From NCBI GenBank assembly GCA_965645245.1, contig OZ287070.1, positions 1,488,001 to 1,552,000 on the forward strand: DNA of 64,000 bases, written 5' to 3'. The notes below the pieces were generated by a model. The model saw nothing but the letters and a program-made list of their open reading frames with translations. It searched no databases and was not told where the DNA came from. Source of the stretch: Massalongia carnosa (taxonomy: Eukaryota). Position 1 is the stretch's first letter; each line of letters starts with the position of its first letter. Position numbers and translations under genes: made by a program. Positions 1 through 64,000 of this stretch are shown in pieces.

Positions 1-1028
1 GGGCAGGTTTCACGGCAAGAGAGCCTGTTAAATACTAACCCGATCAGGAAACGTGGGAGGGTGCGAGGTAATTCCATGACAATGCAGATAGAAGAGGGAG
101 AAATGAAAAAAATTTGATATACCGGAGTTAGCGGACTTTAATGCGGGTGCTTACTAACTAGCGTGTTGCAAATGGGGGTGAATACGAGTAGTTCCGTCTT
201 TGAAAGCAGTCTGGGATGACGAAAACGACATCTAGGCATTAGCTAGCCTGGGGTGATGGAGTACACACAGGGCTTGGCCATGTAAAAACCCAAGACGGCG
301 GATAATTTAAGAGGGATATACTTTGAAAAAGATAGCACAGAGCGGAGTTTCTCGTAGCATCCTTTGTATGCACGCAATCCTGACTTCCTCAACAAAAATA
401 TACGCATAACTCAGAAACGCCTGTAAATCGCAAAAGTCAACTTGTTTAATGTGAAAATCTGCATTATGTATGATGAGCGAGCTCGCTACCATGGATCAGT
501 AGTCAAAAAGTATTTTACAGTAAGAAAGTAAGGAGCAAATACGGTTAAGAAATCATTGCCTGAGCTTAATCATACTATTCTCCATAAAGTATAGAAAAAT
601 AGTGTAATAGGAGAACATGTATCCAGTTTTTTTACCTCCTGAACCGCTTTGCCAGCTTCAGGACGCAGCTAATTCATGCATACATCTAGTATTGGGCTGT
701 AGGGAGTACAGAGTAGGTTCTGTACGTTAAAGATGTTTTCAGGACGCAAAACCTCCGATTGATAGTTAGCTGGGTTTACTCTCCTCAAATTCTTAGAAGG
801 CGTACGTTGGGCAAAGTTTAGATCTAAGGAAGGTGCATCAAGATATATGATGAAAGAAGGGTTTCTATATCAGTTTCAAAAATCACGTGTTTAGGTAGGT
901 AGCACTTGGCCCCAAAGCGAAGTAGTGTGCTAGCGTGTATCTGTGATCACATGATATCCTTTTTCACGTCTTTGGGAATTTGGATTATCGTCAGTCTATG
1001 TCGCTCGAAAAGTTTACTCAACTCCAAT

Positions 1029-1925
1029 ATGAACTCTTTACGTATAGTAGCGCGAGCAGCGTCACGTATTCAGCCCCTGACTTTATCAGTGCGTATTCAG
1101 CGCAGAAGTTATGCTGACGCTGTATCGGATAAGATCCAGCTTACGCTGGCTCTACCTCATCAGGTACTTTGCCAGCTTCCAGAGATCCTTAGGGGAATGC
1201 CATGACTCGGCTGATCTAATCTGAATAACAGTCTATTTACAAATCTAAGGACGTGTAAGTTTCAACGTCAAACTGCATTAATCCATGGACCCGCCCCCCA
1301 TCCCCCCCAAAAGTCGTCGCAACTAATCGGGGCTGGAATGAGTAGAGTACAGGTCAATATCGCGGCTGAATCTGGAGAGATGGGTGTTCTCGCCAATCAT
1401 GTCCCCTCTATAGAGCAATTGAAGCCCGGTTTGGTTGAAATAATCGAGGAAAGTGGCGCTAGCAAACAGTTCTTCTGTACGTTTATACCCTCATACGTCT
1501 CAGCTGTCACCTCTGTATGACTGTGACGAGGATATGTCTTTAGCCTTCCAGACGGCTATGGACTCCATGAAATATCTACTGATCCGAAGAGTTCATCCTT
1601 TAGTATCTGGAGGATTCGCCATCGTACAACCAGGTTCCAAGCTTAGCATTAATGCGGTCGAGGGATTTCCACTTGAGGACTTTAGCGCAGATGTAAGCTT
1701 ATTCTAGAAGTCTCTAATTAACTGAGCTAAGAGGTTCATCCCACAGGCGGTGCGATCACAGATCACAGAGGCTCAAAAGATAGCTGGGGGAGGTGGTAGC
1801 GAGCAAGACGTTGCCGAAGCCAAGGTTGAGCTCGAGGTAAATACCATATACTAAGATTTGCTTGCTCTGAGCGAGAGAGCTAACAAATATAGGTATTGGA
1901 AAGTTTGCAAGCATCGCTCAAGTAG
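1029..1925 (+). CDS. ATP16: Mitochondrial F1F0 ATP synthase delta subunit, 6 exons
   Basis: Spliced reading MNSLRIVARAASRIQ...RRSYADAVSDKIQLTLALPHQ/SIYKSKDV/VQVNIAAESGEMGVLANHVPSIEQLKPGLVEII...SGGFAIVQPGSKLSINAVEGFPLEDFS...EAKVELE/VLESLQASLK*; Arg/Ser-rich presequence; GT-AG introns (first 1164-1231); stop TAG 1923-1925. Confidence 0.95.
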
Positions 1926-2250
1926 GAGTTGCTAGTATATATCTAGACCTGATTGTATATCATGGGATCATACAGATGATTGCTGAAAAGCCCTTACTTG
2001 CTCTTTCTTTGAGCATTCGTGATGTTCCTTCCCTTTCAAGCTACGCTAATCATTGCAAGTGTCCCATGTTACACCTCACTGTTCCCCTTGCAAGCGTCAC
2101 TAGGAGCTGTTCTTTTCGATCTTTATTTCTTAACTGTCACTACAAATGCTTTTCTAAAACATCGTTTAATATCCCTACAACCGCACACTTCAGATATCTA
2201 GCGCCTCTAATGCAGGTCGCTCATTTCCGTGCAACTCCGCCTGCTGCGCC

Positions 2251-4236
2251 ATGAAGGTGCAACAATCGAAGAGTCCAAGTTTACTAGAGCCGTTAACCAT
2301 TCAGAGTCACTCCCTTTATTGTGAGGCAAGAGGGCCTATTGTCAAAGAAGGATTCGTTGCAGGACGTGTTCATGCCATTCAAGGAGGGTGTAATAAGCCA
2401 TGGGTTTCTTCGTGGTCTCATTCTCCAATGACTGCCTGTCCGATAAATTCGAGACTCCAGAAATACGAGTCATACTCTCTACCTAGACCACAAACACTTT
2501 CAAAGGCCCATCGACGCCCGTCCGTTTTATCCGAAAAAAAATCTTACTGTAGCTTTACTAAGCCGCATCCTTTGGATGGTCCCCAACCTTGGCGGAGGAA
2601 ATTGACTGATGATAGCTCTTCGAGACCTGTGAATGGTATTGAGGTCCGAAAGAGTTGTTCTGTAGGGGATACTCAAACACCAGGCCAAGCGCGCTCTCAG
2701 ACTTCTGTGAAAGCACACATCGTTCATCAAGGTACCCATGAAGATTTAGGTATCGGCGGGGATCAGCGGGCTCAACAAAATATTCATGATGCAAGACTAA
2801 CACTAGTAAAAAAGCAATTGAGAAGCAAAGATGACCGGAACACGGACGTAGAAGTCCATGAAAGCCGCGCAAGCCAAGTCTTAGGAGATGATATAAATAT
2901 CGGAGAGCGAGCTCACCCTCCCAAAGGTTGCATTGCCGAGGAACTCGATCGTATATCTAGTTTTGCCCCAGACAGATACTTGGATGCCAAAAGCAGGTCC
3001 AGCAGTACCCTTTCTACCAGCCGTCGACATCTTACCAATTCTAGCGAGGGCGCAAAATCTCGAAGGGACCTTGCGCCGCACCTGAAGTTGTCTTCCCAGA
3101 GTGATTTATTCTTACCTCCCATTACCAAAACTAGTGCCACGGCGCTTTACTCCGCCAAAAAAGGTGTATCAGCATCACTTGAGGAACGGTCTCGACCGAA
3201 AAAGTATCAAATTCAAAAGCAGCAGGGGGTCTCTCGCACTCCTTCAGAAGATTCTATAATTCAGGAGTTATCAAGGACTAAAGAGTCTGTTTCTCAATCT
3301 CCGACGTTCCCAGGGCAAATTAGACAGGCTTTTACTCTGCAACTTTCGAACCATCCTCCAAACATCCACTCTGATCCGATAGAGCTTCGACCCCTTTCGA
3401 TAGGCTCTTTTACGAATGAGATCAAGCATCGGCATACCTCCATTTCTCCTACTCCGATCAGACCTAGCACCCTGTCCGACTTAGGCAAGCGTGACAGCCC
3501 TAACGTCACGAGTAAATCACTCCGTTCTTCCTCCTCTACTCTGCCCACCTTTGCAGACTGTGCATTTGTAGACACAGCAATAAAGCCTGCATCCGTATTG
3601 TCTGGTGCGCAATTGTTGCAAGGGCGCAGAAGATGGAGCTGGTGGAAATTAGTCCTTGCCGACAAACAAGCGGCAGCCAAAACGATGTCTTCCAAAAACC
3701 TGGACCAAATGAACTCGTTGGCGATCGAGAAAGAAGACCCAATCAAGGCGAAATCACGAGCAGTTCAGAACATTGCACCTAGGCTACTTACAAAGAGCCC
3801 CGGGCAACCCACCAGCAAGCCCCGTCTGGCTATCATAAAAGTAGACGATGAAACCCAACAGAAAGATGCATTCAGAAAGGCTAAAAATACACCCAAACCC
3901 AAAGAAACCCGAAACTATGAGCTTTCGGAGCCAACAATCGACTCAGGTACCTTCTCAATCCATGCAGCGCCCGAGCCTGAACCCCCAGTCTTGCATCAGC
4001 CAAGACCCCAAAGACATCACCTGTGCGAATGGGTCACCAAATATCCTTTGGAACCGCCCTCGGATGGCTACTCCGGCTCTACGTCGCCGGCTCAGTTGCG
4101 AAGGGAGAGCTCAAGTGGATCTCTCAAGCCGGGGAGAGGGCAACAAGTCAAGCGCGTCCAGGTCATTGTTAGCTTGGATGGGCCGGCAGATATGGTGGTT
4201 CAGGCTAGGATAGAAAGGAAGAGGAAGGGGTTCTGA
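2251..4236 (+). CDS. Hypothetical Ser/Pro/Lys-rich protein (661 aa, probably largely disordered)
   Basis: Single uninterrupted 661-codon ORF; no recognisable domain; short ordered-looking motifs RRRWSWWKLVL and VKRVQVIVSLDG; true start uncertain. Confidence 0.65.
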   Translation: MKVQQSKSPSLLEPLTIQSHSLYCEARGPIVKEGFVAGRVHAIQGGCNKPWVSSWSHSPMTACPINSRLQKYESYSLPRPQTLSKAHRRPSVLSEKKSYCSFTKPHPLDGPQPWRRKLTDDSSSRPVNGIEVRKSCSVGDTQTPGQARSQTSVKAHIVHQGTHEDLGIGGDQRAQQNIHDARLTLVKKQLRSKDDRNTDVEVHESRASQVLGDDINIGERAHPPKGCIAEELDRISSFAPDRYLDAKSRSSSTLSTSRRHLTNSSEGAKSRRDLAPHLKLSSQSDLFLPPITKTSATALYSAKKGVSASLEERSRPKKYQIQKQQGVSRTPSEDSIIQELSRTKESVSQSPTFPGQIRQAFTLQLSNHPPNIHSDPIELRPLSIGSFTNEIKHRHTSISPTPIRPSTLSDLGKRDSPNVTSKSLRSSSSTLPTFADCAFVDTAIKPASVLSGAQLLQGRRRWSWWKLVLADKQAAAKTMSSKNLDQMNSLAIEKEDPIKAKSRAVQNIAPRLLTKSPGQPTSKPRLAIIKVDDETQQKDAFRKAKNTPKPKETRNYELSEPTIDSGTFSIHAAPEPEPPVLHQPRPQRHHLCEWVTKYPLEPPSDGYSGSTSPAQLRRESSSGSLKPGRGQQVKRVQVIVSLDGPADMVVQARIERKRKGF

Positions 4237-4866
4237 GGGAGGGCTTTACCGGGTTTAAGGATGGCAGGAGGAGCGGTGGTTATTGTAAGGGTTTGAGGAT
4301 AAAGAATCTGGAGAGGGGTAGCATTGATGCCGGGACTGTCTGATAATAATGCCTTAATGTGCAAAGATGCTGGTTGGAAAATCCGCTCATTGGCTTCTTC
4401 CAAATTCGCAGCTTAAGACTTCCAACGGTGCCTTGGCGCCCATCGACAACATGGTATTCCCAAACGCTAGATTTCCCAATCCCTTGCTTTTGCACCAGCT
4501 GGTGTGACAGAAATCACCGGCAACAATGGCTTCGAGTGGAAGGTGAATCTATTCTGGTTGGGATTTGCAAAGCATCAAAGCGGAAGCTATTTAGAGATTG
4601 CACACGCGCGCGCGCTCTCTCTTTCTCTTTATCTCTCTCCCTCGCCTCTCTCGCGGTACACAACCCTCTTATCTTGGCGGGATGATAGTCACATAAGTCT
4701 TTATCATCAAGACTGAAATAACGGGCGAAGTTTCCCTTCCGGTGATTTTGCATCAGGAGGAACTGTGTCATGGAGCAGTTCGGCCTAGACCATCAGTTTC
4801 ATCAACGCCCTGAAGTGAAGCACCATCACAGCATAAAGTCATAGGGTGTGAAGTTGTTTCAACATT

Positions 4867-5622
4867 TTACCCATGATACAAATCCTCTGGGTCAACCCTA
4901 TGGTTTTCCCCATCCTCCCTGATGTATTGGAGCTTCTTGTCTCTACTGAGCGGCTTGCGCATATCAAAGGCATCTTCGCCTGCCTTTTTGCCAGTGGGAT
5001 CATCACTGTAATAATCGACCACTCGCCGGAAAACGCTGTAGCTATTATGCCGCAGTCCTTGTCAGTTACAAGAACGTAGGTACTCATAGCAAGCAACAGC
5101 AGCAAAAAGCAAGCATGAGGGATAAACACAGGAGCGTATCTGAAAAACGTACCCTAATCCTCTATACAGACCCACAGCTGTTTCGTTGCCTTCACGCACG
5201 AAGAGATCGACGAACCACGCGTTCTGCTCCTCGCAGCCCCTCTCCAAAGCTCCGGTCAAGCTTTTGGCGAGGCCCAGTCTTCGGTATTGAGGCGCGACGG
5301 TGAGGGCGGTGACATGGCCATGCCATGGTAGATAGTTGTTCATAAATTGGACATATGGGGGATCTTCCTCCACTTTGCCCATCACTGCGATTGCGACATA
5401 AGTTAGCCAAGTCATTCGGCCTGAGGAGCAATGGTGATGGCATAATGACTTACTGTAGCCAATTATGTTGCCGTCCTGGTCTTCGGCCACGGTGAAGAGT
5501 GACGGCCATTTGATCAGGTAGTGCAAGTAGAAGTCGATATTGTAGTTCTCGGTCAGAGGATCGAGGTTGGTGAGGTTGGTCCTTAGAAGGTCCTGAGGCC
5601 GAAATGCGCGGAGAGAAGTCAT
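4867..5622 (-). CDS. NAT3: N-terminal acetyltransferase B catalytic subunit (GNAT family), 3 exons
   Basis: MTSLRAFRPQDLLRTNLTNLDPLTENY...YLIKWPSLF; WHGHVTALTVAPQYRRLGLA; FVDLFVREGN; last exon YSVFRRVVDYYSDDP...EDAFDMRKPLSRD; stop at 4867-4869. Confidence 0.93.
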
Positions 5623-5787
5623 TGTTGGTGGTGGTGGTGGGTAAGGGTCCCCATATGCTGTGGTGTGAACAACATAAGTCACTTCCGACCCACAAGTAAT
5701 CTTTTGCGCCAATATAAATCTGTAATCATATGTATTGGTTGCTTCACTAAACTCCATCGATTATAGCTGGCGCATCTATGCATCTAA

Positions 5788-7097
5788 ATGATCCATGTCA
5801 TAATGGATCCATCCCCTCGCACGCCAGCCCCCCGGCAGCGACCAACACGACTTGACGTCTCTCCCCCATCCAGCCCGCAAAGCAATGGCTACAGTCCTCA
5901 GCTGGACAACTCCAATCCTCGACGACCAACCCATAGCCACGCTTCCTCCTACTCCATCCCCTCGCCTTCTACGCCCTGGCCAAGATCGTCAATTGGCGGG
6001 CGGGACAGTTTCGGTGGCATCAATGGATTCGGCGGGGTGCTGGATTCAGGGAACGGGCTTGGCAACCTCGCGGACGAATTGGCGGAAGCATGCGAAGATG
6101 ATAATAATGATGATGCGGATGGGGGAGGGGTACAGGAGACGGCCTGCAAGGGCCATACTCCAATGCAACAATACTCGCGCAAAAGCTTGCAAAAGAATGG
6201 CGGATCTGGCTGTCGAGAACCTCCGGAGCCGTCCGGTCTACTGTTAAGTCCCATCAAGCAGCCGGTACGCTCTAGACACCGTCGCAAAGACTCCCATTAC
6301 GACTACTCCGACTTTGAAGAGGACTCCGAGCTCTTGGACTTGACAGGCATCCCCCCTTCACTCGAGGCGAGGCTGGCCGCCGTGGAAAGCTTGGCTTGCC
6401 GAGGCACGGAATTAGACGGCGGTGAGGGCGACATAATTGTTCAACGAGTCGCCGACTCGCTCAAAGATCTCGCCTCTCAGTCCGGTCTTGAGCAGGGCAC
6501 CACAAGGCAAGCGTTAATTATCTATCACCCGCCCCATCCTCGTAAAACTCTGCGAAGCTAATGCCTAACTCCAGACTCATCACCGCCCATACAGCACTAA
6601 CGGCACACATCTCGCAACAAACCCATCTTCTGCAAACCCTTTCCCACCCCTTCATCTCTCCGCTTGCCCTGCTCCCCGAGCCCTCTTCCATCGACGAGAT
6701 TATCCCCTTGCTTGCTTCCCTGCCCTCGCTCCTCCCGACGCCAAACCCGCAATCCCTGACCTCCATGCTGCACCTTCATGCTTCCACCACCGACCTGCTC
6801 GTCACGCTGTCTGCTCTCTCCGACAACCTGCACATGGCGCGGCAGACAGCGACGCTTGCCTCCAGGCGGCTGCGCGCGGTCAGGGAGATGGTCCAGGAGC
6901 TGAGACGGGAGGCGGTGATACGGGAAGAAGGCGTGCGGTGGGTGGAAGTTGGGCGGTGGAACGAGCGGTTGGCTGGGAGGGAGTCCGCACGGGTGTGTAG
7001 AGAGGTGGTTAGGGGCTTTGAGGAGGTGTGCAACGGATGGAGGGAACGGTTGATTGGGGATGAAACCGGTACAGTAGGATTAGAGGTGGGCGCTTGA
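5788..7097 (+). CDS. Hypothetical fungal protein, 2 exons, helical C-terminal region
   Basis: ORFs 5788-6561 and 6561-7097 join in frame through an intron ending CAG at 6574 (branch GCTAAT); motifs GLGNLADELAEA and REVVRGFEEVCNGWRERL. Confidence 0.75.
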
Positions 7098-7519
7098 TGA
7101 TTCATCAGGGCATTTGTCGATTTTGTGGATTTTTAATGGCTTGGCGGCGGCGATGGACGGGACGTTGCTGCATTTTTTGGGGTGGGTGGCTTAGAAAATC
7201 TAAACAGATCTTACAGTAACCTATGCATATTAAAGGTCAGTATCATGGAGTATACTCCCCAAGCGTGGATACTGTGTAATGAAAACTTTTGCTACATTTG
7301 TTCCCGCTACCTGATTATCTAGAGCAAATAAGTGGAAATTCCTTTGGATAAGACAAGTGCACGATCCGAAGTGGACTCGCGAAATCCCTCTTAATTCTCC
7401 TTACACATGGTTGCAGTCTCCATTCCTGGTGGACCAACTTCTCCAGGTTTGTAATACAGTCTAAGAAACCAACCTCAAGCAGGCAAAGCTTGGTGTCGCG
7501 CTTTGCACGTTCCGTCCTA

Positions 7520-10500
7520 CTAAGCACCCTTGTTCCGCAAGTGAACCGGCACATACTTGCCAGCCGCCGGAGCCGCGTTTGCGGCGGGACTGTCCGACCG
7601 GGCGGGGACAGACCCGTCCCTCTGGAGGCCCGTTCCAAGCTTCGAAGAGCTGGGCCCATCGGCGGGAGACCTGTCTCTTAGCCCGCTGGCCACATCCGGT
7701 CTACGACGTATAGAATCTGTGTAGCGCGGAGGGATGCTATCAGCAGCCGGGGATCCATCACGGCCGGAGTGTTCGCGGGCCCGCCATCGAACGGGTGCAT
7801 CTCCTCCCCCAGAGCTCTCGTCATGAGGTGTTGAAGAAGCTTCAGCCTCAGCTCGGCCGCGGGGAGCAGCATTACCTCGTTTGGCCGGTGGCACATAGCC
7901 TGAGGTTTTCCTCGGTAGCTGAGCTTCCGCAGCAGATGTAACAGAGGGAGGAGCTACGATTGGAGCTTGAGAGCTAGCAGCGGCTCCTGCTTCTGCTTCT
8001 TTCTGAGTCTGTCGTTCCCTCCATGTTGGTTTGTTGCCTGCAAGAGCCAGACGTGGAGGTCCGGACTGTCGATCTGAGGAGTCAGCTCGTATTGGCGCCG
8101 TTGTACGTTCAGGTAGCCTAGTCCCGGATTTCTTTGCCTGTAGCTTAACTTCGGCTTCTTCTTCTCGTTTGCGTTGAATCGCCGCTTTCTCATCCAGTTC
8201 CCTAATGCTACTGTTAGATCATGAACACATATGGTAAAAATTTAATATGAAGCGTACTTTCTCTCCGCGTCTCTTTTCGCCTTAGCCTCCGCCAGTTTCC
8301 GCTTCTTCTCTTCTTCCTCTAGTGCCTTCTGCTCTGCCTCTTTTGCAATCCGTTCTTCTTCATCTCTAGCACGTTTTTCTGCTTCATCACGTTCCCTCTG
8401 CTCTCGAGCTTTTCTCTCCCTCTCGCTACGTTTCCGCTTCTCCACTGCATTTTGATACTCTCTATCTGCATTCTTCCTCCGCTTCTCGAATTCCTCGTGA
8501 CGTCGTTCTTCGAGATCGCTTCGGAACTGTTCGTAGACGGGTAAAAGGCGACTAAGGCGATGCTTCAGAGCTACATCCACCTTATGTTTTCGCTCTGATT
8601 CCCTCAATGACTCCTCTTTCAATTTCTCATAGGAGGTAATATCTCTGACCCGCTGCGATTCATAATCTTTTGGCAAAAGCTTGATCTCCTCTTTCCTGAA
8701 CGCCCGCTCAAGATGATCAATACGTTTGCCAGTGACTCGCAGATTTTTGTATAGATCATTTTTTTCTTTTTCAAGTTGGGATATTCTAAGCAATCGAAGG
8801 CGATTACTATCGAGGTCATCAAGGTCGACATCACCGATATTGATACCCTTCTTGATGAGATCGTTCAGTTCTTTCTCATTGTTCTCGCGGCGTATCCGAT
8901 CTTGCTCATCTTTGAGACGCTTGCGCTCACGCTCCTTATGCTCTTCGGCAAGTCTTAAGCTTTCGGCTTCTTGACGTTGCTGAACAAGGATACGTTTACG
9001 AGTTTCCTCCTCTTTTTGTTTTTTCTGCAGTGCGTCCGAAGCAAGCTCCTTTTTCTTCTCTATTATGGCACGTCTTGCTAAAGTCTCCTGGTGCTCTTGT
9101 TCAGCGCCTGCTTGTGCCCTTGAGAGCGCTGCAGCTTTGGCTTGTTGACGCGTTTCGTTGTATTCGGGATCAACATACTGACACGTAACGTAGAGGGTTT
9201 TCGCAAGGCGAGTGAGCTGGGACCGAACGATTTCCGCTGGAGTGCGTTGTAGCCGCTGTATCGAGCTTGTCTCCGTTTCTGCAGAGCCTCCACCGCTCCC
9301 AGGATGCAAGGCCTTTACGGCTGAAAACACGTCAGAGTCGAAAGTCAGGACTCCGGTAACATGATCCACCCGGATTGCTAGATCACCCTTCTTGCACCCG
9401 TTCATGATGAACTTTTCAATCGTGCTGGAAGTCACCTGGAAAGGATCGGGGAATTCGGCAAGCTGGTGGACAAAGCCTAGTTCTACTGACTCATAAACTT
9501 GTGACAGTTGTTGAAACAGCCTGGTCAAAATAACTTGCTGCAAAGGCAGGACGTATTTCTCCATCTCTAGATCAGCGCCAATCTGTGTAAGAATCGGGGA
9601 TATCTTCTTGCATATGGACAGGGGGTGGAAGTCGACTTCTAGAATCTGATACAATTCTCGGATCTCCGGTTTTGCTCGTTTGAGTAGGCCTTTACTCATA
9701 GCATCCTTGAAAAGCACAGCTCTTGTTGGAGCCTGAGACATGCCGAGGAGATTGGTCAGACGATTATTCTTGTTCTTTCGAGCCTCGTCAATATCTATCA
9801 ATGCTCCTCTGGACCGTGAAGTACTAATAACGGGGATGGACAATGCGGATAATAAAACAAAAGATGCAGCTCGGCTCATATCCCCTTCAGTAACTGCTGG
9901 GTTGTCTTTCTTTAAACTTTGGCCAGAAGCTACAGTACTCGCCGATTGGCGAAGCAGGCTGTAATACCTGCTCCATGCAGCCGCGTGAAACAGGTAGTTT
10001 TCACTAACAAGAAAGATTCGGGTAAGTTTCTCGTAGTAGTTGGCCATCATGACATTTTTCGCTGGGCGTTTGCTCAAACTGAGAAGGGTGTGAATATCTT
10101 CCACACTGCGGAAAGCTTCCTGCCACAGCTCAAGTTCCACTGCCACATTCAACTGCTGAAAACGTGTATCAAGGTGGCGTTGTAATGTATCTGGGTCGCT
10201 CAGGTTTATTGCATGCATTTGCGACTGATATTTGGCTGCATTTTGAACGTGATTTCGGAGAAGCTCGCAGAGCCGTCGAAATTCGGTCTTTCGTACATAC
10301 TTCTGGCAGAACTGAAAAGCCTGAAGAGCCGTTGCTTGATACATAACCTCCAGTCGAGCATTATTCTTCAAAATTTCCAGAACCGTCCGATATGTTTCCC
10401 ACAGAAACTTCAACCAAGGTGTAACGATTGCCCTATCGGTACGATCTCTCGATTGTTCACCAGAAACGGTAGACAATAAAATGGACTCTGGGGTCTCGAT

Positions 10501-11031
10501 GGCTTCAAGATCCTCAACATTTGCACCGGTGGCGTTAGGCTCGAGGCTAGATTGAACCTCATCAGCCTTTGCCTGTGCTTCTGTAACCTTTTGCTCCGCA
10601 AGCTCAATGAACCGTTTGAGAACGAGCTAAGGTTGCAGGTTAGGTTAGCCAAGGCCTTTGGACGATGACAAGACGAAAAGCTACACACCTCAATAGTCCC
10701 AACATTGGTATTTTGAGCAGTGTTCTTATATTGATAAAGTCCATCTTTGGCAAGCTTACCCTTCTTAAGATCGACGCAGAGCTCGACGAAAAGTATCATC
10801 ACAAGCTCAAGGGACGTAATAGGACTATTTCGCGATCTTTTGGACGTGACATGTTCATATAGAATAGTGAGTGCAGCATTCGACTGCTCAACCGCAATGA
10901 GCTCTTGAGCTCGCTACAAGTGTATCAAGCATTAGTGTTACGGCTAGTCGAGGTCCATGAACATAGTAAGGTCAAGGGATGAGGCTTACCTTGAAAACAT
11001 TCTCAGGCTTGGTATGCGGAGGAGGAGGCAT
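7520..11031 (-). CDS. TIF32: Eukaryotic translation initiation factor 3 subunit A (eIF3a), 4 exons
   Basis: [14 protein letters not shown] start; [49 protein letters not shown] region; charged coiled coil; C-terminal GKYVPVHLR. Confidence 0.97.
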
Positions 11032-11398
11032 GCTGGGCAGCCTTGTATTAGCTCTGACTTGGTCAGGTCCGTCGTGAAAGAAAAGACTAGGTCGAGATCA
11101 GAGGGAGTTGATGTGGATGATATTGTCATGTGAAGCGCAAATTTGTGCGAATTCAGACGACTCAGCCCTAAGGGGATATCATGTGACGGGCGAGTTTCTT
11201 AACCGGGCGAGCCAGTCATGTGACCTTAGCGGAACGTACCGAGGGTCTGGGCTGGCACCTGCACGACCTGATATCCACAAGCTGCCTTACCTGCCTAGGT
11301 ACTCACCTTTCTACCCTATCGCTCGCTTTCTTTTCGCCTTCGCATCTTAACGCATTGATCTTCACTATCTATCACTTTCGTCCAACGCAATTGATGAG

Positions 11399-11861
11399 AT
11401 GCCAGCCGCAGCATACGAAATTCGGGCCGGGGGGGATGTAAGGAACAAGAAACAGTCCATGGCCGACCTAAAACTACGTCGGTTGAACGAGCTCAATTCG
11501 CGACTGAAAGAAGATCTGGAGCGACCTCGAATCCGAGTCTCCGAAGCATCAATGTCGTAAGACTTACTTTCTCCCATATGGGAACGTTGGCAGCACTCCG
11601 ACGTGTTTGCCGTTAGAAAGGCTGACCCTGACACCCCCAGATTGATACAATACTGCGCCAATACGAAGGATTTTATGGTTCCGTCGATATGGGGTTCAGT
11701 GAGTGTTTTCATTCTCACTCTAGTTCTTGTTGATAGGCGCAATCATCGCCGAGACCTGGTGGCATCTGGATTGTACTGACTTGATGCGCAACCTCCAGGT
11801 TGACAAGCGCGAGGACCCATACGCACCACAACAATCAGGCGGGTGCTGTTCGGTCATGTAA
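11399..11861 (+). CDS. gpgA: Heterotrimeric G-protein gamma subunit, 3 exons
   Basis: [92 protein letters not shown]; ends in CCAAX prenylation motif; not present as one ORF in the track. Confidence 0.95.
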
Positions 11862-12638
11862 AGCAACTCTCTATCACTTGTCGATCTGGCGTTCCATGGT
11901 TTTCTGCGTTGCTCCCTTAAATCCTGTTCCTCGATACTACATTCCCGCTTTCCACCCTCATCGGCATGGCCGCTCGGCTACATCGATCTACTTGTTGGCA
12001 TCTTCGCGACGGATGGACAGGGAAAAGGATAAAGCTGGATAGACCAGATCGTTTGTGTATCCTCTATTTCTGTTTTCGCCTGTTGATGGATTGCATCTCT
12101 CGTGGGCCCAAAGAAGCACTTGTATAGTACGGATGGATTCCGCCAACACGACAAGGCACATCGGAAGCTACTCCAGGGAGCCTCTTTTCAGTTTTGGTCT
12201 ACGGGGACTTTGCCATCTGTGTACCAGCAAGTTTTCCTTCGGTGTGTTTATGGCGGCGTTCTACAAAGTTTTCTAATTCACGCTGTGGAGAAAAGCCTCC
12301 TTCTGGTGGATGATACGGATGCGAAAGCACCGAGACTGCTTTTTTTGAGCCTTCTCGGCGCTTCGATATAATCTGTAGATATTCTCTCAGCGATCAATCA
12401 ATCAATACCTATTCCAATTTAAAGGTCCTCGAAATCATAAGAAACATGTGGTGTAGCTTCATGAATATCCTCGTATCGCTCCAAACCCTATCAACAACGT
12501 ACCCAAGCCTGATACATTTTCACCTATTTGCCAAGCAGCATACCTGTTCCTTCATAGATCCAGCCTCCCTGGTGCGACGCTTAGGTCTCAATCGTAACTT
12601 GAGCCACTCGCATTCATCTTTCCCTATATGCACTTGAC

Positions 12639-13838
12639 ATGGGCACCATGACCTCAAACCTAGATCACACCGCGACCCCATCTCCATTACATTTACCTCG
12701 GATTAGCATACAATTTTGCACACAATGCAAATGGATGCTCCGGGCTGCCTACGTAAGTTGAGAGAAGATGCATTCCATCAACCAAGCCCCTTCAAATGAT
12801 CCAATTCCAATTTCTTGTCCACTGCAATCAATGCCCCCAACCAAGATACAACTACACCTCAAACGTCGATTCGACGTTTCACCCTACCCAAAAGACCCTC
12901 CCATCTAACCGTTAAGCCCCTGAAACTCAGGATCGCCACACCCTAGCTGTCCTTTTCCATCCCTGCAATGCACAAACTCTTGGTTTTGTTTGGGGAGATC
13001 ACTCGCCGAAGAATGTCTATCTTTTCATCTAGTTTTAAAATGTCTAGCATCCCATTTGTTTTCGAAGATTTTGCAACTTATACCCGATGTTTTTGTTTCT
13101 CATAACCTAAAACAAATGTACTCCATCCATTTCATCCGTCCCTCCGAGCTGAAACACGCCAGTTCGCGCAAGAACTCCTCTCCACGTTCTCCACGTTCCT
13201 AGGCGAGGTCGCTCTCGTTCCCTCCACTGGTGGCGTTTTCACAGTTGACATAACCCATACCTCTGTCCCGCAGCCTGGAAGGGAGGGTGCGGCCTCAGAA
13301 GAGGCAAATGAAGGAGTATTTACACAGACAACGCGCTTATGGGACCGAAAGACTGAAGGGGGCTTTCCTGGTGAGTTTACGATTGGGTCAGGCTCGGGGC
13401 GGGGACTTTCTGCAACAAGGCGAATTGCCTGCTTCAATAGTTAAGCAATTTGTCCCCCCGCCCATAAACACTATTCTAAAACTCCCCCACCATCCCGTTT
13501 ATATCACCCTAGCGTTTCTGCTCTAGAAGATTCAGCTAACCACTTTCCCCGCTCCAGAAACGAAAACCCTTAAAAAGCTTGTCCGTGACATCATCGACCC
13601 CTCCCGCGACCTGGGACATGTTGACCGACACCTCGCCCCCAAGTCTACCCTGGTTGCGTCCACGAGCTCCATGAGCAAAGAGAAGCCCAAAGCTCCGCAC
13701 AGCTCTCCACAAGACGAAGATGCGGCTCTAAACCCAGGGGCAGCTAGGCCTAGGCCTTTAGGTACAAAAGGAACGGAGGTGGAGCCTGAAAGTTCGTGTG
13801 ACGAGTGTGCAACGGCAACTAGGTCTCACGTAGACTAA
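12639..13838 (+). CDS. Rdx family (SelW/SelT/SelH-like) thioredoxin-fold protein, 3 exons
   Basis: Exon1 12639-12752 PRISIQFCTQCKWMLRAAY; exon2 13163-13370 FAQELLSTFSTFLGEVALVPSTGGVFTV...LWDRKTEGGFP; exon3 13558-13838 ETKTLKKLVRDIIDPSRDLGHVDRH...CDEC; canonical GTAAGT/GTGAGT donors and CAG acceptors. Confidence 0.9.
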
Positions 13839-14484
13839 TCCCGGACGATCAAGCCACTGCTTCCAAGTGTCCTCCCTAGCTGCTTCGTATGAGAAGAACA
13901 GGTCTTGCTTGCAATCAGGACATCTGCGCCACGCCCAAGACGGATAGACTGTGGTGTTCGAAAGACGATTACATTCATGGCGGGGCTTCGGGCGGCGATG
14001 GTGTTCCCTAGGAGGTTCTAGTCCTCTTTTGTAACAAATATGATGTTTCAGGGCACATGCAATACCGCTATGATGTTTAAGTAAAGATAATATGTCAAGA
14101 TATCATCCGCTAGATAGCGCTATCGCTTGCGGAGACAGTCTCGATCAGGTTTGGCTTCACGTGGATGAACAACGGAGTGAAAGGAAATGCGCAGGAACTG
14201 TTGATAGAATTTCTCCTACATAACAATACTCACCATAGGATTTACAATTGTCACAAGCGAACCTCTATTATCACATTACTAGAACAAGGTCTCTTTTCCA
14301 GACCCCATTTTCGGATCGGCTAGGGAAGCTGTTTACTTTCACCATGTAGTTGGGAAATTTTTTGAAGGCTTGAAGGCGGGTTTTTCTTATTTGTAAAACT
14401 ATCAAGGATATTCCGCGGCGGTATCGCACCATCGAGCAATAACCAAGCCTTTACTTTAAATACAAAACTTCAGCCAGCAGAAGT

Positions 14485-14525
14485 AGAAGAAGAAGAAGAA
14501 GAAGAAGAAGAAGAAGAAGAAGAAG
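14485..14525. repeat. (GAA)n microsatellite, about 13 units
   Basis: Perfect AGAAGA... run downstream of the GPCR stop. Confidence 0.95.
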
Positions 14526-14623
14526 CAACAATGTGAGACATTCTTTTTGTATTCCTTACTCTGCCTCGTGGGAAGGAATCCGTCAAACCCATCTAATAAC
14601 TCCATATCTACCACCTTATCCAC

Positions 14624-15908
14624 TTAGACCTTTCCTCCATTCCGAGCATCTTTTCCTGCAAGCCCCTGTACACTATCGCTCCACTCCCTCACCCCCAAGC
14701 ATTGCTCCCTCGGCGGATGCACAGGCGCTAGAGAAGGTGTGGACGCTAGAGCCAGTCTCCCCTGGGAAGCAGTGCTACTGCCAGCATGATGCCGGACATG
14801 CTTGGTAAAGACCTCTTGCACCGCGATTCGTGAGACGATGAGATAGATGACTGAGTTCCAAAAGCCCATCAGGGGCAAGACCATTCCCGCGACGATGGTG
14901 AGGCTATAGGAGACGCGATCCGGGTAAATAAGCGTGTATAAGCGGTCCGCGGATGATGGCATCTGTGGATGTTTTCAACGTTTTGGTCAAGCCCTGTTGG
15001 AAATAGAGGTCTAGCTTCGTAGCCAAGACGTACCCACGTGATGCATAGCGACATGAGAAAGAGGATTGCAGAGCGGGTATATACCCACGCGGCTTTATTT
15101 GCGTCCATGGCTGTGCTATCGTGGTGGCCGTGGATAGGATGGGCAAGCGTCCTGGTGAGGGAGGTTGGGTCTGAGTTGAAAGCGCGTAGCTGCTTCCGCT
15201 TAGAGAAAATTGTGCGGCCAGACACGATATAGATAATTGAGGCCACGATGATGCACACCCTAATCGCAAATCGATATTAAGCATAACTCGGGGGCGAACG
15301 GATGGAGTGAACGGACCATGCTGGGCCGTAGGTACACACGAAACGCATGAACTGCCACTCGATCGAAATCCAGCACCAAATCGTCGCTGGTCCGTACATG
15401 CGTCCTCGAGATTTGGTCTCGATGAAAATAAGGATGAAGGACCATATGAACGGCCCACCATAACAGGCTATGAGATATCTCCGCTCCAGAGCTCTCAGGT
15501 CCGCGGCGTTGTATTTACGAAAAACGGTCAAGTATACGTTGATCGCCATAGCGAGATTCCACATAACATCCGCGGGGAAGAACCTGCGAGGGTTTATAAA
15601 TCTCCTTCGTGTTTCTGTTGCTTATTCAAGACCGATGCTCACCATGAACATAGAAATGCCTGGAACTGGCAGAGCGGCGAGGTTTTCCCTGCTTGTATGG
15701 CAGCGTGCGAAGTCAGGGTCGCAATCGTGATTAACGTATTACCCCACGAGGCATAAAATATGAGCCTATTGATGGGCCTTCGAAATGCAGGCGAGAGTAA
15801 AAATGTAATGATAATGATAGAAGTGCCGAGCAACGAGAAGGCCGATGTCACTCTTTCAGTGGTCTCCAATGCGGTGATTTGCGCAGGAGTCAATTCGGAT
15901 TCTCTCAT
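14624..15908 (-). CDS. cAMP-receptor-like G-protein-coupled receptor (7TM), 4 exons
   Basis: ERVTSAFSLLGTSIIIITF...FRRPINRLIFYASWGN; LCQFQAFL..W/FFPADVMWNLAMAINVYLTVF; RMYGPATIWCWI; ANKAAWVYTRSAILF; ITW/MPSSADRLY; VLPLMGFWNSVIY. Confidence 0.88.
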
Positions 15909-18432
15909 GATGAATGAAGGAACTTCGGCAGACTCACGTTCTTGAGACTCGGGAATTATTGAGGTTATTGAGGTCCATCAATGCTTTAAAGTAGGGTTCT
16001 AGAAGACAGTATAACTAGACACGACTGTTTTACATTCGGGCCGGCTTCAAAACAGAACACAAGCATTGGTATATTACAGATCTAGACATGGCGAATAGGA
16101 TGAAATCTCTCCCGTGCTTTCCAGGTTGATAACGACATCAAGGCTTGAATAGACAACTTCTGAAGTCGTTGCAAGCAGCAAGGTTGGAAAGCAGTCGCCA
16201 AAATAAGGGACGGAACGAATAAGCCACCACATTGGATACATGACGTAGGAATATTAAAGAGGGTAAAATGTCAGAAAGTAGGTGGCTTGAAGTAATTCAC
16301 AGAATGGCGGGCCAAAACACTCTTCTCTCCACATTCAAACAAATCCGGGGTTGTTTAAGCGAAGATCTCTGGATGGCATCATCCCGAGTGTTTAAACCGT
16401 TGCAGTTGATCGCCTCAAACCACTAATGATAGTCGGTAATGAAGAGAACCTCTGTGCTGTCCAATCGTGCCAATGTAGTTAAAAGAGCTAGGCCATGCAT
16501 CATGTCCCGCGCATGAATTTTCAAATCCAAAAAGGCAACCCGAAGGCGATCACTGATTCGTCAAGGAATTTTAACGAGGTGAAGTAACACAGCAGTTTTG
16601 CGAGTACGTTAACAGCACAAAACGATTTCTATTTGAGGAATAACAAATATACAAGTAATGGCCTTTGCGCCATGTGCCAGCCTCGCCTTGTTAGCCTTAT
16701 TGCGACCAAGATTATCCATGTGGGCTGAACCTTGCGTTGTTCTGAGTATGTATGTCTTATATTCTAGCGGCGAAGGGTCATCGCTCTAAGCGTATTATCT
16801 TGAACATGAGCGGAATCTCCTTAACTTCGTCGTCTCTGAAGCTTCTAAAGCATACCTAGAAAACCAATCAGTATATCATCCTTGCAGCCTTAACCAGCGG
16901 CGGCAAGATCTCCAGATTTTTGATGGAATTGGTTAGCTCGTTGGGAATGTCGTCCAGCTTGGCTGATCCACAACTGCTGGGCTTCTCGTAGTTTACCAGT
17001 CCAGGGGATTGCGTGCACAGTCTTTTTTTTGGTGGACTGCTATCTGTAGACTATCAAAGCAACCCAAACAGGGAACCCAGAATTGAATAAAAAGGGCGGT
17101 CGAATTTACTGCATGTTCATCAAAATGTATATCTAAGAAGAGTAAGCAGACCTTAAGACAGCTTTAGAAGGATTTAATGCATTCCATGGTAGATCAAGGC
17201 AAGATCAAAGGGTTAGGCTGTAGTGTCTGTCGGGCATAAGTTCTTTTGTACGACTAGGTAGTAGGTAACGATGCGATAGGTCTTAATTGTTAATAAACTT
17301 AGAAGATGAGACGCTGTTGGTAAGGCGAAATGACGTTCACGTCGAGGAAGAACTTGGTAAATTTAAAAAGTGCTCAACGAGTCTTCATACTTCTATCTCC
17401 ACCCTTGAACCGCCGAATCCCTTTTATTTTCCATCTTCACGATATCTAGAAGTGCTCTTGTTGAATCGGTTGTTACCCCCTATCCGTATCTTTATGTTCC
17501 GGCCCGAAACCCTTGACATGAAAGATTCCATGATCAAAAATTCTTATTTGAGTTTGAGTATAGTCCTCTAATCGCCATGGCTAGATGTGGCAAAAGGAGT
17601 AGTAAATAGCTGTCATTTTGTTTCCGCGATTTATTAATCCTTAGATGATGGAGTTCAAATTTACCCCCGGAAGACTATGGCGTGGCTATCCCCATGAATG
17701 AAGTTTTTTATTCATCGTCGTACGTGCTCTGCTGCTATTAAACAAGTACAAAATCGAAGCCTAAAGCCGTATCTTTTATAGGCTGGGTAGGTGACAGGTG
17801 AGCATGTCCTTGCCTCAAGACCGGGAAATGATCCCTTCTGCAAAGAACATGTAGGAGAACAGTGGTAAACTAAACTGATATTTCGGAAATTACAAAAAAG
17901 AGTTTCCTAGAATTCGGTCCTCCAATTTATAGAGTAGAAGGATGAATTCTGAAATTATAATTAAACGGTTCCCTACATCAGAAAATTGAGTTAATGACTT
18001 TAGCCTGCGACGCAGTCGAGCACTCCATTTATAGTTCTTTGACTCTTGCATGATCGGAACCTAGCTTTCTCGTGTCCGTTAAAATGTCCGAGTTAATAGT
18101 AGATAAGGAACGCCAGCAGAGGTTTTGATTTGTGGTATCACAATCGTTGGCCATACTAGGCCTTGTCTTGAAATATGAATAGGTCGTCCAGTGTTTCAGG
18201 GATCTCCATTGGAGAGATTTGTGAGTTTAGCTACAATACTACTTTCAAGGATCGAGAGATAAATTTAACGTCGTATCAATAATACGAGTTTACGTCAAAA
18301 CGTTTGGCGAAACTTATGAAGTTTCTCACTAGGCTCGAAGTAGCTAAATGACACTAGACGCCACGCGGCTGACAAAATAACCTTTACCCTACCAAATTCT
18401 CCCCCCTATTTACCATTCAACATCTCAACATT

Positions 18433-21250
18433 ATGGCTTTACAACGCCCTACCACCCCTAACTTGGAGCTCCGGGCTGCTAAAGCTCATTATTCTACTCC
18501 TACCAAAACTGCAGTTCGAAGCGCCGTTCATTTCGCTGAGCGAATGAATTTATCCTACAGAAAACAGGACGTTTTCGAAACATTCAACGTTAGTACAACG
18601 CGTGGCTATGATGATGATGATGATGATGTATTCATACTCCGATATGACACCGGCCGTAGGCCGGCCCATGCGGGCAAAGCTATCTAAGTTATGTTACATG
18701 GAAAACCTTTCACAGGTGTAAAAACCATGTCCCTTGATACCCGTCCGATGTGACTACGGGTCGACGTCGGGCGGGAGACGCAGTGCAAAAGACGTGTGGG
18801 AACTGTAATGCCTTGTGAAAAGAGAAGAAAGAAAGAAAGATTCAACTATTGTTGATTTTACAATAATGTTGATGCTAGTGAGAATTGATTCAATAAGCCT
18901 GTTTTCATTAGCCAAGCAGTTAGTATCTTCAGAGTTTTTGATGATTTGGTCAGCTGCTGATAGTCGCTCGTGCCGGCGGCGCGAAACATCTGTTCTCTAT
19001 TGTCAATAAGTCTGCAGAACATGATTACATGTTCTGGAGTTTGTCTGTGCCAGCCACATGAGCAGGCCGGTGAGGTGACGGAGGGCACCCGTCGCTTGTA
19101 GAGGAAGTCAGCTAACCCGATCTTGCCAGTGCGGATTTGAGTTGTTAGAGCGCTTTCTGCCTTTTTTAGCTGCGTGTGTATTTTCAGCCGTTTTTTGCTC
19201 AGTGGGACTGATTGTGCTATGGAGGGTTCGATGACGCGATTTTGATATGCGCACCACGAGTCGTTCCAGACCTTCATTTGTCGTGCTTTGATTGTTTGCA
19301 TCTGCTTGTGTCGGGCCGTTGCCGCAACGGTAGCTTCGCGGTGCCACGCCGGGTAGACTTCGAACCATGGTGGGTGTGCCTTTGGTGGTTGAACTATTTT
19401 TGAGTCGATCAGTAGGCTTTTGGCCCAGATGTGTTTCAGCTCTCCCGGGGTGGGCTTTTGAAGTCGTTTGCGACCTGCCTTGCCTCGAAGTTTGTCAGCT
19501 ATTTTGTTGCATGCGGAGGAGATGATCTTCAATTGGCCTCCGGCTCGGAGCCGGTTCCTTGCCTGTGCTTGTAGCATGTCGAGATGCGTGTCTATGGGCG
19601 CTATGAATGTCTCTGCTTCTAGTACTGAGATGGGAGTGGCTTTAAAGGCACCGGCTATGGTGCGAAGGCAATTGTTTTGCATGACGGAGAGCTTGCTCGT
19701 TGACGTTTTTGACTTTTTGACTTCTTTGGGCATGTGCCATACGGTTGACCCATATGTCATGGCCGGACGCACCACGGCACTGTAAACCTGCATTGCCTTG
19801 GCAAAGGTGGCACCCCAGGTTGATGTGGAAAATTTTGTCAATGCCATGGATTGTTTGACCATTTTCTCTTGCGTTTTACGAACGTGCGGTCCCCATTTCA
19901 ATTTGGTGTCGATTTGTAGGCCCAATACTCTGATGTCCGTTTTAGGTTCAATTTCGGTGCTAGCAATATTGATGGATGCAGTCATGTTGAATCTTTTGGG
20001 ATTTCTGGACAAGTGTATGAGTTCGTACTTCGTCGGAGCGAATACGGACCCGTGCCGGGAAGCCCACGTCTCACATTGTCTGTGTATTGCCTCTAGAGTT
20101 TTGCAGTTTTCCTCGGTGCTTTTTCCATATGCCAAAATGTTTGCGTCGTCTACGAATCCTATGGCACTTGTGTTTTTGCCTGGTCGATCACATATTTCCA
20201 ATAGATCTGCATTGTAAAATAGGTAAAGAATGGATGACAGGGGAGAGCCCTGCGGGATACCCGTTCTTACCGCAAACCGCCCGGTGAACGCGTGGCTATG
20301 AGATGCTTCGAAATAAATCTTATTCTTCTTCTTCTTGTCAATTTCATCATAATCCTGATGAAGAAGAAACTCGAGGAAGAAAACAGCTTATTTCTTCCGT
20401 CAAAACTCGGGAGATGGAACGTATTATAGAAGAAGAAGGAATTGAAGCTCGCTCCCTGACTTGGTAACAATTGGGCTACGAAGTGGGATTGGATTGTAGT
20501 GGTCGTACGGTGCAAAGAGCTATGGGGACAATGGATTATCATAAATGCGTGTCTTGCAAGAAGGGCTGGGTCAACCTCAAAACTGCTGCTAAAAGAGTTG
20601 AATGGTCAGAATTCATGTTGACCAGATATCCTAATTCAGAGGATTGGAATCGTGTACGATTTAGTGATGAGGTGCACTTTGGTTGGGGCCCACAAAGTAA
20701 ACTTCGCATCATTCGAAAACCGGGTCAACGATACTGTCAAGATTGCATTCAAAAGGAGCACATGCCAAATGAGAAGGATAAAAAGCGTCATCATTGCTGG
20801 GCAGCCGTCGGGAGTAGTTTCAAATAATTTATACATTTCTACGATGTGGCTGGCAATATCAATGGAAAAATGAGTCAGAAGGCATACATTGATCAAATTC
20901 TTGAGCCCGTCGTCAAGCCATGGCTTGATAATGGTCAGAATTTCGTGTTGGAAGAAGATGGAGACTCAGGTCATGGACCAGGCAAATCAAACGTCGTTTG
21001 TACGTGGAAGGAGAAGAATGGACTAGAGCATTATTTCAATTGTGCCTCATCTCCCGATTTATCCCCCATTGAAAATTGCTGGCAGCCCGTCAAACAGGAG
21101 CTCTACAAGTATCCTCATTGGGACGACGTGACCACCAAGAGCTTGATTTATGAGGGGTAGGAGCACGTGTCTCAGTCATTTATAGATGAAAAAGTAGCTA
21201 GCATGCCAGAAAGGCTAAAAGCGGTCATTGATAAAATAACTGGTTATTGA
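18433..21250 (+). pseudogene. DDE_3-like transposase of copy A, disrupted
   Basis: MALQRPTTP...VSTTRGY(E) resumes as EMLRNK after removing the LINE and one TSD copy; in-frame stops near 20465, 20825 and 21158 plus a frameshift. Confidence 0.88.
18612..20286 (-). mobile_element. 5'-truncated Tad1-like LINE (3' part of RT, C-terminal Cys/His motif, 3' UTR, (ATC)n tail)
   Basis: GIPQGSPLS...FVDD; CSCG..QTPEHVIMFC; 15-bp TSD AACGCGTGGCTATGA at 18597-18611 and 20287-20301; (GAT)n run on + strand from 18610. Confidence 0.95.
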
Positions 21251-21332
21251 TTGTACGTAGCAATGCAGAAAGGGATGGTTTTTGGTGGGGTAAATTTTTG
21301 GCCGATTCCCGGTTATTTTGTCAGCCGCGTGG

Positions 21333-21338
21333 ACGCGT
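21333..21338. promoter_or_regulatory. Candidate MCB (MluI cell-cycle box) upstream of RFC2
   Basis: ACGCGT about 90 nt upstream of the ATG of a DNA-replication gene; overlaps the transposon TSD. Confidence 0.45.
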
Positions 21339-21427
21339 CCTCGGGTATCTTCTGTCTAGAATCGTATAGTTTATCTTTTGTGCCTTAGGTACCTTGCTCT
21401 ATTCTTCATAGCTCTAAGTTTCTGGAT

Positions 21428-22801
21428 ATGTCAAACTTTTTTGATAATAAGGCTCGTGCCGCGGCTGCGGCAAGCAATGGTACATCTTCCTCTAAGGCCA
21501 CACCGCCTAAAGAAAATCAGAACCTCCAGCCATGGGTGGAGAAGTAGTATGTTGTCGAAGTAGAAAAAACCCCGTTACTGCAAAGCTAATGGCCAATCAG
21601 TCGTCCTAAGAGCTTAAAGGATGTCACAGCTCAGGATCATACCATTACTGTGCTGCAACGAACGCTGCAAGCATCTAACGTACGAGAGGGCTTGAGTTAA
21701 TGATCCAAAGTAAAGGCTAATGGGCGCTCTATGAAGCTCCCGCACATGCTATTCTATGGACCTCCTGGGACTGGCAAAACCTCCACCATTCTTGCTCTTG
21801 CTAAAGAGCTTTACGGCCCCGAGATGTTTAGAACTCGAGTCCTTGAGCTTAACGCTTCCGATGAGCGTGGTATTTCAATCGTAAGAGAAAAAGTCAAAGA
21901 TTTTGCAAGGATGCAGCTCTCAAATCCGCCTCCCCACTACAAAGACAAATACCCTTGCCCTCCTTATAAAATCATTATTCTGGATGAAGCAGATAGTATG
22001 ACGCAAGATGCGCAAAGCGCTTTAAGAAGAACCATGGAAACGTATAGCAAGATTACGCGCTTTTGTCTGATTTGCAATTATGTAACAAGAATTATTGATC
22101 CATTGGCTAGCAGGTGTAGTAAGTTTCGGTTCAAGGCATTAGATCAGGGAAATGCAAGAAAAAGGTTGGAGGACATTGCAGAAAATGAAGGCATGGAACT
22201 GGAGTCCGGGGCGGTGGAGACTTTGATTAAATGTAGCGATGGGGATCTCAGAAAGGCCATTACTTTCCTTCAAAGTGCAGCAAGATTAGTTGGCGCGACA
22301 AAAGCGCCTCAGCAAAAAAGCAATAGCAATACCAAAAGAAGACGAGTGGTGGAAGATGAAGATGATAACTTTGATGCCATGGATGTAGACAAAACCAACG
22401 AAGCTGTGGTGACGATCAGGAGTATTAAAGAAATCGCAGGAGTCATACCGAGCAAAGTTGTTAACGACTTGATCTTGGCCATGCAGCCGCGGTCTCGTGG
22501 AGCAGTTTACGAATCTGTTGCAAAGGTTATTACGGACCTGGTTGCAGATGGCTGGAGTGCCACGCAGATTGTCACGCAGGTAAGCTCTGCATTTTGTCCA
22601 CGTTGTATGCATTTAGGCTGAGCCTAGCCTTTCTAGCTCTATCAACAAATTCTATATAACGACGCCATCCCAAATAAGCAGAAGAGCAAGATCGTGATGA
22701 TCTTCTCCGAGGTTGACAAGCGACTTGTCGATGGTGCAGACGAGCATCTTACCATACTAGATTTATCCTTACGAGTATCGGGAGTTCTAGCTGAAGATTG
22801 A
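21428..22801 (+). CDS. RFC2: Replication factor C small subunit (yeast Rfc2 / human RFC4 type), 4 exons
   Basis: [65 protein letters not shown]; final exon [17 protein letters not shown]; stop TGA 22799-22801. Confidence 0.96.
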
Positions 22802-23705
22802 TGGAATGCACGTTCTAGCCTAACCACACCATGAAATATTTCATATTGCTGAATTGTACGGACGGTGAATAGACGGGAATCAACACCAAAAGGTCTTTGA
22901 AATCGCTTTCACGGCTGGGCGGCAATAGTCTTTCGGTGAGCTACCAAGGTTATCATACAAAGATACCTCCTATACCGTCGCAATACGAGATACTAGGATG
23001 GCCTTTTAATGGCTAGCGATAGCAACATTTACTTCAAACGGAAGCAAATGCCCCTAGAATTTGGCGACGCCTAGACATGTTGCTAGCAATGGCTTAATGT
23101 CCTTGTTATCCTACACGAGTCAGTTGCTTATCGAGTCGTTGCAAATTTAGCCCCTGATATAGCAGCGTTGCTTAAATATTTCGCACAATTCAGGACTGCT
23201 GATTATAGCACAAATACACAAAAGAAAGAAGACCCTATGGCCATGTGGTAGTTTACCTGATAGGGTGTGCTATTGAAGAATCTTCAATCCCTAGCATAGC
23301 TGCTAAATATATCAGCACACATCTCTATCACACCTCCTATACACTCGGTGTATGTATTAATAGGCAGCTACATCATCTATCTATTTTCCCACCTCAGACC
23401 GCTGAGTCTATACTTGTCGTGACGTCGCAGTTGAACTTCTCTTCGAGGGACCGCTGATCTAGAAGAGGGCGGAGTTATCATTACGACAAGTCATAGTTTG
23501 TTGTACATATCATTTAGTGCTCAGAAGCTACCATTGGCTTATACGCTGATGTTGTCACCACATTCACTTAGTATGTTTTGATTTGGTTCAATTTTGAGGC
23601 CAGATCAGACGTACAACACAACGTTGAGGCTCCATGAGGTGCAGGATGTTGTCCCGTATAAGCCGTTTCACGAGCCAAACCAACAACTTTCCGGCTTTCC
23701 TCAAA

Positions 23706-24953
23706 TCACATTGCCATGGCTGGCACAAAACCTACCCCTCGCAAGTGCTTGCTATTAGTATCGACTGCTTTTCTTCTCCCGATCGTCCCCCCAGCAGCCT
23801 GTGCGCTTTGGTTCTCTGCCTTCGCCTTCTTCACCGCCATCCTTTCATTGAGTTGTGCTGTGATTTCTAGCCTTTCATCTAATTCCCGTGCTTGATCGCT
23901 CAGGTCTGCCAACTTTAATGCCTCGCACACCTCCCCGTAGCTCCTGGCGACCGCAACCTTTTTAAATACATCCGATTTCCCCGACATGAGCTGCAAGAGC
24001 GAGAACTTGGTATTGCAGAACCTGTTGTCGACCTCCAGAGCGAGCTTTACGTATTCAGGGACCACTTCTTGCCATGGGAGCAAGCCGCCCTTTTCCGACG
24101 TGCGGAAACAGCTCGGGTTCGCTTCTGCGGCAGTGGCAATCATAGCGCCATCCACGCCATATTCCTCGATTAGCTGCAACGCTTCGTCTCTGTTCTTCAC
24201 GTCGCCATTCATGACACAGGCTACGCCTTCATCTCTGCATATTGCTGCTATCATGCGTAGTTGATCTCGTAGTGCTCGCTCCCTCGGTCGCATCGGCGTG
24301 GTGCGGCAATGCACCGTTAACCCTGTAATGCCCGTCCGACACAATCTCTTGATCAGCGCCTCGGTCTCCTCTGACGTCTCTAGCAACCTTATCTTAACGC
24401 TGATGCCAATCTCATAGACCTCGCCTACCTCTTTGACAAGAGCTGTCAATATCGACGCCAGCAGCTCCGGCGTCTGCAGTAACGCCGCACCCATACCCCC
24501 AGAGGTGGAAAACGGCTTTGGACATCCCGCATTGACGTCTATACCGGCGACATCCGCTGCCACAAGCTTCGCAGCCTCAACCGCCAACGCAGGCGATGAT
24601 GTTCCGATCTGGAAAATCAACCGTCCGCTCTCCCGCGCAGGGTGAAGGCGATATATGAGGCTTTCCCTCTGCACGGGAAGTAGGTTCTTAGGGCGGTTGG
24701 AGGGCATGCGCGTGAAGTCGATGGTAGAAGTGATAGGATTGATGCGCTTGGTGGTGCCGATCATGGACCTATCGACGGTTTCGGGGCCCCATACAAGGTC
24801 GGCCCCGTATTTGAGGGCGAGGAGGCGTGAGGGAAGTTCGCCGGAGCGGACCATGGGGGCGAGAACGATTTTGTTGCGGTAATCGACACCATTTTTGGGG
24901 ATTGGAACTCGTTTCGGGCTCGTGGCCATGATGGAGGAGATGGTTCGAAGCAT
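23706..24953 (-). CDS. DUS2: tRNA-dihydrouridine synthase 2 (Dus2/Smm1)
   Basis: LAPMVRSGELPSRLLALKYGADLVWGPE; IDVNAGCPKPFS..GGMGAALL; SVKIR; TVHCRT; NGDV; intronless; start could be the second ATG (MATSPK). Confidence 0.93.
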   Translation of the reverse strand: MLRTISSIMATSPKRVPIPKNGVDYRNKIVLAPMVRSGELPSRLLALKYGADLVWGPETVDRSMIGTTKRINPITSTIDFTRMPSNRPKNLLPVQRESLIYRLHPARESGRLIFQIGTSSPALAVEAAKLVAADVAGIDVNAGCPKPFSTSGGMGAALLQTPELLASILTALVKEVGEVYEIGISVKIRLLETSEETEALIKRLCRTGITGLTVHCRTTPMRPRERALRDQLRMIAAICRDEGVACVMNGDVKNRDEALQLIEEYGVDGAMIATAAEANPSCFRTSEKGGLLPWQEVVPEYVKLALEVDNRFCNTKFSLLQLMSGKSDVFKKVAVARSYGEVCEALKLADLSDQARELDERLEITAQLNERMAVKKAKAENQSAQAAGGTIGRRKAVDTNSKHLRGVGFVPAMAM

Positions 24954-25167
24954 GCAGCTTTAAGCACACCGTGAGGAATATCTACCTTGTTACGGGAATT
25001 ATCAAGACTTCGTATGATTTCGTAAGTTGTGCAATCTTTATCAGCACACTTGTGCACTTGTGCATTTGTGCATTGTGCATACATCAATAACTGATCACAT
25101 TCTTCATGTAAGGTGTGAATCCTTAACACTCAAGTAAAGGGGGCTAGGAAACGTAAAGATTCTCCAT

Positions 25168-26510
25168 ATGCTGAAGTCACGAACGGTAACGAGAATTCCG
25201 ATTCGGCAGTTTAGTTGTAGTGGGCCGAGTAAGTGTGCAGGCACTCTGCACTCCTCCACTCTGGATCCCCACCAACCCTCCCCCCTCACCCGGTTCACAG
25301 TCAAAAACACATCAACGTCTCGCGTACAACAAGTTACTCGGCATTTTTTTTCTTCACACCCATCTTCAAAGGCCAAGATGTCTTCATCCGGCGGGTACAG
25401 CGTGAGAAAGAACGGTGCTCCTAATACACTTGAGCATCGCATCTACATTGAAAAGGATGGAGTGCCAGTTTCACCGTTCCACGATATCCCTCTCTATGCC
25501 AACGAGCAGCAGACTGTGCTCAATATGATCGTGGAGATCCCCAGGTGGACTAACGCCAAAATGGAGGTAAATTATACCACAAGACTCTTCTGTGGAGGGC
25601 TTTCAATGGCACACACAGTCTGTAGAAATTTTGTTTGGCTGATTTTTGGCTCAGATCTCCAAGGAGGAACCCTTGAACCCAATCAAACAAGATATTAAAA
25701 AGGGCAAGCTCCGCTATGTCCGCAACTGCTTTCCCCACAAAGGCTACCTTTGGAACTACGGTGCTTTCCCTCAAGTATAGCCTCTCGCAAGCAATGTTGG
25801 TTATTCGACTTATGACATGACTACAGACCTGGGAAGACCCTAACGTAGTCCACCCCGAGACCAAAGCCAAGGGTGACAATGATCCCCTTGATGTTTGCGA
25901 GATTGGCGAGCTTGTTGCCACGCCCGGTCAGATCAAACAAGTCAAGGTCCTCGGGGTCATGGCGCTGCTTGATGAGGAAGAAACTGATTGGAAAATCATT
26001 GTCATTGATATCAACGATCCGTTGGCACCAAGGCTCAACGATATCGAGGATGTTGAGAGGCACCTTCCGGGACTCTTAAGGGCCACGAACGAGTGGTTCC
26101 GCATTTACAAGATTCCAGACGGAAAGCCAGAGAATCAATTCGCTTTCTCTGGTGAATGCAAAAATAAGAAGTCTGTGATGTCTCATTCCTAAAAGAAAGG
26201 TCGAATGCTAAGATCTGTTATGAAGATACGCCACAGATATCGTCCGTGAATGTGCCGAGGCTTGGGAGAAACTCATCACTGGCAAAACTCAACGTGGCAA
26301 AATAGCTCTGTACGCAAACCACAACTTGTATGATGAGACTAGATTAGAAAAATTTACTGACTCTGCCTTAGCGCTAATGTCACCGTTCACCATTCCCCTG
26401 ACCGCGAAGAGCCCAACTCTCGTAATATCAAAAGGAATGAAGATCTGTCTCCGGCACCCATTGACGGGATATACGACAAATGGTTCTTCATCTCTGGTGC
26501 CACCGTATAA
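25168..26510 (+). CDS. IPP1: Family I inorganic pyrophosphatase, 5 exons, with N-terminal extension (second ATG at 25378)
   Basis: [76 protein letters not shown] (TAA 26508-26510). Confidence 0.96.
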
Positions 26511-26735
26511 GCAAACAGCATTGCTAACAGTGAGGACTCGTGCTTGATTGATAGAATAAACCGACCAATGCCCCTTTTTGCATGTAGCTTTTGCTGGTGC
26601 AGGAAGAGGGAATTTTGGGCCGCCTTGCCAGGCATGAACTTTCAATATAAAACAAAAGCTTTCAGCTGTTGTACACAACTTAATTCCTTAACGCTAAGAT
26701 TTAGTGTGATAAAATTGGAGTATCATGGAGACTCA

Positions 26736-27111
26736 TCAACTGCCTGTCAACTCCTCTTTTCGATTTAGCATTCTTGAATGCCTTCCAACATCATCCTTGA
26801 TATCTTGGATAGTGATGGCACTCGTGTCCCACTGCATCTCTTTACCATCCTCTATCGGTCAATCGATTAGTTTTGTCGTAATTGATCTAATGATGGCTGG
26901 CTAGCCCTCGATGAATGAGGAACCAAAACGTACTAAACTTCACATTCAAAAAACCCGATTCTGTGCTATCGCGAGGCAGCACCTTGACATTGATTTTCAT
27001 AGTTTGCCGCGCGTTGACTGGCAAGTAGGCTAAGAAAGTCCGGCATGGTTTACTATGCGCCTTGAACGGATTGAATTTCGTGGAGACTTCGGTGAAGAAT
27101 TTGCTGATCAT
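26736..27111 (-). CDS. MRPL44: Mitochondrial large-subunit ribosomal protein L44 (mL53), 2 exons
   Basis: MISKFFTEVSTKFNPF...KPCRTFLAYLP...LNVKF / DGKEMQW...IQDIKDDVGRHSRMLNRKEELTGS*. Confidence 0.85.
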
Positions 27112-27374
27112 TGCGGCAATGGTCTGCAATCAAGAGTGCAGGCAGTCTAGTTGTTTCAGCATGTACTTTGTATAAGGATTGTGAAAGAGCTTCGTTGACC
27201 TTGTATCTAGAGACAGTAAATCAGAGTTGAAAGCATATATGGTGATAACTTGCTGCATCTATAGTGATTCTTCAGTTCAGTGGTAGATCATTCTCGGAAG
27301 TTGCCGCCCGTATCGTCATCGACAATTCGAACTTTAGCTTAACTTTCGCATTATGAATTGTATGATGATTTGAG

Positions 27375-28797
27375 ATGAACACGCAAAAGCTTAAAGCGCG
27401 TCTTACTCCGCTATTCGAAGCCCATAAGCAAACTCTCCATCTAATCTACCGCCTTTCAAAGCTTCCCATTCAACCAGGTTCTAGCCCTTTAAACCCAGAG
27501 GCGGCCGATGCCCGTGTTGAGCTTAGCGCTGAGATCCATCAGAGCTTGAAAGAGCAGGAAGAAGAATTTGAACTGCTGCGACAGGAATTTGAGGATCAAG
27601 CCGATCGTGGGAGCTGGGCGCCCGCTACGAGAAGACGAGATAGTGTAGTGGATAAGGAACGTGCAGGATTAGCAGCTCAGATTACTCGATTGGGGGAGGA
27701 TCTAAGATCGTGAGCTATGGAAGCCACGTTCACTGAAAGGAGAAGCTAATGGGCTGGTTATAGGGCTCGTACGCAATTTAGGAAAGCCCAGCTTCAAGCC
27801 AAAAGGAACGCTGAGGCCGCTAAACGAAAGGAGCGAGAACTTCTTTTCGAGGGCGTTCAGGAAGGGACGTACAAGGCAGGCCAAGGCCGGCGGCGAGGGC
27901 AAGAAAAACTATCTCAAGATGAGCTGCTGCTGAATGCTTCGAATGATGTGACGGCTGCTTTGCGAGAAACACATGCGTTGATGCAATCGGAGGTCTCCCG
28001 GAGCCAATTCGCACACGATACTCTACGTAAGCCCTATTCCTGTACACAGAAATGCCCTGAGATATGAAGAGCTGATGAGTCACTCTGCTGCGAAAGAACA
28101 ATCCACAGCCGCGTTATCCACGCTTTCCGAATCATACAGCAATTTAAATACTCTCTTATCCTCCTCCCGCAGCCTTGTTTCCAGCCTCTTGCACTCGCAA
28201 AAATCGGATACCTGGTACCTTGAGAGCGCCTTCTGGCTCCTCGTCACTACAATTGTCTGGCTGGTGTTCCGACGCATTCTTTACGGACCAGGCTGGTGGC
28301 TGCTCTACTTTCCCACAAAACAGGTGTGGAAGCTGACAACTGCGCTTATTCGATTTTCATTTGGAGCTTCCGCGGCCCTCGTGGGGGTCGTTGGACAATC
28401 GAGTCAGAAGATTGCAGCGTCTGAAATTTCAGAAAGCATCCCGACGAGCCTGATTGTACAGCCGAGTGCGTCAGGAGGGATCCCAAAGTTCTATCAAAGC
28501 ATGTCAGCGCCCACGATAGCCGTTGGTGCCGGAGGCGCTGGGGCCAAAGATCAGCAGTACCTACTGCCTCAGGCAGATGGTAAGAGCATGACAGAGGAGA
28601 TAGGGAAGCTGGTGGAGGAAAGCAGAGATGCGGAGAACCTGGATGTAGGGGTTGTAGAGAAAGATTCGCCAGAGGCGCCCCAGGGTACGACGTTAAGGGA
28701 GAGAAACAACGATGAGCCACCGAACCCGAAGAAGCGGATGTGGGAGGAACTGCCTAATCCCCCTGCTCAAGGAGAGCGATCAAGAGACGAGCTCTGA
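27375..28797 (+). CDS. SEC20: Sec20-domain ER SNARE, 3 exons
   Basis: RVELSAEIHQSLKEQEEEFE; ARTQFRKAQLQAKRN; ASNDVTAALRETHALMQSEVSRSQFAHDTL; QSTAALSTLSESY; KSDTWYLESAFWLLVTTIVWLVFRRILYGP transmembrane segment. Confidence 0.88.
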
Positions 28798-29837
28798 ATC
28801 GCCCTGTTATCTTTTCGTCGGGTTCTCGCTTTCAACCCCTCCCGTAACGTCTCAAGCAATTGCCAATCCGCTGTTATCCCCTCAGGCAACCACCTTCATT
28901 CAATTACAGTCATGAAAACACATCAAAACTCCTTATCTCCGCACCACAACTCCCCAGCTCCGTTTTCATCAAATCACCTAGCTACCTACATACAGCATAT
29001 ATGTTGTTATTGCACTATCCCTGCCATACATATATACATACATAAAGACCAATCCACAATCTCCCTCCCCCGCAGCTCCTTATTTCCTTTTAGTTACCTA
29101 TTCAACAAGTCATCAAAACTTCAGTTTTGTCCCAATACATTCCCCTCCCTCTTCCCAAAGGGTCCAGGACCGGTAACGACCATGGGAATGAAACACAAGG
29201 ATGAGCCGGCCTTTTGCAAGGAGAGAGAGGGAGGGGGTTGGGTTGGGTTGGAATGGAATAGGTAAAGGTAATCTTATGCTAGGTGGGGTGGGTGCATGTA
29301 TCTAAGGGAGGGGCAGGCGGGTGTTTGAGCAGTTATCACAGAAAGAGGAAGAGGGGAAGGGGAGGGATAGGGGGATATCAATAATATACAGGTACATGTA
29401 TGAGTTGATACATAGTTACGTACATATATGCAAGAGTACATGGCCCGTCTCTCTTGATTAGGTATAACTAGTACACTCGATCGATCGATCAGGGGCCGAT
29501 CAAGATTTAAGATATGCATCGGGGAAGCTCAACGCAGAGAGAGAGACAGCACAGCACAGCACATAGCTCTCTACCGTATCTACCTATCTATGCAGATTCA
29601 AAAACCGCACACATCATCGCCCCATGCGTCCCGAGGCGAGCGATGGGGAAGCTAACCGACGCGGGTAGCTTAGGCGTCGCACGGGTCGAAAACAGAGAAA
29701 GGGGGCGGGGCATGTGTGTTTGGATGGTTCCGCATTACGTTATGTGTTGCCTGGTTCCAATAGACGTTAAAGCTGTTGATGATGTCTTTGCCCATATACG
29801 TCGCTTCATGAAATTGTGCTACGTACCCCTCCCCGAC

Positions 29838-32800
29838 TCACTTGGCTTCGCTTTCCTCCCCTTTTAGCTGTTTCAGTATCATCTCCTCAATAGCCTTGGC
29901 ACCTTGCTTTTCCGCTTTCTTGTCGTCGACTTCCGGTCCCGCGTCGTCCACCCCGGCTACGCGATCATCCAGAGCCAGCTTCGTCTCCCCAAGCGCATGT
30001 ATTTGCTCTTCAATCGTCCCCCTCGTGACTAATCTGATGACCTCCACCTCACGCTTCTGACCCACGCGATGCGCGCGATTCTCGGCCTGGATATCGTCTT
30101 GCGGGTTGAAACCGGAGTCAAAGATGATGACCTTGTTGGCGCATGCGAGATTGATGCCCGCGCCGCCAGCCTTGGTGGAGAGCAGGAAGACGGTAATATC
30201 TTCTTCTGCGTAGAATTGATCGATCATGTCCTGGCGCTCGTCAATCTTGGTTTGCCCGTCCAGGCGAAAAAAGCGGATACTGAGAGTCTCCAGCACCGCT
30301 TCGAGGATGTTCATGACCATGGTGAACTGCGAGAAGACGAGGACCCGATCACCGTTTTCCTTGAAAGCGATTAGCAGATCGCATAACTTGCTGACTTTGC
30401 CGGAATCCATCCATTCATTGTTCTTAAGCGCAAAATCTGACATGGTAGACGAGTACTTTTCGCTGAATCCATGCAGCTCGAAATCAGTCATCACCGTCAT
30501 GTCCTCGTAGACCAGATCAACATTGCTCTCACAGAACTCCTCCTCTCCAAGACATGCTTTGGACATTTTGGAAATGATCTTATCGTGGTACAAGTGACGG
30601 AAGAGCAAAGAATGAATGGAAGCCTTCCTCAAGGCCATCATGATATTGGCTGTGTCGTTATTTGTTTTTTTACCTGCCGCCCTTTCCTCGATGACCTTAA
30701 GTGCTTTCGCTTTTTCACTTTCGTAAATTTTCACCTGTGATTGAGATAGCTCACAATATTCCATGCGTCTCGTTTTCTTTGGCAGATGCTTCAGGACTTG
30801 GTGCTTCTTTCTTCGCAGGACGAACGGGGTCATCATTGACTTTGCTCGTGCAATGCGCTGGACTGAGAGTAGCGCTGCATGTGATTCGTCGGTCGTCTTT
30901 GCTTTGTGGCTGAATATGTATTCAAGGTCGCCGCTGTGTGCTCGAAAAACGGATGGAAGGATAAACCCGAGCAGAGACGCAAGCTCGCTAAGGTTATTTT
31001 GCAGCGGAGTTCCGGTTAAGAGAAGACGGAATTTTGCAGGAATACGCATTAGTTGATCATAACCCGCGGACTTGCTGTTCTTTAAGATATGTCCTTCGTC
31101 ATATACGCATACCTATAACCAAGCAGATTAGCTTATGCAAACTTAAACCAAATGGTAGGAGAATGAATAACTTACCACAGGTTTGAGACTGCGGAGAAAT
31201 CTGTTATCTTCTTTTCGTTTTGCCATACCGTATGTAGTGACGATCACATTGAGATTCTCCAGGCTCTCCTCGATCTGTTCTCGGACATCGAATCTTTCCT
31301 TTAAGTTTGCTTGAAAGTTCGTCGTTAGTCCTTTCGCTATTCAGCTAAACCAGAGACAACTCACCATAATATGGCATTACTGTAAGACCTGGACAAAAGA
31401 TAGAAAACTCTCGCAACCAATTCTCCAATGTAGAGCCCGGCACAACAACCAAGTGCGGCCCCTTTATACCTTTTTCCAACAGATGTGCCAAAAAAGCAAT
31501 GACCTGACATGTCTTTCCCAAGCCCATATCATCGGCCAAAATGCAGCTCAAATTCTTTTGGAAAAGTAAATAAAGCCAGTTAACACCAACAACTTGATAG
31601 TCTTTAAGAACAACCCCTTCTCCCATGATTTCAGGTTGAGGAAAGAATACCTTTCTTCCCTGCTCGAGCAATGCTTTTGCTTCTGTACTAACGGTCTCCT
31701 CCGCTGATAATTCTACACTGTTTGGCGTGCCGATTCCAGAATCTTGGATAGATCCTTCGGATTGAATATCACCAGGTATCTTGTCAAAGCTGACAATCTC
31801 TAACTCGCTGTCTTTTGCAACTCCGAACACGTCCACGCCCCATTTCTTCATTTCGTCTGCTACCGGCTTCCCTAGAGCTTCGCATTGACGAACCAGAGTA
31901 TCGACGGCTTCATAGCCGGTCCACATGTCAATACATTTGTCGACAATCTTCTCCCCAATTGGCTTCTTAGCCTTTCTCTTAGTTCCAGCGTTCGAAACAT
32001 CAGTTGCTTGCCTTGCTTCATCCAGGCTTCGAAAAGGTTTTTGGGATAGCAGCATAGTGGCAAGGTCATCGGAAATGGCAGCTATGTCGACAAGATCGGG
32101 CGTAGAGCAGGTATTCAGGAATGACAATACCTTAGTTTCTATCTCGGCGTCTCTGTCTGATTCTGCTCCCAGTCCAGAATCGGAGTCGTCTGAGTCGGGC
32201 GTGAGGGTCCTTGTTGACGGAGTTGATGAAGGTTTCGTATGGAGAGGAGAGGGTTGCCTCTTTCGACCTTGAACAAGCCGTCTCCTCGGCTTTGGCACAG
32301 TTGGAGACGAAACCAAGGGGTGAGTGGGTTTGGAAATGGTCTGCGTAGCCGTCCATCGTTCTTGAATAGACTGAACAGGAGCCTTGATTTGCTGCTTGGC
32401 GAGTATCTTCTTCTGTTTCGCAGGCTGGCTAGTCGACTGATCATTGTCGGAAACAGTGAGATCTATCTCTTGTGGTAGCGTTTCCTGCATGGTCAAAAGC
32501 TCGAGCGCGTCGTCATAATTGCCTTTTTTTGCCATGAGGGCCGATTTGCAAGCCTGCACGGAATGCTGAGGAAGTATACGCTGCATCCCTTCAATCTTAG
32601 ACCGCAACTGATAGTCTCCAATGTCATCAAGAGTCATCTCATTTACTAATTGGGCTTTTGCAGGACCAGCTTGTGACGGGCGAACCTGCCTGGCGGGCCG
32701 ACTAGAGCCTCCATAAGCATTGGCCATGATATCTGCAGAACGTTTGCTAGAAGCAGTGAACCTCGAGGATGTGTGGCTTTCATCCCTGTTCCTAGAGTCA

Positions 32801-33495
32801 TACACTGAGCCTGACAATGTCGATCCCTGCCCCTTGGCCTTGTTGCTATTGAAAGGTTTGTAGAAAGCCCCGGATGTGATTTCCTGGAACCGGGCTGCAC
32901 CATTCGCCGTATCAGATGGACGGTTCTTAGCAGCATTTCCACTAGATAGCCGTTGTGCGGACTGGATGAATGTAGATGGTTTGATGTCAGCTCTCAAACC
33001 TCTCTGCAGTTCGTCATCGGAAGAATCCCCACGATAGGTAGGCCCTTCATCGTCACTAAGATCTATTATTGGAGGTTTTGTAACGCCCAATGGAGGACGA
33101 AATGCTGTTCCAGCAGGTGCCATAGCACAAGCTAGTTTTCCACTGTACTCATTCACAGCTGTAGTCCTGGGTGAACATAGGGCGGCCATCCTGGCTGGTG
33201 AAGAGGCTGCAACCTGCACGACAGATGGCTTTCGACCGCTGCTGTCCAGTCCTGGTGTCTCTCTTCTGATGATCTGTGTTGGCTGCGTCACATGCGCTGC
33301 CGGAGATGAAAGTAGGTCTGGTGATGTTCGCTTTGGTAGTGATCGTCGAATAGGAATGGTCGCGATAGTCTCAAAATCGTTGAAAAAGTCATCAACGCTG
33401 TCACCTTGCGAGTCGTATGCTTGACCATTTGTCACGTACCCTGTCTGCATTTTCCTTCTCTTCAATGGAGTCTCCTGGACCGAATCCATAACCAT
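29838..33495 (-). CDS. FUN30: SNF2-family chromatin remodeller Fun30/SMARCAD1 type, 4 exons
   Basis: LKDYQVVGVNW; ILADDMGLGKTCQ; VPGSTLENWLRE; YDEGHILKN; LLTGTPLQNNL; DSGKV; VFSQF; RLDGQT; LLSTKAGGAGINL; QAENRAHRVGQ; CUE-like N-terminal segment. Confidence 0.92.
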
Positions 33496-33930
33496 TGATA
33501 AGAATGGTAACAGCGTATAGGACCGTAAAGCTTTGGCAAGTAAGAAGACGTGTCAATGAATAGTGGCTATGGAAAGTATCTTGCGGGCAGAGGAGCGAGA
33601 ACTATGGAAACACGATGATCATTCTGGCGCTCTGGGAGGGAAAAGGTATTCATCAAACAAAGATTGTAGACTGCATATCCCGAGCCGAAACTATGTCTAG
33701 TGGACGTTGGCAAAGAAAGTCAAGGGGGATTCTTCGTTGCCACCAAGAGAAAATAAGGTTTTAAGTTCCGCGACAAGCAAAAACCACTTTACGTGCACGC
33801 GTGTTTAGATATGTGAAAACGCGCTAGAGACTGACAGGCTTCACTCCCGCACTTGGTCCACAGTCAGTCTTATTCGTGCAGCCGGCAGCTTCTTCTGCTG
33901 AATGTCCTACGTACTTGACATCAAGCAAAG

Positions 33931-34410
33931 ATGACTTCGCGGAGGATCATATCAAATGAAAGGACCAATTCAGACAAAGCTGAGCAAGTCGGTCATCCTC
34001 CCGGTGCCTCAGAAAAGTCCAGCATAGCCCCCGCTGTTCCTGCGTGAGTTCTACTCCAAACTTTACGGCATCGACCTAGTTGGCCTGACCAAATCATGGC
34101 CTGACTGGTGTATTTTCATTTCAGAGCTGTCATATATAAACTGCTGGGATTTACTTTGGCCATGATTACGGGGCCAATTGGTACATATTTTCTCACTCTA
34201 AATACAATCTTTCAAGGTCTGTTCCTGCCTGGCCGTGCAAATCGCTTCAAAGCTTTATGGCTGAGTGATTTAATAGGAAACTCAACCTTTGCGGGAGCAA
34301 CAGCGGCATTGATGGCAAATATCGTGCTCATAGCTTATGTTTTCGTAGCAATAAAGGAGGACGAGAGTGAGAAACTAGCAGCTCAAGAGAAGGCCAAAAA
34401 GGGGGAATGA
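33931..34410 (+). CDS. VMA21: V-ATPase assembly factor Vma21, 3 exons
   Basis: MTSRRIIS...SIAPAVP/AVIYKLLGFTLAMITGPIGTYF/GNSTFAGATAALMANIVLIAYVFVAIKED; C-terminal KKGE di-lysine ER-retrieval motif. Confidence 0.92.
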
Positions 34411-34987
34411 ACGTCCTTTTCCGTTTATCTTTTCCAGTTTATTCTTCACATTTCTCCCTAAATCTAATACCTATATCGATGGCGCACTGTCATACTTTTC
34501 ACTAGAAGAGTTCGGCGTCAGTGTTGTTAAGGCAGGTACACAGTACTCTCTAATGCAGGTACATAGTGCTCTTTAGAGGTCCGCCCCGTCCATGCTAGGC
34601 TATTTGCAAACTAGAGAGCGAACTGTCAACAAGGACGGTTCTTCATCGGTTTTACTACAGTTGGATCTGATGAACATATAAGAACCGTGGATGCACATCG
34701 AGATAAATGCTGACCCTGGTTCATTATATTTCCTATCTGTACGGCTTCCAGGAGGTATTTTCAATCTCTACGGAAGCGCAAGCCTTTAGTCAAGCATGAT
34801 GTCCGACACCAAAAGCTAGCCTCCAGACGCCAACCATGCTGATCATGACCAAAATGCATTGCGTGACCCATTAGGCATTACCCCCCGATCTAGTATGCAG
34901 CATCCTGCATCCGTCTATACTAAACGCTCTCCAAACTGCTTCCAAACCAAATCCACTTCCCTGCGTTGAAGAGGTATGCGTCATCTA

Positions 34988-36447
34988 CTACCCTTTGCTA
35001 AACCTCTTTTTGAGCCAGCCTTTCCGCTTTTCGCTACTGACAGGCGGTGACAATTTACTCGGAGGCGAACTTCCCAGCTTGATAGGCATCCTCGACACAT
35101 TTTCTTTAGGTGGAAGATGCGGTGAGTGGACGTTGGAGGCTCCGTTGCCCTGATACGGTTTGCCGCCCCCTGACTTCATTTGCGATTGACCATACCCGGG
35201 TTGGCCATAAGCAGGAGTGCCTTGGCCATGCTCTTCGAGTATTGGCCCTTCAAATTGGGGGGCACCGCCAAAACCATTAAACCCGTATACTTCCGCAAGA
35301 TCTGGCTTTGATGCTTGTTGAACTCTGTCGATGGAGCTGTTCTCACTGCTTGGATCCGTCGAGGTTCCCCATTGATCCGTACCATGGCTCTCATTTGCAG
35401 AGTTAGATCCTCCCGTATCGTAAGACTGCTGATAACCATGCGAATGGTAGGTGTTTTGGCTGTTGTGACCAAATAGTGCTGGATCAGAGTTCATCCGCTG
35501 GCTTAGCCGCCGCCCGTTATTGTATTGAACTGGTGCTGGTGCATAATTGTCGATGTAGCTTTCAGGTCTTGAAGGCATACGATTACCGTAGTAACCTCCT
35601 CCGTCTCCTTGAGGACGTTGTCGTGGATTATAGCCTAGATCCAAACGATTAGTAATCGTAATAGCGTGCCTTCGTTTTAGAAGGAACTGAAAGGTCGCTT
35701 AGGGGGGACGCGCGGTCTGAAAGTAGTCGGCAATGCATGACGAAAATCTGCGACATGGTACAGGGAAGTTTGAAAGCGTTGGGTAAATTTTTGATAAATC
35801 CAAAGTAAAATGAAGCGATAGTGGAGAATACAGCCTTTACCTTGATAATAACTGTTCCTGCGGTTCTGAGGGGTGCCATTATCAGTCTCTATGGGAGTAA
35901 ATTAGTATTTCTATGTGAAAACCCCCCAAAAAAGCTCCGTACCAACTCGAGAAAACGATCTTTGATCATAAGCGCCATTGATTGCTGCTTCGAACGAACG
36001 GATAGTATCCAACGGACGTTCGAACCTGGGCCTTGTGGGATTTGATCGATCAGGATCAGCTGCGAGATTGTTAGCCTTTCGTAGCTTTCAATCCGTGGCG
36101 ACAATGTCCCCCTACTTATGATATCACCATTTGCATCACGGTGCTGGATCGCCCGGATTGACTCCAGTGTTACCTCCTCGACCGCTAGAGCTGGAAAAAG
36201 TTAGTTGATGGGGGGATTCTAGAATATGAACTAATTAGAAATTTGAATGCTGCTTACAAGGTTGGGCTTCGTTTATAGCTTTCGAAGGGTCTGCTTTTGA
36301 CGTCACCCTATGGGAGGCTTTCTCTTTGGCTGTCTCTGTTAAGTCTGCCCTGGTGAAAGAGCCAATGCTCTTGCGATTCTTATTGCTCGTGAAGCTCAAC
36401 ATTGACTTGGTACGAGGCTTGCGTTGGCGTTCCGGTGATTCGGCCAT
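34988..36447 (-). CDS. DUF2406-type conserved fungal protein, 5 exons
   Basis: KADPSKAINEAQP; SIRAIQHRDANGDII; DPDRSNPTRPRFERPLDTIRSFEAAI; micro-exon NRRNSYYQ; C-terminal EKRKGWLKKRFSKG*. Confidence 0.85.
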
Positions 36448-38489
36448 GATACAGCACTTTATGTACTGTGCTGACACCTAGTGGAAAGTGTAGAGTGGTT
36501 TTTGTATAAGAATGACTATGAGGTTGGAGAACGAGTGTGTTGTTGGCCGTGCGAGAATAATAGGTAGCAGTGTAAGGACAGGTTGTGGACAGCATTTAAG
36601 ATTTCCGGATTTTGCGGAATAAATTGTCGATCCCAGCCAGACTGCGGTCTTTGGGCTTCAAGCGAACGGAAGGCCTTATGGTAGTCAATAGACCAACTGC
36701 ATCGAAGTAAGCACTATGCTCTATTCAACGAAGCAAGGTGTTGGAGGAACCATACAAGAATAGTATTAATTATGAAGGAAAAGAATATACAGAATACACA
36801 GGGTTGTTCAGTCCTCAGCCCAGGTCGAGTGAAAGAAGGCTGGGGCCAAGGACGATAAGAAAAGCTACGGGTAAAAATCTGGGTTTTTCAACACTAAAAA
36901 GATACTTAACTAGTCCTCTGTACCGCAGCGGCGGTGTTACGTCCGCGCACAGGGATCTCAGCATCTCACTTTGAGACCTTACTTTTAGGTACAGAGTACG
37001 TTCTGGCTTATAAACCAAGAACATACCTACATACAACCTTCGTCTATTTATCGAGATGATAGCCGGTGTACAGAGTGCTCTGATTTTTAAAACCAGTGAT
37101 CTCACCACCAGGAAACATAGATACACGATGTCATTATTTGGCCCACCAGTGGCATGGGCCCACCAGTGGCATGCTTCTTGTGAATGCTTTGTGTGCTGTC
37201 GAATTTATCAGAGGAACCTTCGGCGCTATGCATGGATGTAAAATATCCAGCTTTGTTCAGGTGCAGATCCGAAACAAATTTGACGTACATAATATCCAGG
37301 CCTATTGATAGGGCGAACATTGGACAACGCATAGAAAGTACAGGGTTGTTTTCATACAGGATTTTGTTGCTACGGTATTTAAATGGCCACATCATGACAA
37401 GCTCAAATACAGCGTGCTCCTCCTTCAGCTGCCACAGCTAGCAGCCCTCCTCTTCGGTCATGACGAACCTGAATATTTCGAGACGCGCTAAATCGACGAA
37501 GGGTATAACATAACCCTAACTGATGCACCGAACGACTTTGGAGGTAGGTTACGTCTGAACTGTGCTCTCACTACACCAGAGTTGCCTGGTCGATTAGTCA
37601 GTATGTGGGATCGAAGCCAATAAATACCGGTAAAACTGGGCGTACCATGAGGCCGGGTGACCTTGCCCCAGATTACTCGAATCTTCGTTCCTCGAACCTC
37701 TCGTTGTGCGCGATAGACAAATGCGACCTTCTTGCCAAGATAGAATCTATGAAGGATGAGATGTATTCAACAGACACCGTAATAGAAAGAGCAGGGTAAA
37801 CAGACGTAGCTGCTTTGGGGTCGTCCACGCCCTCAATTTTGATCAAGCTGTAGTCCAGTTCAGCTGCGTTTTTCGACAACGAATCCGCAAACCAGCAAAC
37901 CGACGCACCTAGTTCCAGGATTCGTGTTACGTTTTCCGCGTTGATAGCTGAGATGCCGGCCCCTGGGACACGAGAGAAACGGTTATTTCCCATACTATAG
38001 TCATTCCGTATTCTAGCTTCAACATGAATGCTATAAGTATAAAAAGACTCACTTAACGTATACTAAATTGGGAGTCAGCAAGCTCATGGAAATGCGCTAC
38101 ACATTTGGAGTACTCACATCTATGTCCTGCGTTGGAAGGCATCTTAACCACTCGATCTGAAGAGATGAGAGAGGGGTTTTAAGGGAATCCAGCGCGGCTG
38201 TGAGAGTTAGTGGGAAGAATGGTTGTTGTTGTAATTGATTGATTCCGCTTCGAAATATGAAATATGAAATTGGTAGTGGCCACGCTAGTACGAAGATAGT
38301 TAGAATCCTTTTTTAGGGCTTCCAGCCCTATAGGTTCGGATGCAGCATTACTATCCCTCTCGCTGTTACCCAAGCACCCCCCAAGCTAACCATTATTGGT
38401 TAAGAAGCGCTAAATCTTAATTATCTGACCAATCAATGTGAACCTGATTACCCCTATTTAACAAAAGTTCAAATTTATAGCTATATCAT

Positions 38490-38985
38490 TTACTCGTCCC
38501 AATTCATATGAATAGCTTCCCAACAATTGGCTTTTCTACAGCAGGGCCTGATTGGATGACATCCTCCACAAGCCCATATAGTCTGAGCAACTCTTCGCCT
38601 TTTTATTCGCCCATTAACATCTCTTTCAGCCAGTGGCTGTCCCTTTCGCTTTGAAGGTCGTGTTTTGTTGACTTTACAATGCATACATCTTTGTTTTCTT
38701 TCAAGACGAACGTAATGATGAACGGGAGGTGCTACTAAAGCATCAATCGCGGTGTTAATGCTTACCTTTGGTGGAACGAGCCTGATGCCCGCTTGATTTG
38801 ACACCAATTCGAGGGCAATCTGACGAAGAAACTTGGAACGAGTAAGCTTTTTTTCCTCGAGGTGGAAAGAGTTCATCGAGTAAAGTTTAAACGCGTTCAG
38901 TCCGACTGCATCCAATATAAAATGAATAAAGGCCACCAGTAACGATCCGTACGACGATCGTATGAATAAACCGCCGAGGTTCCAT
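38490..38985 (-). pseudogene. piggyBac-like transposase C-terminal fragment with Cys-rich domain
   Basis: YSYDRRTDRYWWPLF (frameshift) FILDAVGLNAFKLY...RSKFLRQIALEL; RCMHC...TIWACGGC...CCRKANCW. Confidence 0.7.
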
Positions 38986-39187
38986 AACAGTCAAGAAAAA
39001 ATTTGATGTTCGAATGACTAATTCAAATTTGCTAAATGCGGAAGCTAGCTAATAATGGTTAGCTTTGGGGGGGTGCTTGGCACGCAGGTGACAAAAAAAA
39101 TTTTACTCACAAATTCTGACCCCACCAAACCATCAAATTTTAACCCCTTTTCAACCACCACATTTTATACACCATCGTTTAGCCATG

Positions 39188-39401
39188 TGTAAGAACCACT
39201 ATCCAGGGAAGACGAATAGTAGTCAGCTACCTAAGAGACTAAGCATGAAGAAGAGAAATCTATCTACAAAGAAGAATGTGAAATCTATATGCCCCGTTTG
39301 CCCTTCTTCTCGAAGTTTCCATCCGGCTCTAGAAGCTTATCTCCGAAGCTTCGGTCGGAAAGAGCCGTTGGATTTAGCGCTCCCACGCCCGAGTCCTGAC
39401 A
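39188..39401 (-). repeat. 3' LTR (TG...CA)
   Basis: TGTAAGAACC...GTCCTGACA; matches 47036-47096 plus 47908-48060. Confidence 0.96.
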
Positions 39402-39437
39402 CTACCACCTTCTTGGTTAGCGAGCTCTTGATCGCTG

Positions 39438-42400
39438 TCATGTGATTAGCTTCGGTCGCGGCTTCTTTGGATATTTCCGATGATATTCTTCCACAGTTTC
39501 TTTTGAATTCGCGAAATCTTCGGCCGGATACCATGTGTTATCCGGTAGGTAATTGCTCCATTTTACCTTGTATTGTAGCTTCTTGTTGAAAGTTCTTGAA
39601 TCCAAAATATCATCAATTTCAAATTCTTCCTCGTTGTCAATTATTACCGGTGGTGGAGGCGGGGGTATTTGTCCGGGCAATGGGTCTTTACTTGCTGGTC
39701 GGAGTAATGATGAATGGAAAACATCGTGTATTTTCATCGATGCTGGAAGATCTAACTTATAGCTATTCCCCAAAGCTTTTAATATCTTGTACGGTCCGAT
39801 TATCTTATGATTTAGCTTTTTCGAAGGCCTTTCCGTTTTGATATTTTTGGTTGATAGCCAAACTTCATCTCCTTCTTTATAGGTTGGTGCCTCCTCCCGA
39901 TGATTGTCCGCGAATCTCTTCTGACTTTCTTGGCCTCGTACTAGGTTTTCTTTTCCGAATTCCCAGATTTTCTCCATTGCTTGGCCGATATTTTTTGCTC
40001 GAGTTTTCAATATTCTTTCTCTGGCCGATCCAGTAGATGCGTCAATCGGATAGAAACTCATCCTCGGTTCATACCCATAGTTGACCTGAAATGGAGATAA
40101 TCCACTTGAAGCTGAGACACAGGCATTTGATGCGAACTCGGCCATCGATAGCCACTCTGTCCAGTCATCTTGCTGATAATTGACATAGGTTCTCAGATAT
40201 CGCTCCATTTCTTGATTGGATATTTCGCTTTGGCCGTCGGTCTCGGGATGGAATGCGGTTGATAACTTGGCTTTTATTCCCAGCATTACGCATAGCGATT
40301 TCCATACTAGCGATACGAATTGAGGTCCCCTATCTGAGATTATCGTGGTCGGTAGGCCATGCAATTTCCATACATGTTTTATTAGCATTCGGGCCGTCTC
40401 TTCGGCAGTTGTCCCTTCTTCGTCCATGGTGCATGGAATGTAATGATGCATCTTGGAAAATCGGTCTACTACCATTAATATTGCATTATGACCTTTGCTT
40501 TCAGGTAGGCCAGTTACGAAATCCATTGATATATCTGTCCAGGGCCGGTCTGGTATAGGTAGTGGATTTAATAGTCTGGAATAACCGTCCCTTGGAGCTT
40601 TTGCTCTTTTGCATGTATGACAATTTCGAATGTATTGTTCTATGGTCCCTTTCATCTTTGGCCAAAAAAAGAATTTCTTCATCATCTCGTAGGTCCGCTT
40701 TATTCCCGGATGGCCAACGGCTGGTTGATCGTGAACTTCCTGTATCAGCTTCATTCTCTTTTCTTCGGGGACAAATAGTTTGGCATTATTCTCGAGCGGA
40801 TCTTTCGACTTTTCTGCGTTGATCTCGTTCATTTCAAACCCCATTTCCTTTTGAATTTGAGGGTCTAGGCTTTCGAGAGGTAAGATTATCTGATGTTGAT
40901 GCCTTTGCCTGTCATCTTCCTCTGATTCGGACCTGTCTCCTGGTCTTCTTGTTAGTGCATCTGCCTTTGTATGGAATTTTCCAGCTTGGTATGCGATGAC
41001 AAAATTGAAATCGGCCAGAAATTCAGCCCATCTGGCCTGTCGCCTATTTAGCTTTTTGGTTGTCATGAAATATTCCAAGCTTTTGTGGTCGGTCAACACT
41101 TTGATTGGGAGCTCGATGGATTGCAGCTCAGGCCTCCATTGCTCGAAATATTTGATTATTGCAAGCAATTCTTTATCGTATATTTCATAATTGCATTCGG
41201 CTGGCAACAGGCTCTTTGAAAAGAAGGCTACTGGTCTGATAAGTCCATCTTCACCTCTTTGCGATAATACTCCGGCTGACACATAATCAGATGAATCCGA
41301 TTCCACGAACGTTTCTCGGCTTGGGCTGAAATGCGCGAGGACCGGGGCCTCGGTCACCCGTCTTTTCAATTCGGAAAAAGCTGCTTGGCAGGCTGGGGTC
41401 CAATTGAATGGTTCGTCTTTTCGAGTTAGATGTACGAGGGGTTTGGCTATTTTGGAGAAGTCTTTGATAAAACGTCTATAAAAGTTGATAAATCCTAGAA
41501 AGGCCTGCACCTGTTTAAGATGCCTAGGGATGGCCCATTCGACGACTGCCTCAATTTTGGTAGGGTCCATCTTGATCCCATTCCGCCCGACTACCACTCC
41601 TAGGAACTTTGTTTCGGTCACATGGAATTCGCATTTATCCACATCAGCCTGAATACCAGCTTCTCGAAGCTTTTGTAGAACTTTTCGAACATGTTTTCGG
41701 TGGTCAGTCATGGTTTCACTATAAACCAAGAGATCGTCCAGATAGGCTATTAGGAATTCGTCTAGATATTCTAAGAAGGTATCGTTGATGAAGTTCTGAA
41801 ACGTAGCAGGGCCGTTGGTCAGTCCGAAGGGTAATACTAGAGATTTATATGACCCAAATCGCGTGCGGAAGGTTGTGAGATCTTCGTCCTTTTCGGTTTT
41901 CATCCTAAGTCGGTTAAAGGCATGTCGAATATCTATTCTTGTCAAAAATCTAGCCCTGGCCAATCGAGACATTATCTCAGATATCAGAGGTAGGGGATAT
42001 CGATTTTTTTTGGTGATTTCGTTTAGCTTTCGATAATCGACGCAGAACCGAAGTCCTCCACTCGGTTTCTTGGCGAATAGTATCGGCGAGGCAAATGGGG
42101 CCGAGCTGGCTGTAATAAATCCTTTCTTCAGATTTTCTTCCAAATATCTCTTGACCAGTAGGAGTTCTCCCTCTGACATATTATATAGCGGGGCATGCCC
42201 AGGTCCTTCTTTAGCTTCTAGCAATTCGATGGTATGGTCATGCTTTCTATGAGGGGGCAGTTCATCAGCTTTTTCCTTAGAGAAAACATCAAGAAAATCG
42301 TGATACTCGGGGGGGACTATGGTCTTAGGATCGGTGATTGGCTTTTCTCCCTTGGCTAGTTCAAAGTTGATATCTCTCAGCGAGACTGCAAATATCTCGA

Positions 42401-43106
42401 CATCCTTTTGTTTCGCTAATACATTAAATGGGTCTGCACCTATCATCGCTATATCCAGGGCTTCTTCGCTCTCGGCGTCTTTTCTCCAAGACTTTTGCTT
42501 CAAGATATCTTCCTTTCTTGATCTTCGAACTGAAATCGGGTTCGAGTTGCTATGATTCTTTTCATCGGGTTCGTCTCTTTTCAATATCTTCTTTGGTTGG
42601 AATATAGGCGTGGTGTCCGTTGTTGAGCCCGGTTCTTCTCTCCTGATTGGCAACGATGGGAAAGGCCTTTCGGGGGCACCTAGATGATTGCAATGATCGG
42701 GACGAAAAGAAATCGAATTCGTATGCCCATGATAGCTAACACCATGTTTTCGCATCCAAGGCTTGCCAAGAATAATCGTTTGTTGGCCCAGCTCGGTGAT
42801 CAACATTGGTGTTGAGCTCTCGGTATGGTTTCCAATTTTCAGAGATGGATAAATGGCCTGGGTAATAGGCTTGCCTTTTCTTCCATCATATGCCTTTATC
42901 TCTTTCCGTCTATTTAACGTCACCGGTGAGATATTAGCCTTTTCACATATTTCCTGCGCAGTTAGTCTATCAACAAAACAATAACCAGTAGATCCAGTAT
43001 CAATCATCGCTCTCGTATTATTAAAAATATTTCCTACGATACAATTCTCCATTACTGGATGGTCATCGAATAAATCATCCTCCATAAAGAAAGATGTGAT
43101 AACCAA
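39438..43106 (-). CDS. pol: Gypsy Pol polyprotein (protease, RT, RNase H, integrase, chromodomain); open frame, probably reached by -1 frameshift
   Basis: MIDTGSTG; LPFGLTNGPATFQ, YLDD; VESDSS, NYEIYDKELLAI; H..GH..C..C, SMDF, SDRG, QTDG-like ETDGQSE; FEIDDILDSR..LQYKVKW..TW. Confidence 0.95.
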   Translation of the reverse strand: MVITSFFMEDDLFDDHPVMENCIVGNIFNNTRAMIDTGSTGYCFVDRLTAQEICEKANISPVTLNRRKEIKAYDGRKGKPITQAIYPSLKIGNHTESSTPMLITELGQQTIILGKPWMRKHGVSYHGHTNSISFRPDHCNHLGAPERPFPSLPIRREEPGSTTDTTPIFQPKKILKRDEPDEKNHSNSNPISVRRSRKEDILKQKSWRKDAESEEALDIAMIGADPFNVLAKQKDVEIFAVSLRDINFELAKGEKPITDPKTIVPPEYHDFLDVFSKEKADELPPHRKHDHTIELLEAKEGPGHAPLYNMSEGELLLVKRYLEENLKKGFITASSAPFASPILFAKKPSGGLRFCVDYRKLNEITKKNRYPLPLISEIMSRLARARFLTRIDIRHAFNRLRMKTEKDEDLTTFRTRFGSYKSLVLPFGLTNGPATFQNFINDTFLEYLDEFLIAYLDDLLVYSETMTDHRKHVRKVLQKLREAGIQADVDKCEFHVTETKFLGVVVGRNGIKMDPTKIEAVVEWAIPRHLKQVQAFLGFINFYRRFIKDFSKIAKPLVHLTRKDEPFNWTPACQAAFSELKRRVTEAPVLAHFSPSRETFVESDSSDYVSAGVLSQRGEDGLIRPVAFFSKSLLPAECNYEIYDKELLAIIKYFEQWRPELQSIELPIKVLTDHKSLEYFMTTKKLNRRQARWAEFLADFNFVIAYQAGKFHTKADALTRRPGDRSESEEDDRQRHQHQIILPLESLDPQIQKEMGFEMNEINAEKSKDPLENNAKLFVPEEKRMKLIQEVHDQPAVGHPGIKRTYEMMKKFFFWPKMKGTIEQYIRNCHTCKRAKAPRDGYSRLLNPLPIPDRPWTDISMDFVTGLPESKGHNAILMVVDRFSKMHHYIPCTMDEEGTTAEETARMLIKHVWKLHGLPTTIISDRGPQFVSLVWKSLCVMLGIKAKLSTAFHPETDGQSEISNQEMERYLRTYVNYQQDDWTEWLSMAEFASNACVSASSGLSPFQVNYGYEPRMSFYPIDASTGSARERILKTRAKNIGQAMEKIWEFGKENLVRGQESQKRFADNHREEAPTYKEGDEVWLSTKNIKTERPSKKLNHKIIGPYKILKALGNSYKLDLPASMKIHDVFHSSLLRPASKDPLPGQIPPPPPPVIIDNEEEFEIDDILDSRTFNKKLQYKVKWSNYLPDNTWYPAEDFANSKETVEEYHRKYPKKPRPKLIT

Positions 43107-43126
43107 CTCATTTACCCCCGCCGCGT

Positions 43127-46100
43127 CTATGACGGAGGTGCGTCTTTTCCCGAATCTTCTGCTTCTGCGCTCATCTCGCTAACCCGTCCCTTTCTAGGCT
43201 GAGGGCAGTCTTTGGCCATATGCCCGGTCAGATCGCAGTTAAAACATCTTCCTTCCTTCATTCTTTTCTCCATGATTGGATCGGGATGGGGGGCTCGGGC
43301 CATAAAGGGCGTTGAAGATCGGCTGCTGGTGGCGGACGGCGTTGCGGGAGTACGGGTTAATGCGGGGGTGGAGGCCTTTACGATGGAGGTGGTCCCACCG
43401 GCCGTGCTTGCGATAGGTACTGAGGGGCCAACAAAGTTCTTTCGATAGCCTTTCGTCTTAGTCTCAACCTCGCGGATGGTTTGATCAGTATGCATGCATA
43501 GGCGTGCGAATTCATACAAATCGGTGGCCTTGTAGGCCTCGACGGCTAGCATCTTCTGGAGCTCAAAGTTCATCTTGTTGCGGAGCTCATTCAGTAGGGT
43601 CTTTTCGGAATACCGTATTATCTGGCAAATAAGACCCTGCTTTTGGGTAAGACCCTCCCGGATATAAGACCCGGTTCAAATTGCTTATTTCCGAACATAG
43701 GGGGGGTCCTGCACTATAATTTCGAGATTTTGGGATGACAAATTATCAACAGGGCAATTTTGCGCAAAACAGTAGTAAAAATTCTTTAAGCATCAGTAAA
43801 GATCCCCTGCAAATCAATCGTCATCAACATCCATCTCACTATCGCTATTCAAAACGGCCCCAGATTCAGCACTCAAAACATACTCCCTAACCTCAATGAC
43901 GCCTTCAGTTTCGTCATCCTTCTGCACCTCCTCGCTATTAACAGTTGTATCAGGCTCCTCTACCTCTTTTTTATCCTCCTGACCGGTAGAAAGCTTCCAA
44001 TCGCCTACCGTTATGCCTGGTATGTCTTTAACTGATAACTCATCATCCTCCGACCCGTCTGCAGCAAGAGACAATCCCAACTTTCGAAAGGGTTGACAAA
44101 TCAAAGAAGAATGCTCTAAGTGCATTTCCCTCCATTCTTGTCCCACCCATTTTGTTAGCATAATTCGTCGATCTCCTACCGTGTATGAGCCTTTATTCCA
44201 TTTCTCGAAGTGCTCATCGTAATGAATGTCGGCTAGCCCCGATATTCGATTCTTCAAAGGTTTATTAATGGCGACGTCTAGAACTTGAATAAACCCGGTG
44301 CAGCCGGAAGGAATAAATGATGCTGTGACGTTTAAATCTTTAAGGCTTGTTTAACCTAAAATTTGATAGCAAACATGAGCAGCTTGAAAACAAAATGCTC
44401 AGCTATTTACCTCTTCGGTTTCTTGTCCCGCAAACACATCTAATGATAGAAAACGCCGTGTATTAGCGTTATGAAGTCCTAGAGTAGCGTATTTATACTG
44501 CTGTTTTAGCCATCGACACATGACTTTTCCATTGCGGTAGGCCTTTGGATCCCATTGAACTACTACTCCCGAGTCGTACTGCGTCATCTCTTTCTTGATT
44601 CGACTGCATTTTGTGCTATCTTGGCCTTTAAATATGAGAAGAGGTTTGTGTCGATTAATGCCGTCAGCAGAAACATAAATCATCAAAGTGGCTTGTCTTT
44701 TGTCCCATCCAGACCGATGGGTTTTAATCCATACAGTTTTGGCACCTTTAAAATCGTAGCATTGACCCTGCAGGAACTCGTAAGCAATAGGAGTCTGATC
44801 CATATTGCCGATATCGCAAAGACGAAATCTTCCTCCTCCATGCAAAGGAATTTGACCCAAAAGCGGTTGAGAATTGCGACGATTAAATTGTAACCACAAC
44901 TGGATAATATCGCGAAAGTTCTCGGGACTCTGATATGAACCGAATGCCGTTAGTTCAATATCATCAAAAAAATTAACATTTGATTATTCACCTGCTGAGC
45001 TTTTTTGGTAGGATTTCTGACAGCTATACCACACCTTCGTCTGAATCCACGAAACTAACCATTAGAGATTTGAACTCGGCATACTCAGTCATTCTTCCGG
45101 ATGCTTTAGTCACTCGATGAGGATATAATTGACCATACACCTGACGACCCTGACGAACAAACCAACGTTTATTGATTTTACGTCCAGTGTTACGGGCTTC
45201 CATGAATAACTCCAAAAGTCGCCTTTCAAGCTCAGGCTCTTTACATACACCCATAGCTTTGCTGTCTTTTCGTTTACCTTTAGGTTGAGCGGCGATACTC
45301 GAACTACTTTCAATCCACTTTCTAAGCATCGTGGTAGTAATTCCAAGATTGTTGGCTGCAGCATATTTACTGATAAGCTTCATACTTCCATCCTTCTGAG
45401 ACTTCCAGGTAGTTTGAGCATAGCTAATAGCAGCTAGTTTCTGCTCTCTGGTGTAGGATACTCGATGTCGAGGAGCATCATGTTCGTCGTCAGAAATATC
45501 GCGAAGTGTAGGATGATCGGCCACCTCTCGATGCAGACGAAATTGTTTAATGATAGAAGCATTATCATTGGAACAACCGGGCATGCTAGGCATTGAAGAC
45601 TGCATAAACGCTTTCTTGGGAAGTCGGGCTGAATGCAAGATGCGAAGACTGGTGGACTTTGAATTAGGCCCAGGACGAGGCTGGTTTTGAGCCTGCATAG
45701 AACTCTGGACGTGCGAGGGAGCCATGAAATAAATCAATGAAAAGATGATAAAGGTGGATAAAATGATGAGGTTATACGTAACTGGGATACCTCCAACGCG
45801 GGCCAAACTCCTTCGTGTTTTTCCCCTGCTTACTAAGATCTACTCCCTTATAAGATCATACCTGTTTATAAGACCCCCCCTGCTTATAAGACCCCGTTCC
45901 AAATGACCCTCGGGTTGACCACCCCCCTATAAGACTAGAGTCTTATTTGCCAGATAATACGGTATTCAAGTTCGTTGGCTAAGCGTTGGAATTCTGACCA
46001 GAAGGCATGGAATTCTCGATATTTACCCACTTGTTTAAGGTCGCGGAATTCTCGCAGTGCTGTTTGTTCCTTGTGAGGGTCACCATATACTCGGTTTAAA

Positions 46101-46770
46101 TCATCGAAAATCTCTTCAGCAGTGGTAAATGGTTTGGTAGACTCCTTTCTAAATCTAGAGGCTATATGCTTGACTGCCTCACCACCAACCCGAGTCCGTA
46201 CGTATGCCTTTTTCATGGCCTCGGTAGGTACCAATCCGCATTGCCTTCTAGCTTATTTCGCATGCTAGATAGCCAGTCCTCGAAGTTGTCGTCTTTATTA
46301 TTTTCGAGGATGGGTGGGTCAGGAAGCTTGGAAGATTTGCCAACTCCTTCGGGGGCAGTGTTGACGCGGTAGTGGTCGTGTGTATGCACATTCTCGGCCG
46401 ATGCGGTGCTTGCGGACGATATGTTGGTGTTTTGAAGAAATTGGATTATCACCTTAGCTTTATCCAATTCCTCTTGGGCCGAGTCCCGCTCATCGCGAAG
46501 GGTCCGGGCTATCTCTAACGTTTCATTGAATCTTTCGGCCACCTTGTTCAATAGGTGGGTCTTCGTTCGGGACTCCGTCTTCAACTCAGTTATCATTTCC
46601 ACCACCCGCTGGGGGTCCTGGCGGACAAATTCATTCAGTCTATCCACGGAGTCGATGCTATATGGGGAGTCATCATCAATAATATTAGGGACAATGGACT
46701 CACGTCGGCCCTCCATGGGTTCGTCCATAGTGAGCCTACTCCTTCGAGGCTCGCTGATTACTCGGGGCAT
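43127..46770 (-). pseudogene. gag: Gypsy gag, split by a pogo element and by a 1-nt deletion near 46225
   Basis: KLPDPP; NADWY(P)TEAMKKAYV; LANELEY|SEKTLLNEL rejoins across the TA insertion; zinc knuckle CFNCDLTGHMAKDC; stop TAG 43127-43129. Confidence 0.9.
43613..45962 (-). mobile_element. pogo/Fot1-like (HTH + DDE_1) DNA transposon with intron-containing, damaged transposase
   Basis: 23-bp perfect TIR CCGTATTATCTGGCAAATAAGAC; TA duplication at 43611-43612 and 45963-45964; SYTREQKL, NMDQTP, KPLLIFKG, LSLD, IPSGCTGFIQVLDV; frameshift and TAG near 45060; subterminal TAAGACC repeats. Confidence 0.93.
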
Positions 46771-47035
46771 TTCTTCTTTCTTTCTTGGGGTTGTTCTTAT
46801 CTTGTGATCTTCTATTCGATGGCCGAGAAATCCTGGTTTCTAAGATCCTGGGTTCTGGTTCTGGGTCTGGGTTCTTCTTTTGATTCTGGTAATTCTGGTG
46901 GCCTAGAAATCCTTGCTTCTAAGGTCCTATGATCTGGTTCTAGTCTAAGTTCCGGGTTCTTCTTCTAATTTTCCTGGTTGAACGGTTTAATATCGTGTTC
47001 AGGATAGCAAGGGTTAAAGAAGATGCTTAGTCTAA

Positions 47036-48060
47036 TATAAGAACCACTATCCAGGGAAGACGAATAGTAGTCAGCTACCTAAGAGACTAAGCATGATGAT
47101 GATAAATTCTTACACCGATATGTCACCGGCCGAAGGCCGGCCCATGCGGGCGTGGTTCTATATGACTATTGTACATAGGAAAACCTTTTAAGGAATAAAA
47201 ACCTAGTAACCAGAATTATCGCCTGCGGGATCCCCATGACCCCTCAGTGTACCTAATAACGTGTATCTGTGAGGTCCTTGAAAGAATAAGGAAAAGAACG
47301 AAAGAAAAGGGGAAGAAGTCAAACATTTCAAATGCTGTGTCGACGGGAACTATCCGTACAGCATGGTCGCTGCAATTGAAAACTGTTTTAGTATATCTGC
47401 CCGCATTAACCATGCTGTCAGCTTTTTCAATTTTGCGGAATTTTCAATTATCGTGCGATAATTGTTAGTTTTCACTTGATTAAATAATTCATTTCTTCCG
47501 TCTATTAGCTGACAGTGCATGATGACGTGTTTGGCCGTCTGCCTTGGCCATCCACATATGCACGCCGGTGAGTTTACATTGGGTACCCTTCGGTTGAAAA
47601 GAAAGTTGGCTAGCCCGATTTTCTCCGTGCGAATTTGTGAACTCTCCGCTTTTGCCAAATTGCTGTGAATTTTTAATCTCTTTTTGTCAAGCGAAGCTTG
47701 TTGAGCCTCGGTGGGGAGTGGAATGCGATTTTGATAAGTCGCCCATGTTGACTTCCATATTTTCATATGATGCTCCATGAGCCGCGTATGATGTGCCCGT
47801 TGGGCCGTTCGCGCTTCTCTCAGCTCCTTGAGATATTCTGGACTGGCCTCGTACCACGGGGGCGCGGAAGGCGGTAATCTGACGGCGGCCTCAGAGACTA
47901 AGCATGAAGAAGAGAAATCTATCTACAAAGAAGAATGTGAAATCTATATGCCCCGTTTGCCCTTCTTCTCGAAGTTTCCATCCGGCTCTAGAAGCTTATC
48001 TCCGAAGCTTCGGTCGGAAAGAGCCGTTGGATTTAGCGCTCCCACACCCGAGTCCTGACA
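47036..48060 (-). repeat. 5' LTR, interrupted by a LINE fragment
   Basis: 47036-47096 plus 47908-48060 reconstruct the 214-bp LTR with two G/A differences (one turns terminal TG into TA). Confidence 0.95.
47097..47892 (-). mobile_element. Heavily 5'-truncated Tad1-like LINE (ORF2 C-terminus, 3' UTR, (ATC)n tail)
   Basis: QIRTEKIGLANFLFNRRVP..CICG..QTAKHVIMHC; 15-bp TSD AGAGACTAAGCATGA at 47082-47096 and 47893-47907. Confidence 0.93.
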
Positions 48061-48062
48061 CC

Positions 48063-49181
48063 ATGAATAAAGCTACCACACCTGTTTTGGAGTCGCATGA
48101 GGCTCAGACCCATCATCCTACCCCCACACGGCCAAAGTTCAGGGTGCAGTGGAGTTTTGCGATGCGATGAAGATTCCTTATTTCAAAGAAGATGATTTTC
48201 GTGTTTTCGGCACTTCAAAACAAACTGGCTGGAAAATGTTGACAAGAGAAAATTCCAGTCGTACTAGACACAATGCCGACATTCCTGAAACACGTGGACG
48301 TCATTCAATTGTGACCCCGAGACACATACGAGAGATGGAGCGTATTTTGGAGACAGAAGGCATAGAGGCTCGCGGGTTAACGTGGGTTCAATTGGGCTAC
48401 GAGGTGGGACTGGAGTGCAGTGGTCGTACAATTCAGAGAGTTATGGGTACGATGAATTATCATAAATACATTGCATGTAGAAAGGGCTGGGTCAGCGAAT
48501 CGACGGCTAAACGTCGTTTTGAATGGGCTATCGGCATGAAAGAAAGATATCCTGATGATGAAGACTGGTTTTCTGTACGATTCAGCGATGAGATGCATTA
48601 TAGCTATGGGCCTCAGGGGAAAATTCGCATCATTCGCAAGCCGGGTCAACGATACTGTCAAGATTGTCTTCAAGAAACGAACGAATCAACTGAAAAAGAC
48701 TTGAAAAAAAAGCATGCTTGGGCTGCTGTGGGCCACAATTTCAAGTCAGATATTCGTTTATATGACGTTCCGGGCAACACTAATGGAAAGATGAGTCAAA
48801 GGGTCTATATTGATCAGATTTTGAAGCCTGTCGTCAAGCCGTGGCTTGACAGAGGTGATGATTTCTGTCTGGAAGAAGATGGTGATTCAGGGCACGGTAC
48901 TAGTAAAAACAATATCGTACGCAAAATGGAAGGAAGAAAATGGGTTGAAAAGCTATTTCAACTGTGCTTCGTCTCCTGATCTCTCACCTATTGAAAATTG
49001 CTGGCAGCCACCTAAGCAGTATATTCGCAAATTCCCTCATTGGGATGAGGCCACCACGGTAGGACTGATTCATGAGGGGTGGGCCACGGTTTCGCAAAAT
49101 TTCATCAATAGCAAGGTGGCTGAGATGCCGAAACGGCTGCAAGCGGTGATAGATGGTGACGGTGCGATGACGGGTTATTGA
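48063..49181 (+). pseudogene. DDE_3-like transposase of copy B, two frameshifts
   Basis: MNKATTP...; [45 protein letters not shown]; frameshifts near 48130 and 48925; clearly homologous to copy A. Confidence 0.9.
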
Positions 49182-49310
49182 TAGTAGTAGGAGTAGCAAT
49201 AATAATAGTGTGGTGCCACGATGCAAATAGGGGTCAAACTTTGATGGTTTGGTGGGGTCAAAATTTGTGAGTAAAACTTTTTTTGTCACCCGCGTGCTTG
49301 GGTAACAGTA

Positions 49311-49473
49311 CTCCCTTGCTATGGGCAAGACTACCTCATTCGGTTAGATCCAACCTCATGCGGTTAGATTTAACCCGTAAAAGGGAAGGCGGGTTGCGGA
49401 ACAGTATTGAATTATCAAATAATGCGGAGAGGACGCCGTACGGAAAGGACCAAAAAGAGGCACCTCATTGCGA
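49311..49473 (+). repeat. Dispersed ~165-bp repeat, copy 1 (probable terminal segment of an unidentified TE)
   Basis: Near-identical to 57916-58080 (ACTACCTCATTCGGTTAGATCCAACCTCATGCGG...GGCACCTCATTGCGA). Confidence 0.9.
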
Positions 49474-50181
49474 TTGCCTCAGTACCTCAAACATGCCTGG
49501 CTAAGCCCATTCGGGTTAGCCTTACAGAACATTAAGCCCCTTCGGGTTAACTGGCTGACTACGCAGCACATCTGTAGCAGTACCTCAGACCTGCCTTGCC
49601 CTCGCCACAGCTAAACCTATTCAGATTAGTATATTATTAGTCTAAAGCTAAGCTAGTTTAGTGAATAGTTTGGGTTAAGACTCTGTTTAGCTTACTACGT
49701 ATGCTTCGGGCGGCAGGTCTGAGTTCAAAACTCTGTAATTTTGCCAGGTTCGCGTTTTTTTGGTGACAACACATGTATATTTCGTGCTTAAGATAAAAAA
49801 TCATCGTTTTTCACGTTCAGGACAGGATCAACAATAACACATGATAATTGTTATATAATACTTCATTATCGCCGCTACTTTCAGATATGTTTATTGAATG
49901 TCCTAAAATTTAAACGCCCTGCATGCGTTGCGCGAATATCTTCCTAGTCGAGCAACATCGACTCAAATTGTTTCTCAAATCCCGACAACAGCACGACAAT
50001 ATCAAACTGAGTCTTGCTCTTCAAATCAACGGTCGGCGCTTATATCCCATCATATTGCCTTGACGGATCAAGTTATTGTAGTCCTTCAGGGCTCCGAACT
50101 CGAAAATCTAGTCGTCGTCCTTGCTAGCGTGCTTTTTGACAGTTCGAAACTCGATCAAGATTGTAGCGCTATTACATCAAT

Positions 50182-50945
50182 ATGAACGACGCGATACAGG
50201 CGTTGACTCTTGAGAAGATCGAGAGCGTTGTTGATCGTTATTTCGGGTTTCGTCTAAAGAGGGCGCAGGTGGATGCTCTTCATCATCTGTTGTGCGATAA
50301 GATGGATTTGATTTTGATAGCAAAAACAGGCTTCGGAAAAAGCATACTATTTCAAGGTGCTCCTTTGATGTTTTCGCCTTGCAAGTCGGTGTTGATAATC
50401 ATGCCTTTGATTGCACTGGAAGAAGAGCAATGTGAAAAACTTACTCTCATCGACAACTGTCGACCTATAGTGTTGAACGGAGATAATAACAACTCGTCTA
50501 CCTTGACTGCTATTCGTCATAGTCGTTACACTCATGATAAGTCGAATAAATCTGTTTGTATACAAGTCAGTGCTCTAATTGTTACTTACAGTATTCACGA
50601 GTCCAGAAATAGCAACGTCGAAATTGTTAACGAAATGGTTCTCAGTCATTCATCTTATTTCTCAAATCTTTGTCTGTTGGCTATCGACGGGCTGCATCTG
50701 GTATCGGAATGGCGTGATTTTCGACCTGAATACTTCAATCTTGGGGTGCTTCGAACATGATTGCCAGATGGAATACCCTTTTTGGGAGTTTCTGCAGCGT
50801 TGGATGAAGAAACCTTGAACTGCGTCAGAAGTCAATGTGGGTTTCATGATGAAACTCGACTTATCAAAACAGCTCTTGATTGACCAGAGATTTACATTCA
50901 AGTCAGTTCTTTGTTGAAATCACAAGCTGAAATGCTTGATCTTCA
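50182..50945 (+). pseudogene. RecQ-like SF2 helicase N-terminal fragment
   Basis: LKRAQVDAL; LILIAKTGFGKS (Walker A); IMPLIALEEEQ; LAIDGLHLV (degenerate DExH); W.DFRPEY..LG.LR*LPDGIPFLGVSA; stops and frameshift. Confidence 0.85.
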
Positions 50946-51880
50946 ATAGTTGTGCTTTCGTCTTTCATAACCGGCTTCAACGGATGATACTTCGTTCGAA
51001 GGCGATTCAGTCTTTTCAACACAGGCATGGATGTAACCCGAGGAAAGTTGAAGTCGCTGAATTTAGCATTGTAAAGGGCTTGGATTGCCGACTCGACATG
51101 ATGAATTTGAATCTTCGTCCACATTTCATCAGTTTCAAGTAAGCCGCTTGGAAAAGTGGTCGATGCTTACCTATGCGTCTATGTCATCTGGTTTCAATCT
51201 TAGTGCGAGTCATATGGCGGACAAAGGATAATTCTCAGGTTGCCACATATTTTGTCTCAAGACCGTTACCCCAAGGCCCTGTCCTTCAAATATCAAAGCG
51301 GTCGTAATTGATCGAAACTCTCTTACGTCACCGATTCTCTCGCCTCTTCGGCCTTCTGCAAAAACAAAATTATCATAGGTTACAACAGTAGTTGAAGCTC
51401 GTCGTCCTATCGTCCTTTATTTTCGCCTCGCTTCGTCACTTAAGCTTGACATGCGCCGTTGAAGAGTGGAATACGACATTGTCAAGCCAAGTTGACATAA
51501 AGTATCCAGAACTCTGCGCCTGGCGCCACTCTGATAGATATAAAGGCCCATGACGCTCTGAAAATTTGTTGACGTATTCGGGCGCAACATGTGACAAAAG
51601 AGGGACAATATAGTCAACTGCCGCCCGACCGGAATAGCGCGCTGAGGATGAGTGGACTCGTCTCGGTGGGCATCACAACAGACGCGCTGAATAGGATCTA
51701 GCCATCGTGGCGCCTTACTCATGATGACCGATGCGGCACCCTTGAAGCTATTTAAGGTGCCCAGCTCGTCAGTCTCCGACGGTGGGTGGAAAACCCCAAA
51801 TGCGGCCGTTGCAACCAGTGCATTGAGCTCCGCTCGAAGGGCCTCCGCGACCCAGGTCCAACCCTGTTCATGAAGGATGA
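50945..51880 (-). pseudogene. Academ-type (DUF6589-like) transposase fragment
   Basis: TNFQSVMGLYIYQSGARRRVLDTLCQLGLTMSYSTL; VVTYDNFVFAEGRRGERIG..FRSITTALIF; TKYHPLKPVMKDESTT; interrupted by stops. Confidence 0.6.
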
Positions 51881-52968
51881 TTGCCGCTCGATCCTAGCTT
51901 TGCCGTACATAGTCTAGCTATAGAGATGACAAGTTAATTATGAATCAATGACCGCTTGCAGCTGTCATTCTCTTACTATTTTCGTGACTCAACTAGATGT
52001 CCAATGTAGACTGAGATCCGCGCCTTTGTCTAACTTGCATCGAGGTTAAAAAGCGCGCTCATTGTTCCTTGATGGCGTTCTACAGCACGCATAGTCTGTC
52101 GTGTAGTTGGAAAACACATAAATAACACACATAGAAAACGATGGGATGGTATAACACAATCGAGTTGATATTTTACGTTTAATCGGGTAAGGCGGCTTGG
52201 TATTTTAACATTTTCTCATTTATAAGGCAAACCTGCCTGTATTATTGAGTTTTGCCCTCAGACGTGCTGGCACAGCGAACTTAGTAAGTAAAGTCTAACT
52301 ATAAAAAGTTAGACTTGTATGCTAAATAAGTTAGCGCCGAGTTAACCGGAAAAGGTTAATAAAGGCGAAGGCTCACGTCTGAGGTACTGAGGCAAGTCTG
52401 AGCCCAAAACTCAAGATTACGGTCAGATATGGCTTAACGATCATGACAAGAACGATTTCGACCTTATAGAACAACGTCACAACTTCATTGTTTTCATGTT
52501 TGTAACGTCGTCGCCGCTTGATATGATCATGATCAATATATTTTTGATTTTTTCGTTATAAATTTCAATCTTTATTTTTGTTTATAACATGCAGAGCAAT
52601 TTTACATACATCTTGTTATTTTCGTTAAGTCGATTCTCGATTTCTATGCGAAGTGCAATCAGATTGCCACATGAACTTTACAACGAACAGGAATTTCAGG
52701 AAACTTTCTATACAAATTCTACTTGAATTCTTTCGAAGAAATAGCCCGTGTCAAGCGAAAAAGCAAGACGTCAAAATGTCGAAAAATCGCAATAATACAT
52801 GATTTATTACGAATATCTGACCGTAATATTTAGTTTTGCGCTCAGACGTGCTATCGCAGCCACGTTAGTCAGCTGGGACGCTAATCCGAAGGAGCTTAGC
52901 GAAATAGGCTAACCCGGAGGGGCTTAGACGGCTCCTAGAGCCCACGCACGTCTGAGGTACTGAGGCAA

Positions 52969-54967
52969 GTCAGATCAAGTTATAAGAAACTGCTGATTAA
53001 GAAACCTCGGCTAGTAAGAAACTCGGACGAAAAGACCGGTTTTTTTCTGGTGAGGGATAAGAAACCTCGCTCTATTAGAAAGTTTCTTAACTTTCTCTAA
53101 AAATTTTGCGGTGGTTTCTTATAGTAAATATAACTTAACCTTCGACTTCTTTGAGATATAATAGTCAAAATCCGGAGACTCTATCTCGAAATCCTCGAAA
53201 ACGTTCTATATCCCCGCTTTCTCCCAGAGAGAGAAGCAGAAAAAAGCGTGACGCCTTTATCGACGATCAACGACGAGCATTACGACAGCGTTACCAAGAT
53301 CCTGCTGTATCCGGAGATGACAAGAAATACGAAAAACTGGTCGTTTGGTTTGACAATCTTTACCGTCATAAAATTGACAAAGGACAAGTTTCCAAAATCC
53401 TCTCACATAAATGGGCTCATCTGGATACATCTCACGCATTGCTACGCCCGAATCTGAAGAAAATTCGAACTGCACATTGGTCTGAATTAGAAACGGCTTT
53501 ATTTGAGTGGCAACAGCGCATGCAACGCAAAAGAGCCCTTTGTCGGGCGATTTGTTAAGAGAAATGGCCTTAAAATTTTGGAAACGATTGCCTCTGTACC
53601 GTAATCAATCATCTTTCAGGTTCTCTATTGGATGGCTGAATTCTTTCAAAAGAAGATACAAGATTACAAAACATAAACAACACGGCGAGCTCGATTCCGT
53701 CAAGCGTGTGGAGGTTGAAGAAGAGTTAGAAGTAATACGGGTACAGCTATTATCATACGATCAGGAAGATATCTACAACATGGATGAAACTGCGTTATTT
53801 TGAAAGGCTACACTCAGTACTACATTGGCTACGGAACAGCTCCCAGGCGGCAAGGTGGAAAAAGCGAGAATTACTGCAAATTTCTGTTGCAATGCTACTG
53901 GAACTTGCAAGCTTCTCATATGGTTCATTGGGACGGTCAAAAATCCGCGTGCTTTTGGTTCACAGGGTGTTCACGCTTGTAACCTGCATATGATATGGCG
54001 CAGTAACAGTAGAGCTTGGATGTCGGGCGATATATTTCGGGAGTATTTACGCTGATTTAATGGCAACGTAAGTCGTAAGTCGTAAGGTTGTATTGTTAAT
54101 TGACAATTTTTCAGCTCATCAAAGCGGCTGGGATATCATAGTTGCTGGCGTTATATTTCTGTCAGTCAATGCTATCAGCTTATGCCAGCCGCTGGATCAG
54201 GGTATTATAGGCGCTTTCAAGGCTCATTACAGACAACGCTGACTAGAATACATAACCTCCGAATACGACGCAGATGGGGAGCCGTTAAAAACCATCAACG
54301 TACTGATGGCAATACGTTGATGCGTAGCCGCCTGGAATTACGGTGTTACTCAGTTAACTATCTCTAATTGTTGACTGAAATCTCGTGTAATCGGGACAAA
54401 ACATGGGCCAATGACTCGAGAAGAGGCAGAGAAATATGACTATCTCAATGAGACTCGAACGCAAGAGCAAGAAACGGAGCAACGACTACAGATACAAGCT
54501 ACAATACGGCGTTTGAAAGACCGTGATCATATACAAAGCGTCATGCGTATTGACGAATTTGTGAACCCTGTTGAAGAGGTGGTAGAGGATACCGAAGAGG
54601 ATTTGGAGGATCACATCGTTGCTTTATATGATGGCCATGAAAGAGAATACGAGACGGAGAAGGAGGTCATTGTATCACGTGTTCAAAACAAGGACGCTCT
54701 ACGAGCTCTTAAAACGTTATGGTTATATGAGGAGCAACGAGAGGTCGGTGACGATGATTTGATACGTCGTTTGAATCGTAAAGAGTGGGATATCAAGACC
54801 TCAATGGCGATTAGCTCTAGGCAAGTTGTAATGACGGATTTCTTTGCCATTAGGTAGTCGATAGGTATAGTCTTGAAAATATGCCAAGAATTTTGATATT
54901 AGAAACCTCACTTAATAAGAAACCTAGGTGTTACGATTTTGGAGTTTCTTATAACCCGATCTGACTG
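52969..54967 (+). mobile_element. Decayed pogo/Tigger-like (CENP-B HTH + DDE_1) transposon
   Basis: GTCAGATCAAGTTATAAGAAACT left vs AGTTTCTTATAACCCGATCTGACTG|TA right (54943-54967); ELETALFEWQ, FSIGWLNSFKRRY, IYNMDETALF, LLIDNFSAH, CQPLDQGII; many stops; left terminal CA and TA absent. Confidence 0.88.
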
Positions 54968-55900
54968 TAGTGTCCTTGGTACTCTTACGGAGTATTCCGT
55001 ACCGAGTACTCAATATAGAACAAATCTGTGTATAACTTGGTTCTCATGCAGGCTACCCTAAACACTAAAATAGGCTTCTATTCTTCTGTATCTAGGTACA
55101 GAGTATATAAATGATTTGGCAGGAATCTGTTTGCCCTTGAACGTTCCCAACTAGTTCCAGGGCATTGCTTCGGCTGTTCCATAGAGAATTGCAGGGACTC
55201 CAAGATGTACCCTGTATTCTTTATGTATAATCACTAAAATTAGTTAGTCAGCGCTCTTGATCAAATGCCAAGACTGCACAGAGAACTTTGATTGTAGAAG
55301 AGAAGTTCTATCGAAAATCAGTACAGAGTACTTACCGACATTCCACCTGGTAAAATACATGAGACGATCCTGTATTCTTACGCTGTGTAGGAAGGTATAG
55401 AAGTGTTAGCGTCGTATGATGAATGAGGAGCGTGTCAGCGTGCATTCGCCATTTCAACCTGGATCGTTCCACCCTGATTGGCTCTACCTTGTTTGGTTTA
55501 ACTAGCGTACTCCGTAAGTCTTTCGAGTTTATCTTTCCCTCGCTGATTCTCACCCCGAAAACCCTCAACTCTGCACGATAGCGCGCCTAGGATCTTCTTC
55601 AGCGCAAAGATCTTGTTGACCTACACGACACCTGTCCGTCAAGTGCATCACCCTCGTACTCACTGTTTATCGCGCACTAAAAATATTCGTCTCCTCGCCC
55701 TTTTTACCCGTCAGTTAAGGCCAATCATTAAGTATTTGACACAAATGCAACTGGGCTGAATGATCGCTGTGTACATCTAGGTGACGAGCAACGTGCCCAG
55801 AATCGTCGCGTCCCTTGCACACGCATGCGATTCAGGCCAAGGACTTTCTGAACTCATTGTCTCTACACTACAACGCCAAAAATAGGCTGTCTGTCATAGT

Positions 55901-57748
55901 ATGACAGATCCCTCGCTTTCTGTTAAAACGCATGCGGCGCCTTTTGTCGATTCGGTCGCTGGACCCGTACCTTCGTCTGCCAAGCTTGCTCACTTCTCGA
56001 AACCGACCGATGTTCCCGTTGACGAAGAAGAGAACTACACCATCAAATGCATCTGTGGCTTTCAAGATGATGACGGGAGTACTGTGTTCTGCGAACGATG
56101 CGAAACTTGGCAACATATTGTCTGTTACTATTACTTTGAAGGAACGGTTCAAGATGTCAGCAATATTGATCACAACTGCGCAGATTGCGAGCCCAGGCAA
56201 CTCGATGCTCAAGGTGCGACCGAGCGGCAAAGTAACAAACGTCGAGAAGAACCTGATCCCCGAAAAGTTAAGAAGACAACGACAAAGAGCCATAAGAAGA
56301 AGGTGAAGGTTCCTGACTCCCACCTTTCGCTGACGAATGGATGGTCTCATGAATCTCATGAGCGCACCAGTCCAAGCCCCAAAGACCAACTTCCTCCCGC
56401 AAAGAGACCCAAGACATGTCACAGGCCTTCCGGTTCGTTGCAGTTTCCTCTAGCGTCTCTTAACTCACAGCCTCAAGCAGGCAAGCGCTCTGCGTCGTCC
56501 TCTTGCACCTTTCACAGTCCAACAGAGCTGCCAAACGGTCACTCGCCAAATAGCTATTCCACCGAGCCCTACAGTTTTGAGTTCTTACATTTATATGATG
56601 ACGATCCAGGCGATGCTCCAATGCAAGCAAATCTGTTCAACGACATCACCATCACCGAGAGTCTCTCCACATGGTCACGCGACGTAGAATCCTTACGAGA
56701 TGCAACAAATGGCTTATCAACTCAGGAAGTTTTCCATCGTTGTGAGCAACCTCTTGACTCTATGACCTTACCCTGTTTGCGGAAGGACCAGAAGCAAGAC
56801 ATATCACATGAGATAGATGGGCAGTACCCTAGATGGAAGTTTTTGACTATCGATACCCTGACTCCGAAGGATGCTATTGTTGGCGAGTTACGAGGAAAGA
56901 TTGGCCACAAGCAAAATTATGCCCAGGATCCGCTGAATCGATGGGATTATCTCCGACATCCTGTTCCGTTTGTTTTCTTTCACCCCAAGCTACCAATTTA
57001 TATAGACACACGTTGTGAAGGCACAACCTGTCGGTATCTGCGACGAAGCTGCCACCCAAATCTAAGCATGAAGACTATCCTCGAGAATGGATCAGACTAC
57101 CATTTTTGTTTTGTCGCCAAACATGATCTCGTACCTGGAGAGGAGCTGACCATAGGATGGGTTCTGGATGAACATATCCGCAGTTTTGTTCATCATCGCC
57201 GCTCTGATGAAGCAAAGCAAGACGACACCGAAGAAGAATATGTGACAGACTGGGTTGGCAAAGTGCTTGCAGACTTTGGCGGTTGTGCATGTGATGCTCC
57301 AAGCAAATGCACTCTGGCGAGGTATGACCGGCGCCATTGCGGATCAGGTAGTAACGTCGCAAGACCGGTATCGAACGGTAAGTTAATAAAGGGGCGAAAT
57401 GGATATGCCAATAAGCCATCACCGCCAAGTACTGGCTACGCGACAAACAGTAGGGCAGGTAGCGAGATATACAAGCATCAAGATGAGGATGAGCACGAAG
57501 ATAATCGATCAACATCAGGCTCAATGCGCAGCAAGCCACCAAGCAGAGATTTAACGCCAACGCATAGAGCCTCTGGTGACACCGGGTTCGTACCTGGGGT
57601 AGAGCTTTCGGATCGTGAGAAGAGGAATATTGCTGCTATGGAAAAGAACTTTGAGCAACTTGAGCAGGAGAGGCAACCAGCCCCCAAAAAAAAGAACCGC
57701 AACAGCGGTGGTTCAACTTTCAACAATACGGCCGCAGCTCCTCCCTTG
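55901..57748 (+). CDS. SET3: PHD-finger and SET-domain protein (Set3/Set4 family); exon 1, with downstream exon(s) not visible
   Basis: IKCICGFQDDDGSTVFCERCETWQHIVCY..HNCADC; YIDTRCEGTTCRYLRRSCHPN; GEELTIGW; LSDREKRNIAAMEKNFEQLE; donor GTGAGT 57749, acceptor TAG 57805; unspliced frame stops at 57778. Confidence 0.88.
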
Positions 57749-57799
57749 GTGAGTACTATCCAGGACTTTGTGAGGTAGCTTTTGCTGATTAGCTTGTCA

Positions 57800-58080
57800 A
57801 TATAGTACTGAAAGAACTCCTCGGCTACTTTGGGCAACACTACCTCATTTGGTTAAATTTAACCCGAAAAAGGGAAGGCGGGTTGCGGAACATATCTATA
57901 TAGTACTGAAAGAGTTCCCCTGCTACTTTGGGCAACACTACCTCATTCGGTTAGATCCAACCTCATGCGGTTAGGTTTAACCCGAAAAAGGGAACGCGGC
58001 TTGCGGAACAGTACTGAGTTATCAAATAATGCGGAGAGGACGCCGTACGGAAAGGACCAAAAAGAGGCACCTCATTGCGA
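57800..58080 (+). repeat. Tandem partial plus full copy of the dispersed repeat
   Basis: ATATAGTACTGAAAGA..GCTACTTTGGGCAACACTACCTCATT occurs at 57800 and 57898; first copy lacks a ~20-nt internal segment; second matches 49311-49473. Confidence 0.9.
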
Positions 58081-58957
58081 GCATGCATTTCATCGTATGA
58101 TATCGTAAAACTTTGCAGACCTATTAATCACATCAACCATAGTCGATATCTCAAAACTTGCGTGCTTTTTCGCCCGTTTGCCGTGGGGGGAGGAGGTCTC
58201 TTCGAGAAGCATCAGATTTTCTTTGAAATCATCCCTAAGAGGTTTAGCGCGGACTTGATTGGGTTTACGGTGCTTTTCGTGTTGTTTGCCTATCATCGCA
58301 GCTCTTTTCATCCTAGCCTTTTCACCGCAGCTCTTTCACCGCAGCTTTTTTCCATTTCAATCAGGTAAAGAATCTTCTCCATCGCAGCTCCCTTCATCTC
58401 AGCCAGCTAATAATTCTTTCTACTTTAGCTCTTCATGTCTCAACCCGTTTTTGCTCTTACTCAGGCCTCCGCACGTTCCGTAAATCAAATCGAACGATGC
58501 CGCAACAATAAAAACAATTCGCCGTACGGCGTTTTTCGGGTAAGAATTCTCATTTGAATTTTGACGTTTTGATTAATTATTTCATTAGGTGCAAAACAAA
58601 CTCCTGTTATTCAGTCTCGATCCCGTTTTGTTTCTTCAGAGGCTCCCATTTTTTCTTCTATCGTTTCCGAATTTCGGGTTGACGCGTTATTGATTGATTG
58701 ATTGATTTTTCTTACGCCGATATGACACCAGCTGAAGCTGGCCCATGCGGGAGATACTACATAGGCTATATAAAGGCAGAAAACCCGAACGGGTAAAAAA
58801 CTGCTCCTGCGTACCAGGTTTGTAGAGGACTCGCTCTTTCCCCGGGTTGATCTCTACGGTTTGGGAAACCCGCTATACCCGTTATGCGCCTGAGTAAGTG
58901 CAAGAATAAAAGAGAAGAAAAGAAAATAAGTAGAAGAAAAAACCAATTCTCCTCTCA

Positions 58958-61900
58958 TTATTGCTCCGTCATTTGCGCGGCAATGGTGTACTGTGTTAGT
59001 ATGCCCGTACGCATAAGCCATGCAGTGATTATTTTGATCGCTTTGGGGTCTGTTATCAGTTTTTGATAATCCAGCGAGCCAGCTGCACGCAACATATCGA
59101 TTCTATTATGCAATCCGCAGAACATTATCACATGTTTCGCCGTTTGAAAGCGGCTTCCGCACAGGCAGGCCGCGGACTCAATGTCTGGCACCTTGCGTTT
59201 GAATAGAAAACTCGCTAACCCGATTTTCTCTGTTCTAATTTGAATTGCGAGGGAGCTTTGCGCCTTATTCAGCAGCTTGTGCGTGTTCAACCTGTTTTTG
59301 TGCAATGGACCCGACTGTGCTATTGTTGGATCAAGCGTATGTATTGATTGATACGCTATCCATTTGTCCTTCCATTTTTCTTTAAATCGTTTCGCTATGA
59401 TTCCGTCTCTTTCTCTTTGAAGTGCGGCATATTCTGCTCGTTTTTCCTCTTGTGCATTCTCCGCTTTTTCCCATGGTGGTGTGCGTTTGGGCTTTCTCTT
59501 TGTTGATACTTCAGCTGTCAGCTTGGCCACCCATCTCTGTCTACGAGCTCCCGGTGTTTCTCCAATAATCCGTTGTCGCCCTCTTTTCCCTTTCAATCTC
59601 GTTCTGATTTTCTCGCATGCCTGTTCTATGACTTTTGCCTGACCGTTGTGTTGTAGCCTCGATCTACCTTTGGCCTGCAGATGATCCAAATGTTGCGTCA
59701 ATGGACAGATGAATGTTTCCGCCTGTAACACCTCGATGGGTGTGGCCCTGTACGCTCCGGCTACTACTCGTAAACATTTGTTTTGTACGATCTCGAGTTT
59801 GCTTTTCCTCGTGACTTTGACGTGCTTTTGTGTTTCCTCCGGCGTGTGCCATACCAGAGAACCATGGGTCATTGCCGGGCGTACCACCGCCGTGTACACG
59901 TGACGGGCTTGTAGGAGGGTCGCACCCCAAGTGGCTGCGGCGATTCTAGTCAGCGCTCTCGTTTGTCTCGTCATTTTCTTCTGTATCTCTTTGTAGTGCG
60001 CCGACCAATTGAGCCTCGTGTCTATGTACACCCCCAGCACTCGTACAGATTTCGTGACGTTGAGTAGTTTGCCGTTTACTGTGAAGGAAGCTTCGAGATT
60101 GAATTTCTTGGGATTTTTTGCTAGATGTATGAGCTCGTATTTATGCGGCGCGAACACGGAGCCGTGGCGTTTCGCCCATCGTTCGCAATTCTCGTGTATT
60201 TCTTTCAATGTTTTGCAATTTTCTTCCGTGGATTTGCCATATGTCAGGATGTTCACGTCGTCTACGAATCCTATGCCTGCCGCGTTTGTGCTGGGTCTAT
60301 TGCAAATGTCTAAGAGGTCCGCATTGTAAAAGAGATATAGAATGGGAGATAGAGGAGATCCCTGAGGGATTCCTATGCTCAGCGGAAATGCGTTAGTGGT
60401 GCGTTGATTAATCGTGAGCGTGGTTTCTCTTTCTTTCAAGAAACTATCCGTCCATTTGGCTATCCACTCTGGGATCTTTCGTTTTCTCATGTTGTGAATG
60501 AGCCTACGATGAGAGACGGTGTCAAAGGCTCCCGATACGTCTATGCTCAATAGAGATGCCACTTTATCGTTACCCTGATTCCATACGGTGTGCACTTGTT
60601 CAGTGAGCAGCTCCAGTGCTGTTTCCGTTCCGCGGCCCGGCCTTGCACCCATTTGAGTATCCGGGATCAGTTTAAATTCTTCCGTCAGATGGCTAATTTT
60701 CCTTGCTATAATGGATTCCAATGCTTTGCCCAACGTGTTCAACAACGCTATGGGTCTCCATGCCTTGGGATCCGTATAGTTTCCTTTTCCTGGCTTCTTT
60801 AGCGTGATAGTGTTGGCGATTTTAAAGACTTTCGGATGATATCCTTCATTCACACATGCTTGAAAAAGTGGTGTCAGCAATTTGATTAGGTTTTCTGAAC
60901 AGGCTTTGAGAATTCTATTTGTGATTCCATCCGGTCCTGGGGCTTTGTCTGGCTTTGGCTTTCGCAGCGCCGCCGCCACTTCTTCTTCCGTTATCAGTGC
61001 TGGACATTCTGGTGTTGGAGGGTACGAATATCCTACGAGATCCCCGAGATCCGCGTTAGGAGGAGGGGGAAAGAAGGACTTCTTCAGCATATTTACTCTC
61101 TTCTCGAACGTGTCTGCTATCGTATTGGGATTTTGTGCTGTTGCTAACGGGGGCATTTTTGGAATTTCTCTTGGTGCGTCGCTTCTGTCTTTGCCCCATT
61201 TTGCGAGTCGGAAGAGTCCTGTTCTTGATGCTGCAACTTCGGCCATTTGTTCTCTGAAATGAAGATTTCTTGCCTTACCGATGATTTTCTGTTTTTTGTC
61301 GTTCATTCTGATGTAGTTTTTCCAGTCTGACAGATTTCTTTCCGCCGTCCAGATCCTACGAAGCCTGCGGGTCTCCTTCGTTGCCTCCTCGCACTCTCTA
61401 TTCCAGAAGGACTTCGCCTGGGGACTAGGTTTAGCCCATGGTACCGCCTCCTGAACGATTCTTTTGAGGTAGTCTTGAATATCTGCAGTGTATGCATCAA
61501 TTTCGTTGGCGCCTCGTACGACGCGTGGTGTGGGGGCATTTCTCTCAACTTCTCTCAGTTTATTCATGTCCAGGAGTTTCCAGGCTCTTCGGCGGGGAGG
61601 CGTAAGGGGTTCACAGGTGAGGCGGAGCCTCGTCGATATTGGTACGTGATCTGAGTCTTGATTCAGCTCCGGGACTGTGATACAGTGTTCCAATCTTTCT
61701 ACGAGATCTTCCGTCATGAACACCAGATCGATGGTGCTGAATGAGTTTCTTGCCTCCCATGTCACTGTTCCTCTTGGCAGGGTGAGCGAAAGATTTTTAC
61801 TTTCAATGATGTCTAGTAGCTGTTCGGACGCCTCGTGTTGACCTCGCACTCTCGCACCTCCCCAATGTGGATGATGAAGGTTGAAATCCCCTAGCAAGAT

Positions 61901-62332
61901 GTGTTCTCCTGGCCCGTTCAGTTGACGCAGGGCGGCCGGTAGGGTAGACGGACTATCCGTCGCTGAGATAGATAACGGGGATGGATTGTAGATGTTGTGT
62001 ATATGAATTTTTCTTAACACGCTTCCTATTCTGATTTCTATATTCAATGTGCATAGATCTTCTGTTGGATATTCCACGTCCCAACTTTCTGGATCTATCT
62101 TCTCGTTGATATAGAAGCAGACGCGTGTGTCTCCTCCGGATTTGTAAAGTAAGTGAAACCCGCTCTGATAGGGGTTGAGTAGTAGGGCCGTTGTAGGGTT
62201 TTTCCATGGTTCTTGAATAGCAATGATATCGAAATTCTTTGTTTTCTCGTCTGCAAGCAATGGTATCAGTGTGCCTTTCGCACTTTTCCTGACGTTGTAC
62301 TGCAGAATTGTGAGAGTGTTCGTGTCTCTCAT
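58958..62332 (-). CDS. LINE ORF2: APE endonuclease, reverse transcriptase, C-terminal Cys/His motif (1124 aa)
   Basis: ILQYNV; IAIQEP; GDFNLHH; TIDL; SDHVP; KAPGPDGI; WRPIALL; GIPQGSPLSP; FVDD; CLCG..QTAKHVIMFC; no RNase H motif recognised. Confidence 0.96.
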   Translation of the reverse strand: MRDTNTLTILQYNVRKSAKGTLIPLLADEKTKNFDIIAIQEPWKNPTTALLLNPYQSGFHLLYKSGGDTRVCFYINEKIDPESWDVEYPTEDLCTLNIEIRIGSVLRKIHIHNIYNPSPLSISATDSPSTLPAALRQLNGPGEHILLGDFNLHHPHWGGARVRGQHEASEQLLDIIESKNLSLTLPRGTVTWEARNSFSTIDLVFMTEDLVERLEHCITVPELNQDSDHVPISTRLRLTCEPLTPPRRRAWKLLDMNKLREVERNAPTPRVVRGANEIDAYTADIQDYLKRIVQEAVPWAKPSPQAKSFWNRECEEATKETRRLRRIWTAERNLSDWKNYIRMNDKKQKIIGKARNLHFREQMAEVAASRTGLFRLAKWGKDRSDAPREIPKMPPLATAQNPNTIADTFEKRVNMLKKSFFPPPPNADLGDLVGYSYPPTPECPALITEEEVAAALRKPKPDKAPGPDGITNRILKACSENLIKLLTPLFQACVNEGYHPKVFKIANTITLKKPGKGNYTDPKAWRPIALLNTLGKALESIIARKISHLTEEFKLIPDTQMGARPGRGTETALELLTEQVHTVWNQGNDKVASLLSIDVSGAFDTVSHRRLIHNMRKRKIPEWIAKWTDSFLKERETTLTINQRTTNAFPLSIGIPQGSPLSPILYLFYNADLLDICNRPSTNAAGIGFVDDVNILTYGKSTEENCKTLKEIHENCERWAKRHGSVFAPHKYELIHLAKNPKKFNLEASFTVNGKLLNVTKSVRVLGVYIDTRLNWSAHYKEIQKKMTRQTRALTRIAAATWGATLLQARHVYTAVVRPAMTHGSLVWHTPEETQKHVKVTRKSKLEIVQNKCLRVVAGAYRATPIEVLQAETFICPLTQHLDHLQAKGRSRLQHNGQAKVIEQACEKIRTRLKGKRGRQRIIGETPGARRQRWVAKLTAEVSTKRKPKRTPPWEKAENAQEEKRAEYAALQRERDGIIAKRFKEKWKDKWIAYQSIHTLDPTIAQSGPLHKNRLNTHKLLNKAQSSLAIQIRTEKIGLASFLFKRKVPDIESAACLCGSRFQTAKHVIMFCGLHNRIDMLRAAGSLDYQKLITDPKAIKIITAWLMRTGILTQYTIAAQMTEQ

Positions 62333-63939
62333 AATTGATCGTCATTGTTGAGAAGTTCTTCGTTAGTGCTTGGCGTCCTGATGCGTGGACGACCTCTCAC
62401 CGGCTTGGCGAAGGCCATTTCTCGAATCTCCGGATTCATCATTCTTGTCGTTCTCCATTCTTCTCTTCCTCGTAGGGGCTTCTCTCTATCCTCTCTCCTG
62501 GGCGATAATGATCGCGATCGTGCCACCAGCGGTCTTCCTGCGAGGTTCGTGCTTGGCTTTCTTTTTCTTATTGTTTCCATAGCCTCTGTCATTTCTTCAT
62601 CGTTTGTCTCCTGTACCTCTTCCTCCTCTACTATGGTGCTCCCTGTCCCGTCGGTCTGGCTTCGTTGGGTGTCTTTGTTGTTGTCGGTTGTGATGATCAC
62701 TTCGACGTTCTGCAGCGGTGCGTTGGGAGATGGTGTGCTTTTCGATCCTAATCCTCTTTCCTTTCTCTTTTCCTCTTCTCTCCCGCTCGGAGGTGTTGCG
62801 TAAAGTCTTCTAGCGGAGTCCCTTGCGATTTCCGTTCGATGCTTTCTCTCCTTTCTTGTTCTGCATTCTGCCGCCCATGCTGGGTGGCCTTTTTCTCCAC
62901 ACGCTCCGCATCGTAGGAACCTCGGCGCCTTGTTGCCGGGGCACGATCGGCTTTCGTGTCTCCCCGCGCAGTATCCACATGTGGTGGGATTTCTGCAGAA
63001 CTTTGCTATATGGCCGTATTGTTGACAATTGAAGCATTGTGTGAGCTTGCATCCGGCTTCGAATAGCTCGCACGTCTTGATTTCTCCTCTGTCTGCTAGA
63101 CCTACGAGGATGAGCCGATTGGCCATCTCCGCAGTTTCTACCTCGATGTGCATAGACGCGTATCTCTTGTTCTGCTTAATGGCTCTAGTGCTCCATGCCA
63201 CTCTATTAATTTTTAGGTCTTCGTGCAGATCCTTGTTTTCTCTTATCAGATATTCTATGGCCTTCATTTGTTTTGGTCCTCGTACATCGTTCATCCGCAT
63301 GCCGTGTGCTATTACCGCGTATCCCTCTTTACGAATCGTCGCCGATGCCGCCACATTCTTTATCCATGCTGGTTGTGATTGGAGGCTCTGCTTAGCCTGC
63401 GCTGTTTTGGTGTGGATTTTCAAATCCCCGCTGGGGAGCTTCCTGATACCCGCTATCTCGCTGTTGGGGATTTTTATAGCTTCTATGATTTCTTTTGTCG
63501 TCTTTCTTCCCAAGGCCTCTTGCTCTTTGGGATCTTCTATTCTGACTATGAGTTCTTTCATCTTTCTCTTTTCTCTAAGCATGTTTTCATCGATTTGGGT
63601 CTGCGTCTTTCCGATATCCCCAGTCGTTCCCCTACGGCCCCCAGACGCGACGGCGGCGTAGCTGAGCGCTTTTCCATTGTTTTCTCCCTGCTTCTCAATC
63701 TTCTGTAATCTTTGTTGTATGTCGTGCAGTGTGCTTTGAAGACTTTCTTGATTCGACGCGTCAGGCGCGTCGCGTTTTGCCTCGTTTTGTTCTATGAACT
63801 CCACCAATGCGAGTATCCAGCGACTCACTACTGCGCCTGGTACGGTCTCCCCCATACCTTTTAGTACCTCCCTCGCTTTACATGTTAAGTGGTAGGCTTC
63901 ACTCATTTCACGCGTCAAGGCGTATTCGTTCGTGATCAT
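62329..63939 (-). CDS. LINE ORF1 gag-like nucleic-acid-binding protein (536 aa)
   Basis: SYAAVA; LPSGDL; three Cys/His knuckles CFNCQQYGHIAKFC, CGYCAGRHESRSC, CGACGEKGHPAWAAEC. Confidence 0.93.
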   Translation of the reverse strand: MITNEYALTREMSEAYHLTCKAREVLKGMGETVPGAVVSRWILALVEFIEQNEAKRDAPDASNQESLQSTLHDIQQRLQKIEKQGENNGKALSYAAVASGGRRGTTGDIGKTQTQIDENMLREKRKMKELIVRIEDPKEQEALGRKTTKEIIEAIKIPNSEIAGIRKLPSGDLKIHTKTAQAKQSLQSQPAWIKNVAASATIRKEGYAVIAHGMRMNDVRGPKQMKAIEYLIRENKDLHEDLKINRVAWSTRAIKQNKRYASMHIEVETAEMANRLILVGLADRGEIKTCELFEAGCKLTQCFNCQQYGHIAKFCRNPTTCGYCAGRHESRSCPGNKAPRFLRCGACGEKGHPAWAAECRTRKERKHRTEIARDSARRLYATPPSGREEEKRKERGLGSKSTPSPNAPLQNVEVIITTDNNKDTQRSQTDGTGSTIVEEEEVQETNDEEMTEAMETIRKRKPSTNLAGRPLVARSRSLSPRREDREKPLRGREEWRTTRMMNPEIREMAFAKPVRGRPRIRTPSTNEELLNNDDQL

Positions 63940-64000
63940 TCTTTAGAATCACCAGCGTCGGCCTTTCAAGAATTCCAAAGATCAAGCGGACATGAACTTC

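Follow-up and report, generated by a model that had tools for sequence, protein, structure and literature searches.

In the canonical reaction of Tc1/mariner transposons both strands of a TA dinucleotide are attacked with a 2-bp offset, and insertion at TA counts among the traits that define the IS630-Tc1-mariner superfamily, being built into the rules of annotation pipelines; a fungal clade duplicating 5 bp would therefore be missed or misfiled. Within the wider group the stagger does not always amount to 2 bp: Tc4/Tc5 and TBE1 duplicate 3 bp, the duplicated sequence still being based on T and A (TNA, ANT). The closest named relative of the family described here, judged by its published description, is impala, about 1.3 kb in length. 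According to the accessible parts of the respective papers, impala has the DD37E spacing (PMC7325037) and a single ORF of 340 aa (PMC5579170), and both impala and the mimps of Fusarium oxysporum require TA, 150 of 158 repeat matches being followed by it (PMC3599309).

The window analysed here, a stretch of 64,000 bp of Massalongia carnosa DNA (contig OZ287070.1, positions 1,488,001 to 1,552,000), carries two members of a Tc1-like family, copy A and copy B. Copy B is most probably a dead copy of a compact cut-and-paste Tc1-like transposon whose family inserts with a 5-bp stagger; searches of open-access papers returned no report of a 5-bp-duplicating Tc1-like element.

Boundaries and empty site of copy B

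Copy B is flanked by an exact duplication of the pentamer CTTGG, at positions 39076-39080 and 49297-49301 of the plus strand, as claimed by the sequence-only reading. Its terminal inverted repeats (TIRs), put there at about 70 bp with CACGC(A/G) starts, measure 71 nt each, the left one (39081-39151, plus strand) beginning with CACGCAGGTGACAAAA and the right one (49226-49296, minus strand) with CACGCGGGTGACAAAA. The inverted-repeat search returned arms of 72 nt (39080-39151 and 49226-49297) with 92% complementarity, but the outermost G...C pair belongs to the flanking 5-mer, and the TIR proper is therefore taken as 39081-39151 and 49226-49296. The terminal 16-mer, with up to two mismatches allowed, occurs at four sites in the window, which are both ends of copies A and B; in shuffled sequence 0.07 occurrences are expected, and none of 100 shuffles attains four.

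The element had been said to lie within a TIR of another element whose partner arm has CTTGG only once, and the alignment agrees. The intact TIR of this host element (38363-38402, plus strand) has a single occurrence of the target pentamer, reading CCAAG on the plus strand, while of its other TIR, on the minus strand, the inner part occupies 39046-39080 and the outer 7 nt lie beyond copy B, at 49302-49308. When the reverse complement of 38355-38405 is aligned with 39040-39080 and 49297-49316, the two pieces overlap solely on CTTGG, and no tandem CTTGG is present in the intact arm. This control is the paralogous other arm of the host repeat and not an orthologous empty site, of which none was seen; nor does a 39080-to-49302 joint occur among the contigs listed for sequencing runs X1, X3, X4, and X7, which is neutral either way. 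The host element may be a piggyBac-type remnant: its ORF (38490-38936, minus strand) is without a Pfam match, but an Atlas feature search placed it at 0.94 to clusters with DDE_Tnp_1_7 or zf-Tnp_2, a lead pointing to a possible piggyBac-type C-terminal remnant.

Copy B by itself fits equally well a 3-bp duplication, TTG, flanking an element with one extra terminal base pair (GCACGC...GCGTGC). In both copy A and copy B the outer bases of the pentamer are complementary, which makes the inverted repeat one pair longer (39080 to 49297 in copy B), and this shorter reading is excluded only because of the other copies described below.

Transposase frames and nested elements

Copy B spans 10.2 kb, of which the Tc1-like element makes up no more than about 1,338 bp; the remainder consists of nested foreign elements. 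The left arm (39081-39187, plus strand, 107 bp) ends with the transposase ATG (39185-39187), and in the right arm (48066-49296, plus strand, 1231 bp) the transposase is spread over three reading frames (48066-48170, 48149-48979, and 48846-49181); it is 63-69% identical to that of a relative, P0010 (tblastn), and has the Pfam domains HTH_Tnp_Tc3_2 and DDE_3. The catalytic codons are D at 48587, D at 48878, and E at 48993. The last two are 115 nt apart, that is, 38 codons and 1 nt, so in copy B the 37-residue D-to-E spacing reported for both copies requires reading through a +1 frameshift, whereas in copy A it lies within a single ORF. Related copies in the sequencing runs have an extra G after 48129 and one letter less at 48923. 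Copy B, a dead and heavily interrupted copy, has two frameshifts and has lost the first conserved cysteine.

Copy A (18357-21336, plus strand; the element itself 18362-21331) is flanked by GACGC at 18357-18361 and 21332-21336, has the same two Pfam domains, and carries a LINE-like insert at about 18610-20287. In a tblastn search of P0010 against the window and 80 loci, copies A and B were the only matches beyond the primary ones, and no TA-type relative was present among them for comparison.

The largest insertion in copy B is a Ty3/gypsy LTR retrotransposon (39188-48060, minus strand) situated at the transposase ATG, with the 5-bp duplication CCATG at 39183-39187 and 48061-48065 (plus strand). 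Its LTRs lie at 39188-39401 and 47036-48060, the latter interrupted (171/173 and 67/70 matches), its pol ORF at 39438-43106, and its gag in two pieces, at 43127-43573 and 45968-46770; the Pfam domains are RVT_1, RNase H, integrase, chromodomain, zf-CCHC, and Retrotrans_gag. A pogo-like (DDE_1) TIR element (43613-45962, minus strand) is located within gag, bordered by TA duplications at 43611-43612 and 45963-45964, and a LINE-like fragment (47108-47888, minus strand) interrupts the upper LTR; the 3' part of this fragment shares about 80% identity with the LINE-like insert found in copy A. The canonical TA duplication is readable at the pogo-like element, which therefore serves as an internal control for the calling of target-site duplications in the window.

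The nesting is also seen in contigs from runs X1, X3, X4, and X7. In contigs of X4, X1, and X7 the retrotransposon is absent and 39182 is joined to 48061 or 48063, with five letters at the joint compatible with either side; one of these contigs, from X7, is 1268 nt long and differs in 30 letters. In contigs of X3, X4, and X1, 43610 is joined to 45963, two letters being compatible with both sides. In runs X2, X8, and X9 few or none of the search words occurred. The five insertions of the window, one inside another, form a clean and dated series. The element entered the terminal repeat of the possibly piggyBac-like remnant with duplication of CTTGG and was then split at its start codon by the Ty3/gypsy element with duplication of CCATG, after which the latter received the pogo-like element, with its TA duplication, and the LINE-like fragment. 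Copy B also gained the two frameshifts and lost the cysteine.

Duplications and target preference across the family

The duplication was examined at 28 distinct insertion sites having CACGCGG-type termini at both ends, 26 on metagenome contigs and those of copies A and B; many of the metagenome loci stem from a single series of related assemblies and are not taxonomically independent, and near-identical flanks were merged. An exact 5-bp direct repeat is found at 16 sites and four of five matching bases at one further site, while TA abuts both ends at none of the 28. Repeats of other lengths are rare: 2 bp at three sites (none of them TA), 3 bp at two, 7 bp at one, and 4 or 6 bp at none. In 10,000 permutations the mean number of sites with a 5-bp repeat was 0.04 and the maximum one; a shifted control gave none. 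These figures bear out the proposal of a real 5-bp stagger in a Tc1/mariner-like family. The 12 sites without an exact repeat may reflect old insertions, recombination among copies, or chimeras in the metagenome assemblies. In L047, a relative whose termini differ, the repeat is 7 bp long.

That the pentamers arose by chance or by faulty placement of the ends is hardly credible. Copy B alone offers a single 5-mer match, and at six loci (four distinct sites) the ends were placed by hand from BLAST output; against this stand the excess over the permutations, with no repeat of 4 or 6 bp and none in the shifted control, the empty-site alignment, which is independent of end calling, and the correct reading of the TA duplication of the pogo-like element in the same window. 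The 3-bp reading is very improbable as well. The first and last bases are complementary in five of the 16 exact pentamers and non-complementary in the other 11, which nevertheless repeat all five bases and therefore cannot represent 3 bp plus an extra base of the inverted repeat; moreover, that extra base would be G in copy B and C in copy A, and an exact repeat of 3 bp only occurs at just two of the 28 sites. The 5-bp duplication at copy B is real.

The subfamilies bearing the duplication are only 42-52% identical in protein sequence. Three elements with intact 365-aa ORFs, 96-98% identical, are located at different sites, duplicated as CCTGC, ACCCC, and CGTGG; copies so alike, still intact and at new sites, imply that the elements are active autonomously and have been so recently.

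The target is flexible in that the pentamers vary, as had been proposed, but it is not indifferent, since the pooled ends are significantly biased towards a weak palindrome, TA-N-[SCWGS]-N-TA, in which N-TA lies on either side of S-C-W-G-S. Among 63 distinct ends read outward, C is found at position 2 in 33 and G at position 4 in 39, T at position 7 in 37, and A at position 8 in 32 (chi-square p from 1e-9 to 1e-5). TA occupies positions 7-8 in 19 of the 63 ends and any other offset in at most eight. The bias is similar whether or not the duplication at a locus is intact.

The 5-bp stagger is presumably made by the encoded transposase itself. A transposase dimer would join the ends of the transposon to both strands of the target at points 5 bp apart, with a preference for the weakly palindromic target TA-N-[S-C-W-G-S]-N-TA, and gap repair would then leave the 5-bp duplication.

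The transposase and its relatives

Elements of the family are about 1.27-1.4 kb in length (1240-1506 bp in the related loci), with TIRs of 66-80 nt (up to 87 nt in these loci), whose outer 16 nt are conserved as CACGCGGGTGACAAAA. The single ORF codes for a transposase of about 360 aa, against the 340 aa of impala, with an N-terminal Tc3-type HTH and a C-terminal RNase H-like DD37E domain. DDE_3 and HTH_Tnp_Tc3_2 are found in intact relatives too, although the HTH_Tnp_Tc3_2 matches (E values of 9e-7 for copy B, 4e-4 for copy A, 3e-10 for P0006, and 1e-5 for P0010) are below the Pfam curated cut-off in all but P0006. Among 88 full-length members, 94% share D165, 94% D262, and 88% E300 (numbering of P0010), and the 37-residue spacing recurs in the intact relatives of alignment A1. 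Also conserved are four cysteines, CxxC...CxxC, and the SPDL-PIEN motif around the catalytic E. A 16-sequence profile had the Sleeping Beauty catalytic domain (5cr4) as its sole match among PDB sequences (E 6e-13). The AlphaFold model of P0010 (pLDDT 67) has helices at residues 10-117, and its pLDDT falls below 50 in the two cysteine-bearing segments, residues 119-132 and 170-203; the top Foldseek matches of the model are chains of the Mos1 transpososome, 5cr4, and Metnase (E 3e-9 to 1e-4). A profile search of 1.84 billion representatives yielded 418 clusters (50% identity) at E<=1e-30, the best 150 proteins listed being all in-family, with E<1e-58 and no outgroups; the family is widespread in filamentous ascomycetes. 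On homology, the transposase is assigned to the IS630-Tc1-mariner superfamily, with its DDE/D triad, N-terminal paired HTH, and short TIR element with a single ORF; the TA target by which the superfamily is classically recognised in practice abuts both ends at 0 of 28 sites.

The protein could still be a bystander if the elements were mobilised in trans by an unrelated 5-bp enzyme, Transib/RAG-like or integrase-like, recognising CAC termini. Both 5-bp duplications and termini of the CAC type are features of Transib. This explanation is improbable: the Tc1-like ORF fills the elements almost end to end, the same terminal 16-mer accompanies it across 38-67% protein identity, the nearly identical intact copies at new sites imply autonomy, and Pfam and tblastn found no other transposase inside the elements. 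The 5-bp figure for Transib is given in the accessible part of PMC1131882, and that of PMC5751038 reports Transib as missing from fungi. Furthermore, Transib is RAG1-like, while the family protein is Tc1-like, with DDE_3 and the Tc3-type HTH as its only Pfam domains and fold matches to Tc1/mariner.

With the family's own transposase as the preferred source of the stagger, it is quite possible, though we would not commit ourselves to it, that a large Pezizomycotina-wide Tc1-like clade has abandoned TA insertion for a 5-bp stagger, which would be the longest known in IS630-Tc1-mariner, into an 11-bp palindrome, TA-N-CCWGG-N-TA, TA being kept in each half-site and the strand-transfer points moved inward. 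A remodelled surface for target binding may underlie the change, with Ser-Gly in place of the target-contacting Pro-Lys of Sleeping Beauty and the clade-wide CxxC...CxxC in the linker and clamp loop; these cysteines could coordinate zinc and shift both active sites to new positions. The family would offer natural material on how a DDE transposase alters the spacing of two strand-transfer events, a question that Sleeping Beauty engineering approaches by mutagenesis of the same loop, and the intact 365-aa copies suggest that active elements exist.

The DD37E spacing is common to impala and the family, and as a cause of the 5-bp stagger it was rejected, since impala combines DD37E with TA; the spacing is therefore a family marker and does not explain the stagger. 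The two differ in their targets, impala and the mimps requiring TA, while the family shows TA on both sides at 0 of 28 sites and an exact 5-bp repeat at 16. Compared by eye, the mimp/impala terminal motif in the accessible part of PMC5579170 matches the common CACGCGGGTGACAAAA-type terminus at 10 of 15 positions and that of locus L036 at 14 of 15 with a one-base offset. Cluster look-ups of 20 proteins returned no impala or Fusarium name, and the family accession KDN61748 is absent from the published tree of PMC7325037. If the relatedness to impala is true, the pair would permit swap experiments.

Domain order and fold are shared with Tc1 and Sleeping Beauty (DD34E) and with the Mos1 mariner (DD34D). 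In a profile alignment with Sleeping Beauty, the family has three extra residues directly after the second D motif and Ser-Gly (each 90% conserved) at the position of P247-K248, implicated in target-site selection and integration in the accessible part of PMC8934666. Unlike Sleeping Beauty and Mos1, the family has the CxxC...CxxC cysteines, and its target, of which 5 bp are duplicated, is a GC-centred palindrome rather than TA. In its stagger and weakly palindromic target it resembles retroviral integrases and the phage Mu transposase (4-6 bp), the working analogy being a strand-transfer complex of two-fold symmetry that spans about 5 bp of bent target DNA, with a weak palindromic consensus and flexible pyrimidine-purine steps; symmetric strand transfer on bent, weakly palindromic targets is reviewed in the introduction of PMC8934666, as far as accessible. 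Only the RNase H-like core is ancestral in common with these enzymes, which in Foldseek score far lower (E 0.07-0.3) than the Tc1/mariner matches. Finally, where Tc4/Tc5 and TBE1 duplicate 3 bp around T and A, the family studied here has a 5-bp core preferring C and G, with TA outside it.

Copy B and its empty site

The window resembles transposon-rich DNA from a filamentous ascomycete. Copy B, one of two Tc1-like family members in it, is bounded by a 72-nt inverted repeat, 92% complementary (39080-39151 and 49226-49297); the repeat proper is 39081-39151 and 49226-49296, because the outermost pair comes from the flanking pentamer, and the termini are CACGCAGGTGACAAAA and CACGCGGGTGACAAAA. CTTGG lies directly outside both ends (39076-39080 and 49297-49301). 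The insertion is located inside one terminal repeat of a host element, the intact arm of which spans 38363-38402. In an alignment with this arm the interrupted host pieces overlap by CTTGG only, and the arm itself has a single CTTGG, so that the duplication with an in-window empty-site control, as described in the sequence-only reading, is correct; the counter-evidence named there, CTTGG in tandem within the repeat of the host, is absent from the same alignment.

The host is a remnant of ca. 0.72 kb (38363-39080 together with 49297-49308) with inverted repeats of ca. 40 nt, and its surroundings show no clear duplication. It carries on the minus strand a cysteine-rich ORF of 148 aa (38490-38936) with no match in Pfam, for which a language-model search (score 0.94) points to a possible kinship with the C-termini of piggyBac-type transposases. 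The segment directly to the right of the host (49312-49473), an unclassified repeat, recurs ca. 8.5 kb downstream at 57916-58080 with 93% identity.

Insertions nested within copy B

Only 107 + 1231 bp of the 10.2-kb span are Tc1-like. Most of the remainder is a chromodomain-bearing Ty3/gypsy retrotransposon on the minus strand (39188-48060), comprising protease, RT, RNase H, integrase, chromodomain, and gag with a zinc knuckle, flanked by a CCATG duplication (39183-39187 and 48061-48065), and inserted exactly at the transposase start codon (ATG) of copy B. Its LTRs agree at 171 of 173 and 67 of 70 positions, and with ca. 99% identity over 173 nt the insertion looks young. The gypsy gag is in turn split by a pogo-like DDE_1 element of 2350 bp whose inverted repeats are 31 nt long (43613-45962; 43611-45964 with its TA duplication); this TA duplication contrasts usefully, within one window, with the 5-bp ones. 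A LINE-like fragment on the minus strand (47108-47888) interrupts the upper gypsy LTR and is bordered by an imperfect duplication of ca. 30 nt of LTR sequence. It is of one family with a minus-strand fragment (at about 18610-20287) in copy A, the second Tc1-like member, the two being ca. 80% identical over ca. 100 nt at their 3' ends, and further pieces of this family lie near 58700-60400.

The nesting is confirmed by contigs of public sequencing runs with matching DNA, which include a lichen metagenome. Joints from 39182 to 48061 omitting the gypsy element, with five letters fitting both sides, were found in runs X4 (three contigs) and X1 (two contigs), and joints from 43610 to 45963 omitting the pogo-like element, with two letters fitting both sides, in X3, X4, and X1; run X7 yielded a 1268-nt contig of an uninterrupted B-like element with 30 letters differing. 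Compared with copy B, the related copies in the runs carry an additional G after 48129 and lack one letter at 48923, the two points at which the reading frame of copy B shifts; copy B is therefore a pseudogene. Over 38000-50500 the X1, X3, X4, and X7 contigs differ from the window chiefly by transitions (A>G, T>C, G>A, C>T), which is compatible with divergence among repeat copies and perhaps with repeat-induced point mutation.

Duplication length and target preference in the family

Further copies for target-site analysis, the collection of which the sequence-only reading had proposed, were sought in 80 related loci from metagenome contigs, with termini located by BLAST of the flanks and a conserved 16-mer. 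Both termini were placed in 31 loci, those of L007, L010, L037, L028, L047, and L052 (four distinct sites) being set by hand; subtraction of five same-site repeats in related assemblies and addition of copies A and B gave 28 distinct sites. Left out of the count were L032 (degenerate termini, no repeat), L065 (a spurious right-hand match), L040 (left flank missing at the contig start), and the loci with one end or neither end found. An exact 5-bp direct repeat flanks 16 of the 28 sites (16 of 29 if L032 is counted), and at one more site four of five bases match. Repeats of other lengths are scarce: k=2 in three sites (none of them TA), k=3 in two, k=7 in one, and k=4, k=6, and k=8 in none; TA on both sides was found at 0 of 28 sites. 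When left and right flanks of different sites were paired 10,000 times, exact pentamers averaged 0.04 with a maximum of 1, and pentamers taken five bases further out showed zero matches among the 28 sites. Copy B by itself would be equally compatible with a 3-bp duplication plus one more base of terminal repeat, but the outer bases are complementary in only 5 of the 16 exact pentamers, so the site set excludes the 3-bp reading and leaves a duplication of 5 bp. Even the 12 sites that lack a repeat tend to have target-like pentamers next to each end (CCTGG at three left ends), which would fit ends joined by recombination or mis-assembly.

The termini differ in a related subfamily (L047:668-2024 and L052:226-1585), reading CAAGGCCTGGCC...; on either side of L047 lies a 7-bp repeat, CCCAGGT, with a CCWGG-type pentamer at its centre, and L052 has no repeat. 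This subfamily could use a wider stagger, as suggested by the one case.

The target preference was read outward from 63 distinct repeat ends, out of 76 found at up to three mismatches. C or G prevails at position 1 (48 of 63), C at position 2 (33), A or T at position 3 (43), G at positions 4 (39) and 5 (32), T at position 7 (37), and A at position 8 (32); no bias is seen at positions 10, 12, 13, and 14. The dinucleotide TA falls on positions 7-8 in 19 ends and on any other single offset in at most eight. Pooling both ends of an insertion imposes symmetry at positions 1-5, not at 6-8. The ends thus point to a preferred target that is weakly palindromic over 11 bp, TA-N-[SCWGS]-N-TA, centred on the pentamer which becomes duplicated, and the bias is similar whether or not a locus retains an intact duplication. 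At the copy B site the right half fits the palindrome (G, T, A after the pentamer) and the left half does not. Of the "sequence-flexible 5-bp stagger" postulated earlier, the length stands, and the flexibility holds only in part, given the palindromic bias of the ends.

Three elements with intact 365-aa ORFs, mutually 96-98% identical, occupy separate sites (CCTGC, ACCCC, and CGTGG), indicating that the family moved recently somewhere. The duplication-bearing subfamilies are mutually only 42-52% identical, and hence the trait is old. These data support the 5-bp duplication as a clade-wide, old, and recently active property, coupled with a palindromic target preference.

Transposase, candidate determinants, and known systems

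The ORF pieces of copies A and B match HTH_Tnp_Tc3_2 and DDE_3 of Pfam. A search with a 276-aa piece returned 415 proteins, of which the small number with names belong to Dothideomycetes, Leotiomycetes, and Sordariomycetes. In an alignment of 16 full-length relatives of ca. 360 aa, D, D, and E are conserved with 37 residues between the last two, a spacing noted earlier which holds in copy A and can be read in copy B only across its frameshift. The family is large: in a search of 1.84 billion representatives, the profile of these relatives found 418 clusters at E<=1e-30; against PDB sequences its sole match was the Sleeping Beauty catalytic domain (E 6e-13). The AlphaFold model of the related transposase P0010 (mean pLDDT 67, poor in two loops) has as its best Foldseek matches the Mos1 transpososome chains, Sleeping Beauty 5cr4, and Metnase. 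By homology the element belongs to the Tc1/mariner superfamily, but it departs from the TA duplication by which that superfamily is classically defined.

The family combines a Tc1-type protein and fold with conserved termini, 5-bp duplications, and a symmetric target preference. A transposase dimer bound to both ends would capture bent target DNA and join the ends to two target strands 5 bp apart, a geometry which would resemble that of retroviral integrases and Mu and differ from the 2-bp offset of Mos1. Each protomer may read the TA step lying one base beyond the duplication, or these steps may act as flexible kink points. Three residues after the second D, at the position of P247–K248 of Sleeping Beauty, the family has a Ser–Gly pair (each 90% conserved), followed by a three-residue insertion. 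The P247–K248 residues are implicated in target selection and integration in the account of PMC8934666; the same source describes the end of the Mos1 clamp loop as contacting target DNA (R186). Four cysteines of P0010 (C125, C128, C188, and C191; CxxC...CxxC), 92-100% conserved in 88 full-length members, may form a putative zinc site; one CxxC lies in the linker and the other in the clamp-loop region, both in loops that the model places unreliably. Their codons in copy B fall within 48149-48979, and the first cysteine is replaced there by tyrosine. The Ser–Gly pair, the insertion, and the cysteines are candidate determinants of the stagger.

Further DD37E families are TRT, mosquito, and L18. 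Among named elements the nearest relative, judged by published descriptions, is impala of Fusarium, a possible sister of the clade at the protein level: its spacing is given as DD37E (PMC7325037), and its ORF as 340 aa with a printed terminal motif resembling the family termini (PMC5579170). In contrast to the 5-bp duplication of the family, impala requires TA, which follows 150 of 158 repeat matches in the account of PMC3599309. A 5-bp duplication is also made by Transib, but the transposase of Transib is of another kind, and PMC5751038 reports Transib as absent from fungi. A search of the open literature found no Tc1-like element with a 5-bp duplication; an earlier description may exist in Repbase or in subscription journals. 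Copy B itself is an inactive relic, and its worth lies in the clean in-window control that it offers for the 5-bp duplication of a Tc1-like clade.
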